Shown: positions 1-64,000, counted from the first letter of the stretch. The stretch is DNA of 64,000 bases from Gemmatimonadota bacterium (GCA_040002895.1 JBDUDP010000001.1:58872-122871), one strand, 5' to 3'. The notes: generated by a model not told the origin, from the letters alone. Numbers and translations are program-made.

Positions 1-16
1 GCGGGTTGACGATGGC

Positions 17-1141
17 GTGACCCGCCGGGAGTGGCAGGGCTGGCTGAGTGCGCTTGGTGGGCTGCCGGTCGACCGCGAGCCCGAGGAACGGCTCGACATT
101 CTGCGGCAACGGATGCAGCAGGCGGACATCGTCCGACTTTCCGTCGACACCGTGGCTGAACAGGCCGAGGAAGTGGTGGAGGGCGACGAGGCGCTCGAGC
201 GCGCCAAGCGCACGTACGCGCAAGGGGTCTCGGTGGCGCGCGATGTGGTGCAGGGCGTCCGCATGGGCAGGGCACCGAGCAGTCGCCGGCTCAAGCGGGC
301 GGTCCAGCTCATCGTCGACCAGGTGATGGAGAACGAGCTCTCCATCACTGGACTGACTACGCTGCGCGAATACGACGAGTACACCTTCACCCATTCGGTG
401 AATGTCACGATCTTCGCAGTCACGCTGGGCAAGCGGCTCGGGCTCGAGCGCATGCAGCTGTATGACCTCGGGCTGGCCGCGCTGATGCATGACATCGGCA
501 AGGCACGGCTCGACATCACGCTGCTCAACAAGGCGGGCTCGCTCGACGATGCCGAATGGCTCCGCATGCAGGGGCATCCTTGGCTGGGCACCTTGACGCT
601 CTTCAAGATGCGCGAGGGCGAGGATCTCCCGTATCGTGCGATTCTGGCCGCGCACGAGCATCATATGAAGGTTGATCGCAGCGGATATCCCCGCGCCATT
701 CGGCCCCGGCGCCTCGGCCTGTTTACGCGCATCGTGTCGGTCGCCGACGGCTATGACGCGGCGACGACGCGACGGGCCTATCAGAGCGAGCCGCTGGAGC
801 CTGACGCGGTGCTCCGGGAGATGTGGCTGAATCCGGGACGGGGCTACGATCCAACGCTGGTGAAGGCGTTGATCAACCTGTTGGGCATCTATCCGGTCGG
901 TACCTGCGTCATCCTCGACACCTTTGACGTCGCCGTCGTGGCAAGCGCGGGGACCGATCCCGAGCAGCTCCACCGTCCGCTCGTGCGGATTGTGGTGGAT
1001 TCGTTCGGCATCCGCGCCACCCCTCCGGGGGAACTGGTGGATCTCACCACCACGCGCGCCGATGGCAGCCATCCGCGCACCATCGTGAAAGTCACGTCTC
1101 CCGATCGCTACGGAATCACTGTCGGTGATTACTTCGTCTGA
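17..1141 (+). CDS. HD-GYP domain protein (cyclic-di-GMP phosphodiesterase family; GYP signature partly degenerate)
   Basis: 374-aa ORF with HD motif 'LMHDIGK' and 'HEHHMKVDRSGYP' (cf. HHExxDGxGYP). The frame stays open back to window position 2, so the true start may lie upstream of the window. Confidence 0.75.
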   Translation: MTRREWQGWLSALGGLPVDREPEERLDILRQRMQQADIVRLSVDTVAEQAEEVVEGDEALERAKRTYAQGVSVARDVVQGVRMGRAPSSRRLKRAVQLIVDQVMENELSITGLTTLREYDEYTFTHSVNVTIFAVTLGKRLGLERMQLYDLGLAALMHDIGKARLDITLLNKAGSLDDAEWLRMQGHPWLGTLTLFKMREGEDLPYRAILAAHEHHMKVDRSGYPRAIRPRRLGLFTRIVSVADGYDAATTRRAYQSEPLEPDAVLREMWLNPGRGYDPTLVKALINLLGIYPVGTCVILDTFDVAVVASAGTDPEQLHRPLVRIVVDSFGIRATPPGELVDLTTTRADGSHPRTIVKVTSPDRYGITVGDYFV

Positions 1142-1916
1142 ATCGGCGCTGACCGCGACCTGGGCGGCGCTCCGTGCCCGCGGTCGCGCCGCGCTGGTGC
1201 CCTATCTCACGGCGGGATTTCCCACCGTGGCCGATTCCCGCTTGGCACTTCAGTCGGCCAACGCGCACGCCGACGTGATCGAGGTCGGCGTTCCATTCTC
1301 CGATCCGCTGGCGGACGGCCCCACGATCCAGGCGTCCACCTTCGCCGCGCTCGCCAATGGGATGACCCTGCCGCGGACGCTCGCCCTCATCGCCTCGGCG
1401 GAACTCACGCGCCCGGTCGTGCTTTTCTCCTACCTGAACCCGGTGCTGCAATACGGCGTCGAACGACTCCTCACGGATGCCGCGGCCTTGGGCATTGCCG
1501 GCTTGCTGCTGACCGACCTCCCCGCCGGTGCGGACCTCGACATCGAGACGCGCGTGCAAGCGTCGCCACTCGACCTGATCCGCATGGTCGCGCCTACGAC
1601 CGCGGCGGGACGGGTCGCGGCGGCGGTGCACGGGGGTCAGGGATTCATCTATCTCGTGGCCCGACTCGGCGTGACCGGGGCTTCGCAGGAGCTCGCGGGC
1701 GATCTCGCCGAGTCGGTGGCAAGGGTGCGCGCTGCGACGTCGCTGCCGATTGCGGTGGGGTTTGGCATCTCCACTCCCGAGCAGGCCCGGGTCGTGGGTG
1801 GCCTTGCCGATGGCGTGGTGGTGGGGAGCGCGTTGATCGAAGTGCTCGGAACCCGCGGCGTCGCCGCGGCCGACCGCTTCCTCGCCGACCTTCGGTCTGC
1901 GATCGACGGGTCGTGA
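1125..1916 (+). CDS. trpA: tryptophan synthase alpha chain
   Basis: 263 aa with 'LVPYLTAGFPT', 'DVIEVGVPFSDPLADGPTIQ', 'GFIYLVARLGVTG' and 'VGFGIS'. The GTG start overlaps the upstream gene by 17 nt. Confidence 0.92.
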   Translation: MITSSESALTATWAALRARGRAALVPYLTAGFPTVADSRLALQSANAHADVIEVGVPFSDPLADGPTIQASTFAALANGMTLPRTLALIASAELTRPVVLFSYLNPVLQYGVERLLTDAAALGIAGLLLTDLPAGADLDIETRVQASPLDLIRMVAPTTAAGRVAAAVHGGQGFIYLVARLGVTGASQELAGDLAESVARVRAATSLPIAVGFGISTPEQARVVGGLADGVVVGSALIEVLGTRGVAAADRFLADLRSAIDGS

Positions 1917-2329
1917 CGACGATGGTGCGCGCGACGGTGGCGCTCGGGAGCAACCTGGGGGATCGTGCCGCCGCCCTCGCGTTGGCCCGGCACCGACTCG
2001 CTGAACTGGCCGAGACCGAGGTCGTGTGCTGTTCGTCGGTTGACGAGACCGACCCGCTCGGGGGCCTGTCCCAGCCACGCTACCTGAACCAGGTGGTGCT
2101 GCTGGTCACCGGCGCCTCCGCGGCTGCACTGTTGACAGCATGCCACGATATTGAACGCGAAGCGGGACGGACGCGAGATACCCCGTGGTGCTCACGCACG
2201 CTCGACCTCGACCTGATCTATTTTGGGGACCTGCTCTGCGACACCCCGGAGCTCGTGCTGCCGCACCCGGGGTTGCGCGACCGGACATTCTGGGCGCGGC
2301 ACATTGCCGCTGTGGAGGCCCATGGCTGA
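1913..2329 (+). CDS. folK: 2-amino-4-hydroxy-6-hydroxymethyldihydropteridine diphosphokinase (HPPK)
   Basis: 138 aa with 'VALGSNLGDR', 'SSVDETDPLGGLSQPRYLNQVV', 'RTLDLDLI' and 'LVLPHP'. GTGA overlap with the trpA stop. Confidence 0.88.
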   Translation: MTTMVRATVALGSNLGDRAAALALARHRLAELAETEVVCCSSVDETDPLGGLSQPRYLNQVVLLVTGASAAALLTACHDIEREAGRTRDTPWCSRTLDLDLIYFGDLLCDTPELVLPHPGLRDRTFWARHIAAVEAHG

Positions 2330-3128
2330 CAAACTGTTGACGATGCCGGACTTGGCCACGCGCAAGCGGGACGGTCGGCGACTCGTCATGCTCACGTGCT
2401 ACGACGCGCTCTTCGCTCGCCTGCTCGAGCACGCGGGCATCGATCTGCTGCTGGTCGGTGATTCGCTGAACGAGGTGCTGGCCGGGCAGCGCTCGACGCT
2501 GAGCGCCACCCTGGACCAGATGATCTATCACGCGGCGAGTGTGCGCCGCGGTGCAGCGCGCACGCCCATCGTGGTGGACCTGCCGTTCCTCTCCTATCAG
2601 GTGTCGCCCGAGGAGGCCATCCGCAACGCCGGGCGCGTCCTCGCGGAGACGGACTGCCACGCGGTGAAGCTGGAGGGCGGAGCGCCGATGGCGGAGACGG
2701 TGCGGATGCTGGTTGATCGCGGCATTGCGGTCATCGGCCATCTGGGACTCACGCCGCAGGCGATCAACACCCTGGGTGGCTATCGGGTGCAAGGACGCGA
2801 TGCGCCCGCTGCCGCACGCCTGCGCGACGACGCGCGCGCCCTGGAGGACGCCGGGGCCAGTGCCATCGTGCTCGAACTGGTGCCACAGGGACTCGCGCGG
2901 GCGGTGTCGGCTTCGCTCACCATCCCGACCATCGGCATCGGGGCGGGGAACGGCTGCGACGGACAAGTACTCGTCCTGCACGACATGCTGGGGCTGAACG
3001 AGGGCTTCTCCCCCAAGTTCCTCAAGCGTTACGCAGAGCTGGCCGGCACGGTGCGCGACGCGGCGTCGCAGTACGCGGCGGAGGTGCGATCCGGCGCCTA
3101 TCCTGACGCGTCCCACTCTTTCGACTGA
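2322..3128 (+). CDS. panB: 3-methyl-2-oxobutanoate hydroxymethyltransferase
   Basis: 'LVMLTCYDALFARLLEHAGIDLLLVGDSL', 'AVKLEGG' and 'GHLGLTPQ'. I place the start at ATG 2322 (MADKLL). The track ORF start at 2223 lies inside folK. Confidence 0.92.
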   Translation: MADKLLTMPDLATRKRDGRRLVMLTCYDALFARLLEHAGIDLLLVGDSLNEVLAGQRSTLSATLDQMIYHAASVRRGAARTPIVVDLPFLSYQVSPEEAIRNAGRVLAETDCHAVKLEGGAPMAETVRMLVDRGIAVIGHLGLTPQAINTLGGYRVQGRDAPAAARLRDDARALEDAGASAIVLELVPQGLARAVSASLTIPTIGIGAGNGCDGQVLVLHDMLGLNEGFSPKFLKRYAELAGTVRDAASQYAAEVRSGAYPDASHSFD

Positions 3129-3136
3129 GCGCCGCC

Positions 3137-3991
3137 ATGGAGGAATGCACCACGATCGCCGCGCTGCGCGCCCGGCTCGACCGCGAACGTCAGGCGGGGC
3201 GCTCGATCGGGCTGGTGCCGACCATGGGCTTTCTGCATGATGGCCATCTGGCCCTCGTCGACGACCTGCGGTCGGTCTCCGATGTCGTGGTGATGAGCAT
3301 CTTCGTGAATCCGCTGCAGTTCGGCCCCAACGAGGACCTCTCGCGCTACCCGCGGAACATCGAGGGAGACCGTGCCCTCGCAGCGTCGCGCGGCGTTGAT
3401 ATTCTTTTCGTGCCATCGGTGGCGGAGATGTATCCCCATGGCGCCGAGACGCGCGTGGTGGCGGGGGAGACGGGGTCGCGATGGGAGGGTGCCCACCGCC
3501 CGGGGCATTTCGATGGCGTGCTGACCGTGGTGGCGAAGTTGTTCAACATCGTGCAGCCGGCTGTCGCCGGCTTCGGGCAGAAGGACATCGAGCAGTTCAC
3601 CCTGATTCGCCGAATGGTGCGTGACCTCGATTGTCCGCTCGCCCTCCGCCGACTGGCCACGGTGCGGGAACCCGATGGGCTCGCGCTCAGTTCGCGCAAC
3701 GTCTACCTCACACCCGAGGCGCGACAGGATGCGCTCACGCTCTCGCGGGCGCTGGGTGCGGTCGTCGAGCGCTGGGGGCAGGGTGAACACGATGCGGAAC
3801 GGCTGCACGCCGTCGCCGTCTCGGTGTTCGCTGCCGCCGAGCGCGTGCAACCCGACTACATCGCGATCGTGGACCCGGAATCGCTCGCCCCCGTCCCCCG
3901 CGCCGTCGCCGGGACGATCGTCGCTGTCGCGGCGCGAGTCGGTGTGACCCGCCTCATCGACAATGTCATCCTAGGGGAGCGGTCGCCATGA
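3137..3991 (+). CDS. panC: pantoate--beta-alanine ligase
   Basis: 284 aa with 'GLVPTMGFLHDGHLALV', 'SIFVNPLQFGPNEDL' and 'FGQKDIEQ'. Confidence 0.93.
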   Translation: MEECTTIAALRARLDRERQAGRSIGLVPTMGFLHDGHLALVDDLRSVSDVVVMSIFVNPLQFGPNEDLSRYPRNIEGDRALAASRGVDILFVPSVAEMYPHGAETRVVAGETGSRWEGAHRPGHFDGVLTVVAKLFNIVQPAVAGFGQKDIEQFTLIRRMVRDLDCPLALRRLATVREPDGLALSSRNVYLTPEARQDALTLSRALGAVVERWGQGEHDAERLHAVAVSVFAAAERVQPDYIAIVDPESLAPVPRAVAGTIVAVAARVGVTRLIDNVILGERSP

Positions 3992-4134
3992 CCACGCCGC
4001 GTCCCACGCTGCAGTCCGGGATCCACCGCGCCACCTTCACCTCGACCGGCTTTCCGCACCGGGACTGCTCGGTGTTGCGTCCGTCGGTGGTGCTCGTCGA
4101 CGCGGGCCATCGCCTCGTGGCGTTGGCGGGTTGA
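3988..4134 (+). pseudogene. truncated, degenerate aspartate 1-decarboxylase (panD-like) remnant, 48 codons
   Basis: ATGA-coupled to the panC stop. It is too short to appear in the ORF track. Translation is 'MTTPRPTLQSGIHRATFTSTGFPHRDCSVLRPSVVLVDAGHRLVALAG*'. 'LQSGIHRATFT' matches the PanD N-terminus 'L+SKIHRATVT' and 'LVDAG' matches 'L+DAAG'. The Lys of 'SKIHR' and the Gly of the Gly-Ser self-cleavage site are replaced (G and C), and the C-terminal two thirds are absent in all frames. Confidence 0.45.
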
Positions 4135-4139
4135 GCCAC

Positions 4140-4700
4140 ATGCTGCCGTCCGCTCCCCATTCCCCCGCGGATGGGCTTCCTGCTTGGGCCATCGTGACGC
4201 CAGCGCGGCGGGAGCATATCGAGCGGGTGATCACCTTGATGCGAAGCTGGGTGACCGCGCTCAAGCTGGCACCCGAGGAGCGCGCCCGCTGGCTGCGCGC
4301 GGTCTGGCTGCATGACGCCTTGCGCGATGCCCCAGAAGGCGAGATGCGTCGCTGGGCCCCCACCATCGAAGGCCCAGTGGAGCTGCGCCACGGTCCTGCC
4401 GCGGCCGCGCGCGCAGAACTCGAGGGCGAGGGAGACGCGGACGTGCTCAGCGCCGTGCGCTGGCATTCCGTCGGCTGGGTTGGGTGGGGCCGGATCGGCC
4501 GGGCACTCTACTGCGCTGATTTCCTCGAACCTGGGCGGACCTTCGATCGCGACGACCGTTCGGCGCTCGCCGTCCGGTTCCCTGAGGAACCCGATGCCGT
4601 GCTGCGCGCGGTGGTGGCCCGGAGACTCAGCTACGCCGCGACCCGCGGGTGGAGCATCTCGCCTGAGTCCGTGGCATTCCGGGAGGCTGTTGGCGCATGA
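4140..4700 (+). CDS. HD superfamily phosphohydrolase, YqeK-like
   Basis: 'AVWLHDALRD', 'RWHSVGW' and 'LYCADFLEPGRTF' resemble YqeK-type HD proteins ('..LHD..K', 'H..G', 'YLADxIEPGR'). The start could be ATG 4140 or TTG 4131. Confidence 0.55.
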   Translation: MLPSAPHSPADGLPAWAIVTPARREHIERVITLMRSWVTALKLAPEERARWLRAVWLHDALRDAPEGEMRRWAPTIEGPVELRHGPAAAARAELEGEGDADVLSAVRWHSVGWVGWGRIGRALYCADFLEPGRTFDRDDRSALAVRFPEEPDAVLRAVVARRLSYAATRGWSISPESVAFREAVGA

Positions 4701-5116
4701 CCTCCCGCCGATGGCTCTGGCTCGGTGGGGGAGTGTTCCTGCTCCTCCTCGCGGTGCTCCTCCTGCGCCCCCGCTCTGCGGTGGTTGAGCGTCCCGCCGA
4801 GCGTCGCTGGGAGCCGCTCGATCGACGGGTCACGATCGAGGTGTTGAACTCCGGCGGCGTCACCGGCGCCGGCCGGGCGGGAATGCTGCTGCTGCGACGC
4901 GCCGGTCTGGACGTGGTCTACGTCGCCAATGCCGATTCGGCGCTTTCCGGGCGAGACCGGAACCAGATCCTCGTGCGGCGCGGCGACACGACGGGCGTCG
5001 GAAGGGCGCTCGACGCACTCGGGGACGGGGAAGTGGTCACCGCGAACGACCCCGCCAGGCTGGTGGACCTCACCATCCTGCTCGGCAAGCGGTTCCGGGT
5101 TCCAAAGGGCAACTGA
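4697..5116 (+). CDS. LytR_C (LytR cell-envelope-related C-terminal) domain membrane-anchored protein
   Basis: 139 aa with an N-terminal TM segment 'WLWLGGGVFLLLLAVLLL', then 'VTIEVLNSGGVTGAGRAGMLLLRRAGLDVVYVANAD...ILVRRGD'. ATGA overlap with the upstream stop. Confidence 0.6.
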   Translation: MTSRRWLWLGGGVFLLLLAVLLLRPRSAVVERPAERRWEPLDRRVTIEVLNSGGVTGAGRAGMLLLRRAGLDVVYVANADSALSGRDRNQILVRRGDTTGVGRALDALGDGEVVTANDPARLVDLTILLGKRFRVPKGN

Positions 5117-5143
5117 GCCGTCGGGGGGAACCGACTGGGCCGC

Positions 5144-5159
5144 TGGCACGTTTTAAGCT
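5144..5159 (+). promoter_or_regulatory. candidate sigma-54 (-24/-12) promoter
   Basis: 'TGGCACGttttaaGCt' matches the TGGCACG-N4-TTGCW frame. GG and GC have exact consensus spacing, and the -12 element is AAGC rather than TTGC. It lies 37 nt upstream of ATG 5196, with a GGAGGAG Shine-Dalgarno in between. Confidence 0.3.
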
Positions 5160-5195
5160 GCGAGTGGCATCAGGTCACTCGGAGGAGCTACTGCC

Positions 5196-5585
5196 ATGAC
5201 GACATCCGAACTGCAATCGCGACTTGCCCCGGTCCGGGAGGCGATGCTCAACCTGCATCGCAATCTCCTTGATGCCGAGCGCATCGCCTACGAACGCTTG
5301 AACGGTCGGGTGCCGGGATCGGCCGACGTCCTGCAGCTCGCCATCCACGATCCGTGGTTCGCCTGGCTTCGGCCCCTCACCGCGCTGCTGGTCGCGATGG
5401 ATGAGGCCATGCTCGAGGACTCGCCGGATGCCGATGCCCGGGTGCCGAATCTGCTCGACGAGGCGCGGCTCATGGTGCGCGCCGACGAGGATGGCAGCGA
5501 TTTCCAGCAACGGCTCTTTGAGCTCGTCCAGCGCTCGCCCGACGTGGCGATCGCCGAGGTGTCGGCGGCGCGACTGCTCCGCTGA
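5196..5585 (+). CDS. hypothetical protein (no family recognised)
   Basis: 129-aa ORF with GC3-biased codon usage like its neighbours and a GGAGGAG RBS 7 nt upstream. The predicted protein looks helical and acidic ('DPWFAWLRPLTALLVAMDEAML'). Confidence 0.55.
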   Translation: MTTSELQSRLAPVREAMLNLHRNLLDAERIAYERLNGRVPGSADVLQLAIHDPWFAWLRPLTALLVAMDEAMLEDSPDADARVPNLLDEARLMVRADEDGSDFQQRLFELVQRSPDVAIAEVSAARLLR

Positions 5586-5630
5586 CCCGCTGTCCAGGCG
5601 CCGCACCCCAGATGTGGGTCGACGCCTGTG

Positions 5631-6944
5631 TCAGCCCTCCACCGATGGAATCCCGCCACGACTTCGCAGCGCCAGCACCACATCCATGACGTTCGTCCCG
5701 GTCGGGCCCGGCGCCCAGAGCGCTCCGCCCGCGCCGAGCGCGGCGTGGGCATCATGGCGGGCAAGGTCGGCGGCCGGATCACGGCCCGCGTCGCGAATGC
5801 GCTCCCAGGTGTCGCCATCGACCACGGCGCCGGCTGCGTCGGTTGTGCCGTCGCGACCGTCCGTCCCCGCCGCGAGCAGTGTGGTCGCGTTGCGACCTCC
5901 GCCGATGGCCAACGCGTGGGCCGCGGCAAGCGCCAACGCCTGATTGCGGCCGCCGGGCGGGGCGTCGTCGGGGAGGGCGACCACGCATTCCCCACCATGG
6001 AGCCACAGCTCCGCGATCTCGGGCGACAGGATGACCGAACTCTCCGCGCGATGGTGCGCGGCGATGAGGGCCGCGCCGAGCTTCGTGCCCGTCGTCGCGG
6101 CATCGCCCAGGAGTGGCGTGCCCACCGCATGCACGCGCACGCCATGTGAGGCGGCATGACGCGCGGCGGCAGCGAGCGCGTCAGCATTGCTGGCGAGGAT
6201 GTGCAGTTCCACCTCGGCCAGCGCGCGGTCGTTCGACTTCAGGGTTTCCTTCGCGATGACCTGCTGCAGCGGTGCCCCGAGCGCGGTCCAGAGCTCATGG
6301 CGACGGAGCAGGGCGGTGATCTCGGCGCTGGACCAGGAATCCGCGCTCAGGGGACCCGAGCCGATAAGGGACGGGTCGTCGCCGGGAACATCGGAGATCA
6401 ACCAGCCGATGGTGCGGCGCGGGGCGAGCGCCGCCGCGAGACGACCACCGCTCCACCGCGTCAGGCGCTTGCGGATCAGGTTCATCTCGGTGATGTCGAG
6501 TCCCGCGTGGAGCAGGCGCGCGAACACGGTGTGCAGTTCGTCGGCATCCACCCCTGGCAGCGGCGCCGCAATCAAGGCACTCGTTCCGCCCGACACCGCC
6601 ACGTGGACGTCGACGGCGATCGGCAGATCGCGAATCCACGATCCGAGGGCATCTGCAGCACGTTGCGAGGCCGTCCCCGGCACGGGATGATCCCCCGCCA
6701 TGATCTCACCCGGTTGCCCGTGACCGATGACCAGCCGGGCCACCGGCGGTCGGCCGAGTGTGGTGAGGGATGCGTCGATTGCCGCCGCCATCGGCGCCGC
6801 GGCCTTGCCGATGGCGAGCAGGGCAGTGGGACGGGCGCCGATGGTCGGTTCCAGGCGGTCGGCCGTGAGGATGCGCTCTGGCAGCACTGCCGCAATGCCC
6901 GCCTCGAAGCAGGATTTCAGGAAGTCGGCTGGTGTGCTGAGCAT
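5631..6944 (-). CDS. glycerate 2-kinase (MOFRL/DUF4147 family, TtuD/GckA type)
   Basis: 437 aa with 'LLAIGKAAAPMA', 'VAVSGGTSAL', 'WLHGGECVVALP...GGRNQALALAAA' and 'LLAAGTDGRDGTTDAAGAVVDG'. Confidence 0.85.
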   Translation of the reverse strand: MLSTPADFLKSCFEAGIAAVLPERILTADRLEPTIGARPTALLAIGKAAAPMAAAIDASLTTLGRPPVARLVIGHGQPGEIMAGDHPVPGTASQRAADALGSWIRDLPIAVDVHVAVSGGTSALIAAPLPGVDADELHTVFARLLHAGLDITEMNLIRKRLTRWSGGRLAAALAPRRTIGWLISDVPGDDPSLIGSGPLSADSWSSAEITALLRRHELWTALGAPLQQVIAKETLKSNDRALAEVELHILASNADALAAAARHAASHGVRVHAVGTPLLGDAATTGTKLGAALIAAHHRAESSVILSPEIAELWLHGGECVVALPDDAPPGGRNQALALAAAHALAIGGGRNATTLLAAGTDGRDGTTDAAGAVVDGDTWERIRDAGRDPAADLARHDAHAALGAGGALWAPGPTGTNVMDVVLALRSRGGIPSVEG

Positions 6945-7027
6945 TGTTCAGGTGACTCCTGCGCGAGACCGACCAATATTACCACCTGTTCCGCGACGAC
7001 CGACCACTCCGCACGTGAGGCAACCAC

Positions 7028-8002
7028 ATGGCAACGCGTCCGAGCGTTCTCGTCACCCGACGCCTGCCACCCGCAGTCGAAGCCGTGCTGCGTGACACGT
7101 TCGACGTGACGCTCTCCTCGGACGACGCGGCCATGTCCCCCGAGGCGTTGCAGCGGGCGCTGGGGAGCGTGGACGCCATTCTCTCGACCGTGACCGATCG
7201 CTTCACCGCCGAAGTGCTCGCCGCGTACCCCATTCGCACGCGATTGATCGCGAACTTCGGCGTCGGCGTCGACAACATCGACCTGCCCGCGGCGCACGCG
7301 CATGGCATCGCCGTGAGCAACACGCCGGGTGTCCTCACGGATTGCACTGCCGATCTCACCATGACCTTGCTCATGATGGTGCTGCGCCGGGCTGGGGAAG
7401 GGGAGCGTGAGGTCCGCGGCGGTCGGTGGATGGGCTGGGCCCCGACGCGCATGCTCGGTCGGCGGGTGACCGGCCGCACGCTTGGAATCATCGGGGTGGG
7501 GCGCATCGGACGGGCGGTCGCGCGGCGCGCACACTTCGGCTTCGACATGCGGGTACTGGGGTACTCTCCGCGGGCAGTGCCGGGCCCCGAGCTCGAGGGG
7601 TGCGGCATTGAACTCTGCCCCTCGCTCGACACGTTGCTGGCGGCCAGCGATGTCGTCTCGCTGCACTGTCCCAGCACACTCGATACGCGCGGAATGATGA
7701 ATGCAACGCGCCTTGCCCAGCTGTCACCCGGTGCCTTCCTCATCAATACCGCGCGCGGCGACATCATCGTGGAAGACGCGCTCGTGGCCGCCCTCGACTC
7801 GGGGCACCTCGCCGGCGCGGGCCTCGACGTCTACCGCGACGAACCCGCGGTTGCTCGTCGCTTGTTGGGCCGCGACAACGTCGTCCTGCTGCCGCACCTC
7901 GGCTCCGCGACCAGGGAAACCCGGGAGGAAATGGGATTTCTAGCCGTCCAGAACCTCCGGGCCTTCTTCGCCGGCGAGGAACTCCCCAGCCGGGTGATCT
8001 AG
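7028..8002 (+). CDS. D-isomer-specific 2-hydroxyacid dehydrogenase (glyoxylate/hydroxypyruvate reductase type)
   Basis: 324 aa with Rossmann motif 'GRTLGIIGVGRIGRAVARRA', 'INTARGDII' and 'LDVYRDEP...VVLLPHLGSAT'. It is divergent from the glycerate kinase gene. Confidence 0.88.
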   Translation: MATRPSVLVTRRLPPAVEAVLRDTFDVTLSSDDAAMSPEALQRALGSVDAILSTVTDRFTAEVLAAYPIRTRLIANFGVGVDNIDLPAAHAHGIAVSNTPGVLTDCTADLTMTLLMMVLRRAGEGEREVRGGRWMGWAPTRMLGRRVTGRTLGIIGVGRIGRAVARRAHFGFDMRVLGYSPRAVPGPELEGCGIELCPSLDTLLAASDVVSLHCPSTLDTRGMMNATRLAQLSPGAFLINTARGDIIVEDALVAALDSGHLAGAGLDVYRDEPAVARRLLGRDNVVLLPHLGSATRETREEMGFLAVQNLRAFFAGEELPSRVI

Positions 8003-8032
8003 CCGGGACCCCAAGGGCTTGACGGAGATATT

Positions 8033-8054
8033 TAGACACTTACCTTAATGTCTA
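8033..8054. promoter_or_regulatory. inverted repeat TAGACA-N10-TGTCTA overlapping the arsR-family start codon (candidate operator)
   Basis: It sits in a locally AT-rich 45-bp gap. TTGACG at 8019-8024 lies upstream. The right arm covers ATG 8048 and ATG 8054. Confidence 0.3.
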
Positions 8055-8350
8055 TGATTGACGAGACCTTTCGGGCCCTCGCCGACCCGACCCGACGCCG
8101 AATCCTCGCGCTGCTGCGCGACGGTGATCGGCCGGCTGGCGAGCTTGCCGCGGAGTTCCCGATGGCGTGGGCCTCGGTTTCGCATCACCTCCAGGTGCTG
8201 CGCAACGCGGGGCTGGTGCGCTCCCGGCGCGAGGGGCAGTTCATCGTCTACTCGCTCCATACCACCGTCTTTCAGGACGCCCTGCAACACCTCCTCGAGA
8301 TTGTTCCGGCCGTTCCGGCCACTGCCTCCGGAGATTCCCATGCGGACTAG
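8048..8350 (+). CDS. ArsR/SmtB family transcriptional regulator (SdpR-like context)
   Basis: 100 aa with 'LADPTRRRILALLRDGDRPAGELAAEF', 'VSHHLQVLRNAGLVRSRREGQFIVYSL'. Confidence 0.9.
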   Translation: MSMIDETFRALADPTRRRILALLRDGDRPAGELAAEFPMAWASVSHHLQVLRNAGLVRSRREGQFIVYSLHTTVFQDALQHLLEIVPAVPATASGDSHAD

Positions 8351-8996
8351 GCTCTGGCCCGGACTGACCCTGGTGCTGGCGGCAACGATTTTCGGCATCG
8401 CCTCACGCGGGGCGCTGCCCGACCGGGTGGCATCGCATTGGAACCTGGCGGGAGAGGCCAACGGTTGGTCGTCTCCCACCGCGCTGGTGGTTGGCTTCCC
8501 GCTCCTCGCGTTGTTTGCCGCCCTGGTGCTGACCGTCGCCCCCCGCGTCGATCCCAAGCGGGGCAATTTCCCCGAGCACGCGAGCGAATATTGGCTCGTG
8601 GGCAACACGCTGCTCGCGTTCCTCGCCGCGCTCTTCGCCGGGGTGGTGGGGGTCAACACCGGCTGGCCGGTCCAGATCGACACCGTGCTCGGCGTGGGCC
8701 TCGGCGTCCTCTTCCTCGTGATCGGAAATGTGCTGACGCGGGTGCGTCCGAACTGGATTTTCGGCGTGCGCACGCCGTGGACGCTCTCGAGCGAACGCTC
8801 GTGGCGTGAATCGCATCGCGTCGCGGGGTACGGCTTCGTGCTGGTGGGGCTGATGGCGTTGTTGTTGACTCTGCTGGGGACGCGGCGGCTCATGCTGCCG
8901 GTCATGATTGGGATTGGTGTGGTCGCGCTGTCGGCCACTGTCTGGAGTTTTATCGCATGGAAGCACGACCCCAACGCTATCGGAAGGAATCCCTGA
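8340..8996 (+). CDS. SdpI/YhfL family membrane protein (DUF1648 + SdpI domains)
   Basis: Start at ATG 8340 (MRTRLWPG), overlapping the arsR stop by 11 nt. Contains 'VASHWNLAGEANGWSS' (DUF1648-like) and 'RVRPNWIFGVRTPWTLSSERSWRESHRVAG' (SdpI-like), with multiple TM segments. Confidence 0.8.
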   Translation: MRTRLWPGLTLVLAATIFGIASRGALPDRVASHWNLAGEANGWSSPTALVVGFPLLALFAALVLTVAPRVDPKRGNFPEHASEYWLVGNTLLAFLAALFAGVVGVNTGWPVQIDTVLGVGLGVLFLVIGNVLTRVRPNWIFGVRTPWTLSSERSWRESHRVAGYGFVLVGLMALLLTLLGTRRLMLPVMIGIGVVALSATVWSFIAWKHDPNAIGRNP

Positions 8997-9985
8997 TGCG
9001 CCATCTCTCGCGTGCTGCAGCCGCGATGCTGCTCCTGGTTCCCGCGGCCGGGGCACAGTCGCTGCCTGATGGCCTGGTCGAACGCAACCTCACGATCCCC
9101 GGGCCCGTGCCACTCCCCGCCGTGCTGACCCTGCCCGCGGGCAAGGGGCCGTTCCGCGCCGTGCTCATTGTGCACGGTTCCGGTGCCGGCGATCGCGACC
9201 TCACGGTGGGGTCGCTCAAGCCGTACCGCGATATCGCGTGGGGGCTGGCGCAACAGGGCGTGGCGGTCCTGCGGTTCGACAAGCGTGCCAAGGTCGCGCC
9301 GATGTGGTATGCGGGAAAGGCGTTCACCGTCTGGGACGAGACGGTGCAGGACGCCGCGAGCGCGCTGGCGCTGTTGCGGGCGCAGCCCGGGATCGACGCG
9401 CGACACGTCGTGATGATCGGGCACTCGCTGGGTGGGATGCTCGCGCCGCGGATCGCCACCGCCGATGGCAAGCTCGCGGGAATCGTGCTGCTCGCTGGTG
9501 CCACGCGGGCGCTGCTGGCTGATCAGGTCGAGCGCCAGTTCGCCTACATCGCCTCGATTTCCGCCGGCGATTCGGCCACGCTCGCGGCGGTGCGGACGCA
9601 GCAACTGCTGATGGCGCCACGCGTCGCGCGCATCCGGGCGCTCGTGCCGGCCGACTCGACCGACCTCACCATCATCATGGGGGCGCCGGCGAAGTACTTC
9701 CTCGACCTCAACGCCTTCGACCCCGCCGTCGCGATGCGGGCCATCCCGTTGCCGTTGCTGATTCTCCAGGGTCTACGCGACTATCAGGTCACACCCGAAC
9801 AGCTCGACGATTACCTGCGCACGCTTGGTCCGCGGCCAGACGTCACGGTGGGTCGCTATGAATCCCTGAATCACCTCTTCCTTCCCGGGGTCGGCGTGCC
9901 GTCACCCTCGGACTATGCGGTGCCAGGCCACGTGGATCCTTCTGTGATCGCCGACATCGCCGTCTGGATCAAGCGGCTTCCGTGA
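8996..9985 (+). CDS. secreted alpha/beta hydrolase
   Basis: Start at ATG 8996 (TGATG overlap). Signal peptide 'MRHLSRAAAAMLLLVPAAGAQS', 'LIVHGSGAGDRD' and nucleophile elbow 'GHSLGG'. Confidence 0.8.
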   Translation: MRHLSRAAAAMLLLVPAAGAQSLPDGLVERNLTIPGPVPLPAVLTLPAGKGPFRAVLIVHGSGAGDRDLTVGSLKPYRDIAWGLAQQGVAVLRFDKRAKVAPMWYAGKAFTVWDETVQDAASALALLRAQPGIDARHVVMIGHSLGGMLAPRIATADGKLAGIVLLAGATRALLADQVERQFAYIASISAGDSATLAAVRTQQLLMAPRVARIRALVPADSTDLTIIMGAPAKYFLDLNAFDPAVAMRAIPLPLLILQGLRDYQVTPEQLDDYLRTLGPRPDVTVGRYESLNHLFLPGVGVPSPSDYAVPGHVDPSVIADIAVWIKRLP

Positions 9986-9989
9986 CCCG

Positions 9990-10397
9990 CTAGCCGGCGC
10001 GGCCGGCTGCGACACGCACCAGTGTCGACCCGAGCCAGATCGCGCCGAGGCCGGTCGCGACCGAGACGGTGACGTAAAGCGCGGCGCGAGTCCAGGCCCC
10101 GCTCTGCATCAACTCGATGCTTTCAAAGGAAAAAGTTGAGAAGGTCGTGAAGCCACCGCAAAACCCCGAGATCAGCAGTACGCGCATCTCGGGCGAGAGT
10201 CGTCCGGCGCTCAGTGCCGCCTCGGCGAACACGCCCAGCAACAGGCATCCGAGCATGTTCACGACCAGTGTCCCGAGCGGGAAGGCGAGCGACCGGGGTT
10301 GGGCGGCGATGGTGAGGGTGTAGCGCGCCATGCCCCCCGCGGCACTGCCGAGTGCCACGGTCGCGAGCAGAGCAGGGGAGAACGATGAATTGGTCAC
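9990..10397 (-). CDS. crcB: fluoride ion channel CrcB
   Basis: 135 aa from GTG 10397 with 'GSAAGGMARY', 'PLGTLVVNMLGCLLLG' and 'GFCGGFTTFSTFSFE'. The track ORF (211 aa) extends upstream into rlmN and is too long. Confidence 0.88.
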   Translation of the reverse strand: MTNSSFSPALLATVALGSAAGGMARYTLTIAAQPRSLAFPLGTLVVNMLGCLLLGVFAEAALSAGRLSPEMRVLLISGFCGGFTTFSTFSFESIELMQSGAWTRAALYVTVSVATGLGAIWLGSTLVRVAAGRAG

Positions 10398-10428
10398 CTG
10401 ACATTCCCCAAAAGTGGAGGGGTGGACG

Positions 10429-11508
10429 CTACTCGGGTGTCGCGGTTGCGATCGCGGGCGGCACGGCGCGCCGCCGCTTCTCCATCTGGACACGCAGCTG
10501 ACCGCACGCGGCGTCGATGTCGAGTCCGCGCGACCGACGCACGACAGCCTCGATGCCGCAATCGACGAGGTACTGCCGGAACTCCCGGATTCGCGGCACG
10601 GCGGTCGGCACCAGGCCCGGGGCACCGCCTGGGTGGAGCGGCAGCAGGTTCACGTGAGCCCCGAGTTTGCGCGCGTGGCTCGCGAGGACCGCCGCGTCCT
10701 CGTCGCGGTCGTTGCGACCCGCGATCATGACGTACTCAAAGGTGATGCGCTGCGAAAAGATCTTGGCGGTGTCGAGGACCTCGCGCAGAGCATACTTCTT
10801 TTCGATCGGCATCAAACTCTGACGGTCGATGGCATTCGGCGAGTGGAGGGAGATCGCGAGTCGGAACTGTTCCGGCCGCTCGGCCAACGCCCGCATCCCC
10901 GGCACGATCCCGACGGTCGAGACGGTGATATGCCTGGCGCCGATCCCGAAGCCGTCGGGATGATTGAGAATCGACAGGGTCACGTCGACGGCCGGCCAGT
11001 TCAGGAGCGGCTCGCCCATGCCCATGAAGACCACGTTGGTCGGCTTGTCGTCCGGGGTCAGACGGACGATCTCCCGGACCTGCCCGGCGATCTCCCAGGC
11101 CGTCAGGTTGCGTCGGAACCCCATGAGGCCGGTGGCGCAGAAGACACAGCCCAGCGCGCAGCCAGCCTGTGACGAAATGCAGAGCGTGCGCCGAGCGGCC
11201 GAGGGGATGAGCACGGACTCGATCTTCTCGCCGTCGGCGAGTGTCCAGAGGTACTTCCGCGTCCCGTCCTGGGATTGCTGGACGACCTCTGCCACGAGTC
11301 CCGGAAGGGGCCAGACGGCGTCCAACCGATCCCGGAGTGACTTGGGGAGCTCCGTGGCCTCCTGCCAGCTCCCGACCGGGGCCACCCAGAGTCGCCGGAG
11401 CAGTTGGCCGGCGCGGTAGCCGGGGAGCCCCTCTTCGGCGACCCAGCGTTGCAGTCGGGTCGCGGCGTCGGCGGGGGCGAGGTCAAGCAGGGTCTGGGGC
11501 GTGGACAT
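10429..11508 (-). CDS. rlmN: 23S rRNA/tRNA (adenine-C2)-methyltransferase, radical SAM
   Basis: 'YRAGQLLRRLW', 'SSQAGCALGCVFCATG' and 'NVVFMGMGEPLLN'. ATG 11508 (MSTPQTLLDL) gives a typical N-terminus. In-frame GTG 11559 is an alternative start. Confidence 0.9.
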   Translation of the reverse strand: MSTPQTLLDLAPADAATRLQRWVAEEGLPGYRAGQLLRRLWVAPVGSWQEATELPKSLRDRLDAVWPLPGLVAEVVQQSQDGTRKYLWTLADGEKIESVLIPSAARRTLCISSQAGCALGCVFCATGLMGFRRNLTAWEIAGQVREIVRLTPDDKPTNVVFMGMGEPLLNWPAVDVTLSILNHPDGFGIGARHITVSTVGIVPGMRALAERPEQFRLAISLHSPNAIDRQSLMPIEKKYALREVLDTAKIFSQRITFEYVMIAGRNDRDEDAAVLASHARKLGAHVNLLPLHPGGAPGLVPTAVPRIREFRQYLVDCGIEAVVRRSRGLDIDAACGQLRVQMEKRRRAVPPAIATATPE

Positions 11509-11602
11509 ATCACGGAAACCTAAGTCATTGGCCCACTTGCGGCGAGTCAGCTCAGCCACTGCATTCCTTCCGCCCCCCTCCCGAGCGCGTTAGTTTCGGA
11601 CC

Positions 11603-13387
11603 ATGCAAAGCACCTCTCTCCGCACCCACCGCGCGGGTTCCCTGACCCCGGCCGAGGTGGGGACGACCGTCCGCCTCGGCGGTTGGGTTCATCGCCGCCG
11701 CGACCTCGGCGGCATCGTTTTTCTCGACCTGCGCGATCGCGACGGACTGGTGCAGCTCTCCTGTGATCCGGCGTGGACGCCTCCCGAGGTGCTCGCGCTC
11801 GGCGCGTCACTCGGGGCGGAGAGCGTGGTGCTCGTCGAGGGCGTCGTGGCGATGCGTCGGGACCCCGCCCCCGATGCCTCGATGCGCTCGCGCGAGATCG
11901 AGGTGCATGTCACGGCGCTCCGCGTGGTCGGTCCTGCCACCACGCCGGCGATTCCCGTGGCCAGACGCGAGGGCGAGGAACTCGCCTCAGAAGAATTGCG
12001 GTTGCAACACCGCGTGCTCGACCTCAGGCGTCCCGAGTTGCAGGCCAACCTGATGTTGCGCCATCGGCTCGCGCAGCGCGCACGCCGGACGCTCTGTGAC
12101 CTGGGCTTTCTCGAGATCGAAACGCCGATCCTGACCAAGCCCACCCCGGAAGGCGCTCGGGACTACCTCGTGCCGTCACGCGTTCACCCGGGCGAGTTCT
12201 ACGCGCTGCCGCAGTCGCCCCAGATGTACAAGCAACTACTGATGATGGCAGGCTTTGATCGCTACTTCCAGATCGCGCGCTGTTTCCGAGACGAGGATCT
12301 GCGCGCCGACCGTCAACCGGAATTCACGCAGATCGACCTCGAGGCGTCGTTCATCAATCAGGAGGACGTGCTCCGGGTCATCGAGGCCATCTTGCGTGAC
12401 CTCTGGGAGGAGGCCGGGTACGCCGTGGCACTTCCGTTCCAGCGGTTGACCCACCGCGAGGCGATGGAGCGGTTCGGGATCGACAAGCCGGACCTTCGCT
12501 ACGGCCACGAGATCGTCGATGTAGGCGCCCTGATCGGCGAGGACGCCGCGCCCTTCGTCCGGGAAGCGTTGGCTGCTGGAGGTCGCGTGCGCGCGATCGT
12601 CGCGCCGGGCCAGGGGACGCTGAGTCGCAAGGAGCTCGACCAGCTGACCGAGCTGGCACGCAGCCAGGGCGCGGGGGGACTCATCTGGGCCAAGCGCGCG
12701 GAGGCCGGCTGGGAGGGACAGGGGGTGAAGGCCCTCGGCGCATCGGCACTCGCGCGGGTCACCGCCAAGGCGGGCGACCTGATCGTGGCCGTGACCGGAA
12801 CCGACGCGGTCACCCATCCGACTCTGCACGCCGTGCGGACGGCGCTGACCCAGCGACCTGAGGTCGCACCGACGTCGGCCCATGCCTTCGCCTGGGTGGT
12901 CGACTTTCCGCTCTTCGAACAGGACACGACTTCCGGGGAATGGGTGTTCACGCATCATCCGTTCACGTCTCCCCATCCAGAAGATCAGGCCGTGCTCGAA
13001 TCCGAGCCCTGGCGTTGCCGTGCCCTGCACTATGATGCGGTCTACAATGGCAATGAACTGGGCAGCGGCTCGATCCGGATCACGGATCCTGCGCTGCAGG
13101 CCACCGTTTTCCGTCTCCTGGGGATCCCCGACGCGGAGCAGCGTGAGCGTTTCGGCTTCCTGCTCGACGCCCTGGCGTCCGGGGCGCCACCGCACGGCGG
13201 TTTTGCCCTCGGATTTGACCGGATCGTCATGCTCCTCGCCGGCGCACCGTCGTTGCGTGACGTGATCGCCTTCCCGAAGACGGCGGGGGCTCGCGCGCTG
13301 TTCGAGGGCGCACCGACGCCGGTTGCGGCAACGGAACTGCTGGCACTGAACCTGCGCACCACCATGGGGCCCGCGAATGAACGCTGA
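11603..13387 (+). CDS. aspS: aspartate--tRNA ligase
   Basis: 594 aa with 'GWVHRRRDLGGIVFLDLRDRDG', 'FYALPQSPQMYKQLLM', 'CFRDEDLRADRQPEFTQID' and 'GGFALGFDRIVMLL'. Confidence 0.95.
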   Translation: MQSTSLRTHRAGSLTPAEVGTTVRLGGWVHRRRDLGGIVFLDLRDRDGLVQLSCDPAWTPPEVLALGASLGAESVVLVEGVVAMRRDPAPDASMRSREIEVHVTALRVVGPATTPAIPVARREGEELASEELRLQHRVLDLRRPELQANLMLRHRLAQRARRTLCDLGFLEIETPILTKPTPEGARDYLVPSRVHPGEFYALPQSPQMYKQLLMMAGFDRYFQIARCFRDEDLRADRQPEFTQIDLEASFINQEDVLRVIEAILRDLWEEAGYAVALPFQRLTHREAMERFGIDKPDLRYGHEIVDVGALIGEDAAPFVREALAAGGRVRAIVAPGQGTLSRKELDQLTELARSQGAGGLIWAKRAEAGWEGQGVKALGASALARVTAKAGDLIVAVTGTDAVTHPTLHAVRTALTQRPEVAPTSAHAFAWVVDFPLFEQDTTSGEWVFTHHPFTSPHPEDQAVLESEPWRCRALHYDAVYNGNELGSGSIRITDPALQATVFRLLGIPDAEQRERFGFLLDALASGAPPHGGFALGFDRIVMLLAGAPSLRDVIAFPKTAGARALFEGAPTPVAATELLALNLRTTMGPANER

Positions 13388-14333
13388 TGATGTCCGACAC
13401 ACGCTGAGTGCGGAAGGCGCTGATCCGCTGCTGCTCGCGGGCGTGAACGACGCGAACTTCGCGGAGATCCAGCGGGCCATCGGCGTCCGGGTGTCACAGC
13501 GCGGGGACATGCTGACCTTGGTGGGTACCGCGGATCAGATCGAGCGTGCCACGCCGGTCATGCAGGGCTTCGTGGACTTGGCGCGCGCTGGCCAGCCCAT
13601 CGAACCCGAGGACGTCTATCGGCTCGCGACCGATGGCCACGTGGCCGATGGTGCGACCGCCACCGATAGTCAGAAGGTGGTGATCCCCGGGATGCGCAAG
13701 GCGATTGTCGCCAAGACACCGGGGCAGCGGGAATATCTCGCACTCATCAACACCCACGACATCGTGATCGGCATCGGACCGGCCGGCACCGGCAAGACCT
13801 ACCTTGCCGTCGCCAAGGCGGTGGAGGCGCTCGCGCGCAAGCGCGTGAAGCGCATCGTGCTGGCCCGACCCGCGGTCGAAGCGGGCGAGTCGCTGGGGTT
13901 CCTCCCCGGCGACCTGCAACAGAAGGTGGATCCCTACCTCCGGCCGCTCTACGACGCGCTGGAGGACATGATGCCGCACGAGAAGGTGTTGAAGGCAATC
14001 GAAACGCGGACTATCGAGATCGCGCCGCTTGCCTATATGCGCGGACGCACGCTTGCCGATGCCTTCATCATTCTCGACGAGGCCCAGAACGCGACCATCG
14101 CGCAGATGAAGATGTTCCTCACGCGACTCGGCGCGAACAGCAAGGTGGTCGTCACGGGTGACAAGACCCAGATCGACCTCCCACGCCGGGAGGAGAGTGG
14201 CTTGGTACAGATCGAGCGTGTGCTGCCAGGGATCGAGGGAATCGGCTTTCACTATCTCACCGATGAAGATGTGGTCCGCCACCGGCTGGTGCGGGACATC
14301 ATTCGTGCCTATGCGGAGGATCAGGCCGGCTGA
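13377..14333 (+). CDS. PhoH family ATPase
   Basis: 318 aa with Walker A 'GPAGTGKTYLAV', 'FIILDEAQN' and 'VVVTGDKTQIDLP'. Confidence 0.92.
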   Translation: MNADDVRHTLSAEGADPLLLAGVNDANFAEIQRAIGVRVSQRGDMLTLVGTADQIERATPVMQGFVDLARAGQPIEPEDVYRLATDGHVADGATATDSQKVVIPGMRKAIVAKTPGQREYLALINTHDIVIGIGPAGTGKTYLAVAKAVEALARKRVKRIVLARPAVEAGESLGFLPGDLQQKVDPYLRPLYDALEDMMPHEKVLKAIETRTIEIAPLAYMRGRTLADAFIILDEAQNATIAQMKMFLTRLGANSKVVVTGDKTQIDLPRREESGLVQIERVLPGIEGIGFHYLTDEDVVRHRLVRDIIRAYAEDQAG

Positions 14334-14764
14334 TGGCGCACTCTGCAGCGACCAATGTGGTGGTGGGCGGGACGGTGGGTCGACTGCCTCGACGCGTCGT
14401 GCGCGATGCCGTGCTCCACGTCCTGCGCGAAGAACGCCGCGAGGCATCGGTGGCCATCACCTTTCTGGGTGTGCGCCGGATGCAGGACATGAATCAGCAG
14501 TACAAGGCGCACGATGAACCGACCGACGTCCTCTCCTTTGCGCTGCCACTCCCCGATGGGCGACTCACGGGTGATATCTACATCTGCCGCTCCATGGCCG
14601 CCCGGGAGGCGCATCAGCGCGCGCTCCCGCTCCGCGAGGAACTGCTCCGGCTCGTGGTCCACGGCACCTTGCATGTGCTCGGATACGATCATCCCGATGG
14701 GGCGACGCGCACCGACTCTCCGATGTGGCAGCGGCAGGAGCGGTACGTGAAGGAGCTGACGTGA
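14333..14764 (+). CDS. ybeY: rRNA maturation endoribonuclease YbeY
   Basis: 143 aa with 'PTDVLSF' and 'HGTLHVLGYDH'. It is in the conserved phoH-ybeY-corC gene order. Confidence 0.92.
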   Translation: MAHSAATNVVVGGTVGRLPRRVVRDAVLHVLREERREASVAITFLGVRRMQDMNQQYKAHDEPTDVLSFALPLPDGRLTGDIYICRSMAAREAHQRALPLREELLRLVVHGTLHVLGYDHPDGATRTDSPMWQRQERYVKELT

Positions 14765-15954
14765 CGGCCCTGCTGCTGGCGCTGCTCCCCACGGTGGCTG
14801 GGCTCATCATGCTCTGGGCGGGACTGGTGGCGCTCGCGGGCGAAGGCGACACGGAACTCGGTGCCCGTGCGCTCGCGCGCGATCCGGGTACCGATGATCT
14901 GCCTCCTGCGCGTATCCTGCACGTCATTCACCTCGCCTCGCTGACCGCCGCCGCCGCGGTGGCCGGAACCGCCGTGGCCTGGTGGGCCTACCCCCCGGCG
15001 ATCGCACTCGTGCGCGTGATGCTGGTCACCGTGCTCGTGTGGACGGTGGGCGACCTCGCGCCGCGCCTGCTGGCGACGCTGGCACCGGAACTGGTGCCGC
15101 ACGCCCGGCAGATCGCGCTTGCCGCGCGCCCCCTGTTCGCGCCCTTGCTCTGGATGGCGGCGCGCCTCGACCGGAGCCGCAGCGATACCTCGCGCCTCGG
15201 CGCACGCCCGGATGGACACTCACCGCAACAAATGGCCCTCGGCGTCTTCTCGCTGGCGGAGATGGGCGTCGCCGAAGTGATGACGCCCCGGCTCGATATC
15301 ATCGCGGTGCAGGTGAGTGAGAGCGAGGCGGAGGTGGTGGCGACCATGCGCCGCAGCGAACACGCTCGCCTGCTGGTGTTCGACGGGCATCCCGACGCGG
15401 TGGTCGGAGTCATTTATGCCAAGGATGTCCTGCCGCGGTTGTTTGCGATCGAAACGCTCCGTGACGCATGGCAGACGCTGATCCGTCCCGCCGCGTTCGT
15501 GCCCACGGGCAAGACGCTGGATCGCCAGCTGCGGGATTTCCAGCGCGGCCCCGGGCATCTCGCCGTCGTGGTGGACGAGTTTGGCGGGACGGCGGGGATC
15601 GTGACGCTCGAAGACATTCTCGAGCAGATCGTGGGCGAAATTCAGGATGAACACGACGTGGATGAGGTCCAGCCATTGCAACGGATCGACGACGGCCATC
15701 TGGTGGTGGAAGGGGGCGTGCCGCTCGCGGACCTCGAAGCGGAACTCGAACACGATTTCGATCGTGAAGACGTCGCCACGGTCGGCGGGCTGGTGCTGGC
15801 CACGCTGGGCCGCGTGCCGCGCAGTGGCGAGAGCATCGAGATCGACGGTTGGCGCGTCGAAGTGGAGTTGGTGGTGCGGCGGCGGATTCGTCGCGTTGCC
15901 TTCTGGCCGGCCGCCCCCGTCGGCCTCGGGCCGAGCAAGGACGGCGACGAATGA
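14761..15954 (+). CDS. CNNM/HlyC-CorC family transporter (DUF21 + CBS pair + CorC_HlyC)
   Basis: GTG 14761 (GTGA overlap). N-terminal TM region, 'VMTPRLDIIAV', 'HLAVVVDEFGGTAGIVTLEDILEQIVGEIQDEHD' and a C-terminal CorC_HlyC-like segment. Confidence 0.85.
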   Translation: MTALLLALLPTVAGLIMLWAGLVALAGEGDTELGARALARDPGTDDLPPARILHVIHLASLTAAAAVAGTAVAWWAYPPAIALVRVMLVTVLVWTVGDLAPRLLATLAPELVPHARQIALAARPLFAPLLWMAARLDRSRSDTSRLGARPDGHSPQQMALGVFSLAEMGVAEVMTPRLDIIAVQVSESEAEVVATMRRSEHARLLVFDGHPDAVVGVIYAKDVLPRLFAIETLRDAWQTLIRPAAFVPTGKTLDRQLRDFQRGPGHLAVVVDEFGGTAGIVTLEDILEQIVGEIQDEHDVDEVQPLQRIDDGHLVVEGGVPLADLEAELEHDFDREDVATVGGLVLATLGRVPRSGESIEIDGWRVEVELVVRRRIRRVAFWPAAPVGLGPSKDGDE

Positions 15955-17141
15955 ACTGGTTCCTGTTGGTGCTTGGACTCGTGATCGCGATCATCGGGTC
16001 GTCGGGTGCCGCGGCCTTGGTCACGACGGCGCGCCGCGCGCTTGCCGAGACGATCTCGCGTCGTCTCCGGGGCGGGGAGGAGTCGCTCGACTGGATCGCG
16101 GCCACTCAACGCGAGGTGGCGGCATCGGCCGCGGCGACTTCCCTCGGCGTCGTGCTCGTGGGCGCGGCAATTCCCGCCCTGTTCGGTCGGCTGTTGTTGC
16201 CCCAGTGGGCACTGATCATCGCGCTGCTGGTGGTCCCGATTACCCTGCTCGGCGGCTACCTGCTGCCGCGTTGGCTCACGGTCCCGCGTGCGGCGCGGAC
16301 GGTGGAGTTCATCGGGCCACTGGTGCGCGCGTGGGGCACCCTGCTCGCGGTGGTGCTTCCAGCACGCGGGTCCGACCGTGCCGATGACGTGCGGGCGCTC
16401 GCCCGTGAGGGCCGCGCCAATGGACTGGACGGTGAGGAGCTGGTCATGGTGGGTGGCGTGATCACCTTCGCCGAGCGTCCGGTGCGCGAGATCATGACGC
16501 CGCGCACTGACGTCATTGCCGTTCCCGCGGATGCGACGCATGCGCAGGTGGTCGCCACCTTCGCCGAATCGGGCTACACCCGGATCCCCGTGTATCGCGG
16601 CACCCTCGACGACATCGCGGGGATGGTCCACGCCTTCGACCTCTTCAAGCAGGATCCCGAGGCGGCATTGCCGGTGCGGTCGGTCTCCTTTGCGCCGGTC
16701 TCCAGACTCGCCGGCGACTTGCTGCTTGATCTTCAGCGAGATCATCGTCACCTGGCCGTCGTGGTTGATGAATTTGGGGGCACGGCAGGCATCGTGACGT
16801 TCGAGGATCTGCTTGAGGGGCTCGTGGGCGAGATTTCCGATGAGGATGATCTTGGCATCCCCGTGGTGGCCGCGGCCGCGGGCACGCTGCTGGAGCTCGA
16901 CGGATCGGAGTCACCGGACAGCGTGGCACAACACTTCGAGGTGACATTGCCCGCTCGCGGTGCGGCCTCGTTTGGCGGCCTGCTCGCGGAACTCGTCGGT
17001 CGGATTCCGGTGACGGGGGAGCGTTTCATGCTCGCGGGACTGGAGATCGACGTGGTGCAGGCATCGCCGACCCATGTGGATCGCCTGCTCGTGCGTCGCG
17101 GCGTTGGCGTCCCGGTGGATCTGGATCGACTGCTCGGATGA
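15951..17141 (+). CDS. CNNM/HlyC-CorC family transporter, second tandem paralogue
   Basis: ATG 15951 (MNWFLLVLGL, ATGA overlap). 'IMTPRTDVIAV', 'HLAVVVDEFGGTAGIVTFEDLLEGLVGEISDEDD'. Confidence 0.85.
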   Translation: MNWFLLVLGLVIAIIGSSGAAALVTTARRALAETISRRLRGGEESLDWIAATQREVAASAAATSLGVVLVGAAIPALFGRLLLPQWALIIALLVVPITLLGGYLLPRWLTVPRAARTVEFIGPLVRAWGTLLAVVLPARGSDRADDVRALAREGRANGLDGEELVMVGGVITFAERPVREIMTPRTDVIAVPADATHAQVVATFAESGYTRIPVYRGTLDDIAGMVHAFDLFKQDPEAALPVRSVSFAPVSRLAGDLLLDLQRDHRHLAVVVDEFGGTAGIVTFEDLLEGLVGEISDEDDLGIPVVAAAAGTLLELDGSESPDSVAQHFEVTLPARGAASFGGLLAELVGRIPVTGERFMLAGLEIDVVQASPTHVDRLLVRRGVGVPVDLDRLLG

Positions 17142-18478
17142 CCTCGGGCCAGGAGGCACGCCTGGAGGAGCTGGTGCTCCTGGTCCGCGAGGGCCGAATC
17201 GAGACCTTCGTGCAGCTGGCCTGGGAGCTGGAACCGATCGACCTCGCCGATGTACTCGCGAGTCTTGACGACGACGAGCGCCTCGAGTTGGTGCGCGTGT
17301 TGCCGGCCGAGCTGTCGTCGCAGGCGCTGGTGGAACTGCCGGCCGATGCGCACGCTGAGGACATCGTGGCGGCGCTGGGTGCGGCACAGGCCGCCGAGAT
17401 CGTGGACGAGCTCGAGGACGACGATGCCGCCGACTTGCTCGGTGAGCTTGATCCCGAACAGCAGGAGCGCATCCTCGCGGGCGTCGAGCGCCGCGGGGAT
17501 GTTGATCGACTGCTGCGCTACGATGACGAGACGGCCGGTGGGCTGATGACCACCCACCTGGTCACGGTGACAGATCTGGACACCGTGGGTCTGGCGTTGG
17601 AGGCGGTTCGGCGACAAGCCGAGGACGTGGATGATGTCACCGAGATTTTCGTGATCGACACGGCGCGACGCCTGGTGGGAACGCTGAGCTTCAAGCTGCT
17701 GGTGGTGATGCCGCAGGTGCGTCTCGTCCGCGAGGTGATGGAGGATGCGGACATTCGCGTCGGGGCGGAGGAGGATCAGGAGGAGGTTGCGCGCATCATG
17801 TCGCGCTACAACATGGTGGCGTTGCCAGTGGTGGATCTGGCCGGTCGACTGCTGGGTCGGGTGACCTACGACGACGTGAGCGATGTGTCCGAGGCCGAGG
17901 CGACTGAGGACCTGCTGCGCTTCGGCGGCGTGTCGCCGGACGAGGAGCTCTCCGCGCGGTGGTCGAGCTCGGTCCGGAGCCGACTCCCCTGGTTGTACGT
18001 GAACCTGCTCACGGCATTTCTTGCCGCCGCCGTCGTCCTCTTCTTCAAGGGCGCCATCACCCGCATCACGACACTGGCCATCTGGATGCCGATCATCGCG
18101 GGGATGGGCGGCAACGCCGGGACCCAGGCCCTGGCCGTCTCGGTACGCCGACTCTCGCTCGGACAGGTGCCGGTGGATCGAAGTCGGTCCATCATCACCA
18201 AGGAGATCCTGGTCGGCATTATCAATGGCATCGCGATCGGGGTCGTGGTGGCGGGGGTGTCGGTGTTGGTTGGTGAAAGCTGGCGGATGGGGCTGGTGGT
18301 CTTCCTCGCGATGAGCGGAAACCTCCTCGTGGCCGGCTTCGCGGGGTCATTCATCCCCGTGCTCCTCGATCGGCTGGAGATCGACCCGGCGGTGGCGTCC
18401 TCGATTTTCGTCACCACCTTCACCGATGTGTGCGGGTTCGGACTGCTGCTCGGGCTGGCCACCGTAATTTTGCTCTAA
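17138..18478 (+). CDS. mgtE: magnesium transporter MgtE
   Basis: 446 aa with an N-terminal MgtE_N acidic helices region, a CBS pair and 'MGGNAGTQ...' in the TM domain. ATGA overlap with the upstream gene. Confidence 0.93.
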   Translation: MTSGQEARLEELVLLVREGRIETFVQLAWELEPIDLADVLASLDDDERLELVRVLPAELSSQALVELPADAHAEDIVAALGAAQAAEIVDELEDDDAADLLGELDPEQQERILAGVERRGDVDRLLRYDDETAGGLMTTHLVTVTDLDTVGLALEAVRRQAEDVDDVTEIFVIDTARRLVGTLSFKLLVVMPQVRLVREVMEDADIRVGAEEDQEEVARIMSRYNMVALPVVDLAGRLLGRVTYDDVSDVSEAEATEDLLRFGGVSPDEELSARWSSSVRSRLPWLYVNLLTAFLAAAVVLFFKGAITRITTLAIWMPIIAGMGGNAGTQALAVSVRRLSLGQVPVDRSRSIITKEILVGIINGIAIGVVVAGVSVLVGESWRMGLVVFLAMSGNLLVAGFAGSFIPVLLDRLEIDPAVASSIFVTTFTDVCGFGLLLGLATVILL

Positions 18479-18504
18479 CTCCTTCAACCGTGGTACGTTC
18501 CGGG

Positions 18505-19541
18505 ATGGCCGACGACTCGCTGCTCGCCCCATTGCTCGACGGAAAAGTGGCCGCGCTCGCCCGCGCGGTGTCGATCGTCGAGAACGGTCGGGCCGGCTTC
18601 GAGGAGCTGCTGGCTGCCATCCATCCGCGGCTGGGGCATGCCCGTCGCATCGGCATTACCGGCCCCCCGGGGGCGGGGAAGTCGACCCTCACCGAACGGC
18701 TGGTGTCCGCCTACCGGGCGTCTGACCTGCGCGTCGCCGTGGTGGCGGTGGACCCCACTTCGCCCTTCAGTGGCGGCGCACTGCTCGGCGACCGCATCCG
18801 GATGGAGCAGATCGCGCTCGATCCCGGCGTCTATATCCGGTCCATGGCGACGCGGGGCTCGCTGGGTGGGCTGGCGACCTCGACGCGCGAGGTCTGTGAC
18901 CTGCTCGATGCAGCGGGTTTCGACCGCATCCTGGTGGAGACCGTGGGTGTCGGGCAGTCGGAGTTGGATGTGGCGCGGATGGCCGACACCACGGTGCTGG
19001 TGCTGGTGCCGGAGTCCGGCGACGGAATTCAGGCGCTCAAGTCGGGCGTGATGGAGGTGGCCGACTGCTTCCTCATCAACAAGGCGGACCGACCCGGCGC
19101 CGACAAGGTACGGCGCGAGGTCGAACTGGCGCTTGACCTGCGGCTGGGCAAGGCGGAGCGTCAGATGCCGGCGCATCACGGGGCGCTGAAGGGGAAGCGG
19201 CAGCCGGCGCGGGACACCGCGGAGCCTGAGGCGGCGCGCTGGCGCGCCCCGGTGCTGACCGGCGTAGCCTCGAAGGGCGAGGGGATCGATGCGCTGATTG
19301 TGGCGCTCGATCGTCACTGGGACTGGATGTCGGCCAGCGGCGAGCTGAAGCGTCGTCGCCGCACGCGCCTCGCCCAGCGCACCCGCGAAGTGGTCGACCG
19401 TGCAACGCAGCGCTGGGTGTGGCAGGAGTCGAATGCCGAACGCGCCATCACGGCGCGTCTCGATGATGTCACCGCCGGGGAATTGAGCCCGTATGCATTG
19501 GCAGCGGAGATTGTTTCCGCGTTGAAGGAAGGAGCTCGCCT

Positions 19542-19545
<4 letters not shown>
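18505..19545 (+). CDS. meaB: MeaB/ArgK-type G-protein chaperone for B12-dependent acyl-CoA mutase
   Basis: Start at ATG 18505 ([11 protein letters not shown]). Contains '[13 protein letters not shown]', '[24 protein letters not shown]' and 'ETVGVGQSE'. Confidence 0.92.
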
Positions 19546-21236
<1,691 letters not shown>

Positions 21237-21251
21237 CAGCGAGGAGTTGTC

Positions 21252-22406
21252 ATGGCCACCATCAAAGCGAGCACCACGGGGCAGGATCTGCTGCGCATGA
21301 AGCCTGGCGCCCACCCGGTGATCACCTGTTATCTCAAAATCGAACCGCGCGATCGTGCGCGCCGCAAGTATCTCGTGAAGGTGAAGAATCGGATCAAGGA
21401 GGTGGAGTACGCCCTCCCGTCGATGGGGTGGTCCAAGGCGCACCAGGATGCCATCAAGCTCGATCTGGCCCTGATGCTCGACTACCTGCGCGACGCGGAT
21501 CGACTTCCGGACACCCAGGGCGTCGGGATCTTCCTCTCGTCCGGTGCCAAGCTGTTCGAAGTGCGCCCGCTTCCTCGCGTGCATCGCTCACGACTCGCGG
21601 TCGATCGGACACCGTTTGTGCGCGAACTGGCGGCCAGCGAGGAGGAGTTCGGGCGGTTGTTCACCGTGACGCTCGATCGTGCCACGGCACTGATCTGGGA
21701 AGTCACGGCATACGAGGCCAAGGTGGTCCGCAAGGTGGCAACCGAGGTGACGCGGGGCGGGCGCTTTCACGCGACAGGTGCGCGCAGCAACGCCACGGGG
21801 GAACATGCCTACCACAATCGCATCCAGAACGAGAAGCGCCAGCACCTCGAAGCCGTGGCGCGGGCCCTGTTCGAACTCGATCGCGCGTCGCCCGGCCATC
21901 AGGTGGTGATCGCCGGTGCCGGCAATGACGCCAGTTCCCTCGAACCGTACCTGCACAATTACGTGGCCGACCGACTGATCGGACTCGCCAAACTCGCGCC
22001 CAAGGATGCGACACCGGAAGCGGTGCACCATCTCACGATGGACGTCCGGGAACACCACGCACGACTCTCGGAATCGCGCCACGTCGAGGAACTCGCCGAG
22101 GGACTCGGTACCGGCTGGGGGGTGAACGGCGTCCGCGCGACACTCAAGGCGCTCTCCCAGGGTCAGGTTCGGTTGCTGCTCGTCCGCGGCGACGCGGCGG
22201 TCAGCGGATTCCGATCGCTCGCGACTGGGCGCCTGTCGACCCTGGCGCGCGATCTCCGGGATGATGGCGAGGTGGTGCCGAGCGTGGACGTGATCGATGA
22301 CGCGATTGAAGAGGCCCTGCGCCAGCGGGTGGCGCTCGATGTGGTCTACGACACCCAGGCGGCGGACGCGGTCGACGGCCTCGCCGGCCTGCTGCGCTTC
22401 AAGTGA
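21252..22406 (+). CDS. eRF1/Pelota-like (bacterial baeRF1-type) protein with GGR in place of GGQ
   Basis: 384 aa. The C-terminus '[22 protein letters not shown]...[11 protein letters not shown]' follows the eRF1/Pelota domain-3 pattern. The middle '[12 protein letters not shown]...[20 protein letters not shown]' parallels the eRF1 'RGGQSAxRFxRxRxE...RKVAE' region. Confidence 0.6.
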
Positions 22407-22416
22407 GGATGCACTG

Positions 22417-22851
22417 ATGATGGCTGCCCCTGACGCGCCACCGCTGTCACGTCCAATCCGCGTGCTGGTGGCCAAGCCCGGCCTCGATGGCCACGACCGT
22501 GGCGCCAAGGTCGTCGCGGCCGCACTGCGCGATGCCGGCATGGAGGTCATCTACACCGGCCTTCACCAGACGCCGGAAATGATCGCGACTGCTGCCGTGC
22601 AGGAAGACGCCGATGTGGTTGGCCTGTCGATTCTCTCGGGGGCGCACATGACGCTCTTTCCCCGGGTGCGCACCCTGCTGGAATCAATGGGTCGGACCGA
22701 CGTGCTCGTCACCGGAGGCGGCATCATTCCTCAGGAGGACATGGATGCCCTGCACGCGCAAGGCATCGGCAAGCTGTTTGGTCCCGGCACGCCGACCGGG
22801 GACCTGGTGACGTACATCCAGGAGTGGGCCCGTATCCACATCCGTTCCTGA
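22417..22851 (+). CDS. acyl-CoA mutase small subunit, cobalamin-binding domain
   Basis: 144 aa from ATG 22417, with GAGGA 8 nt upstream. Contains '[35 protein letters not shown]' (DxHxxG B12 motif), '[11 protein letters not shown]' and '[10 protein letters not shown]'. Confidence 0.9.
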
Positions 22852-22855
22852 GCGC

Positions 22856-24493
22856 GTGATGACGTCGAGTGAATTGCCCTCGCGGGCGACACGCCTGCAA
22901 GCCCTCACCGAGGAGTACCGCACCCTGGCCGCGCACCTGCGCGAGGGGGGCGGGGAGAAACGCGTCGCCAAGATGCACGCCAAGGGGCAGCTCTCGCCGC
23001 GCGAACGGGTGGGCCGCCTGCTCGACGACGACACGCCGTGGTGTGAGCTCGGACTCCTCGTCGCCTACGATCGCTACGACGGCGAGGCGCCATCGGCCGG
23101 GGTGATCACCGGGGTCGGCGTCGTGGCAGGGCGCGATGTGGTCGTGGTGGCGAACGATGCCACGGTCAAGGCGGGCTCCTGGTGGCCGGAGACGATCACC
23201 AAGATTCTCCGGGCGCAGGAAGTCGCCATGCGGCAGCGGATTCCGATCATCTACCTGGTCGACTCCGCCGGAGTGAATCTCCCATATCAAGGGGGCGTCT
23301 TTCCGGGGCAGTACGGTGCTGCGCGCATCTTCTATTACAACTCGCTCATGCGGCGCTACCTCCACGTCCCGCAGATCAGTGCCGTCATGGGCAGTTGCAT
23401 TGCCGGAGGCGCCTATCTGCCCGCACTGTCCGACGTGATCTTCATGGTCGAGGGCACGTCCTTCATGGGGCTCGGCGGCCCGAACCTCGTGAAGGGGGCC
23501 ACCGGACAAACGGTCGACGGCGAGTCGCTGGGCGGGGCACATACCCACACGCGGGTGAGCAACGTGGCGCACTACCGGGCCACCAATGACACCGACTGCC
23601 TGGTGCAGATCCGCGAGTACGTTGGGAGGCTGCCAACCCTTCCCGGCCTCTCGCACGCGCTGGTGGCGAGTCGTCCGCCCAAGACCGATCCGATGGAACT
23701 GTACGAGATTCTGCCCCAGGATCACCGCATGTCCTACGACATGCGGCACGTGCTCGATGCCGTGCTCGATGAGGGACGGCTCGATGAATTTCAACCGGAT
23801 GTCGCGGGCGAGATGTTGTGTGGTCACGCCCGGATCAAGGGGCATCCGGTGGCGGTGATCGCCAATCAACGCGGCATCATCAAGCGCAAGCCCGGGGAAC
23901 GGCCGCGGTTCGGCGGGATCGTCTATGCCGAGAGCGCCGAGAAGGTGGCGTACTTCATTGAGACGGCAAACCGGGAACGGATCCCGATCCTTTTTGTCCA
24001 GGATGTCAGCGGCTTCATGGTGGGGCCCGAGGCCGAGCACGAGGGCATCATTCGCGCCGGTGCACAGTTTGTCGAGGCGATGGCGACGACGGTGGTGCCG
24101 AAACTGGTGCTGACCGTGAACCATGCATCGGGAGCGGGATATTACGCGATGGCCGGGCAGGGATTCGATCCCGACTTCATCCTTTCCTGGCCCACGGGTC
24201 GCATGGCGGTGATGGAGGGCGAAGCCGCCATCATGGCGGTGCATGGCACTGCGCTCCAGAAGGCGCAGCAGGCAAAGGCGGAGCTGGACACCGAGACCCA
24301 GGCCTCCGTCGATGCCATGCGAAGCGATTATGAGGCGCAACTCGATGCGCGCTACGCGGCCGCCCGAGGGTTTGTCGACGCGATCATCACACCGGAGGAG
24401 ACCCGCGATATGCTCGCGTTCCTCCTCCGGGTGACCGCCCACAATCCAGGCCCCCATCTTGGGCCCTTTGTGCTTGATGGCCTGAGGGGATGA
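22856..24493 (+). CDS. acyl-CoA carboxylase carboxyltransferase (beta) subunit, MccB/AtuC-like
   Basis: 545 aa with 'GGGEKRVAKMHAKGQLSPRERV', 'VVVANDATVKAGSWWPETITKILRAQEVA', 'IIYLVDSAGVNLP' and 'VMGSCIAGGAYLPA'. Confidence 0.85.
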   Translation: MMTSSELPSRATRLQALTEEYRTLAAHLREGGGEKRVAKMHAKGQLSPRERVGRLLDDDTPWCELGLLVAYDRYDGEAPSAGVITGVGVVAGRDVVVVANDATVKAGSWWPETITKILRAQEVAMRQRIPIIYLVDSAGVNLPYQGGVFPGQYGAARIFYYNSLMRRYLHVPQISAVMGSCIAGGAYLPALSDVIFMVEGTSFMGLGGPNLVKGATGQTVDGESLGGAHTHTRVSNVAHYRATNDTDCLVQIREYVGRLPTLPGLSHALVASRPPKTDPMELYEILPQDHRMSYDMRHVLDAVLDEGRLDEFQPDVAGEMLCGHARIKGHPVAVIANQRGIIKRKPGERPRFGGIVYAESAEKVAYFIETANRERIPILFVQDVSGFMVGPEAEHEGIIRAGAQFVEAMATTVVPKLVLTVNHASGAGYYAMAGQGFDPDFILSWPTGRMAVMEGEAAIMAVHGTALQKAQQAKAELDTETQASVDAMRSDYEAQLDARYAAARGFVDAIITPEETRDMLAFLLRVTAHNPGPHLGPFVLDGLRG

Positions 24494-27321
24494 CTGCACC
24501 ACGTTGCGCGCTCCCCGCGATGCTGCTGTTCCTTGCGGGCTGCGCGGCGACCACTCCGGCCGCACGACCGGGTCCGGAGCCGGGTCCTGCGGGCCGCGAC
24601 ATGGCACCGCCGAGCGGTCCCGCCACCAACGTTGCGCCCGTGGCCACTGCGACCCGGAGCCTGCCTCCCGCGGAGGCCTTTCGCGCGGGGATGATGCCGC
24701 TCGCGTCGGCGGGGATTCCACGATTCGCCGCCGAGCATCCCACTGAAGACGGCCGCGGAGTCGTCATTGCGATCCTCGATAGCGGAATCGATCCCTCGGT
24801 GCCGGGACTCCAGCTTACCAGCGAGGGACTGCCGAAGCTGCTCGACCTGCGGGACTTCTCCGGTGAGGGCCGTGTCGTACTGCAGCCGTTGGCGCGGCGG
24901 GGCGACACGCTCTTCGTGGCGGGCCATCGGCTGCTCGGTGCGGCACGCGTGGCGGCGATGGCCGACGGCGGCGCATTCTGGGGCGGCGTGCTCGACGAAC
25001 TGCCCCTGGGCGAGCCACCTGCTGCCGATCTCGACGGCAACGGCACGGTGGGGGACTCGCTTCCGCTGGTCGTGATCCGGACTGGATCGGGATGGGCGAT
25101 GTTTGCGGACACCCAGGGCAACGGCACGCTCGCCGACGATCGTCCCATCCGCGACTACGCCGTGGCCCGCGAGACCTTCGGCTGGAGTCTCAGCAATGCC
25201 GCCCCGCCGGTCACGCTGGCCGTGAACCTGGCCGATTCGGCCGGCGCGCCGGTACTCAATCTTTTCTTTGATACCAGCAGTCATGGGACCCATGTTGCCG
25301 GCATCGCAGCCGGTCACGATCTCTACGACGTTCCCGGCTTCGATGGCGTGGCGCCGGGCGCGCGCCTCATCGGTCTCAAGATTGCCAATGATGCCCACGG
25401 CGGCGTGACGGTAACGGGTGCGATGATTCGCGCCCTCGACTACGCCATTCGCTTCGCCCGCGATCGCAACCTTCGCCTGGTCGCAAACCTTTCCTTTGGG
25501 GTGGGCAATACGCCGCAACGGACGGCCCGAATTGACGTCCTGATCGATTCGGTGCTCGCGGCGAATCCCGATGTGGTGATGACGGTCGCCGCAGGGAACG
25601 ACGGACCGGGCCTCGGCACGGTCGGCTTTCCGGGAAGCGCTGCCCGCGTGCTCTCCGTTGGCGCAAGCGAGCCGGGCGTGTTCGATGGGCTTACGGTCGC
25701 CGACGGAGCGGTCGAGGGTGTCGCCCCCTTCTCCAGCCGAGGTGGCACGCGTGCCGCCCCCGATATCATTGCGCCAGGGACGGCGTACTCGACGATTCCG
25801 AATTTCGCGATCGGTGGTGAGCAGGAGAGCGGCACCAGTATGGCCACGCCCTACGCCGCCGGTTTGGTGGCACGACTGCTCTCAGGGTTCGACGCCCACA
25901 CGCGCCCACCGCCCGCGAGCGCGATTGTGCAGGCGTTGCGCGCGGCCGGGCGGTCGCCAGCCGTGGGCGGTCCGCTCGATGCCGGCTGGGGTCTCCCGGA
26001 CCTCACGGCGGCATGGACCTGGATTCGCCGCTCACCCCAGCCGCCGCCGCTCGTGATCGCCGTTGGCGGGCAGGAATCACGCGGGGCCGTGTTCGTTGCC
26101 GCCGCCGCCGGTGAGCGGGCCCGATCGGTGCATGCGTCGGTGCAGCGCCGTGAGGGCGAGGGTCGCCTCGAGCTCGAGCTTCGGCCCACGGAGGCGTGGA
26201 TCCATGCGCCCCTCACCCTCGTGCTGGCACGGGGAGGCGCGGAATTCGAAGTGGCCGTCGCGCTTGCCGCACTCGCGCCGGGGGCGCATACCGGGGCCAT
26301 CGAGCTGCGGATCGCAGGATCTGACTCTCAGCCCATCGCGCGGATTCCGGTCACAGCGATCATCCCGCTCTCGGCCACCGATCGCGTGGCAACACAGTCG
26401 GTGGTGGTGCCTTCGGGTGGCGTGGGTCGGGTGTTCATCCCCGCCGAGCGCGGGCGCGGCATGCAGATCGAGATTGCTACGGCCGTGTCGCTCCCGCAAG
26501 TCACGGCGTCACTCCATGAACCGGGCGGCATGCCGTTTCGCGACGGCGCACAGCTCCCGGCTGGGAGCGGGGATGGCGCCGCCCTGTTCGACATCGGGGC
26601 GGGAGATGTCATGAGCGGACTCTACGAGGTCGACGTGGCGTCGGGACCGTTGGCTGGTTCCTCGGCCATCGTCACCGTGCGCCGCGCACCGCTACTGCTC
26701 GATGCCACCCTCGCGGGCGACACGGTGCGTGTGGTCGCCCAGAGCATCATTGGGACGCCACTCGCTGTGCGGCTGCGGGCCGGGCTCGTGGGGGCAGAGC
26801 GGACCATCGCCGTCCGGAAATCCGGCGACGCCCCGGTGCGGGTCGCGATCGCCGTTCCCGCATGGGCGGCACGGGTACAGGTCGACTCGAGGATGCCCGA
26901 CGAGCAGTGGGATGCCTTCACCGATCTCGGCATGAGCTTCACCGACCGGCATGGTCGCCAGTTCGCAACCTCACCGGTCAACTATCCCTTCGCGCGAGCG
27001 GCCCCACGGCTGCCTCCCGAGCTGATCGGTGATACGCTGGTGGTGGTGTTGTCACCGGCCTTTGCCAAGCGCCTCGAGCGCGTGTGGCAACTCGACTTGC
27101 TGGTGCGTTTCTATGGTGAGCGCGTGGTGGGCCTCGACAATGGCGGTCGACCCGCCGTCACACTCGGCGCCGGCGCGTCGCTGGAACAGCGATTCCACAC
27201 CGGCCCGATGCCGATTGACCTCTCGGGCGGCCTCGTGCCCGTACTCATTGTCCTGGCGCAGGAAGGCGAGGATTCCATCTGGATGCGCGAGCTCGCGCCG
27301 CAGGGAGGCAGGACACCATGA
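24490..27321 (+). CDS. S8 (subtilisin) family serine peptidase lipoprotein, large tripeptidyl-peptidase-II-like form
   Basis: 943 aa with lipobox 'MLLFLAGCA'. Catalytic triad motifs are 'VIAILDSGID' (Asp), 'HGTHVAGIAAG' (His) and 'GTSMATPYAAG' (Ser). ATGA overlaps occur at both ends. Confidence 0.88.
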   Translation: MTAPRCALPAMLLFLAGCAATTPAARPGPEPGPAGRDMAPPSGPATNVAPVATATRSLPPAEAFRAGMMPLASAGIPRFAAEHPTEDGRGVVIAILDSGIDPSVPGLQLTSEGLPKLLDLRDFSGEGRVVLQPLARRGDTLFVAGHRLLGAARVAAMADGGAFWGGVLDELPLGEPPAADLDGNGTVGDSLPLVVIRTGSGWAMFADTQGNGTLADDRPIRDYAVARETFGWSLSNAAPPVTLAVNLADSAGAPVLNLFFDTSSHGTHVAGIAAGHDLYDVPGFDGVAPGARLIGLKIANDAHGGVTVTGAMIRALDYAIRFARDRNLRLVANLSFGVGNTPQRTARIDVLIDSVLAANPDVVMTVAAGNDGPGLGTVGFPGSAARVLSVGASEPGVFDGLTVADGAVEGVAPFSSRGGTRAAPDIIAPGTAYSTIPNFAIGGEQESGTSMATPYAAGLVARLLSGFDAHTRPPPASAIVQALRAAGRSPAVGGPLDAGWGLPDLTAAWTWIRRSPQPPPLVIAVGGQESRGAVFVAAAAGERARSVHASVQRREGEGRLELELRPTEAWIHAPLTLVLARGGAEFEVAVALAALAPGAHTGAIELRIAGSDSQPIARIPVTAIIPLSATDRVATQSVVVPSGGVGRVFIPAERGRGMQIEIATAVSLPQVTASLHEPGGMPFRDGAQLPAGSGDGAALFDIGAGDVMSGLYEVDVASGPLAGSSAIVTVRRAPLLLDATLAGDTVRVVAQSIIGTPLAVRLRAGLVGAERTIAVRKSGDAPVRVAIAVPAWAARVQVDSRMPDEQWDAFTDLGMSFTDRHGRQFATSPVNYPFARAAPRLPPELIGDTLVVVLSPAFAKRLERVWQLDLLVRFYGERVVGLDNGGRPAVTLGAGASLEQRFHTGPMPIDLSGGLVPVLIVLAQEGEDSIWMRELAPQGGRTP

Positions 27322-28694
27322 CGGAAGGGAAGGACACCGTTCGAATTGCCGCAGGGCAGGGGTTCTGGGGCGACTGGTTGGAAGCGCCGGTCCGTCAGGT
27401 GCGAGGCGGGCCGATCGACTATCTCGTGCTCGACTATCTGGCCGAAGTCACCATGTCGATCCTGCAGAAGCAGCGAACCCGCGATCCGGCGGCCGGGTAC
27501 GCCCGTGATTTCGTGACCCTCATGGAACGCATTCTCCCTGATGTGGCGGAGCGTGGCATCAAGGTCATCTCCAATGCCGGCGGCGTGAATCCGCGCGGCT
27601 GTGCCGAGGCGGTTCGTGCGGCGGCAGAACGCGCGGGCGTGGGCGACAAGATTCGCATTGCGTTGGTGACGGGCGACGACATTCTTGATCGACTCGACGA
27701 ACTGACGTCGGCAGGTGAGCCGTTCGCCAACATGGACACAGATCGCCCGTTGAGCGATGTCCGCCCGCAGGTACGCTCCGCCAACGCCTATCTCGGCATG
27801 CAGCCTGTGGTCGACGCGTTGGGCCTCGGCGCGAATGTCGTGATCACCGGGCGGGTGACCGACACCGGCCTCACGCTGGGTCCGCTGGTGCATGAATTTG
27901 GCTGGGCCACTGACGACTGGGACCGTATTGCTGCCGGCACGATCGCGGGGCACATTCTCGAGTGCGGGGCGCAGAGCTCGGGTGGCAATCTCCTGCGCGG
28001 ATGGCGCAACGTGAAGCGACTCGAGGATGTGGGCTTTCCGATTGTCGAGGCCTCACCCGATGGTTCGTTTGTCGTAACCAAGCATGAGGGCACGGGTGGC
28101 GTCGTGAACATCGCCTCGGTGACCGAACAACTGGTGTACGAAATGGGTGACCCGACGACCTACATCACCCCGGACGGCATCGTGGATTTCACGACCATCC
28201 GGCTCAAAGCGCGCGGCAAGCATCGCGTCCGCGTGTCCGGAATCCAGGGTCGGCCGCGGACCGAACTGCTCAAGGTCTCCGTGGCCTACTTCTACGGGTA
28301 CAAGGCCGTGGGCAGTCTGGTGTACTCCTGGCCGGATGCCTTCGAGAAGGCGAAGGCCGCTGATCGGATTCTGCGCAAGCGACTCAAGGCGCTGGGGCTC
28401 TCGTTCGAGCAGATCCTCACCGAGTACGTGGGCGTGGACGCGACGCACGGCCCGCTCGCCGGCGCCCCGTCCCCCGAGATTGCCGAGGTGATGCTGCGGG
28501 TGGGCGTGCGCGGCCCGGACCGCGCGGCCGTCGAGCGATTCACTCGTGAAATCGCGCCGCTGGTGCTCACCGGACCACCGAGCGTGACAGGATTCGCCGG
28601 CGGCCGGCCCGCGGTCGAGGAGATCATCGCCTACTGGCCGGCGTTGGTGGGACGTGACAAGATTGAACCCTTCGTCCGTGTGGAGATGGTCTGA
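27318..28694 (+). CDS. AtuA-like acyclic terpene utilisation family protein (DUF1446)
   Basis: 458 aa with 'VRIAAGQGFWGDW', 'IDYLVLDYLAEVTMSIL', 'NAGGVNP' and 'GHILECGAQSSGGN'. Confidence 0.8.
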   Translation: MTEGKDTVRIAAGQGFWGDWLEAPVRQVRGGPIDYLVLDYLAEVTMSILQKQRTRDPAAGYARDFVTLMERILPDVAERGIKVISNAGGVNPRGCAEAVRAAAERAGVGDKIRIALVTGDDILDRLDELTSAGEPFANMDTDRPLSDVRPQVRSANAYLGMQPVVDALGLGANVVITGRVTDTGLTLGPLVHEFGWATDDWDRIAAGTIAGHILECGAQSSGGNLLRGWRNVKRLEDVGFPIVEASPDGSFVVTKHEGTGGVVNIASVTEQLVYEMGDPTTYITPDGIVDFTTIRLKARGKHRVRVSGIQGRPRTELLKVSVAYFYGYKAVGSLVYSWPDAFEKAKAADRILRKRLKALGLSFEQILTEYVGVDATHGPLAGAPSPEIAEVMLRVGVRGPDRAAVERFTREIAPLVLTGPPSVTGFAGGRPAVEEIIAYWPALVGRDKIEPFVRVEMV

Positions 28695-29047
28695 TGGCCA
28701 CCACGATCCAGTTGCGCCATCTGGCGCATGCGCGTTCCGGCGACAAAGGCGACACCGCCAATGTCGGACTCATCGCACTCGCCCCCGAATTCTATCCTGT
28801 GCTGGTGGAGCAGGTGACCCGCAAGCGCGTCGCTCGCCACTTCAAGGGGATGGTGAGTGGCGTGGAACGCTTCGAGCTGCCGAACCTCCTGGCGCTCAAC
28901 TTCCTGCTCCATGGTGCGCTCGATGGGGGCGGCACCCTCTCACTCAAGACCGATGCCCAGGGAAAGGTCTACTCCACCGCGCTGCTGCGCATGGAGATCG
29001 AGGTGCCGCGCCGCATCGCCAAGCGGGCGCTGGAGATGGCGTCGTGA
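28694..29047 (+). CDS. AtuA C-terminal-like small protein (DUF4387-type partner)
   Basis: 117 aa with 'LRHLAHARSGDKGDTANVGLIA'. TGATG overlap with the DUF1446 gene. In Pseudomonas AtuA this module is, to my recollection, fused to DUF1446. Confidence 0.65.
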   Translation: MATTIQLRHLAHARSGDKGDTANVGLIALAPEFYPVLVEQVTRKRVARHFKGMVSGVERFELPNLLALNFLLHGALDGGGTLSLKTDAQGKVYSTALLRMEIEVPRRIAKRALEMAS

Positions 29048-29799
29048 GCGGCGTCCTCAGTGAACTCAAGGGCGGGGTGCTCACCCTGACGCTTGATCGC
29101 CCCGAGAAGCGGAACGCACTGAATCTCGAGCTGCTGGACGGCCTCGCGGCCGGCCTTGCGCGCGCCGAACTGGAGCCCGAGGTCCGCGTGCTCGTGCTCC
29201 GCGGGGGCGGGAAGGATTTCTGTGCCGGGGCCGACCTCAACGAACTGCTGGCGTCCGCCGACGCATCGCTCGAGGACAACGAGCGCGCCGCGCTCCGACT
29301 GGGCGAAATCTTCCTGACCCTGCGCCAGCTGCCGAAGCCATCCGTGGCGGTCGTGCACGGTCGGGCGCTTGCCGGCGGCGCAGGGTTGGCGACTGCCTGC
29401 GATCTGGTGATCGCCGCGACGTCGGCGACGTTCGGCTATCCCGAGATCGTGCGCGGCTTCGTGCCCGCCATGGTGATGACCATGCTGCGTCGAAGCGTAG
29501 GCGAGAAGCGTGCTTTCGATCTGGTGATCACCGGGCGACACGTCCCGGCGCAGGAGGCCCTCGCGATGGGGTTGGTCTCGCGGGTGGTCGCCGACGAAGG
29601 GTTCGACGCGGTGGTCGGGAGCTTGCTCGAGCAGTTGGCGTCACAAGGGCTCACCGCGCATGCACTCACCAAGCAGCTGTTTACTGAACTCGACGACCGC
29701 AACTTCGGCGAGGGGATCATGCTCGGCGCCCGGGTGAACGCGCTCTCCCGCGCCACGCCGGAATTTCGGGCGGCCATCGCCGCCTTCCTGACCCGATGA
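29044..29799 (+). CDS. enoyl-CoA hydratase/isomerase (crotonase) family protein
   Basis: GTG 29044 (GTGA overlap). Contains 'LTLDRPEKRNALN', 'VLVLRGGGKDFCAGADLNEL' and 'AVVHGRALAGGAGLATACDLVIA'. Confidence 0.88.
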   Translation: MSGVLSELKGGVLTLTLDRPEKRNALNLELLDGLAAGLARAELEPEVRVLVLRGGGKDFCAGADLNELLASADASLEDNERAALRLGEIFLTLRQLPKPSVAVVHGRALAGGAGLATACDLVIAATSATFGYPEIVRGFVPAMVMTMLRRSVGEKRAFDLVITGRHVPAQEALAMGLVSRVVADEGFDAVVGSLLEQLASQGLTAHALTKQLFTELDDRNFGEGIMLGARVNALSRATPEFRAAIAAFLTR

Positions 29800-29966
29800 A
29801 TCGCCTGCGGTTCTCGGTCGCCGTGGCAGGTGTCGCGCTCGCCGTGATCGCGCTCTGGCGTGATGACCGTCGCATCACTTGGGCGGCGATCGTGGTGCTG
29901 GGCGTCGCGGTGGCGTTGCGCCTGATCCGGCCACGGCCGGCACCCAAGCAGCCGGAACAGCCCTAG
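29796..29966 (+). CDS. small two-TM membrane protein (56 aa), hypothetical
   Basis: ATGA-coupled to the hydratase stop. Translation is 'MNRLRFSVAVAGVALAVIALWRDDRRITWAAIVVLGVAVALRLIRPRPAPKQPEQP*'. It is below the size cut-off of the ORF track. Confidence 0.45.
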   Translation: MNRLRFSVAVAGVALAVIALWRDDRRITWAAIVVLGVAVALRLIRPRPAPKQPEQP

Positions 29967-30041
29967 CCTCACCCCGTTCGATCGCACCGCGGTGCGTTGG
30001 TGTGCTCTCCCGCCAACATCCCCACGTTGGCACACTGGGAG

Positions 30042-31397
30042 ATGGCCACCATGGTCGACGCCCAGCTGCTCCTTGCACAGCGATTCGGCCATGCCGAATT
30101 CCGCCCCCTGCAAACTCGAGTCATCGAACCGGTGCTCGCCGGGCGCGATGTGCTCGCGGTGCTCCCCACGGGTGGCGGCAAGTCACTCTGCTTTCAGGTG
30201 CCGGCGTTGTTGACACCAGGCCTGACGCTGGTGATCTCACCGTTGGTGGCGCTGATGCAGGATCAGGTGACGCGCCTGGTGACGCGTGGCGTCGCGGCCG
30301 CCGCGCTCAACAGCACCCTGACGGCGGACGAACAGCAGGATGTCCTTTGCGCGGTGGCGCAGGACAGGGTCCGGATGCTCTACCTCTCCCCCGAACGCTT
30401 GCCCCGGCTGGTGGATGAGCTCGCCGCCCGAGGCGTGCGCGTTGCGCGTCTCGCGGTCGATGAGGCGCACTGCATCGTGGAATGGGGGCACGACTTCCGA
30501 CCCAGCTACCGCGCCCTGCGTCGGTGTCGTAGTGCACTGGGCGCTCCGCCGTGCATTGCACTCACTGGAAGTGCGACCCCCGCAGTGCGCGATGAGATCC
30601 GCCGATCGCTCGGATTCACAACCACTGCTTGCGAGATCGTAGGCTCGTTCGACCGACGGAATCTCCGCCTCGAGGTTCATCGGGTATCCAGCGTTGACCA
30701 TCGTCTCACGCGTCTGGTCAGACTCGTCCGCGACACCTTGCGTCCGGTGATCGTCTATGCCCCGACGCGCGGGCTCACCGAGGGCCTGGCCCGCGTGCTG
30801 CGCGAACAGGGTGTCGTCGCGGCTCCGTATCATGCTGGGCTCAGTGTGGAGGCCCGCCGCAGTGGTCTGGAGCAGTTCCTGGATGGACGATTGCGGGTGA
30901 TGACAGCGACCTGTGCCTTCGGGATGGGGATCGACAAGCCCGACATCGAGCTGGTGGTGCACTGGAACCTGCCGTCGACGCCTGAGTCCTATTATCAGGA
31001 GGCGGGGCGGGCCGGTCGGGACGGACGTGAGGCCCGATGCGTCCTGCTCTTCCACCCGGGCGACGGTGCGATGCCGCGTCGACAACTCGCCACCACCTTT
31101 CCCAAGGAGCGAGTGCTGGAGGAGTGTTGGCGGGATCCGTCACGGCGCGGCCGGCTTCCCGCGGCCGTGGTGGCGGCTGCCGATCGACTGGAGGCAGAAC
31201 TGCGCCCCGACCGAGGCCCGATTGACTGGAGCGGTGTGCGTCGCCGTAGGCGCGAAGCCGAGCGACGCCTTGAGGCGATGCTGGGCTACGCGGGCGGCAC
31301 GCGGTGTCGACGCGCCGCCCTGCTTGGCTGGTTCGGTGAGCGAGTGGTGCGCTGCAGCGGCTGCGATCGGTGCGGAAGCGGGGTGACACGCGAATGA
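30042..31397 (+). CDS. RecQ family ATP-dependent DNA helicase (short form, no HRDC)
   Basis: Start at ATG 30042 (MATMVDAQ). Contains 'FRPLQ', 'LPTGGGKSLCFQVPA', 'LAVDEAHCIVEWGHDFRP', 'ATCAFGMGIDKPDI', 'YYQEAGRAGRDG' and the C-terminal Cys cluster 'CRRAALLGWFGE...CSGCDRC'. Confidence 0.88.
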   Translation: MATMVDAQLLLAQRFGHAEFRPLQTRVIEPVLAGRDVLAVLPTGGGKSLCFQVPALLTPGLTLVISPLVALMQDQVTRLVTRGVAAAALNSTLTADEQQDVLCAVAQDRVRMLYLSPERLPRLVDELAARGVRVARLAVDEAHCIVEWGHDFRPSYRALRRCRSALGAPPCIALTGSATPAVRDEIRRSLGFTTTACEIVGSFDRRNLRLEVHRVSSVDHRLTRLVRLVRDTLRPVIVYAPTRGLTEGLARVLREQGVVAAPYHAGLSVEARRSGLEQFLDGRLRVMTATCAFGMGIDKPDIELVVHWNLPSTPESYYQEAGRAGRDGREARCVLLFHPGDGAMPRRQLATTFPKERVLEECWRDPSRRGRLPAAVVAAADRLEAELRPDRGPIDWSGVRRRRREAERRLEAMLGYAGGTRCRRAALLGWFGERVVRCSGCDRCGSGVTRE

Positions 31398-31412
31398 CGG
31401 CCCCGCGATCCA

Positions 31413-31471
31413 TCATCTGTCATCCGTCATCGGTCATCCATCATCTGTCATCTGTCATCTGTCATCTGTCA
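31413..31471. repeat. imperfect heptanucleotide tandem repeat, (TCATCTG)-type x8
   Basis: Units in order: tcatctg, tcatccg, tcatcgg, tcatcca, then tcatctg four times, then 'tca'. The final 'tca' is the complement of the TGA stop of the minus-strand metalloprotease gene. The repeat fills the 71-bp convergent gap after the recQ stop (31397). Confidence 0.9.
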
Positions 31472-33289
31472 GTTGACTCTCCGCAGCACCCCCAGTGGCG
31501 TGACTTCCCATCGCGCATTGGTCACGATGTCGTTGATCGGCAGCCGCTCCGCGGCTACTGCCATCGATTCCCGCAGGTTGCCGGCGAACGCATCGGCCGT
31601 GGCGTAGCTCACGGCATACCCCAGATCCTTCATGGAGGCGATCGAGAGCTTCGAGAGCGGTGTGGGCACGCCCGGCGCCTCGATGATGCCGGTCATCAGC
31701 TCGGCTCCGAGGACGTTCTCGCGCCAATGCGAATCGCGCGTCCCCGAGCCGTAGAGGTTCTCGACCGGCACCGGCGAGCCGTCATAGCTGAGGTTGAAGG
31801 TTGGCCAGATCGCACGCGCTTCTACCCCCGTAAACACCGGGTCGGACCCGCCGGCGCCGGTGAGCAGTCCCTTGTCGGTCCAGACCGTGCCGAAGCCGAG
31901 CACATGGGCCATCTCGTGCAGAATCACGGCGTCGAGGCGATTGGTGTTCTGCAATCCGACCAGGTCGGCGACGTCAAATTTCATCGAGCCGACGGCGGTG
32001 AACAGCCCCTGCGTGCGGCGGATGCACGGGCCCGCCGAGCCGAGGATCCCTCCCACGCCATCGATCGGAGTCACCTGCGCAAAGATCACCACGTCGTCGA
32101 TGGTCTCGTTGAGCGCTGGCGTCGGGAAGCCGGAGCACGCCTGACCGGCGGCCATGTTCACGGGCACGTCGGGAATATCGCCCGTGATGATCTTCATCCA
32201 GCGAATCGCTGCCGCGGCGAACGCGTCGTGCTGCGCCGGCGTGGAGGTTCCAAGGAAGCGGACATCCACGACATAGGGGGAGAAGTTGCCGACCGCGGTA
32301 AAGGTCACCTTGGCTCCCGGGAAGCCCGGAAGCGTTGCTTCCACGGTGCTGGAGGTGCCGGCCACGCCCAGGCGCCAGTCTTGCGGCGCGGCGATGCCGG
32401 TGGTCGGATCCGAGACCGGATCGGGACCGATGATCACGGCGTCGCCGCCGACCGTGGCGAAATGGACCGGGACGTTCCCCAGCACCTGCCCGTTGGCATT
32501 GGTGACCCGGACCTGGGGGATGCGCGGAACCATCGCCCCCTGGATTCCAGACTGGGTCACGACCGAAACGGCGACGATCGACGGTGTGGTGGCGAGGCCC
32601 TGGGCATCGAAAAAAATGGTGTTGGTGCCCGGTGCACTGGCTGAGACCCGATTCAGCCCCGCTGTCGATCCCAGCACCCAGCCGCCCAACGTGGCGCGTC
32701 CCTGGGCATCGGTCGTCGGCGTGCTTCCGCTGAGGGTGCCGTTGTTCTGCGTCACCGTGAAGGTGACAGTGGCCCCAGGGACCGGATTCCCGAAACCGTC
32801 CGTGACCAGCACGGTGGGCAGTGAGGTCAACGGTTGCTGCACCAGGGCCGCGAAGTTGGTCCCCGAGGCGCTCGCCAGATTTGCGGACGCCCCTGGGAGG
32901 GCGGTGGCCGAGATCGTCAGGGTGGTGGTGAGGCCGAGCGCTTGCGCCTTGAGGGTGTTGGTGCCTGCCGTGGTGCCGAGCGTCCATTGTCCTGCGGTGG
33001 CTTGCCCGTTGCCATCGGTCATGGTGGAGTCAGTGGAGAGCACGCCGCCACCCGAGGTGACCGTGAATCGGACCACGATGCCAACCAGACCATGTCCCGA
33101 TGCATCACGCACCCGGATCACCGGGGCGACCGCAACGGCCTGCCCAACGGTGCCCGATTGATTGTTGCCAGCCACTGCTTCGAGTGCGGCCGGTGGGCCG
33201 ATCGGGTCTCCCCCACCGCCACAGGCAGGGAGGAGGAGCAACCAGCAGAGCCGACCAAGGGCGAGAGTCGTTGGGCGCAGGGCAGGCAT
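31469..33289 (-). CDS. lipoprotein with three Ig-like (Big-type) repeats and a C-terminal leishmanolysin-like (M8) zinc metalloprotease domain
   Basis: Start at ATG 33289 (MPALRPTTL), lipobox 'LLLPACGG'. Three repeats of about 85 aa each ('...V.V.D..G..V.G..V.F.V..G.G.L.....TD..G.A....W.LG...G.N.L.A'). Contains 'AVILHEMAHVLGFG' (HExxH) and 'GSGTRDSHWRENVLGAELMTG'. Confidence 0.8.
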   Translation of the reverse strand: MPALRPTTLALGRLCWLLLLPACGGGGDPIGPPAALEAVAGNNQSGTVGQAVAVAPVIRVRDASGHGLVGIVVRFTVTSGGGVLSTDSTMTDGNGQATAGQWTLGTTAGTNTLKAQALGLTTTLTISATALPGASANLASASGTNFAALVQQPLTSLPTVLVTDGFGNPVPGATVTFTVTQNNGTLSGSTPTTDAQGRATLGGWVLGSTAGLNRVSASAPGTNTIFFDAQGLATTPSIVAVSVVTQSGIQGAMVPRIPQVRVTNANGQVLGNVPVHFATVGGDAVIIGPDPVSDPTTGIAAPQDWRLGVAGTSSTVEATLPGFPGAKVTFTAVGNFSPYVVDVRFLGTSTPAQHDAFAAAAIRWMKIITGDIPDVPVNMAAGQACSGFPTPALNETIDDVVIFAQVTPIDGVGGILGSAGPCIRRTQGLFTAVGSMKFDVADLVGLQNTNRLDAVILHEMAHVLGFGTVWTDKGLLTGAGGSDPVFTGVEARAIWPTFNLSYDGSPVPVENLYGSGTRDSHWRENVLGAELMTGIIEAPGVPTPLSKLSIASMKDLGYAVSYATADAFAGNLRESMAVAAERLPINDIVTNARWEVTPLGVLRRVN

Positions 33290-33824
33290 GCCAGGGTCCG
33301 GGGACGAGGTGGGGGTGTGTCGCACCCGCAAATATAGGTGAGCATCGGTCGTTCGTCGCGGGGTGACGAGGTGGCGATCGGCTCCGCCGCCATTGCCGTA
33401 AGTACCTGCGGTTCCTAGATTTCGAGCATGCAACCCAGACTCCGCTCCATCGGGAACGGCCACGTTGGCGAGGCGTTGAGCCTCGTCCGTCGGATTGCAT
33501 ATGCCTTTCGTAGTGTCCTCAACCGACTCCATCCGGCTCCTCTTGTGAAGCGCCTACCAAACCTGCGACAGCTCCGACCCCCGGCTCCCGCTGGGTGGAC
33601 CTCGGGCGCACTCGACGCCAATCGTCTGAGTGCATCCGTCGTCACCCGCCGGGTCCGGCGGCGGTCGAGGCTCTCGCCGGCGCTTCGCCTCGGTTCCTGC
33701 CTCGTGGCAGGACGGGAGCGGCATGGTGGTCGGCCTTCCGGCATTGCGTTGCGACGCCGGCCCTCGACCCTTCCAGATGCGGGTGGCACCGAGGTCCGGT
33801 GTCTGACGCCCGCCAGGGACTCAT

Positions 33825-35462
33825 GTGAAGCGCGAAATTCTGATCTCAGGCACGCCACGCGAAACTCGCGTGGCCATTCTCGAGGACGACAAGCTCGTCG
33901 AGCTGCTGGTCGATCGTCCGGACCACCGCCGCTCCGTCGGTGACGTCTACCTAGGTCGGGTCGAAGCGGTCCTTCCGGGAATTCAGGCGGCCTTCGTCGA
34001 CATCGGGCTCGAAAAGAGCGCCTTCCTGCACGCCTCCGACCTGCTCGAGCCGGAGGAGGATGAGGACCCGGCCGAAGTTGAGGAGCTCGACGATGAGGAA
34101 TCACCCGACGCCGCGGAGGGCGCCGACGACGCCGACGCGCCGGACGCCGATGAGCCCGCAACGAGCAAGCGACGTGGCGTAGGTGGCAAACGTGAGGTTG
34201 GCGCTCGCCGGGCGGTGCCCGACATCTCCGAGATCCTGAAGAAGGGGCAGACCCTCCCGGTCCAGATCACCAAGGAACCGATCTCGACCAAGGGTTGCCG
34301 GGTGACCGCGCAGATCTCGCTCGCGGGCCGCTTCCTGGTCTACATGCCGTACGCCTCCAAGGTCGGCATCTCCCGCAAGATCGAGAACCGGGAACAGCGC
34401 GCCAAGTTGCGCGAACTCGTGTCACGGCTGCTCCCCAAGGATGCGGGCGGTGTGATCGTGCGCACCGTCGCCGAGGGCGTGACCGAGGATCACTTCCGTC
34501 GCGAGATCGAATCGCTGGTCGGGACCTGGACCAAGGTGCGCCGGAAGGAGCAGCATGTCCGCAAGGCGCCGGCGCTGCTGCATCGCGAGGCGTCGCTGAC
34601 GCGTTCGCTGGTCCGCGATGTCTTCTCCGACAAGGTCGACGCCCTCTGGGTCGATTCGCGCGAACTGCACCAGGAGATCCTCCAGTATCTCGAGCAGATC
34701 GACCCAGACTTGATCGAGCGCGTCCACTATTACCAGGACCCCCAGCCGCTGTTCGATCTGTTCCGGGTGGAAGAGGAGATTCGTGATCTCTTCAAGCCGC
34801 GGGTCGAGCTCCCCACCGGCGGGTACGTGATCATTCAACCCACCGAGGCGCTGGTCTCGGTCGACGTGAACACCGGCCGGTACACCGGTAAGCGCGATCC
34901 CGAGAAGACCATCCTGCGGACCAATGTCGAGGCCGCGCGCGAGATCGCGCGACAGATCCGCCTGCGAGACGTCGGCGGCATCATTGTGGCGGACTTCATC
35001 GACATGGAGTCGAAGGCCAATCGCGATCGTGTGCTTCAGGAGTTGCGGACCCATCTCGGCCGCGACCGGGCCCGGACCCGGGCCTTCGCCGTCTCGGAGC
35101 TGGGCCTGATCGAAATGACCAGGCAGCGGGTCCGACCCTCGCTCTGGGCCTCGATGACTCGGGAATGCCTCACCTGTCACGGTACCGGCCGGGTCTTCTC
35201 CCCGGAAATCGTCACCCGGCGCCTCGAGCGGGCCCTGAAGCGGGCCGGCATCGAGCGAAAGGAGCGCCGGCTGGCCATCAGGCTCCACCCGGATGTGGCC
35301 CTCTACCTCCTCGAGGAGGAACCCAAGCTGGTTCCCTCGCTGGGTCGCCAAGGCGGCCTCGAACTCGAGATTCGGGACGATCCAATGCTCCGGCTCGACG
35401 AATTCCGGCTGATGTCCCGCCCCGCCGGGCGGGACGTGACCGAACTCTATGCCGTGGCGTGA
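33825..35462 (+). CDS. Rne/Rng family ribonuclease (RNase E/G catalytic domain)
   Basis: 545 aa from GTG 33825. Contains 'RVAILEDDKLVELLVD', 'VGDVYLGRVEAVLPGIQAAFVDIG', 'VSVDVNTGRYTG', 'NVEAAREIARQIRLRDVGGIIVADFIDM' and 'CHGTGRV'. Confidence 0.9.
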   Translation: MKREILISGTPRETRVAILEDDKLVELLVDRPDHRRSVGDVYLGRVEAVLPGIQAAFVDIGLEKSAFLHASDLLEPEEDEDPAEVEELDDEESPDAAEGADDADAPDADEPATSKRRGVGGKREVGARRAVPDISEILKKGQTLPVQITKEPISTKGCRVTAQISLAGRFLVYMPYASKVGISRKIENREQRAKLRELVSRLLPKDAGGVIVRTVAEGVTEDHFRREIESLVGTWTKVRRKEQHVRKAPALLHREASLTRSLVRDVFSDKVDALWVDSRELHQEILQYLEQIDPDLIERVHYYQDPQPLFDLFRVEEEIRDLFKPRVELPTGGYVIIQPTEALVSVDVNTGRYTGKRDPEKTILRTNVEAAREIARQIRLRDVGGIIVADFIDMESKANRDRVLQELRTHLGRDRARTRAFAVSELGLIEMTRQRVRPSLWASMTRECLTCHGTGRVFSPEIVTRRLERALKRAGIERKERRLAIRLHPDVALYLLEEEPKLVPSLGRQGGLELEIRDDPMLRLDEFRLMSRPAGRDVTELYAVA

Positions 35463-35469
35463 GTTGGGG

Positions 35470-35498
35470 TTGCGGGGCGGGTAGGGTCGGTCTATAAT
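35470..35498 (+). promoter_or_regulatory. candidate sigma-70-type promoter for rplU-rpmA
   Basis: TTGCGG (35470-35475), a 17-nt spacer, then a perfect TATAAT (35493-35498). It lies 42 nt upstream of rplU ATG 35541. Confidence 0.4.
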
Positions 35499-35540
35499 TG
35501 ATGGCTAGGCGTGTGGGATCTCACGGACCAAAAGGGCGCT

Positions 35541-35858
35541 ATGTACGCGATTTTCAAGGCATTGGGGAAGCAGTATCGCGCCGAGACCGGCGCGACACTC
35601 CGCTTGCCCCTGATGGAGAAGAAGGCCGCTGGCGACGTGGTGACATTCGATGAGGTGCTGCTGACCTCCTCGGGTGACACGATCACGGCCGGCGTGCCCA
35701 CCGTTGCTGGCGCCAAGGTGACCGTCGAGGTCGTCGGGCACGGCAAGGAAAAGAAGATCTACGTCTTCAAGTTCAAGCGCCGGAAGAACTATCGGCGGAA
35801 GACCGGACATCGGCAGAAGTACACCGAAGTCCGCATCACTGACGTCCAGCTGGGTTGA
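35541..35858 (+). CDS. rplU: 50S ribosomal protein L21
   Basis: Start at ATG 35541. Contains 'MYAIFKALGKQYRAETG' and 'GKEKKIYVFKFKRRKNYRRKTGHRQKYTEVRI'. Confidence 0.95.
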   Translation: MYAIFKALGKQYRAETGATLRLPLMEKKAAGDVVTFDEVLLTSSGDTITAGVPTVAGAKVTVEVVGHGKEKKIYVFKFKRRKNYRRKTGHRQKYTEVRITDVQLG

Positions 35859-35866
35859 GGTAACGC

Positions 35867-36136
35867 ATGGCTCACAAGAAGGGCGTCGGCTCCAGCCGCA
35901 ACGGCCGCAATTCCAATCCGCAGTTCCTCGGCGTCAAGCACTTCGGGGGCGAGCGGGTCACCTCGGGCAGCATCCTGGTGAAGCAGCGCGGCACCAAGTT
36001 CCATCCGGGCAAGAACGTCTTCAAGGCCAAGGATGACTCGCTGCACACCTACATCGATGGTGTCGTGAAATTCGAGCGCAAGGATCGCAACCGCTTGAAG
36101 ATCTCCGTCTATCCCATCGAGACTGCGACGGCCTGA
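35867..36136 (+). CDS. rpmA: 50S ribosomal protein L27
   Basis: 89 aa with '[24 protein letters not shown]' and '[15 protein letters not shown]'. Confidence 0.96.
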
Positions 36137-36161
36137 AGCCGACGCCACACGATGGACACGC

Positions 36162-36187
36162 AAGGGGCACCCGTCAGGGTGCCCCTT
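36162..36187. terminator. bidirectional intrinsic terminator hairpin between rpmA and the convergent phosphodiesterase gene
   Basis: aaGGGGCACC-cgtcag-GGTGCCCCtt. It has a perfect 8-bp GC-rich stem (36164-36171 pairing with 36178-36185), a 6-nt loop, and AA/TT flanks. The stop codon of the minus-strand gene (36174-36176) lies in the loop. Confidence 0.6.
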
Positions 36188-36893
36188 CGACGTTGCGGGA
36201 ACCGACCCGGAGCCGCTCGGGCCAATTGCCACAGAGCCCTGCGACACCGAGTCGACCGAGCCGCTCGCTGATGGCGACCTCGTTGACGGTCCAAGCGATG
36301 ACTTTTATGCCTGCGGCCCCGCAGCGCGAGATCAACTCCGCATCGATCAACTCAAACTCCTGCCACAGTGTCACCGCACCCGCCGCCACGACCGGCCCCA
36401 CCGGGTCGAGCGGCATGCTCGCCGACAGCACGCCCAAGGAAAGCGTGGGGGCCTGGCGGTGCAGCCGCGCGATCAGCCGATGGTCGAACCCATGGACATG
36501 GATACGGTCGGGCCGCCGGCAGCCGGCGATGAGCTCGAGTAGGTGAGCGTCCGCGGCCGCCGGGAGCCCTTTCGCTTCGAGATGGAGGTGAACGTCCCCC
36601 TCGAGCCGGAGGACCTCGGCCACGGTCGGGGCGGGGGATCCGTCGGCCAAGCGCTGCCGGGCCACCTCTGCGGCCTCGAGTTCGGCGATGGCACGGCCGT
36701 CGGGCAGACAGGGGTCATGGTGCACCACCAATTCCCCGTCGCGGGTGGCGTGGAAATCCAGTTCGATGCCGTCGACTCCCAGGGCGATTGCGATCCGGAA
36801 CGCCTCCAGAGAGTTCTCCAGCGCCGCGCCAGAGGCGCCACGATGGGCGATGATCCAAGGCTGGGTCGATGTGGACAACGACTGTGGGGACAT
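36174..36893 (-). CDS. glycerophosphodiester phosphodiesterase
   Basis: 239 aa with 'IIAHRGASGAALENSLEAFRIAIALGVDGIELDFHATRDGELVVHHD' and 'IKVIAWTVN'. Confidence 0.9.
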   Translation of the reverse strand: MSPQSLSTSTQPWIIAHRGASGAALENSLEAFRIAIALGVDGIELDFHATRDGELVVHHDPCLPDGRAIAELEAAEVARQRLADGSPAPTVAEVLRLEGDVHLHLEAKGLPAAADAHLLELIAGCRRPDRIHVHGFDHRLIARLHRQAPTLSLGVLSASMPLDPVGPVVAAGAVTLWQEFELIDAELISRCGAAGIKVIAWTVNEVAISERLGRLGVAGLCGNWPERLRVGSRNVEGAP

Positions 36894-36931
36894 TGGGGAT
36901 CACTGGGGAAAGCTGTGGGAATCACCTGACA

Positions 36932-36960
36932 TGTCAAGCTCTATCCACAATGTGTATAAT
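36932..36960. promoter_or_regulatory. AT-rich island with promoter-like hexamers on both strands (divergent promoter region)
   Basis: This is the most AT-rich stretch I saw ('tcaagctctatccacaatgtgtataatgatttgtgtcgtttgttaacaaaatcag'). There is a perfect TATAAT on the + strand at 36955-36960. A perfect TTGACA lies on the - strand (complement of 36932-36937). The partner hexamers for both are poor. Confidence 0.3.
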
Positions 36961-37117
36961 GATTTGTGTCGTTTGTTAACAAAATCAGTTCGACGAACCA
37001 ACGGGTCACTGGCGCGCCCGCTCGCCGGTCACCTGCCACTGGTTCAGGCTGACAATCGGCGTCTCCGGTGATCTCTGAACCGCGCCGGCGCGATTCCCGC
37101 AACAGCTTGATGCCGCG

Positions 37118-37702
37118 ATGCTTAACGCTCCCCCTGATTCCTCGTCTAAAGGTGCGATGACCTTGGCGGCAGCGGACCTTCCGAACGATCCGGATCTGGT
37201 TGCCGCGTGGCGTGGCGGGGACGAGCACGCCGCCGACTTGCTGGTGCGCCGCCACGGGCAGGCGCTGGGACGATATCTCTCCGGCCTCGGCGCGGCCAGT
37301 GGCGAGGTGGACGACTTGGTGCAGGACACCTTCTTCCGGGCCTTCCGTGGGCTCGAGGGATGGCGGGGCGAGGGGAGTTTCCGGGGCTGGCTGTTTCGCA
37401 TTGCGGGCAATCTGCTGAAGGACCGCTTCCGGTCGGGGAAAGGGCGCATCTTCCTGGCGCTGGACGATCATGACATCGCGGATCATGCCGACCCCGAGGG
37501 CGAACTGGTGGCGGACGAGGTCGGTCAGCAATTGGTCGCGGGCCTCGCGCAACTGCCTCGCCTGCAACGCGAAGTGTTCCTGCTGCGGGTTCAACAGGGG
37601 ATGGCCTACGACGACATTGCCACGACCCTCTCGACGACCCCGGGTGCGGCGCGGGTGCATTACCATCATGCGGTGAAGCGGCTGAAGGAGTGGCTCACAT
37701 GA
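37118..37702 (+). CDS. ECF-type RNA polymerase sigma-70 family factor
   Basis: 194 aa with 'DLVQDTFFRAFRGLEGWRGEGSFRGWLFRIAGNLLKDRFR' (region 2) and 'LPRLQREVFLLRVQQGMAYDDIATTL' (region 4). Confidence 0.9.
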   Translation: MLNAPPDSSSKGAMTLAAADLPNDPDLVAAWRGGDEHAADLLVRRHGQALGRYLSGLGAASGEVDDLVQDTFFRAFRGLEGWRGEGSFRGWLFRIAGNLLKDRFRSGKGRIFLALDDHDIADHADPEGELVADEVGQQLVAGLAQLPRLQREVFLLRVQQGMAYDDIATTLSTTPGAARVHYHHAVKRLKEWLT

Positions 37703-38205
37703 TCGATTGTGCAGGGCTCAGTGATCGCATGGTAGCGGTGGCGCACGGCGTCAGCGTCTGGGAGCCGGGCGAGCAGGCGCACCTGCACGCCTGCCGCGAC
37801 TGTGCCGACGAATGGCGACTGGTTCAGGCCGGTGGTGGTCTCGCGCACGACACCGTGATTGACACGGAGCGGATCCTTGTCCGGCTGCACGAGCGATTGC
37901 GCACACCAGTCCCGCAACTCCGACCGGCGTCACGGCCGCTACGTCAAGTCGCGATGGTTGCGATGGCAGCCAGTATCGCGCTCCTGTTCCTGGTCCCGAC
38001 GGTTCGCCGGGCGACCAACGTTGCTGTTGTGGTGCCTGCCGTTGTCGTGCTGCCAGAGCTGGAGCGCCTGAATGAGCATCAACTCGAGGCGGTGCTGACC
38101 GAGCTGGATGGTGGCAACGATGTCCTGAGTCCCATGCGTCTGCCACGCATGGGCGACCTGACGGTGCAACAGCTGGAACTGGTACTCCACGAGTTGGGGG
38201 GATGA
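37699..38205 (+). CDS. anti-sigma factor (zf-HC2-like N-terminus, single TM)
   Basis: ATGA-coupled to the sigma gene. Contains 'HLHACRDCADEW' and TM segment 'VAMVAMAASIALLFLV'. Confidence 0.65.
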   Translation: MIDCAGLSDRMVAVAHGVSVWEPGEQAHLHACRDCADEWRLVQAGGGLAHDTVIDTERILVRLHERLRTPVPQLRPASRPLRQVAMVAMAASIALLFLVPTVRRATNVAVVVPAVVVLPELERLNEHQLEAVLTELDGGNDVLSPMRLPRMGDLTVQQLELVLHELGG

Positions 38206-38690
38206 TGCGGATGCCGCGTGGAATCATGTTGGTCCCGCTGATGCTGGCGCTTCAGGCCATGCCGGTCGCCGCACAGCGGCAGCCGGCTGCGGCGCGAGCT
38301 GTCGTGCTCCGGGGTCGCATCGAGGAGCAGTTTGTCCGTCGGGTGCAGCTCGAGTTGGGCCTCAATGACGAGACCGCCGGACGGATGCAGCGAGTCACGA
38401 CCAGCTGGGCCACCCGTCGGCGCGCCCTCGAAGCGGAGGAGCGCCAGTTGCGGATGTCGCTCAACGGGCAACTCCGGCCCGGCGTGGCGGCCAACCCGGA
38501 CAGCGTCAATGCGGCGGTGGACGGCCTCACCGCCAATCGGGTGGCCTATGCTCAGAGCTTCCGCGACGAAATGCGTGACCTCGCCCCGATCCTCACGCCG
38601 GTGCAGCGCGGACAATTCCAGCTCTTGCGCGACCGCCTCCTGCTTCGGATGCAGGAAATCCAGCAGGGGCAACGGCCCGATTCCCCCTAG
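38202..38690 (+). CDS. periplasmic Spy/CpxP-like LTxxQ-motif protein
   Basis: ATGA-coupled. Signal peptide 'MMRMPRGIMLVPLMLALQAMPVAAQ', a helical Arg/Glu-rich body, and 'LTPVQRGQFQLL'. Confidence 0.6.
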   Translation: MMRMPRGIMLVPLMLALQAMPVAAQRQPAAARAVVLRGRIEEQFVRRVQLELGLNDETAGRMQRVTTSWATRRRALEAEERQLRMSLNGQLRPGVAANPDSVNAAVDGLTANRVAYAQSFRDEMRDLAPILTPVQRGQFQLLRDRLLLRMQEIQQGQRPDSP

Positions 38691-38726
38691 CAGGGCGCGA
38701 CTCCACTAGCTTTCCTGCTTCTCCCG

Positions 38727-39464
38727 GTGGAGTACGTCACAGTGCTGGACCCCGCTGGACTGGAAGTGCTCGCACAATTGTTCGCGAGCCCGCTCATCGC
38801 TCCAATCCTGCTCGCGCTCGGCGTGCTCGGCCTGGTGTTCGAGCTCAAGGCGGGCGCGTTCGGACTTGGCGCCTTGCTCTCCTTCCTCGCCTTCAGCGTT
38901 TTCTTCGGCTCGCACTTCCTGCTCGGCATGGCCGGGTGGCAGGAAGTGCTCCTGCTGGGGCTCGGCGTCTTCTCGGTTGCACTGGAGATGTTCGTGCTCC
39001 CCGGCGTCGGCGTTGTCGGAGCGGTCGGTGTCTGTTTCATCGGCGCCGCCGTGATGCTCGCGCTGCTCGGCACGCGCCCGACCGGGGTCGATTTCGCCGG
39101 CGCGCTCGGCGTCCTTGGCGCCAGTCTCGCCATCGTGCTGGCCGTGTTCTACGCCTGGCTCCGGCACCTGCCCACCTCGCAGCGATTCGCGGGACTGCTG
39201 CACACGAGCCGGTCCGATCGGGCCGGGGGCTACATCGCCGCACCCCAGCGTGACGACTTGGTTGGCCTCGCCGGTGTGGCGGTGACCGACCTGCGGCCAT
39301 CGGGTACGGCCACGATCGGCGGTGAGCGTGTCGACGTGGTCTCGGAGGGCGGCTTCATCGCGGCGGGTCAGCCCGTGACCGTCATCCGCGCGGACGGCTA
39401 TCGACAGGTGGTGCGATCGGCACTTCCCCAGCTTCACTCACCAGTTGCGCAGGCGGATTCCTGA
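38727..39464 (+). CDS. NfeD family membrane protein (no ClpP-like protease domain)
   Basis: 245 aa with 4-5 TM segments, then the OB-fold C-terminus '[47 protein letters not shown]'. The start could be GTG 38727 or GTG 38742. Confidence 0.8.
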
Positions 39465-40471
39465 TGAACACTGACAACACGGCCCTCGGCATGACCCTCG
39501 TGATGGTGTTTCTTGCCTTCACCGTCCTGATGGTGTTCCTGCGGTTCGTGCCCGTGGGTCTCTGGATTCGAGCGGCCGCCTCCGGTTCGCGGGTCTCCTT
39601 CATCACCCTCTTCGGCATGCGCCTCCGCAAGGTCGATCCCACCCGGATCGTCGATCCGCTCATCACGGCCACCAAGGCGGGGTTGTCGCTGGGCATCAAC
39701 GAACTCGAGGCGCACTACCTCTCCGGCGGCAACGTCTCGCGAGTCGTGAATGCGCTGATCTCGGCCGACAAGGCTGGCATTCCGCTCTCGTTCAAGCAGG
39801 CCACCGCGATCGACCTTGCCGGCCGCGATGTTCTGGAGGCGGTGCAGGTGAGCGTCAATCCCAAGGTGATCACCACGCCCAAGGTCGCGGCGATGGCCAA
39901 GGACGGCATTCAGCTGCTCGCGATGGCGCGGGTCACCGTCCGTGCCAACGTCAACCGGTTGGTGGGCGGCGCGGGTGAGGAGACCATCCTGGCGCGCGTG
40001 GGCGAGGGCATCGTGAGTACCATCGGTTCCGCCGCATCACACAAGGCAGTACTCGAGAATCCCGACATGATCTCCAAGACCGTGCTCGCCAAGGGCCTCG
40101 ATGCGGGCACCGCCTTCGAGATCCTCTCGATCGACATCGCCGATGTCGATGTGGGGAAGAACATCGGCGCCGAGCTGCAGACGGATCAAGCCGAGGCGGA
40201 TAAGCGCATCGCGCAGGCGAAGGCCGAGGAACGGCGGGCCCTCGCGGTCGCGGTGGAGCAGGAGTACAAGGCGGAGGTGGTGCGTGAGCGCGCCAAGCTG
40301 GTGGCTGCCGAGGCCTCGATTCCGTTGGCGATCGCGGAGGCCTTCCGTGCCGGCAATCTCGGCGTGATGGATTACCAGCGCTATCGGAACGTCCAGGCCG
40401 ACACCGAGATGCGCCGCGCGATCGCGTCGGGCGGGAGTGACATGCCCGGCGAAGGACAACAGGCGGGGTGA
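39464..40471 (+). CDS. floA: flotillin-like protein FloA (SPFH/band-7, YqfA/UPF0365 family)
   Basis: 335 aa with '[15 protein letters not shown]', 'LFGMRLRKV', '[30 protein letters not shown]' and '[13 protein letters not shown]'. TGATG overlap with nfeD. Confidence 0.88.
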
Positions 40472-40475
40472 TCGG

Positions 40476-41006
40476 ATGACGGGTCTGCTTTTCTTGCTCG
40501 TCGGCGTGTTCGTGCTCGCCCGCATCGTCCAGCAAGTCGGCGAGGCAGGTCGTCGTGGGGGCGGTGCGCCGGTCCCTCGCGAGCCAGGGGCTGCACCGAC
40601 GACGATGTCGGAGCTGCTGCAGGAGATGCGCGGTCAGTTGGAAATCGCGCAACAGCGGCAAGCGGGGCGCCTTCCGAGCCCCACGAGTGCAAAGCGGCCG
40701 GGGACAGCGGTCGGGGTCCGGCCGCAGCGATCGGTTCCCGGTGTCATGGGCGTGCCGGTGGGGCAGGGCGTGGGGCCGGTGGATCAGGATGACAGCGCGG
40801 AGGCATTGGTCCAGCGCCGCATCGACGAGGCCGAGGCGCGCAACGGCGCATGGCAGGAGAGTGACCACCGACGCTTCGATGCGGAGATTCGCGTGGTGCC
40901 GGTCGCGGCGCACGAGCTCAAGGGGTTCGGGGGACTGCGTCGTGCGATGATCTGGCGCGAGGTACTGTCGCCGCCGCTCGGCCTGCGGGATCGCGAGGAG
41001 GGCTAG
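40476..41006 (+). CDS. hypothetical membrane-anchored protein (YqfB-like position downstream of floA)
   Basis: Start at ATG 40476 (MTGLLFLLVGVFVLARIV), giving a single N-terminal TM. The remainder is Gly/Pro/Arg-rich with no motif I recognise. Confidence 0.5.
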   Translation: MTGLLFLLVGVFVLARIVQQVGEAGRRGGGAPVPREPGAAPTTMSELLQEMRGQLEIAQQRQAGRLPSPTSAKRPGTAVGVRPQRSVPGVMGVPVGQGVGPVDQDDSAEALVQRRIDEAEARNGAWQESDHRRFDAEIRVVPVAAHELKGFGGLRRAMIWREVLSPPLGLRDREEG

Positions 41007-41063
41007 CGAGCGACGCACAATGCCCTTGCAGGTGGGGCGAGCTCGGGCAACCTTTGGGCGCTG

Positions 41064-41146
41064 GCCCGAGTGGCGGAATGGTATACGCAGCGGACTCAAA
41101 ATCCGCCGGGGGCAACCCCATAAGAGTTCGAGTCTCTTCTCGGGCA
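41064..41146 (+). tRNA. tRNA-Leu (anticodon CAA), class II with long variable arm; CCA not encoded
   Basis: Hand-folded. Acceptor stem GCCCGAG/CTCGGGC plus discriminator A. Anticodon stem GCGGA/TCCGC with loop CTCAAAA. Variable stem GGGG/CCCC. T arm AAGAG-TTCGAGT-CTCTT. Confidence 0.92.
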
Positions 41147-41221
41147 CTCGCTCCGTGGTGGAACCGTGGCACCTGCCCTGTTGAGGAGGGCGACATCGAG
41201 GAACCGACAAGCGCGCTCGCG

Positions 41222-43624
41222 GTGACGGAGTCCGATCGCCCCTTCCAGCCCGCCCTCTTCGCCGGGTTGGCGCTTGCGGTCGGCGTCTTGACGCTCGTCG
41301 GCTGGGCCATCCAGTCCCCGCTGCTCCTCCACGCTTTCCCGACCTACCCTCCACTCGATCCATTCACCGCCGAAGTCATCGTGCTGGCGGCCGTGGGCCT
41401 GCTGCTTTCGCCCCGCGCCATGGTGTGGGCGGGGATCACAATCGCCCTCGTCTGCATAGGGAGTCTGGTCGCGAGCCTTGCCGGGTATGGCGCCTTGCTC
41501 GGGGGACTGCATCCCTTCGATCACGCGCTGGTCGCGGCGGAGCGTCAGGGGGCAACACCGGCATGGTTCCCCCTCGGAGTGTTAGCGCTGATCGGACTCG
41601 CGATGGTCCTGCTGGGCCAGCCGCGCACGCGTCAGCGGGCCTGGATTCCCGGTGGCATGCTCGCGGCGGCGGCGACGGCGGCGGCGTGGACGGTGTTGGT
41701 GAGTTACACCGTCGGCGTGATGGAGATTGACGCCTCGCCGCGTCCGGCGCGGGTCGCTGTCCTTGCGATGGTCGGTACGCTGCTCATGGGACTCGTCCTG
41801 CTGCAGCGCGGGTGGCGGCTCACGCACGGAGAGCGGCGATTCCATCTGGTGAGGTGGTGGCTGCTGGCCGCGTGGGCCGTGGCACTGGCGTACATCCTGG
41901 AATTGTTGAGTGCGGTGGTGCGGCGTCCGGATGTCATCGGCGTGTGGCCGGCGACGCTGGCCCTGCTCGCCGTCACGGGCGCCACTCTCGCGGCGGTGAT
42001 CGGGCTCGGCATGGAACGCAACCGCAGCGCGCGGCGACTGCTCGAGGCCAGGAATGCGGCACTCCGCGAGCAGGAGCGGCAACTCGCCCGCAGTGCGGCG
42101 ATGCTTCGCGCGGCGCTCGATGCCAGCCTCGACGCCTTCTACCTGCTGGAGGCATGTCGCGACTCGGCGGGTCACGTCCAGGATTTTCGCTTCCTCGACC
42201 TCAATGTGCGGGGTGCCGACGCGATTTCCGGATCGCGCGAGGAGCTCCTCGGATCGCTGCTCTGCGAGCAGGTTCCCGAATGCCGGACGGATGGCTTGTT
42301 CGGGCACTATGTCATGGTGCTGGAGAGCGGCGTGCCGCTGGAGGCCGAATTTCGCCTCGCCCATGGTCCCGGCGACGGCCGGGTTCGCTATGTCCGGCAG
42401 CAGATCGTGAAGGTGGGCGACGGCATCGCCGTCACCTCACGCGACATCACTTCGGGTCGCCAGCTCGAGGAACAGTTCCGCCATTCGCAAAAAATGGACG
42501 CCGTCGGTCGAGTCGCGAGCGGCGTGGCGCACGATTTCAACAACCTGCTCACCGTGGTGCGCGGCATCACCGACCTGCTGCTGGAGGATCCCGAACTCTC
42601 CGAGGCACACCGCGCCGATCTCCGCGAGGTCGAAGGAGCCGTGAAGCGCGGCGCCGGATTGACCTCGCGCCTGCTGGCGTTCTCCCGGCGGCAGCCGGTG
42701 GAACCGAAGCGGCTGTCCATCGGCGATCTGGTCACCGATGTGATGGCGCTGACACGCCGCGCCCTGCCGGGGAATGTGGCGATCGAGATTGATCTCGCCG
42801 CGCACTCACCTGTGGTGCTGGCGGATCGACTGCTGCTCGAGCAAGCCATGATGAACCTGATCCTCAACGCTCGCGATGCGATGGACCTGGGCGGGATCCT
42901 GACGGTGCGCACCGAGCAGGTGCAGCTTGACGCGCCGCGTCCCTACGATCAGGCCGTGATCCCCGTGGGCCTGTGGGCCCGCATCGCCATCATCGACACC
43001 GGGACTGGCATGAGTCCGCAGGTCATCGAACATCTGTTTGAGCCGTTCTTCACCACCAAGCCCGCGGGGAAGGGCACCGGGCTGGGTCTCTCGACCGCCT
43101 TCGGTATCGTGCGTCAGGCCGGCGGGCACCTGGTGATCGCCGAGACGGGGCCCCGGGGTACGACGGCGCATCTCTACCTCCCGACCATCGATGCCAATGA
43201 CCCCGAGATCGCCGTGGTGACGCTCGAGGGCGTCCCGCGTAGCGGGGAGGAGTGCGTTCTCGTCGTGGACGATGACGCCGCGGTGCGCGGCGTGGTCCGG
43301 CGGCTGCTTACGCGTGCCGGGTATCAAGTCACCGAAGTGGAATCGGCAGAAGCTGCCCTGGCGGCACTCGCCAGCGGGCCCCCATTTGCCCTGTTGGTGA
43401 CCGACATGGTCATGCCGGGAATGGGGGGCGGGGAACTGGCGCGCCGGGCGTGTGAGGCGGATCCTCGGCTCCGCGTGCTCTACATCTCCGGCTTCACGGA
43501 CGATGCCTCGATCCGTGATCTCCCGCTCGAGAGTGGCCGCGCTTTCCTGCCCAAGCCGTTCATCTCCGAGGAATTCCTGCGTCAGGTGCGAGAGCTGCTC
43601 GATGGGAGTGTCACACCCACCTGA
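41222..43624 (+). CDS. hybrid sensor histidine kinase/response regulator (multi-TM N-terminal sensor, PAS, HisKA, HATPase_c, receiver)
   Basis: '[10 protein letters not shown]' (H box), '[10 protein letters not shown]', 'DTGTGM', 'GKGTGLGLS', and receiver motif '[11 protein letters not shown]...[13 protein letters not shown]...PKPF'. The start is uncertain. GTG 41222 is the first plausible start after the tRNA. The track start at 41054 overlaps the tRNA. Confidence 0.85.
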
Positions 43625-43727
43625 CTTCCCGCCGGTGCTGGGTCCAGGACCGCTATATTGGGGCGACCTCGGTGCCCGGTGAGTTGCCGGACACCTCTCG
43701 CATCCGCGTCCCACCTTCCGGTATCCC

Positions 43728-45212
43728 ATGTCGCTCCTGATCGCGCATCGTGTCGCCGCATTTTCCTCGCTCGATACCTCGCTTCTCATCGTGCTGGTGT
43801 CCAAGGGCAACCTGCCGGACTCGCTGCAGGCGCTCGATGGCGCGACCGGCGGGGCCCTGGCCCGGTGCTGGGCCACGGGTGACTTTACGGGCGGGCGAGA
43901 CGAGACGGCGCTCCTCTATCCCGCGACCGGCACTGCCCAGCGGATTCTCCTGCTGGGGATGGGCGAGGGAAGCAGTCCGAGTGTCGAGGGTGTTCGCCGC
44001 GCCGCCATGATTGCCGGCAAGCGCGCTCGCACGCTTGGGGCGCCCGAGGCAGTACTCGCGGTGGCCGCCGAGGTGCTCTCCCTGGCGTCGCCGGCGAGCG
44101 TGGCGCAGTCGCTCGCCGAAGGGGTGCCCTTCGGTGCGTGGCACTACCCCGATCTCAAGCGCCCCCCTGACAACCCCAAGCCGATCTTCGCCCGCTGCGA
44201 CATCGTCACCGAGGCCGAGGTGGATGGTTTTGCGGCGGGCATTGCGCGGGGCAACGCCATCGCGGCGGGTCAGGCGCTCACGCGACGCTTGCAGGTCACC
44301 CCCGGCAACACCTGCACGCCGGAGTACCTCGCCGCGGAAGCCGTTGCACTCGGCGAGCGGCACGCGATCACGGTCACCGTGCTTGACCGCACGGCAATCA
44401 TCGCCGAGGGGATGCACGCCCTCATGGCCGTGTCGCAGGGGAGTGCGCTGGAGCCGCGGTTTATCATCCTCGAGTATCGCGGTAGCGAGGCGGCACCGGT
44501 GGTGCTGGTCGGCAAGGGGGTCACCTTCGACACCGGTGGGATTTCGATCAAGCCATCGGCGTCAATGGAGGAGATGAAGTACGACATGTCTGGCGCGGCC
44601 GCGGTGCTGGGCACATTCGAGACGCTTGGACGACTCCGGCCCGCGATGCATGTGATCGGACTGGTGCCCACCTGCGAGAACATGCCATCGGGCACCGCCT
44701 ACAAGCCGGGCGATGTCGTCGGCTCGCACTTCGGGAAGACCATTGAAGTGCTCAACACGGACGCCGAAGGCCGACTGATCCTGGCGGACGCCCTCTCGTG
44801 GGCGCGCCGCTACACGCCTGCGGCGGTGGTCGATTGCGCGACTCTCACCGGGGCCGTGGTGATCGGGCTGGGATTTTCGGCGACCGGCGTCCTCGGCACG
44901 GATGCTCCGTTGGTGGAGGCGTTGCGCGCCGCGGGTGAGCGTGCCGGCGAGCGGGTGTGGGAGCTGCCACTCTGGGATGAATACAAGGAACACATCAAGT
45001 CCGACATCGCCGACGTCAAGAACACCGGCGGTCGTCCTGCGGGCACCATCACCGCCGCGCTCTTTCTCAAGGAGTTTGTCGAAGGGTATCCGTGGGCGCA
45101 CCTCGATATCGCCGGGACCGCCTACACGGACCGGGAGCTGGCGACGCAGGCGCGCGGTCCCACCGGAGTGCTGGTTCGGCTGTTCACCGAATTTCTGCTC
45201 GCGCGCGGCTGA
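43728..45212 (+). CDS. pepA: leucyl aminopeptidase (M17)
   Basis: 494 aa with 'VGKGVTFDTGGISIKP', 'MKYDMSGAAAV' and 'NTDAEGRLILADAL'. Confidence 0.93.
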   Translation: MSLLIAHRVAAFSSLDTSLLIVLVSKGNLPDSLQALDGATGGALARCWATGDFTGGRDETALLYPATGTAQRILLLGMGEGSSPSVEGVRRAAMIAGKRARTLGAPEAVLAVAAEVLSLASPASVAQSLAEGVPFGAWHYPDLKRPPDNPKPIFARCDIVTEAEVDGFAAGIARGNAIAAGQALTRRLQVTPGNTCTPEYLAAEAVALGERHAITVTVLDRTAIIAEGMHALMAVSQGSALEPRFIILEYRGSEAAPVVLVGKGVTFDTGGISIKPSASMEEMKYDMSGAAAVLGTFETLGRLRPAMHVIGLVPTCENMPSGTAYKPGDVVGSHFGKTIEVLNTDAEGRLILADALSWARRYTPAAVVDCATLTGAVVIGLGFSATGVLGTDAPLVEALRAAGERAGERVWELPLWDEYKEHIKSDIADVKNTGGRPAGTITAALFLKEFVEGYPWAHLDIAGTAYTDRELATQARGPTGVLVRLFTEFLLARG

Positions 45213-47050
45213 TGCGCCGGATCCGCATCGCGCGGCTGAGTCTCGTCCCTGCGGCGATGCTCGCGCTGATCGGGGCCGGCGCGAGTGCCCAGGATCCGGT
45301 GCGGGTCCCGGTCGACAGTCTGGCCGATTCCCTTCGCGTCGCCGCCGACACGATCTCGGCCTCCGACCGCCGCATGCAGGACGACCTCAAGCAGCACGTG
45401 CAACTGCGGCCACTCCCGATGAGCGGCACGCTGGAATTGCTGCCGCCCGGCGCACGGCGGGTGTTCACCCGGGATTCGATCGACTGGGCGCCGGCGCAGA
45501 CGCTTGCCGACTTGTTGGCGCAGGTCGATGGCGTGTTCGTGCAACGTGGCGGTTGGCTCGGGCGCGCGGAACTGCCCAACTATCAGGCGCGAGGCGCGGC
45601 CTCGGTCGAGTACTACCTCGATGGCGTACCCTATCTCGCCGTCGGGCCCGATTCTGCCGCGGTCGATCCTTCGACATTTGCCCTTTCGCTGCTCGATCGC
45701 GTCGAGGTCGAACGGGGCCCGGGTCTCCTGCGCGTCTTTCTCTTCACTCGACGACACGATCGACTCGCGCCCCGCACACGCATCGGCGTCGCGGCTGGCG
45801 ACCGTGGCATCACTCGCTATCTCGGCGCCTTTGAACGACGCTATCCCAATGGGTTCGGACTCAGCCTCGGCGCCGACTATTTCGGGGTCAACGCGCCGAC
45901 CGGTGGCAGCGGCGAGTCGAATGCCACCAATATCTGGGCACAGATCGGTTGGGTTCCGACCGCACAATTCGGTGTGCAGGCGCAGCTGCTCGCGCAGGTC
46001 ATCGATCGTGGCGCACTGCTCTCTGGTGGCGTCGAGGGCGCGGCGGGCGACACCATCTCACCGTTCGTGAAGGGCACGCGCACTGATCTGCAGTTGCGCG
46101 GTTCCTGGCATCAACGGGACGACGGCCTCGGGCCTCGCGTCGACTTGTTCGCGGTCCGGACCCGATGGAGCAGTGATTCTCTGTCGCAGGACATCGGCCA
46201 TCTCGGCGGCACCGCCGGCTGGCGCCGCCCGACCTGGTCGGCCCAACTGAGTGCGTGGCACCACACCGAATGGACGCCGCTCGATGCCAGGCTTTCCGTC
46301 GGCTGGGCCCCTCTGTCGCGGGTGAGCGCCTCCATTGCCGCCGTGAAACAACACCACGCCGGTGATCGACGCAGCAGCTGGCGTGAGGGCCGAGTGGGAG
46401 TCCGACTGCCGTATGGGGTGAGCCTGACCGGGGTGGCCCGTGACGGCCGCCGAGTCGAAGCCCCGGCGCTGGCGGATGCACCGGAGCAGCGCTTCACGGA
46501 TGTTCAGGGACTCGCCGCCGTGGAATGGCGTCGCCTCGGTGTGGAGGCCGGCTATAGCCGAAACGACGGCTGGACACCGGTCGCGTTTCGGCAATTCCTG
46601 CTCGTGCCGGGCCTCGGCGCACTGCCCAAGACCGAGTGGCTGACGGTGCGCGGTCGGCTGTCCCCGCTGAGCTGGCTCACCCTCGAGACCCATCTTGAGC
46701 ATCCGCTGAAAGGGGTGCTCCCCGACGGCCAGCCACCCCGGCACGCCTACTCGACCGCGACCATCCAATCCCGGTTCCTGCGCAACTTCCCCAGCGGAAT
46801 CTTCGGCCTGAAGGTCCAAGGGGTGGTCGAGAGCTGGAGTCCCGGGGTCATTGGCCGCGACGCCGAAGGGGCGCCGATTGCCCTCCCGGGGGCCTCGTTC
46901 GTCCGTGGCCTGGTCCAGTTCAAGATCGGTCCCTTCTTCGCCTATTACGATCGCGTGAATTTCCGGTCCACCAAGGCCGGATTTGTGCCCGGCTACCCCT
47001 ATCTGGGGCTCGGCAGCACCTTCGGGGTCCGCTGGGAGTTCGCGAATTGA
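45212..47050 (+). CDS. TonB-dependent-receptor-like outer-membrane beta-barrel protein (plug domain recognisable)
   Basis: Start at ATG 45212 (TGATG overlap with pepA). Signal peptide 'MRRIRIARLSLVPAAMLALIGAGASAQ', plug-like 'LADLLAQVDGVFVQRGG...YYLDGVPY...LDRVEVERGPG', and a beta-rich remainder ending in 'FGVRWEFAN'. Confidence 0.65.
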   Translation: MRRIRIARLSLVPAAMLALIGAGASAQDPVRVPVDSLADSLRVAADTISASDRRMQDDLKQHVQLRPLPMSGTLELLPPGARRVFTRDSIDWAPAQTLADLLAQVDGVFVQRGGWLGRAELPNYQARGAASVEYYLDGVPYLAVGPDSAAVDPSTFALSLLDRVEVERGPGLLRVFLFTRRHDRLAPRTRIGVAAGDRGITRYLGAFERRYPNGFGLSLGADYFGVNAPTGGSGESNATNIWAQIGWVPTAQFGVQAQLLAQVIDRGALLSGGVEGAAGDTISPFVKGTRTDLQLRGSWHQRDDGLGPRVDLFAVRTRWSSDSLSQDIGHLGGTAGWRRPTWSAQLSAWHHTEWTPLDARLSVGWAPLSRVSASIAAVKQHHAGDRRSSWREGRVGVRLPYGVSLTGVARDGRRVEAPALADAPEQRFTDVQGLAAVEWRRLGVEAGYSRNDGWTPVAFRQFLLVPGLGALPKTEWLTVRGRLSPLSWLTLETHLEHPLKGVLPDGQPPRHAYSTATIQSRFLRNFPSGIFGLKVQGVVESWSPGVIGRDAEGAPIALPGASFVRGLVQFKIGPFFAYYDRVNFRSTKAGFVPGYPYLGLGSTFGVRWEFAN

Positions 47051-47128
47051 CCGACCGGGCCCCGGCAGTCCCCTGAAAGGGCGAATCCGGGTATCTTTCA
47101 CAGCTATCCTCGGAACGGAGCCGTTCGC

Positions 47129-48001
47129 TTGGCGCTGAGTATGACCGGGTTCGGGGCCGCGGAGGGTGAGGTGGCCGGTCGGAGGGCCCGGGTCGAGATC
47201 CGGACCGTCAACCATCGCTGGTTCAACCTCTCCGCTCGGCTCCCGGTGGAATTGGGAGCGCTCGAGACGGAACTGCGTGAGGCGTTGCGCCGCGAATTTG
47301 ACCGGGGCCACGTCACCCTCAGCGTCCGCTGGAGCGACGAGTCTGCCGCGGTCATGGGCGTCGACTGGGAACGCGCGGAGGCGGTGGTCGCCACGCTGCG
47401 TGAGGTCCGTGATCGGTTCGCGCTCGCCGGCGACGTGACGCTGGAGATGGTGTCGCGGCAATCGGATCTGTTCGGTTCGCGTCGCGAGGAGGCCGGCAGC
47501 GCGGTCGCGTGGGAAGTCGTCGCACCCGTGGTCGCCGCCGCGTGCGCTGAATGCCTCGAAGCACGTCGGCGCGAGGGCGCGGCGCTGGCCAGCGAGATCC
47601 GGGGACGACTGCAGGCGCTGGCGGACGGGGCGAAGCGGGTGCAGGTGCTGGCGCCGGCGCGGTTGCTTCGTGAGCACACGCGGTTGCATGCCCAGCTGAC
47701 CACCCTGCTCGACGGTGCGACGGTGGATGATGTCCGCGTGGCTCAGGAGATCGCCCTGCTGGCCGACCGCCTCGATATCACCGAGGAGCTGGTGCGGTTC
47801 GGGGCGCATCTCGATGCGGCAGACGCGATGCTCGCGGGCGAGAAGCCCGTTGGCAAGGCGCTCGGATTCCTCGCGCAGGAACTCGGACGCGAGGTGAACA
47901 CGATGGGCTCGAAGGCGAACGATCCGGCGATTGCGCACGAGGTGGTCGCGATGAAGGGTGAGCTCGAAAAGATTCGTGAGCAGTTGGAGAATCTCGAGTG
48001 A
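47129..48001 (+). CDS. yicC: YicC family stress-induced protein
   Basis: 'MALSMTGFG', 'VEIRTVNHRWF', 'DITEELVRFGAHL' and 'GKALGFLAQELGREVNTMGSKAN'. The start could be TTG 47129 or ATG 47141. Confidence 0.9.
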   Translation: MALSMTGFGAAEGEVAGRRARVEIRTVNHRWFNLSARLPVELGALETELREALRREFDRGHVTLSVRWSDESAAVMGVDWERAEAVVATLREVRDRFALAGDVTLEMVSRQSDLFGSRREEAGSAVAWEVVAPVVAAACAECLEARRREGAALASEIRGRLQALADGAKRVQVLAPARLLREHTRLHAQLTTLLDGATVDDVRVAQEIALLADRLDITEELVRFGAHLDAADAMLAGEKPVGKALGFLAQELGREVNTMGSKANDPAIAHEVVAMKGELEKIREQLENLE

Positions 48002-48645
48002 CGCCCCTGGTCGTGGTGCTGTCGTCGCCGTCGGGTGGTGGCAAGTCCACCATCGCGCGCCGGGTGTTGTCGGAACGGAGTGATGTCGGTTATTCGGTGT
48101 CGGCGACGACTCGCGCCGCCCGGCCCGGCGAGGTGACAGCCCGGGAGTACCATTTTCTCGGCGCGGGAGAATTTGAACAGCGCGTGCAGGCGGGAGAGTT
48201 TCTCGAGCACGCGATGTACAACAATCACCGCTACGGCACGCTCGCGAGTGAAGTGCGGCATGTGGTGCAGAGTGGCCAGCATGTCCTGCTGGACATCGAG
48301 GTCGCGGGGGCCCGCTTGGTGCGCGAGCGGTTCCCCGATGCGGTCCTGATTTTCGTGGTGCCGCCGAGCGGGGCCGAGTTGACCGCCCGCTTGCGGGCGC
48401 GGGGGACTGAGGGGCCGGACGCCATGGCGGGGCGCTTGGAGCAGGCGCTCGAAGAGCTGGCCGCCGCGGTGGAGTATGATTTTGTCGTCGTCAACGACGA
48501 CCTGGATGCTGCGGTGCGCGCCGTGCACGCGATCCTGGATGCAGAAGCACGGCGCACCAGCCGGCAGCGAGACCTGACGGTCCTGCTGGACCGGCTCCGA
48601 ACCGAAGTCGCCGCCGAAATCGATCGGGTGGGCGGCGATCACTGA
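47998..48645 (+). CDS. gmk: guanylate kinase
   Basis: 215 aa with 'VLSSPSGGGKSTI', 'SVSATTRAARPGE' and 'YHFL'. GTGA overlap with yicC. Confidence 0.92.
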   Translation: MTPLVVVLSSPSGGGKSTIARRVLSERSDVGYSVSATTRAARPGEVTAREYHFLGAGEFEQRVQAGEFLEHAMYNNHRYGTLASEVRHVVQSGQHVLLDIEVAGARLVRERFPDAVLIFVVPPSGAELTARLRARGTEGPDAMAGRLEQALEELAAAVEYDFVVVNDDLDAAVRAVHAILDAEARRTSRQRDLTVLLDRLRTEVAAEIDRVGGDH

Positions 48646-48660
48646 TCGCAGGGGGTTGGA

Positions 48661-48888
48661 ATGGAAATCTTCACGCCGCAGGAAGTGGCAGCGCAGACGG
48701 GCTCGAAATACCGCGGGGTCCTCGTGGCCGCCAAGTTCGCGCGCTACCTGAATGAATTTCCTCGCGAGGCCGTGGCCAACTGGGAGCGGGTCGAAGGGGT
48801 CAAGAAGCTCACGACGCTTTCGCTGCAGAAGCTCACCAGCGGTGAGCTGACGTTTCGGGAGCTTCGTCGGCGCCGCACCGAGGCCTGA
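48661..48888 (+). CDS. rpoZ: DNA-directed RNA polymerase subunit omega
   Basis: 75 aa. 'SKYRGVLVAAKFARYLN' parallels the RpoZ core 'NRFxLVxxAAKRARQL'. It is in the conserved gmk-rpoZ position. Confidence 0.7.
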   Translation: MEIFTPQEVAAQTGSKYRGVLVAAKFARYLNEFPREAVANWERVEGVKKLTTLSLQKLTSGELTFRELRRRRTEA

Positions 48889-48889
48889 T

Positions 48890-50083
48890 ATGTGGCGGGG
48901 CCGCCACGTCGTCCTGGGAGTGACCGGGGGCATTGCGGCCTACAAGAGCGTCTTGGTCGCGCGTGAGTTGACGGCGCGCGGCGCCACGGTGGATGTGATC
49001 CTGACGCGCGGGGCGGCCGAGTTCATCGGTCGCCCGACATTCGAAGCCGTCACCCGGCGCCCTGTTCGCTCCTCACTGTGGGAGCGCGACGGGGCGCTCG
49101 AGCATGTGTCGTTAGGGCAGGAGGCCGATCTGGTCCTCGTGGCGCCAGCCACGGCGCACCTGATTGCCCGTGCCGCCGCGGGCATGGCGGACGATCTCCT
49201 GACCGCCGTCCTGCTCGCCAGCACCAAGCCCGTCCTGCTCGCCCCGGCCATGAACGACGAGATGTACGCGGCGGAGCCGACCAGGGCGAATCTCGATGCA
49301 CTGGTGGCCCGCGGCTGGCATGTCGTGGGTCCAGCGATCGGGGCGCTGGCAGAGGGGCCGTCCGATCGGCCGGGTCGCATGGTCGAGCCGGCCGAGATTG
49401 TTGCGCACGCCGACCGCCTGCTCTACGGCCAAGGTCCCTTGGCCGGTCGCACGGTCCTCATCACCGCCGGTCCGACACGCGAGTCGCTCGACCCGGTCCG
49501 GGTGATCACCAATCGCTCCAGCGGCAAAATGGGATACCGCCTCGCCGAAGCGGCGTGGCGCCGGGGAGCAAAGGTGATCCTGATCAGCGGGCCCTCGCAC
49601 GAGCCACTTCCGATCGGCGTCACCGTGCAGCACGTCGATACCACGACGGACTTGGCCGCGGCCGTGCGCCGTCATCTCCCCGGCAGTGACATCCTCGTCA
49701 TGGCGGCGGCTCCGGCAGACTATCGTCCGGTGACGCAGCGCGACACCAAGTTGCCCCGTTCCGCCGGCGGCTTCACGCTCGCCCTCGAGGCGACCGAGGA
49801 CATCCTGCTTGGCACGCTCGCGGAGCGACACGCCGGACTCACGGTGGTCGGGTTCGCGCTGGAAACCGGCGCGGCCCTCGAAAAGGGACGGGCCAAACTG
49901 CAGCGCAAACAACTGGACATGATCGTGGTGAATGATGCGCTGGAGCCGGGCGCAGGGTTTGACGTCGACACCAATGCGGTGACGATCCTTGACTGCCTCG
50001 GCGGCGAGTTGCGGGTGCCGCTGGCGAGCAAGTCCGCGGTGGCCGAGGTGATTCTCGACGCCATCGAGGCCTACCGTGGCTGA
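48890..50083 (+). CDS. coaBC: bifunctional phosphopantothenoylcysteine decarboxylase / phosphopantothenate--cysteine ligase
   Basis: 397 aa with 'VVLGVTGGIAAYK', 'APAMNDEMY', 'ITAGPTRESLDPVRVITNRSSGKMG' and 'VVNDA'. Confidence 0.93.
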   Translation: MWRGRHVVLGVTGGIAAYKSVLVARELTARGATVDVILTRGAAEFIGRPTFEAVTRRPVRSSLWERDGALEHVSLGQEADLVLVAPATAHLIARAAAGMADDLLTAVLLASTKPVLLAPAMNDEMYAAEPTRANLDALVARGWHVVGPAIGALAEGPSDRPGRMVEPAEIVAHADRLLYGQGPLAGRTVLITAGPTRESLDPVRVITNRSSGKMGYRLAEAAWRRGAKVILISGPSHEPLPIGVTVQHVDTTTDLAAAVRRHLPGSDILVMAAAPADYRPVTQRDTKLPRSAGGFTLALEATEDILLGTLAERHAGLTVVGFALETGAALEKGRAKLQRKQLDMIVVNDALEPGAGFDVDTNAVTILDCLGGELRVPLASKSAVAEVILDAIEAYRG

Positions 50084-50918
50084 TCCCCTGCGACGCTACC
50101 TCGTCGCGCAAGCTGATCTGGGGGGGGAGGAGATCCTGCTCGACGCCCCGGTCCAGCTTCCCGCCCCGACTGCTTCGGTCCGTCGGACGGCGGCGCCTGC
50201 GCCCCAAGCCGCCGTGGCGAGTCCCCCAAGTCCGGCTCCCGCCACGCCGCGTCGCGCCGCTGCGCCGGTTCCGGCGGCCACGGACGCCGTGGGTTGGCGG
50301 AAGGGTGCGCCTGAGATTCCCGGGCCGGGTCTGCGCATCAGCACTCCCCCGAGTCACGAGCGACTTGGCTCGCTCGAGGCGGTTGCCGAGGTCATCGCCT
50401 CCTGTACCGCCTGTCCGCTTTGCACCGGTCGCACCAACACCGTGCCGGGCGAGGGTAATCCAGCCGCACGACTGATGCTGATTGGCGAGGGGCCGGGGGA
50501 GACCGAGGACCAGACGGGACGACCCTTCGTCGGTCGGGCCGGCGAGCTACTGGACAAGATCCTCGAGAACATCGAGACTCCGCGGAGCAGTGTCTTCATC
50601 GCGAATGTCGTGAAGTGTCGCCCGCCGAGGAACCGGGCGCCCTTGCCGGATGAACGGGCCGCCTGCCTGCCGTTCCTCCACCGGCAAATCGCGCTGGTGC
50701 GGCCCAAGGTCCTGCTCGCCCTCGGGAGCACCGCCGCCGAGGCGATGCTCGGCATCAAGCGGCCGCTGGGAGACCTGCGACTGAAGGTGCACGAATGGAA
50801 TGGCATTCCGCTGGTGGTGACCTACCATCCCGCAGCGCTGCTGCGAAACCCGAATTGGAAGCGACCGGCCTGGGATGACGTACGTATTGCCCGACAGCTC
50901 CTCGACCTCGATGACTGA
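50076..50918 (+). CDS. uracil-DNA glycosylase, family 4, with an Ala/Pro-rich N-terminal extension
   Basis: 'CTACPLCTGRTNTVPGEGNPAARLMLIGEGPGETEDQTGRPFVGRAGELL', 'VKCRPP' and 'TYHPAALLRNP'. The first roughly 100 aa are low-complexity. Confidence 0.85.
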   Translation: MADPLRRYLVAQADLGGEEILLDAPVQLPAPTASVRRTAAPAPQAAVASPPSPAPATPRRAAAPVPAATDAVGWRKGAPEIPGPGLRISTPPSHERLGSLEAVAEVIASCTACPLCTGRTNTVPGEGNPAARLMLIGEGPGETEDQTGRPFVGRAGELLDKILENIETPRSSVFIANVVKCRPPRNRAPLPDERAACLPFLHRQIALVRPKVLLALGSTAAEAMLGIKRPLGDLRLKVHEWNGIPLVVTYHPAALLRNPNWKRPAWDDVRIARQLLDLDD

Positions 50919-52272
50919 TCCCTTCCAGGGGCGCGCTGCGCCTTGGAGCCAGGAGGCCGAACAGGCCGTCCTCGGCGCGATGGTGATCGACGGCGATGCC
51001 GCCTTGCGCGGGGCCGAGCTCATCGATGACACCATGTTCTACAAGGAAGGCCATCGTCGGCTCTTCCGCGCGCTGCGCGCGTTGGTCGAAGCGCAGATGG
51101 TGGTCGACTACATCACCCTGCGTGACGAGTTGATGCGTCGGGGGGATCTCGAGCTGGCCGGCGGCAACAGCTACCTCGACGAGCTTGTGAACGCGGTCCC
51201 GACCGCGGCGAACATCGAGTTCCACGCCAAGATCATCAAGGAGAAGTCAATCCAGCGGCGCCTGATCGAGGCGGCGACGCAGATCATTGCCGAGACCTAT
51301 GATGGCAAGAGCACGGCGAACGAACTGCTCGACACGGCCGAAGGCAAGATCTTCACGATCGCGCAGCAGCGGCGCGATGCCGGCTTCACCCGCATCAAGG
51401 AGATGCTCTGGCCGGCCATGGAGCGCATCGAAACGCTCCAGCGCAGCGGCAGTTCGATCACCGGGGTGCCCAGCGGGTTCACCCATCTTGATGAGATGAC
51501 GACCGGCTTCCAGAACTCCGAGCTCATCATCGTGGCCGCGCGCCCGTCGATGGGCAAGACCGCCTTCTGCCTGAACCTCGCCACGCATGCCGCGACCGAA
51601 GGTTTCGGCGTGGCCATCTTCTCGCTCGAAATGTCCAAGGATGCGCTGGTCCAGCGGATGCTGTGTGCCGAGGCACGGGTCGACTCGCAGGGCGTGCGTC
51701 GCGGCACCCTCAAGGACGCCGATTTCACGCGCCTCGCGCGCGCCGCCGGTCACCTGCAGACCTGCCCCGTCTGGATCGACGACACCCCGGCCCTGACGCT
51801 GCTCGAGATGCGTTCCAAGGCCCGGCGGCTCAAGGCGGACAACGACCTGCGCATGGTGGTGGTCGACTACCTGCAGCTGATGCGGTCGCCGGAATATTCC
51901 GAGAACCGGGTGCAGGAGATCTCCGACATTTCGCGCTCGCTCAAGCAACTCGCGCGCGAACTCGAGGTGCCGGTGGTGGCGTTGTCGCAGCTCTCGCGCG
52001 CCTCGGAGACGCGCGGGGGCGACCGCCTGCCGCTGCTCTCCGACCTGCGCGACTCGGGAGCCATTGAGCAGGACGCCGACGTCGTGCTCTTCATCCATCG
52101 GCCGGAGATGTACAAGGACATGCGCGAGAAGGCCGAGGAGAAGGGCGAATCGCTTGACGGGAAAGCCTCGGTGATCGTGGCGAAGCACCGCAACGGCCCC
52201 ACCGGCGATTTCGACCTCTATTTTCACAAGCACTTTACCCGCTTCGACAACCTCAGCGAGCGCGAGGGGTAG
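50911..52272 (+). CDS. dnaB: replicative DNA helicase
   Basis: Start at ATG 50911 (MTDPFQGR). Contains 'PWSQEAEQAVLGAMV', 'GVPSGFTHLDEMT', 'ARPSMGKTAFCLN' and 'VVDYLQLM'. Normal length, no intein. Confidence 0.95.
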   Translation: MTDPFQGRAAPWSQEAEQAVLGAMVIDGDAALRGAELIDDTMFYKEGHRRLFRALRALVEAQMVVDYITLRDELMRRGDLELAGGNSYLDELVNAVPTAANIEFHAKIIKEKSIQRRLIEAATQIIAETYDGKSTANELLDTAEGKIFTIAQQRRDAGFTRIKEMLWPAMERIETLQRSGSSITGVPSGFTHLDEMTTGFQNSELIIVAARPSMGKTAFCLNLATHAATEGFGVAIFSLEMSKDALVQRMLCAEARVDSQGVRRGTLKDADFTRLARAAGHLQTCPVWIDDTPALTLLEMRSKARRLKADNDLRMVVVDYLQLMRSPEYSENRVQEISDISRSLKQLARELEVPVVALSQLSRASETRGGDRLPLLSDLRDSGAIEQDADVVLFIHRPEMYKDMREKAEEKGESLDGKASVIVAKHRNGPTGDFDLYFHKHFTRFDNLSEREG

Positions 52273-52273
52273 G

Positions 52274-53626
52274 GTGGCGAAGCCGAAGTCGGTCTGGCGC
52301 TGCGTCGAGTGCGGCCACGACCATCCCAAGTGGGTCGGCCGGTGCGAGGCGTGCGGTGAATGGAACAGCGTGGGCGAGGAGCCGCTTGTCACCACGCCGC
52401 CGCGCGCCGGCGGCAGCACTGCGATCGGCGCACCCGTGGTGCGACTCCGCGACGTCACCGGGGCACGTCTCGAGCGCTGGAGCACCGGACTCCCCGAACT
52501 CGACTACGTCCTCGGCGGTGGGCTCGTGCCCGGGTCGATGACCCTCATCGGCGGCGAGCCCGGCATCGGCAAGTCGACCCTGTTGCTGCAGGCTGCAGCC
52601 CTGCTCGAGGTCGCGGGGCATTCGGTGCTGTACGCCAGCGGGGAGGAATCGGCCGAGCAGTTGCGACTGCGCGCCGATCGACTGGGCGATGCGGCGGGCG
52701 GCGTTCAGGTCATGGGTGAGACCCGGCTTGAGAGCGTGTTGCGTGCGGCACGGATGGTGAACGCGTCGGTGCTGGTGCTGGACTCGATCCAGACCGTGTT
52801 CACCGACGCGCTCGAAAGCGCGCCAGGGAACGTGGGGCAGGTGCGTGAATGTGCCGGTCTGCTCATGCGCTTCGCCAAGGAGAGCGGGACGGCCGTGGTG
52901 GTGGTGGGCCACGTCACCAAGGGGGGCAGCATCGCCGGCCCCAAGACGCTCGAACATATCGTCGACACCGTGCTCTACTTCGAGGGCGAGGCTTCGCTCG
53001 ACTATCGACTACTGCGCGCCACCAAGAACCGATTCGGCGCCGTCGATGAACTCGGCGTCTTTGAGATGACGGCACGCGGCCTGGTCGCGGTCGCCAATCC
53101 GTCGGCCGTTTTCCTCGCCGCGCGTGCCAGCGGAACGTCGGGAAGTGCGGTGACCGCCCTGATGGAGGGGACACGGCCGGTCTTGGTGGAAGTACAGGCG
53201 CTGGCGGCCCCCTCGGGATACGGCACGCCACAGCGGGTCGCGACCGGCCTCGACCAGAAGCGGCTCGCCGTGATTCTTGCGGTCCTTGAACGCCGGGCCG
53301 GGGCATCGTTCGCCGCGCTCGATGTCTTCGTGCAGGTGACCGCCGGGGTGCGGCTCACCGAACCCGGAGCGGATCTTGCCGTGGCGGCGGCGCTGCTGTC
53401 GTCGATGCATGATCGGCCCACACCAGCGCACGCGCTTTACCTTGGCGAGGTCGGGCTGGGCGGGGAGATCCGCCCCATTGGTGGGCTCGATCGACGCCTG
53501 GCGGAGGCCGCGCGGCTGGGGTTCAGTGAGGCGTGGGGGTCCGATCGCGCCACGAGCGCGGTGCCGGGGATCCGCCATCGCGGGCTCGCCCATGTCGACC
53601 AGCTGGTGCGCGCACTTGCCGCGTGA
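52274..53626 (+). CDS. radA: DNA repair protein RadA/Sms
   Basis: 450 aa with zinc ribbon 'WRCVECGHDHPKWVGRCEACGEWNS', Walker A 'GGEPGIGKSTLLLQ', 'KNRFG' and a Lon-like C-terminus. Confidence 0.95.
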   Translation: MAKPKSVWRCVECGHDHPKWVGRCEACGEWNSVGEEPLVTTPPRAGGSTAIGAPVVRLRDVTGARLERWSTGLPELDYVLGGGLVPGSMTLIGGEPGIGKSTLLLQAAALLEVAGHSVLYASGEESAEQLRLRADRLGDAAGGVQVMGETRLESVLRAARMVNASVLVLDSIQTVFTDALESAPGNVGQVRECAGLLMRFAKESGTAVVVVGHVTKGGSIAGPKTLEHIVDTVLYFEGEASLDYRLLRATKNRFGAVDELGVFEMTARGLVAVANPSAVFLAARASGTSGSAVTALMEGTRPVLVEVQALAAPSGYGTPQRVATGLDQKRLAVILAVLERRAGASFAALDVFVQVTAGVRLTEPGADLAVAAALLSSMHDRPTPAHALYLGEVGLGGEIRPIGGLDRRLAEAARLGFSEAWGSDRATSAVPGIRHRGLAHVDQLVRALAA

Positions 53627-54302
53627 TGTCGGTGTCATCGTCGTGGCGGCAGGTCGTGGCGCCCGCTTTGGGGGCGACGTGCCCAAGCAGTTCGCACTGC
53701 TCAGCGGCGTTCCGATTCTGCTGCACGCGCTGCGTCCTTTCACCTCGCATCCCGAAGTCGGGCAGGTCGTGCTCGTGCTGCCCCCCCCCGATGTCGCGTC
53801 GCCGCCTGCGTGGCTGGTGCCCCTGCTTGGCCATGCGTTGATCGCGGTGCCGGGCGGCGAACAACGCGCCGATTCTGTGGCGGCCGGTTTGGCGGCACTT
53901 CAGGCGGCCTGCACGGTGGTGCTGGTCCACGACGGGGCGCGCCCGTTCCCGCCGCGCGACACCATCGATGCCGGCATTGCGGCGGCCCGTTCCGGACGCA
54001 GTGCCATCCCCGCGTTGCCGGTCGGCGATACCATCAAGCGAGCCGACGATTACGGTCGCGTGCTCGGTACCGTGCCGCGCGAGGGACTCTGGCGGGTCCA
54101 GACACCGCAGGCCTTTCCGCGAGAGACGCTGACCCGGGCCCATGAGACCGCGCGTCGCGACGGGGTGAGCGGGACCGATGATGCCTGCCTGGTTGAGCGA
54201 CTCGGTGAAGTGGTGGAACTGCTGCCCGGCGCCGCTCGGAATCTCAAGATCACGACACCCGACGATGTCGCTCTCGCGACCTGGTATGCGGAGCATCCGT
54301 GA
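53616..54302 (+). CDS. ispD: 2-C-methyl-D-erythritol 4-phosphate cytidylyltransferase
   Basis: 'VGVIVVAAGRGARFGGDVPKQF', 'VLVHDGARPF' and 'QTPQAF'. The start could be TTG 53616 (typical N-terminus) or ATG 53592. Both overlap radA. Confidence 0.88.
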   Translation: MPRDVGVIVVAAGRGARFGGDVPKQFALLSGVPILLHALRPFTSHPEVGQVVLVLPPPDVASPPAWLVPLLGHALIAVPGGEQRADSVAAGLAALQAACTVVLVHDGARPFPPRDTIDAGIAAARSGRSAIPALPVGDTIKRADDYGRVLGTVPREGLWRVQTPQAFPRETLTRAHETARRDGVSGTDDACLVERLGEVVELLPGAARNLKITTPDDVALATWYAEHP

Positions 54303-54949
54303 TCCTGGCATTCGAAACCGTCGCTGACGTCGGCACGGCGCTTCCGATCGTCGAACGCCACCTCGTGGCCGGGGGGGTGCTCGGCTATCCCACCGAGACC
54401 GTGTACGGACTCGGCGGCGAAGCCAACGATCCTGCGCTCGACCGCCTCGCGGCACTGAAGGGCCGCCCACCGCGCAAGCCGTTCCTGTTGCTGGTCAGCG
54501 GCACCGCGATGGTCGAGGCTTGCGGGCTGGTGCTGAACGCTCCGGCCCGCGTCTTGGCCGCCGAATTCTGGCCGGGTCCGCTCACGCTGGTGCTGCGGGG
54601 CGGTGAGGGGCGGCTCCCCGACCGACTGCGCGGCGCCGAGGGCGGCATCGCGGTGCGCTGGACCTCGCACCGCGCCATGGCCCGATTGATCAAGGCGATC
54701 GGACGGCCGCTCACCTCGACCTCAGCCAACCGCCCCGGCGGCCCGCCGGCACCGGGACCGGAGCGGCTGGTCGAACTCTTTCCCGAAGCGGTTGCATCGG
54801 GCGACCTGCTGATTCTCGACGGTGGTGTGCTCGGCAACGTCCCGCCGTCCACCCTGGTCGACTGCACCGGCCCTGTCCCGCGCCTGGTGCGTGAGGGCGC
54901 GATTCCACGTGACGAATTGCGCCGGCGAGCCGGCTCGATGGCACCGTGA
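54299..54949 (+). CDS. tsaC: L-threonylcarbamoyladenylate synthase (YrdC/TsaC/Sua5 family)
   Basis: 216 aa with 'GGVLGYPTETVYGLGGEA', 'LKGRPPRKPFLLLV', 'WPGPLTLVL' and 'TSTSANRPG'. Confidence 0.88.
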   Translation: MILAFETVADVGTALPIVERHLVAGGVLGYPTETVYGLGGEANDPALDRLAALKGRPPRKPFLLLVSGTAMVEACGLVLNAPARVLAAEFWPGPLTLVLRGGEGRLPDRLRGAEGGIAVRWTSHRAMARLIKAIGRPLTSTSANRPGGPPAPGPERLVELFPEAVASGDLLILDGGVLGNVPPSTLVDCTGPVPRLVREGAIPRDELRRRAGSMAP

Positions 54950-55419
54950 CCGCGCAGGTGACTCAGGTGTTGGTGGTCTGTTCCGGCAACACCTGCCGAT
55001 CGCCGTTGGCAGCGGCGATCCTTGCGGATCTGCTCGCCGCCGACGCAGCCCTCGCCGCCTTGACGGTCTCGTCGGCGGGAACGGGCGCCCGCGAGGGCGC
55101 GCCCGCGTCGGAGGGGAGCTACCTCATCGCGCTCGAACGCGGACTCGACCTATCGGCGCACCGTTCCCAGCAAGTGAGCGGCGACATGGTGCGCGAGGCC
55201 GACCTGATCCTGACCATGAGCGAGGCCCACGCCCGCCGCATCGCTGAACTCGGCGGCGCGGGGAAAGTGCACCTGCTGACATCGTTCGCGGGTGGACCGT
55301 CGGGAGACATTCCCGACCCGTTCGGCCAGGACGTTGCCGCCTATCGCGAGACGGCCGACCGGCTGGAGTTGCTGATGGCGCGCGTGGCCGCACGATTGCG
55401 GCGGGCCCAGCCGACATGA
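54946..55419 (+). CDS. low-molecular-weight protein-tyrosine phosphatase
   Basis: 157 aa with P-loop 'VLVVCSGNTCRSPLAAAIL' (CX5R) and 'DIPDPFG'. Confidence 0.88.
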   Translation: MTAQVTQVLVVCSGNTCRSPLAAAILADLLAADAALAALTVSSAGTGAREGAPASEGSYLIALERGLDLSAHRSQQVSGDMVREADLILTMSEAHARRIAELGGAGKVHLLTSFAGGPSGDIPDPFGQDVAAYRETADRLELLMARVAARLRRAQPT

Positions 55420-56225
55420 GGGCGAACGCGGGGACGCGTCTCTTTGCCGTGCTGGGCGACCCCGTGCGGCATTCACTCTCACCACGGTTCCAGAACGCGG
55501 CATTTCGTGCCGCAGGAATCGATGCCACGTACGTCGCGCTGGCCACGACAGCCGCCGACGTTGAACCGCTCATGCGGACGCTGGCGGCAAACGGGGGTGG
55601 GGGCAACGTCACCATTCCGTTCAAGAGCATCGCGGCCGCGGTCACGGCGAACGCGAGTGCGCGCGTGCGCACGCTCGGGGCGGCGAATCTCTTCGGGTCG
55701 GATGCGAGCGGACTCTGCCTCGGCAACACCGATGTTGACGGCATCCTCGCCGCGCTCGATGCAATCGGCGGTGCCGCCGGCCCGTGGTGCATTGTGGGTA
55801 CTGGCGGCAGCGCCCGGGCCGCGGCGGGTGCCGCGATGGAACGGGGGGTGTCGATCGCGGTGAAATCGCGCGATCCAGCGCGTGCCACCGCCTTCGGCGA
55901 GTGGGCCACAGCGCGTGGGCTGGCGCTGGCGGATCCCGACGCCTGCCGGGTTGTGATCAACGCCACGCCGCAGGGGCTCCAGGACGACGATCCGATGCCC
56001 CTGGATCCGGCGAGACTCGACGGCTGTGAGGCGGTGCTCGACCTGACCTACCGTGCCGAGGGAACCACCGCGTGGGTGCGCGCCTGCCGGGCCCACGGTC
56101 TCAACGCCGCGGATGGCCGTGAAGTGCTGGTGCATCAAGGCGCCGCGTCCTGGGCGCTCTGGTTCCCGGAGCAACGGCCGCCGCTCGATGTCATGCGCGC
56201 GGCACTCGATGGCCGCACGCGCTGA
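55416..56225 (+). CDS. aroE: shikimate dehydrogenase
   Basis: 269 aa with 'FAVLGDPVRHSLSPRFQNAAF', 'GGNVTIPFK', 'GNTDVDG' and 'GTGGSARA'. Confidence 0.88.
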   Translation: MRANAGTRLFAVLGDPVRHSLSPRFQNAAFRAAGIDATYVALATTAADVEPLMRTLAANGGGGNVTIPFKSIAAAVTANASARVRTLGAANLFGSDASGLCLGNTDVDGILAALDAIGGAAGPWCIVGTGGSARAAAGAAMERGVSIAVKSRDPARATAFGEWATARGLALADPDACRVVINATPQGLQDDDPMPLDPARLDGCEAVLDLTYRAEGTTAWVRACRAHGLNAADGREVLVHQGAASWALWFPEQRPPLDVMRAALDGRTR

Positions 56226-56973
56226 ACTCGCGCGACGCGTCGAACGCTGGCTGCTCCCGGCGGAGTGCATGTCCTGTCTTGCCCCGGCAACGGGCAGCGA
56301 CGACGGGCTGATCTGTGCGGTCTGCATCATGCGCTGGCGTCCCGTTCCCGAGCCGCGCTGCGGCACCTGCGGTGAGCCGTTGTCGTTCGGCGCCGCGTGC
56401 CGCCTCTGTGCGGCGTGGCCGGCGGGATTCGGGCCGGTGCGCAGCGCCGTCCAATTCGACGAGCGGACCCGGGGACTGGTCCATCGGTTCAAGTACGCCG
56501 GATGGTGGCGGCTGGCGGATGTCTTTGCCGGCCGGATGGCGTCGCTGCTGACCGATGTGGGCGACGGTGACCTCGTCCCGGTTCCCCTGGCGCGCCGTCG
56601 ACTTCGTCGGCGTGGCTACAACCAGGCCGAGCGCCTCGCGGCCGCAATCGCGCGTCAGACCGGTTTGCCGCTGCGCCCGGAGCGACTGCACCGGGACCGC
56701 GAAACCCCCACGCAGACCCGGCTCACGCCGGAAGCGCGGCTGGCAAACCTTGCCGGGGCCTTCACCGCGTCGTCCAGCATTCGGCCGGCATGGCTCGTGG
56801 ACGATGTGTTCACGACCGGGGCCACGTTAACTTCGGCTGCGCAGGCCCTGCTCGACGCCGGCGCGCCGCAGGTGGGCGCCGTCACCTTCGCGCGGGCCGA
56901 ACCGCCGCTGGCTGAGGCGGCTCGACGACTTGGACCCTTCACTCTCCCGATCAGGGATGAGGAGCTTGAATGA
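56209..56973 (+). CDS. ComF family protein (phosphoribosyltransferase fold)
   Basis: Start at ATG 56209 (17-nt overlap with aroE). N-terminal Cys pairs 'CMSC...CAVC...CGTCG...CRLC' and PRTase motif '[13 protein letters not shown]'. Confidence 0.82.
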
Positions 56974-57983
56974 GCAAGATTCGCGTGGCCATCAATGGAT
57001 TCGGTCGCATCGGACGCAACGTCGTGCGCGCGGCGCTGGCGGCGGGTCGGGATGACATCGACTTTGTCGCCGTCAATGACCTGACCGACACCAAGACGCT
57101 GGCACATCTTCTCAAATACGACTCCGTCCACGGCCGCTTTCCGGCAACGGTGACCGCGGTCGAGGGTGGCCTCGACGTGGGTGGCGATTTGATGCGCGTC
57201 TTCTCGGAGCGCGATCCGGCCAAGCTGCCGTGGGCCGAGCTCGGCGTTGACATCGTGCTCGAGTCCACGGGCCACTTCACCGATCGCGACAAGGCCGCGC
57301 TGCATCTCGCGGCCGGCGCCAAGAAGGTCCTCATCTCGGCACCGGCGAAAGGGGAAGACAAGACCTTTGTCTACGGCGTGAATCACCTCGCCTATGACCC
57401 GGCGCGCCACCACGTGATCTCCAACGCCTCGTGCACGACCAACTGTCTGGTACCGGTGGTGCAGGTGATCCGCGAACAGTTCGGCTTTGTCCGTGGCTTC
57501 ATGACCACGGTGCATAGCTACACCAACGACCAGAACATTCTGGACCTGCCACACAAGGACCTCCGCCGCGCGCGTGCGGCCGCCCTCTCGATCATTCCGA
57601 CATCGACCGGTGCCGCCAAGGCGACCGCCCTCGTGATCCCGGAAGTGAAGGGCAAGATCGACGGCATCGCGCTGCGCGTGCCCACCGCTGACGTCTCCCT
57701 CGTGGACCTGACCTGCACCGTTGAACGGAGCACCACGGTGGACGAGGTCAACGCGGCGTTCCGCGCGGCCGCCGAGGGAGCGCTCAAGGGCGTGCTGTTC
57801 GTGAGCGATGAGCCGTTGGTATCGGTGGACTACATCGGCAACCTTGCCTCCAGCACCGTCGACGCGCTCTCGACCGGCGTCGTGGATGGCACCCTGGTGC
57901 ATGTCTCGTCGTGGTACGACAACGAGATGGGCTATTCGGCCCGGTGTGTCGATATGATCCGCCACATCGGATCGCAATTGTGA
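56970..57983 (+). CDS. gap: type I glyceraldehyde-3-phosphate dehydrogenase
   Basis: 337 aa with '[13 protein letters not shown]', '[10 protein letters not shown]' and 'WYDNEMGYS'. Confidence 0.96.
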
Positions 57984-59176
57984 GCAAGCGCACGCTGGCG
58001 CAACTCGAGGGGAGTCGGCTCGATGGCCAGCGCGTGGTAGTGCGGGTGGACTTCAACGTGCCGATCACCGATGGGGTGGTCGGCGACGACACCCGACTGC
58101 GGGCCTCGCTCCCCACCATTCGTTACCTGCGTGAGAAGGGCGCGCGCGTGGTGCTGCTGTCCCACCTCGGCCGCCCCAAGGGTGTCCCGGATCCGCGCTA
58201 CTCGCTGAAACCGGTGGCGCGGGCGCTGGAGAAGCTGCTCGGTATCCCGATCACCTTTCTCGCCGACCCCACCAGTGATGCCGCCGTCGCCGCGGTGCGC
58301 CACATGCCGCGCGGCGGGGTGGCTCTGGCCGAGAACACTCGCTTCTACCCCGGCGAGGAAACCAACGATCCAGCGCTGGCGGATCGATTCGCGCTCCTGG
58401 GCGACCTGTATGTCAACGATGCCTTCGGGTCGGCGCATCGCGCGCACGCGAGCACCGAGGCCATTGCACATCGGCTCAAGCCGGCCGTCTCGGGCTTCCT
58501 GATGGAGCGGGAACTCAAGTTCCTGGGCGAGGCGATCGAGGCACCGGCACGGCCGTTCGTGGCGATTCTTGGCGGCGCGAAGATCTCGGGCAAGATCGAC
58601 CTGATCGAGTCCTTGCTCCCCAAGGTCGACCAGATCCTGATCGGCGGCGCCATGGCGTGCACCTTTTTCAAGGCCATGGGACTCGAGACCGGCAACTCAC
58701 TTGTGGAACCGGATCGTGTCGAGATGGCGGCGACGTTGCTGGCCAAGGGTGGCGACACGCTCGTGCTTCCCACGGGCGCGGTCATTGCGGAAACACTCGC
58801 CGCCAACGTGCCGACGCAGTCGGTTGCCCGCGACCAGATTCCCGCCGGCTGGGCGATGTTCGACATCGATGACACCAGCGTTGCGCACTTTCGCACCATC
58901 ATCCTCGGCGCGGGAACCGTCATCTGGAACGGCCCGATGGGTGTGTTCGAGACTCCGCCGTTTGACGCGGGCACCCTCGGCGTGGCCCATGCGCTCGCGG
59001 ACGCCACGGCGGCGGGTGCGATCACGATTGTCGGCGGCGGTGATTCCGCAGCGGCCATTGCGGTAGCCGGATTGGAGGATCGCGTCTCGCACGTGTCGAC
59101 TGGCGGCGGTGCGTCGCTGGAGTTCCTTGAAGGAAAGACACTGCCGGGCCTCGCGGCCCTGGATGACCTGCCATGA
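57980..59176 (+). CDS. pgk: phosphoglycerate kinase
   Basis: GTG 57980 (GTGA overlap). Contains '[10 protein letters not shown]', '[10 protein letters not shown]', '[14 protein letters not shown]' and 'GGGDSAAA'. Confidence 0.95.
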
Positions 59177-59937
59177 GCCGTTCGCTGCTGTTCGCCGCCA
59201 ACTGGAAGATGCATCTGGCCCCGGGCGAGGCGCGCACCTTTCTCGATCGCTTTCTCGCCGTCGACACTCCGCGCGCCGATCGATCGGTGATGTTCTTTCC
59301 GCCCGCCGTCTCGCTCGAGACGGTGGCCACCCACCTGCGCGGTCATGACCACCTTCTCGCCGGCGCCCAAGATGTGCATTGGGAGGCGAAGGGTGCCTTC
59401 ACGGGTGCGATCTCGGTGCCCCTGGCACGAGGCGCCGGCGCGGCGGCCGCGCTGGTGGGCCACAGCGAGCGCCGGCACGTGTTCGGTGAGACCGATGAGG
59501 AGACCAACCGCAAGGTGCGCGCGGTGGCCGACGGCGGCCTACTCGCGATGCTCTGCGTGGGCGAGACCCTCGCGCAACGCGAATCGGGGGCCACGCAGTC
59601 GGTGGTGACGCGGCAGCTGCGGGTCGGCCTCGCCGGCCTCGCGTCGCATGCCGAGCTGGTGATCGCCTATGAGCCCGTCTGGGCCATCGGGACCGGGCGC
59701 AATGCCACGCCCGCGGACGCCGCCACCGTGCACCTGAGCATCCGCAACGTGCTGGGCGAGTTGGGCTTCCCTCGGGAGACCCGGGTGCTCTATGGCGGGT
59801 CGGTAAAGCGTGAGAACGTGGCCGAGCTGCTGGCGGAGCGAGAGATTGACGGGGTGTTGGTGGGTGGAGCCTCCCTCGATCCCGACGGCTGGGCCTCAAT
59901 CTGTGCCACGGTGGCACCCGGGGCGCCGGGGCGTTGA
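59173..59937 (+). CDS. tpiA: triose-phosphate isomerase
   Basis: 254 aa with 'FAANWKMH', 'VGHSERR', 'AYEPVWAIGTG' and 'YGGSV'. Confidence 0.95.
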   Translation: MSRSLLFAANWKMHLAPGEARTFLDRFLAVDTPRADRSVMFFPPAVSLETVATHLRGHDHLLAGAQDVHWEAKGAFTGAISVPLARGAGAAAALVGHSERRHVFGETDEETNRKVRAVADGGLLAMLCVGETLAQRESGATQSVVTRQLRVGLAGLASHAELVIAYEPVWAIGTGRNATPADAATVHLSIRNVLGELGFPRETRVLYGGSVKRENVAELLAEREIDGVLVGGASLDPDGWASICATVAPGAPGR

Positions 59938-59993
59938 GCCGCGAGGGACCCCCGGTTATTATTGCAGGCTAGGCTAAAACCAAGGAAGACACT

Positions 59994-60377
59994 GTGTTCG
60001 GCTTTCTGCTCGTACTGATGATTCTCGATGGATTGCTGCTGTCGGTCGTGGTCCTGATGCAGGCCGGTCAGGGCGGCGGGCTCGCATCGCTCGGCGGCGG
60101 CGGCGCCTCGCAGGTCCTCGGCGGACGTCACGCCACGACCCTGCTCACGAAGACCACGTGGTGGACCGGTGGAATCTTCATGGCCCTCGCGCTGTTGCTC
60201 TCGCTGACCTTCTCGCGTCGCAACGGTGGCTCCACCGAACTGCAGCAACAGTTGCGGCAGGGAGCCGCGGCCGAAACCCCGGTCGCCCCGATTCAGGGGA
60301 CCACCGCTCCGGCACCCATTCCCACGACCACCACGCCGGCACCGGCCAGCACGACGCCGACCGGGAAGCAACCGTGA
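59994..60377 (+). CDS. secG: preprotein translocase subunit SecG (with Pro/Thr-rich C-terminal tail)
   Basis: GTG 59994, with AAGGAAG 8 nt upstream. Contains 'LLSVVVLMQAGQGGGLASLGGGGASQVLG'. The tail is 'APIQGTTAPAPIPTTTTPAPASTTPTGKQP'. Confidence 0.85.
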   Translation: MFGFLLVLMILDGLLLSVVVLMQAGQGGGLASLGGGGASQVLGGRHATTLLTKTTWWTGGIFMALALLLSLTFSRRNGGSTELQQQLRQGAAAETPVAPIQGTTAPAPIPTTTTPAPASTTPTGKQP

Positions 60378-61510
60378 CGCTGCACGACGCAGGCGGGAGC
60401 AATCGTCCCGCCTACGTTCTGCTCGAAGATGGGACCTGGTATGCTGGTCAGCTGGTCGGTCCGGTGGAGCAGGGAATCGGTGAGGTGGTCTTCACCACCA
60501 ACATGACCGGCTATCAGGAAACGTTCACGGATCCCAGCTATCTCGGGCAGATCGTCGTGATGACGGCACCGATGATCGGCAACTACGGGATCACCGACGA
60601 CGACGATGAGTCGTCCGGTCCGCAGGTCAGCGGCGTGGTCGTGCGCGAACTCTCCCGCCAGCACTCCAATTGGCAGGCCACGCAATCGCTCCCCGAGTGG
60701 TTGGCCGAGGCCGGCATTCCCGTCATCACCGGCGTCGACACGCGCCGGCTCACCCGGCATCTTCGGGAACGGGGTTCGATGCGCGGCGTGATCGCCGAAG
60801 GGGCAGAGCCCACCGAGTCGGTTCGGGCTGCGCTGCTTGCCTCGCCGTCCATGGAAGGGCTCGACCTCGCGACGCGCGCCAGCACGCCGGAGTCGTACAC
60901 CCAGGGTGAGGGCCCGCTCGTGGTCGCGATCGACTACGGCATGAAACGGAACATCGTTCGGATGCTGGAGGCCACCGGCCTGCGGGTCGAGGTCGTCCCG
61001 GCCCAGACCACTGCCGCCGAAGTGTTGGCGCGGGAGCCTGCGGGACTGTTCCTGTCGAATGGCCCCGGCGACCCCGCGCCCCTCGATTACGCCCATCAAA
61101 CCATCCGTACGCTGACCGACTCCGGGCTGCCGACCTTCGGGATCTGCCTCGGTCACCAGCTCCTCGGCATCGCCTACGGGGGGCAGACGACCAAGCTCTC
61201 CTACGGCCACAGGGGCGGGAATCACCCCGTCAAGGAGCTTTCGAGCGGTCGGGTGCTCATCACCACCCAGAACCATGGGTTTGCGGTCGAGGGAGACGCC
61301 CAGGGGGTCCCCGGGGCCCCGGATCTCGAGGTGACCCACCTCAATCTCAACGACGGGACCGTGGAAGGGCTTCGGCACCGGACCCTGCCGGTCTTCGCGG
61401 TCCAGTACCATCCCGAGGCGGCCCCGGGGCCCCACGACGCCTACCCCCACTTCGGGGAGTTCCTTCAGGCGATCCGTGACCGGGCGGCCCAAAAGGGCGC
61501 AACCTCTTGA
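60374..61510 (+). CDS. carA: carbamoyl-phosphate synthase small (glutaminase) subunit
   Basis: GTG 60374 (GTGA overlap). Contains 'GEVVFTTNMTGYQETFTDPSY', 'GICLGHQLL', 'HGFAV' and 'SVQYHPEA'-like 'AVQYHPEA'. Confidence 0.93.
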   Translation: MTLHDAGGSNRPAYVLLEDGTWYAGQLVGPVEQGIGEVVFTTNMTGYQETFTDPSYLGQIVVMTAPMIGNYGITDDDDESSGPQVSGVVVRELSRQHSNWQATQSLPEWLAEAGIPVITGVDTRRLTRHLRERGSMRGVIAEGAEPTESVRAALLASPSMEGLDLATRASTPESYTQGEGPLVVAIDYGMKRNIVRMLEATGLRVEVVPAQTTAAEVLAREPAGLFLSNGPGDPAPLDYAHQTIRTLTDSGLPTFGICLGHQLLGIAYGGQTTKLSYGHRGGNHPVKELSSGRVLITTQNHGFAVEGDAQGVPGAPDLEVTHLNLNDGTVEGLRHRTLPVFAVQYHPEAAPGPHDAYPHFGEFLQAIRDRAAQKGATS

Positions 61511-61589
61511 CAGACAACGCTTAAGGGTCGTACATATCGGCCCGATGGTGGCTGTTCCTGAGCCCCCCAGGCATCTCCCCGAGGGAGCG

Positions 61590-61931
61590 ATGACCAAGGC
61601 CGATCTCGTCGAACAGGTGACTGCCGCAATCGCCCGCACTTCAGGGCCGATGATTTCCAAGAAGGACTGCGCACGCGTAGTCGACGCCTTCCTGGACGCG
61701 GTGAAACTCGCCATGCGTGACCAGCACAACATCGAGGTTCGCGGTTTCGGAACCTTCAAGATTCGTCGGCGCAAGACGCGCATGGCGCGCAATCCGCGCA
61801 CCGGCGATCCGGTGGAAGTTGCCGCCCGGCCGGTGCCTGTCTTCAAGCCCAGCAAGGAGTTACGTGCGTTGGTGGCACACGAGGAGTACATCTCCGACGA
61901 ATCGGAGATGGGGGACGACGACGACGAGTGA
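61590..61931 (+). CDS. HU/IHF family DNA-binding protein with acidic C-terminal tail
   Basis: Start at ATG 61590 (GAGGGAG RBS). Contains 'MTKADLVEQV', 'VRGFGTFKIRRRKTRMARNPRTGDPVEVAARPVPVFKPSKEL' and the tail 'DESEMGDDDDE'. Confidence 0.85.
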   Translation: MTKADLVEQVTAAIARTSGPMISKKDCARVVDAFLDAVKLAMRDQHNIEVRGFGTFKIRRRKTRMARNPRTGDPVEVAARPVPVFKPSKELRALVAHEEYISDESEMGDDDDE

Positions 61932-62173
61932 CCCGTTTCAGCGTGTTGTTGTTTGCTCGATACGCGGAACTCCTTGGTAGCGAGCGAGTTGAGATCGATC
62001 TGCCGGCCAGCGCGACGGCAGCGGAGCTCATTGATGCCCTCCGGCGAATGCCGGGGGGCGCGTTGCTTCCTAGCCATCCATTCCTGGCGATGAATCATTC
62101 GCAAGTCCGTTCGGGGCAGCAGCTTGACCCGGACGCAGAGTTGGCCTTGCTGCCGCCGATGGCCGGGGGCTGA
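61928..62173 (+). CDS. moaD: molybdopterin synthase sulfur-carrier subunit
   Basis: 81 aa with a ubiquitin-like fold pattern, ending in 'LLPPMAGG'. GTGA overlap with the upstream gene. Confidence 0.85.
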   Translation: MTRFSVLLFARYAELLGSERVEIDLPASATAAELIDALRRMPGGALLPSHPFLAMNHSQVRSGQQLDPDAELALLPPMAGG

Positions 62174-62178
62174 GCTCG

Positions 62179-62622
62179 ATGGCGTTTCTCCAGCGCGATC
62201 CGCTTGAACTCGAACCACTGGTTCACGACATCTCGGCGCCCACGAACGGTGCCGTCGCGACCTTTGCGGGCATCGTCCGCGACCACCACGCTGGGCGGGG
62301 TGTGGTCGGGCTCAGCTACTCGGCCTATGAGCCGATGGCCGAGGCCATCTGCCGCCAGATCGTCATCGAGGCGGAACAGCAATTCGATGCGCGAGTGGGA
62401 CTGGTGCATCGGCTGGGCGAGGTGGCGATCGGCGAGGCGGCGGTCCTGGTGGCTGCAGTGGCGGCGCACCGCGGCCCGGCGTTCGATGCGGTGCGCTGGG
62501 TGATCGACGCCGTGAAGTCACGGGTGCCGATCTGGAAGCGCGAACGGTATGCGGACGGCAGCGAGGCGTGGGTTGATCCCACTGCGGTGGCCGGTGTGGT
62601 CCCGGCGGGGATCCCCGGATGA
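62179..62622 (+). CDS. moaE: molybdopterin synthase catalytic subunit
   Basis: 147 aa with 'GAVATFAGIVRDHH', 'LSYSAYEPMAE', 'AAHRGPAFDA' and 'VPIWKRERY'. Confidence 0.88.
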   Translation: MAFLQRDPLELEPLVHDISAPTNGAVATFAGIVRDHHAGRGVVGLSYSAYEPMAEAICRQIVIEAEQQFDARVGLVHRLGEVAIGEAAVLVAAVAAHRGPAFDAVRWVIDAVKSRVPIWKRERYADGSEAWVDPTAVAGVVPAGIPG

Positions 62623-63650
62623 ACGCCGTGCTCGATCGGTTCCGACGCCCACTGGGCTCGCTGCGCATCTCGGTCACCGATCGCTGCAACCTCCGTTGTC
62701 GCTATTGCATGCCCGAGGCGGAATACATCTGGCTGCCGCGTGCGTCGCTGCTGAGCTTCGAGGAGCTCGTGCGAGTGGCTGCTGCCTTCGCCCGGAACGG
62801 CGTCAGCAAGTTGCGGCTCACGGGTGGCGAGCCGCTGCTGCGTCAAGGACTTCCCGATCTGGTGGCGATGCTGCGCCGCATTCCCGGGATCCAGGAGATT
62901 GCGCTCACCACCAACGGTCTCCTGCTTGCGCCCTTGGCCGTCCCGCTCCGCGAGGCGGGGCTCGATCGGATCACGATGAGCCTCGACACGCTTCAACCGG
63001 AGCGGATGCTGGCATTCGCACGCAGCAGCCATCACGCCGATGCGCTCGCCGGACTCGACGCCGCACGGGTGGCGGGCTTCCGCAACCTGAAGCTCAACAC
63101 GGTCGTGGTGCGCGGCTTCAACGACGATGAGCTCGTCCCACTGGTGCGATTCGCGCACGAGCGCGGTGTCGAACCGCGACTGATCGAGTACATGGACGTG
63201 GGCGGTGCGACGCAGTGGCGGCAGGAGGACGTCGTCTCACGGGACGAAATGCTCAGCTGCCTTGCCGACGCGTTCGGCGGGGCGATGCCGATCTCCCATG
63301 ACGCGGACCCGCGCGCCCCGGCCCGTCGGTATCGGCTCGGAAACGGAGCAGTCGTCGGCATCGTCGCCTCGACCACCGCACCGTTCTGCAGTGACTGCGA
63401 TCGCGCCCGGCTCACCGCCGACGGCACCTTCTTCCGCTGCCTGTACGGGGTGGATGGCATTGACCTGCGGGAACCGATTCGCACCCTCCAGTCCGACGCT
63501 GCCCTCGAGGAGCTCATCGCCGAGGCCTGGCGGGCGCGGAACGATCGTGGGGCCGAGGCGCGAGTCGGGATAGCCGGGAGGGGGATTTTGGTGCAACTCG
63601 AGGGCCTGAAGGCCGATCCCCGCCGGGAGATGCACGTGCGTGGCGGCTGA
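62619..63650 (+). CDS. moaA: GTP 3',8-cyclase (radical SAM)
   Basis: 343 aa with 'LRISVTDRCNLRCRYCMP', 'LRLTGGEPLL', 'FIEYMDVGG'-like 'LIEYMDVGG' and 'FCSDCDRARLTADG'. Confidence 0.93.
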   Translation: MNAVLDRFRRPLGSLRISVTDRCNLRCRYCMPEAEYIWLPRASLLSFEELVRVAAAFARNGVSKLRLTGGEPLLRQGLPDLVAMLRRIPGIQEIALTTNGLLLAPLAVPLREAGLDRITMSLDTLQPERMLAFARSSHHADALAGLDAARVAGFRNLKLNTVVVRGFNDDELVPLVRFAHERGVEPRLIEYMDVGGATQWRQEDVVSRDEMLSCLADAFGGAMPISHDADPRAPARRYRLGNGAVVGIVASTTAPFCSDCDRARLTADGTFFRCLYGVDGIDLREPIRTLQSDAALEELIAEAWRARNDRGAEARVGIAGRGILVQLEGLKADPRREMHVRGG

Positions 63651-63722
63651 TTCCGCCCGATGCGAAACCGTCGTGCTCCCCATTACGTCTGTGCCCTGAC
63701 CTCAACCCCGGAAGCCCTCCTC

Positions 63723-64000
63723 ATGTCCGCTCGTGCTGCACTTGCTGCCCTGACCTTGACCACCTTCGTTGCCGGTTCGGCCGCGGCACAGGCCAAGCCC
63801 ATGCCGGTCAAATATGTCGGTCCTCCCACCGTGGCCGCGATCACGGCGGGGGACCTGATGACCCGGCTGTACATCTACGCCGACGACTCGCTCATGGGTC
63901 GCCAGGTCGGCACCGAGTACAACCTCAAGGCGACGGCGTACATCGAGCGCGAGGTCCGACGACTCGGCCTCAAGCCGGCCGGTGACGATGGCGGCTACTT
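63723..64000 (+). CDS. secreted peptidase, probably M28 family (5' part only, runs off the window)
   Basis: Start at ATG 63723. Signal peptide 'MSARAALAALTLTTFVAGSAAAQA'. 'LMTRLYIYADDSLMGRQVGTEYNLKATAYIEREVRRLGLKPAGDDGGY' resembles the N-terminal region of M28 aminopeptidases. It is absent from the ORF track because there is no stop in the window. Confidence 0.45.
   Translation, partial: MSARAALAALTLTTFVAGSAAAQAKPMPVKYVGPPTVAAITAGDLMTRLYIYADDSLMGRQVGTEYNLKATAYIEREVRRLGLKPAGDDGGY

Follow-up and report, generated by a model that had tools for sequence, protein, structure and literature searches.

A Balon-like baeRF family 10 gene between the subunit genes of a split acyl-CoA mutase in Gemmatimonadales

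The window, the whole 64,000-nt stretch of DNA that we analysed, contains a gene for a 384-aa protein, here called baeRF, that is located between the large- and small-subunit genes of a split acyl-CoA mutase (Table 1). Read directly from the sequence, its open reading frame begins 15 nt after the stop codon of the large-subunit gene (21234-21236) and ends 10 nt before the ATG of the B12-subunit gene (at 22417), on the same strand as both. The first-pass annotation of this DNA had described this placement, and each element of the description, including the Shine-Dalgarno-like GAGGA at the end of the frame, can be read in the sequence. The peptide strings that it quoted likewise occur in the translation, and the Gly-Gly-Arg (GGR) that it singled out is encoded at 21756-21764. 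Sequence and Pfam matches together confirm the tight placement between the split mutase subunits, with the gene for the G-protein chaperone MeaB nearby.

Table 1. Genes and features around baeRF (nucleotide positions in the window)
Feature	Position	Strand	Basis
PhoH	13377-14333	+	Pfam
YbeY	14333-14764	+	Pfam
Two CorC/CBS proteins	14725-15954, 15849-17141	+	Pfam
MgtE	17138-18478	+	Pfam
MeaB G-protein chaperone (exact start codon uncertain)	18430-19545	+	Pfam, 313 bits; TIGR00750, 336 bits
Acyl-CoA mutase large subunit, isobutyryl-CoA-mutase-type signature	19542-21236	+	PF01642, 743 bits
Shine-Dalgarno-like GAGGAG, 5 nt upstream of baeRF ATG	21241-21246	+	Read from sequence
baeRF, Balon-like, family-10-derived, 384 aa	21252-22406	+	Translation, Pfam, NCBIfam, AlphaFold2, Foldseek, omega
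aeRF1-type domains of the baeRF protein	Residues roughly 1-120, 121-285, 286-384	+	AlphaFold2 model
Middle-domain loop and start of next helix (residues 166-190), in place of GGQ loop, no Gln	21747-21821	+	Alignments
C-domain insert (residues 315-345), [10 protein letters not shown]...DGE, cysteine-free zinc-ribbon remnant	22194-22286	+	Alignments, DSSP
Shine-Dalgarno-like GAGGA for B12 subunit; overlaps baeRF TGA stop, 7 nt before next ATG	22405-22409	+	Read from sequence
Mutase B12-binding small subunit	22417-22851	+	PF02310, 89 bits; TIGR00640, 172 bits
Carboxyltransferase	22856-24493	+	Pfam
S8 peptidase	24490-27321	+	Pfam
AtuA	27318-28694	+	Pfam
AtuA ferredoxin-like	28694-29047	+	Pfam
Enoyl-CoA hydratase (ECH)	about 29041-29799	+	Pfam

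Together with the genes from PhoH to ECH (13377-29799), all in the same direction, baeRF forms an uninterrupted run in which neighbouring genes overlap or are separated by a few bases. AspRS lies upstream of the run and RecQ downstream. The spacing suggests that the genes from PhoH to ECH are co-transcribed. A scan for promoter and terminator consensus sequences between 12 and 31.5 kb gave the same counts as shuffled sequence and was uninformative on this point. The upstream order PhoH-YbeY-CorC-CorC-MgtE is also found in loci L001-L004 and L093, and the downstream order from carboxyltransferase to ECH is shared by L001-L004 and the majority of the 80 genome loci described below.

The genes flanking baeRF are the standard set of large subunit, small subunit and MeaB, as for IcmA/IcmB and HcmA/HcmB. 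The large subunit was aligned with 5req_A (a Y89F mutant), human MCM and HcmA (4r3u), the last of which is its closest solved structure. It has Phe at the position of MCM Tyr89 (RQ-F-AGF) and Gln at that of Arg207 (FVA-Q-HAW), a combination that we take to indicate an ICM-type rather than an MCM-type mutase.

The baeRF gene is real, conserved and under strong purifying selection. Its 384-aa product has 1197 database homologues, and the ratio omega, calculated by the Nei-Gojobori method against three close orthologues, is 0.03-0.05; together these place the open reading frame far beyond chance. Omega of the mutase subunits is in the same range, and that of the S8 peptidase of the same string is about 0.2. 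The full-length frame is present in all 80 of the species genomes, and dozens of residues are invariant in the alignment of orthologues.

The window protein has an eRF1 fold and is an offshoot of baeRF_family10. It matches the Pfam model for this family (PF18854) with 34.8 bits, above the gathering threshold of 27.1, and has a marginal match to baeRF family 2. The structure was modelled by AlphaFold2 with 14 orthologues, and the model (mean pLDDT 78) contains three domains. When this model was compared with the PDB by Foldseek, the best match was the ribosome-bound Balon protein Msmeg1130 (8v9j_z; E 7e-18, TM 0.68/0.72), followed by aRF1, eRF1, Balon of P. urativorans and Rv2629; the Balon entries 8rd8, 8rdw and 8v9k were also among the top 8. 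The first-pass annotation had assigned the protein to the eRF1/Pelota superfamily and had suggested HMM and structure searches, and both kinds of search returned significant matches to that superfamily. Pelota and Dom34 were recovered far lower in the Foldseek results (E about 1e-5, TM 0.23-0.40), well behind Balon and aRF1, and are ruled out as the closest fold.

Profile searches gave a similar order. A single-sequence phmmer search of PDB sequences found nothing meaningful and profiles were needed; a profile of the wider family (A2) matched Balon MSMEG_1130 over its full length with E 5.9e-31, and aRF1 more weakly (E 3.6e-22). An exhaustive search of representative sequences yielded 1054 clusters at E<=1e-3, in which identity to the window protein grades from 51% down to 25-28%. 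The most distant of these clusters are core family-10 proteins, with 91-103 bits in Pfam, and the relatives score 40-103 bits against PF18854; they grade continuously into the core members of the family that is also the best Pfam match. Among the NCBIfam models, those for the Rv2629-family (E 4e-12) and AOC03_06830-family (E 4e-9) hibernation factors gave weak but near-full-length matches. These are far below the equivalog cut-offs (NF052287, NF052288, NF052289), with 45.9 bits versus 320 and 36.5 versus 330. Scores this low (46 versus 320 bits) indicate that none of the tested proteins is orthologous to the window protein. The aRF1 model TIGR03676 gave no match at E<=0.01.

The middle domain contains a loop in place of the GGQ loop. 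The A1, A2 and 76-sequence alignments all show the pattern R168-G169-x-R171-[FY]-[HR], a spacer of variable length, G183-E184 and N189-R190; the loop differs in length between clades and is modelled with a pLDDT of about 55. The first-pass annotation had interpreted the GGR within this region as GGQ with the catalytic Gln replaced by Arg. Among 76 distinct orthologues, however, the site reads RGGR, RGSR, R-GR, RAMR or RGKR, so that the second Gly is itself variable. Moreover, in an HMM alignment to aRF1 the position equivalent to GGQ comes approximately 5-10 residues after GGR. When core family-10 proteins are aligned, their short GG[FW]xG[YS]EE loop falls on residues around 177-185 of the window protein, and RGGR falls on a basic RKAK-type stretch. 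Based on the variation among orthologues and the two independent alignments, we reject the idea that GGR is a mutated GGQ.

The suggestion in the same annotation that the protein is probably non-hydrolytic fared better. GGQ and NIKS are absent from the translation and are not conserved among the orthologues, and no loop Gln is conserved in the 76 orthologues or in the A2 alignment, which supports a non-hydrolytic role. Family 10 has been described as having a well-conserved Gln and possible hydrolase activity (PMC6514570), and its core members have a CxxC...CPxC zinc ribbon together with the short loop. The clade of the window protein differs in that it lacks those cysteines and the conserved Gln and has a longer loop. 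The protein shares with aRF1/eRF1 the fold, the order of the domains and the C-terminal motifs G..TL.AL..G.V..LLV and LRF. However, without GGQ, NIKS, an intact zinc ribbon or a match to TIGR03676, it cannot be a stop-codon-dependent peptidyl-tRNA hydrolase.

The C domain has an insert at the site of the zinc ribbon. Core family-10 relatives have an intact CxxC...CPxC ribbon here, intermediate clades keep two of the cysteines, and the clade of the window protein keeps none. In the AlphaFold2 model the insert is predicted to form a short beta-hairpin, with DSSP strands at residues 319-322 and 328-329. In the alignment to 8v9j_z it coincides with an insert of similar length in Msmeg1130 that likewise has no cysteine. 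In Balon, the insert at this site is the hairpin that binds EF-Tu (PMC10901736). The insert is deleted in one subclade of the proteins encoded between mutase genes.

Balon and its relatives are the best characterised proteins of this kind. Cryo-EM places Balon, Msmeg1130 and Rv2629 in the ribosomal A site, where they contact EF-Tu; all three lack GGQ and NIKS, and for Msmeg1130 and Rv2629 inhibition of in-vitro translation was shown (Helena-Bueno et al., Nature 2024; PMC10901736). Thus, the statement of the first-pass annotation that the bacterial homologues have no experimentally established role has been outdated since 2024. By sequence profiles and the predicted structure, these hibernation factors (Msmeg1130, Rv2629 and Balon) are the closest characterised relatives of the window protein. 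It resembles them in its three-domain aeRF1-like fold, for which they provide the best structural match and the best profile-to-sequence match among solved structures, in the absence of GGQ and NIKS, in having a long loop of non-conserved length instead of the GGQ loop, in the cysteine-free insert at the zinc-ribbon site, and in its length (about 360-400 aa in the family). It differs in its low identity to the solved Balon proteins (only about 15-17%) and in falling far below the NCBIfam equivalog cut-offs. The HP motif of the Balon N domain and the bL27 trap of its middle domain, for which the papers give no residue numbers, were not located in the window protein. A low-confidence loop of 16-30 residues occupies the position of the Balon lasso loop in the model and the alignments. 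The N-terminal region is basic (pI 10.1) and conserved, and Arg and Asn are conserved in the helix after the loop. As judged from sequence, the basic N-terminal region, the Arg/Asn helix and the cysteine-free insert would fit contacts with RNA and a GTPase.

The position of baeRF between mutase genes is widespread. A scan of one genome per species gave 80 loci, of which 79 carry the label Gemmatimonadota and one the label Bacillota. In these Gemmatimonadales species genomes, tblastn located the mutase large-subunit gene directly upstream of baeRF in 73 of the 77 informative loci. The B12-subunit gene is directly downstream in 37 loci and about 700 bp further downstream in 33 more. An extra gene that precedes the B12 subunit was detected in 40 genome loci and was identified in L049 as a HAD hydrolase of ~250 aa. 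A metagenome search seeded with the mutase large subunit found 38 more contigs with baeRF in the slot between the subunit genes. In a deep metagenome clade with this arrangement, baeRF is 38-45% identical and the mutase 73-77% identical. Neighbour-joining trees place most of the sandwiched baeRF proteins in one broad clade, and the metagenome sequences L104 and L120 branch more basally. The first-pass annotation had considered that the placement might be an accident of this genome; the 80 species genomes and 38 metagenome contigs rule this out. The arrangement is unusual, order-wide in Gemmatimonadales and apparently unreported. We know of no mutase system with an eRF1-fold component. Our literature search found no paper joining Gemmatimonadota with Balon, hibernation factors or isobutyryl-CoA mutase, and a mutase is mentioned in neither of the two main papers on these proteins (PMC10901736, PMC6514570).

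The usual neighbours of Balon genes are RaiA and stress genes (PMC10901736). Burroughs and Aravind (2019) noted linkage to HPF across the baeRF-1 families (PMC6514570), and a 2025 preprint reports that chimeric HPF genes often adjoin Balon genes (10.1101/2025.11.04.686544). The window gene differs from these in lying within an acyl-CoA mutase and catabolic string and not in a recognised stress operon. Neither the window nor any of the sandwiched loci has an HPF or RaiA gene near baeRF, and tblastn found no HPF-CSD or DUF4342 gene in the window or in all of the sandwiched loci that were fetched. Close relatives of the window protein that are not sandwiched, like Balon, are encoded beside HPF-type genes. 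Three of them (P0124, P0126 and P0128; 41-43% identity) each adjoin a gene for a chimeric hibernation factor with S30AE(HPF) and CSD domains. Another (P0138), which shows that the order contains a second type of baeRF, is found with DUF4342 and FtsH, and another (P0281) with Usp, CBS, PCMT and a tRNA-editing domain protein. These neighbourhoods match the published ones of Balon and baeRF (PMC10901736, PMC6514570, 10.1101/2025.11.04.686544). Thus, the nearest relatives outside the sandwiched clade point to ribosome hibernation and stress.

The window protein is a divergent, Balon-like member of an already known family, baeRF family 10. We think it reasonably probable that it is a divergent Balon-like factor that silences ribosomes from the A site, and that its placement reflects an old gene order and not a role with the mutase. 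We infer its binding to ribosomes, its co-transcription with the surrounding genes and its physiological trigger. baeRF would be co-expressed with PhoH, YbeY, CorC, MgtE, MeaB, the ICM-type mutase, the carboxyltransferase, the S8 protease, AtuA and ECH, and silencing would occur when this gene string is induced, plausibly during starvation. The tRNA-shaped, three-domain protein would then enter the ribosomal A site, where its basic N domain could contact the decoding centre. The loop of the middle domain and the Arg-rich helix might touch 23S rRNA near the peptidyl-transferase centre, with no hydrolysis of peptidyl-tRNA, and the conserved C domain would face the translational GTPase EF-Tu. The outcome would be ribosomes that are silenced and protected under starvation or stress.

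Some observations were counted against this reading. The curated models for hibernation factors score the protein far below their cut-offs, there is no HPF or RaiA gene near the window gene or the other sandwiched genes, and the C-domain insert has been lost in one sandwiched subclade. In addition, the HP motif of Balon was not located in the protein, and the sandwich has been kept despite divergence of baeRF to about 40% identity.

A different function on the ribosome is also conceivable. The protein could be a non-catalytic factor for rescue or quality control, like Pelota/Dom34, that recognises stalled ribosomes and promotes their splitting and recycling rather than their storage. YbeY and PhoH, with which baeRF forms one co-directional string, have been associated with rRNA and ribosome quality control. 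The fold is that of the same superfamily, Pelota and Dom34 structures were recovered by Foldseek, and rescue roles have been proposed for baeRF-1 proteins by Burroughs and Aravind (PMC6514570). However, the Pelota matches are far inferior to those of Balon in both E-value and TM score, the sole bacterial relatives that have been tested experimentally are hibernation factors (PMC10901736), and HPF genes adjoin those of three sister lineages. We therefore regard a rescue factor as rather unlikely, and favour the A-site silencing factor.

The location of baeRF could also indicate a second job for the protein as an accessory of the mutase, in which it would contribute to assembly, cofactor loading or regulation of the split ICM-type enzyme, possibly with its GTPase-facing C domain engaging MeaB. 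The gene directly follows that of the large subunit in nearly all of the informative genomes and in the 38 metagenome contigs, the gaps are tight and the Shine-Dalgarno sequence of the next gene overlaps the baeRF stop, and the arrangement has been kept while baeRF itself diverged. However, the slot is promiscuous. As a difference from the IcmA/IcmB and HcmA/HcmB systems, the space between the subunit genes in sister lineages also takes unrelated genes. Closely related mutase loci (60-75% identity) are without baeRF and have unrelated genes or nothing in the slot. Where the mutase is 65-72% identical to that of the window, the slot contains a class-I SAM methyltransferase (23 contigs) or, elsewhere, a gene for a CNNM/CorC transporter or an FAD/BBE oxidase, a GalT-like gene or only HAD. 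The slot is empty in seven contigs, including L111 at 75% mutase identity; counted as mutase loci without baeRF, 7 have an empty slot and 20 have other genes.

baeRF also persists where the mutase genes are absent from the locus. In L023 and L034 the order is MgtE-baeRF-carboxyltransferase, and in L093 and L094 it is CorC-CorC-MgtE-ABC1-SulP-baeRF-carboxyltransferase-OMP-S8-ECH, with neither MeaB nor any mutase subunit encoded at the locus; in L026 baeRF is kept and only the large subunit is missing. Strict co-occurrence of baeRF and the mutase genes is thus broken in both directions, by L023, L034 and L093 and by the loci with only the mutase. In neighbour-joining trees, the baeRF proteins of L023, L034, L093, L094 and L026 branch from within the sandwiched clade, and the mutase genes thus appear to have been lost secondarily from these loci. 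Furthermore, the residues conserved in baeRF belong to the aeRF1 framework that faces the ribosome. MeaB belongs to the SIMIBI class and is not a translational GTPase. The mutase-specific role that the first-pass annotation had raised is not favoured by these results, and we consider an accessory of the mutase improbable. Taken together, the promiscuous slot, the presence of baeRF without the mutase and the hibernation and stress context of the relatives indicate that the placement is probably not about the mutase. The unusual position looks like a peculiarity of gene order that has lasted for a long time, and the comparative evidence is better explained by operon history than by partnership with an enzyme.

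A selfish or decaying insertion without current function, which the first-pass annotation had also listed and for which the reported spread of baeRF-1 genes by lateral transfer (PMC6514570) might speak, is effectively refuted by an omega equal to that of the mutase subunits and by the full-length frames and invariant residues of the orthologues. In the loci examined, no mobile-element genes were seen among the immediate neighbours of baeRF.

Selection to express baeRF together with the mutase could explain why the sandwich has been kept for so long. We give little credence to the stronger proposal that the embedding is functional, such that silencing of ribosomes is tied to catabolism of branched-chain acyl-CoA, either by expression in fixed proportion or by a GTPase-facing C domain partly re-tooled for engaging MeaB or the mutase. 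In the variant with fixed proportions, the partner of baeRF would be a starvation-induced mutase/carboxylase module. If true, such embedding would represent an eRF1-fold regulator linked to a metabolic enzyme, which is without precedent.

With the A-site silencing factor as the preferred reading, the soil-abundant order Gemmatimonadales joins the lineages in which A-site hibernation factors of the Balon type are likely at work. If baeRF is truly co-expressed with the string for acyl-CoA catabolism, this would suggest how these slow growers couple storage of ribosomes to starvation metabolism. The locus also urges caution about guilt by association, as a gene can lie between the genes for two subunits of an enzyme throughout an order and yet not be part of that enzyme. 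Lastly, in this branch of family 10 the aRF1 zinc ribbon and the catalytic loop can be seen to decay step by step.

The space between the mutase large- and small-subunit genes, which in the window holds the baeRF gene (encoding the Balon-like, eRF1-fold protein), has other occupants in related mutase loci. It contains a SAM methyltransferase gene in 23 contigs, and further genes found there are a CNNM/CorC transporter, an FAD/BBE oxidase and a GalT-like gene. In 7 contigs the slot is empty and the two subunit genes are direct neighbours. One Gemmatimonadales genome (locus L026) has the order MeaB-baeRF-B12 subunit, and the large-subunit gene is absent between its MeaB and baeRF genes.

A HAD-superfamily hydrolase gene also enters the slot. 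This arrangement occurs in the clade with a baeRF protein that is 51-56% identical, where two unrelated genes, baeRF and HAD, part the large- from the small-subunit gene. Besides the tabulated example, the hydrolase gene is present in 40 genome loci and in the fetched loci L098, L099, L104, L120 and L128, the last of which has HAD alone in the slot.

The mutase large subunit in the window has Phe at the position of MCM Tyr89 and Gln at that of Arg207, which is the isobutyryl-CoA-mutase-type signature. Together with the adjoining carboxyltransferase, AtuA and ECH genes, this signature suggests that the enzyme functions in branched-chain acyl-CoA rather than methylmalonyl-CoA metabolism. Within this catabolic string, the S8 subtilase gene keeps its position in the majority of Gemmatimonadales loci and is absent from some (e.g., L019-L021, L056 and L061). 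It is fast-evolving (40-67% identity, omega ~0.2). Its ends overlap both neighbours by 4 nt each.

The window is ordinary housekeeping chromosome. Its other genes include PanB, PanC, glycerate kinase and FloA/NfeD, and its GC content is 67.5%. The upstream block of Mg2+-transport and ribosome-maturation genes accompanies the baeRF gene even without the mutase (L093), and an MgtE-like gene shows translational coupling with the gene of a baeRF relative, P0124. S30AE(HPF)-cold-shock domain fusion genes adjoin the nearest non-sandwiched relatives of the baeRF protein, and DUF4342 is a repeated neighbour of baeRF relatives (L089, L090 and L096).

Features of the window and of fetched loci (L-numbers)
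Feature	Coordinates	Remarks
AspRS, PhoH, YbeY, two CorC/CBS proteins, MgtE	window 11603-18478	same strand, directly upstream, ends overlapping
Mutase large subunit	window 19542-21236	
S8 subtilase	window 24490-27321	943 aa; flanked by carboxyltransferase and AtuA genes
RNase E/G, ribosomal protein L21	window 33825-35858	~11 kb downstream
MeaB-baeRF-B12 subunit	L026:4939-7597	
HAD-superfamily hydrolase	L049:7058-7822	~250 aa; between baeRF and B12 subunit genes
Slot genes other than baeRF (SAM methyltransferase, CNNM/CorC, FAD/BBE oxidase or GalT-like)	L116:4158-4994, L129:6138-6974, L124:2722-4077, L148:1899-3365, L166:6266-7276	
P0124 and MgtE-like gene	L096:2834-5040	
S30AE(HPF)-cold-shock domain fusions	L096:919-1449, L177:3381-3929, L178:421-969	

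The C-domain insert of the baeRF protein, what is left of a zinc ribbon, occupies the site where Balon has its EF-Tu-binding hairpin. This insert is deleted completely in one sandwiched subclade (L110, L112-L115, L117, L119, L137, L144, L150 and L154-L156), in which the middle-domain loop is longer.
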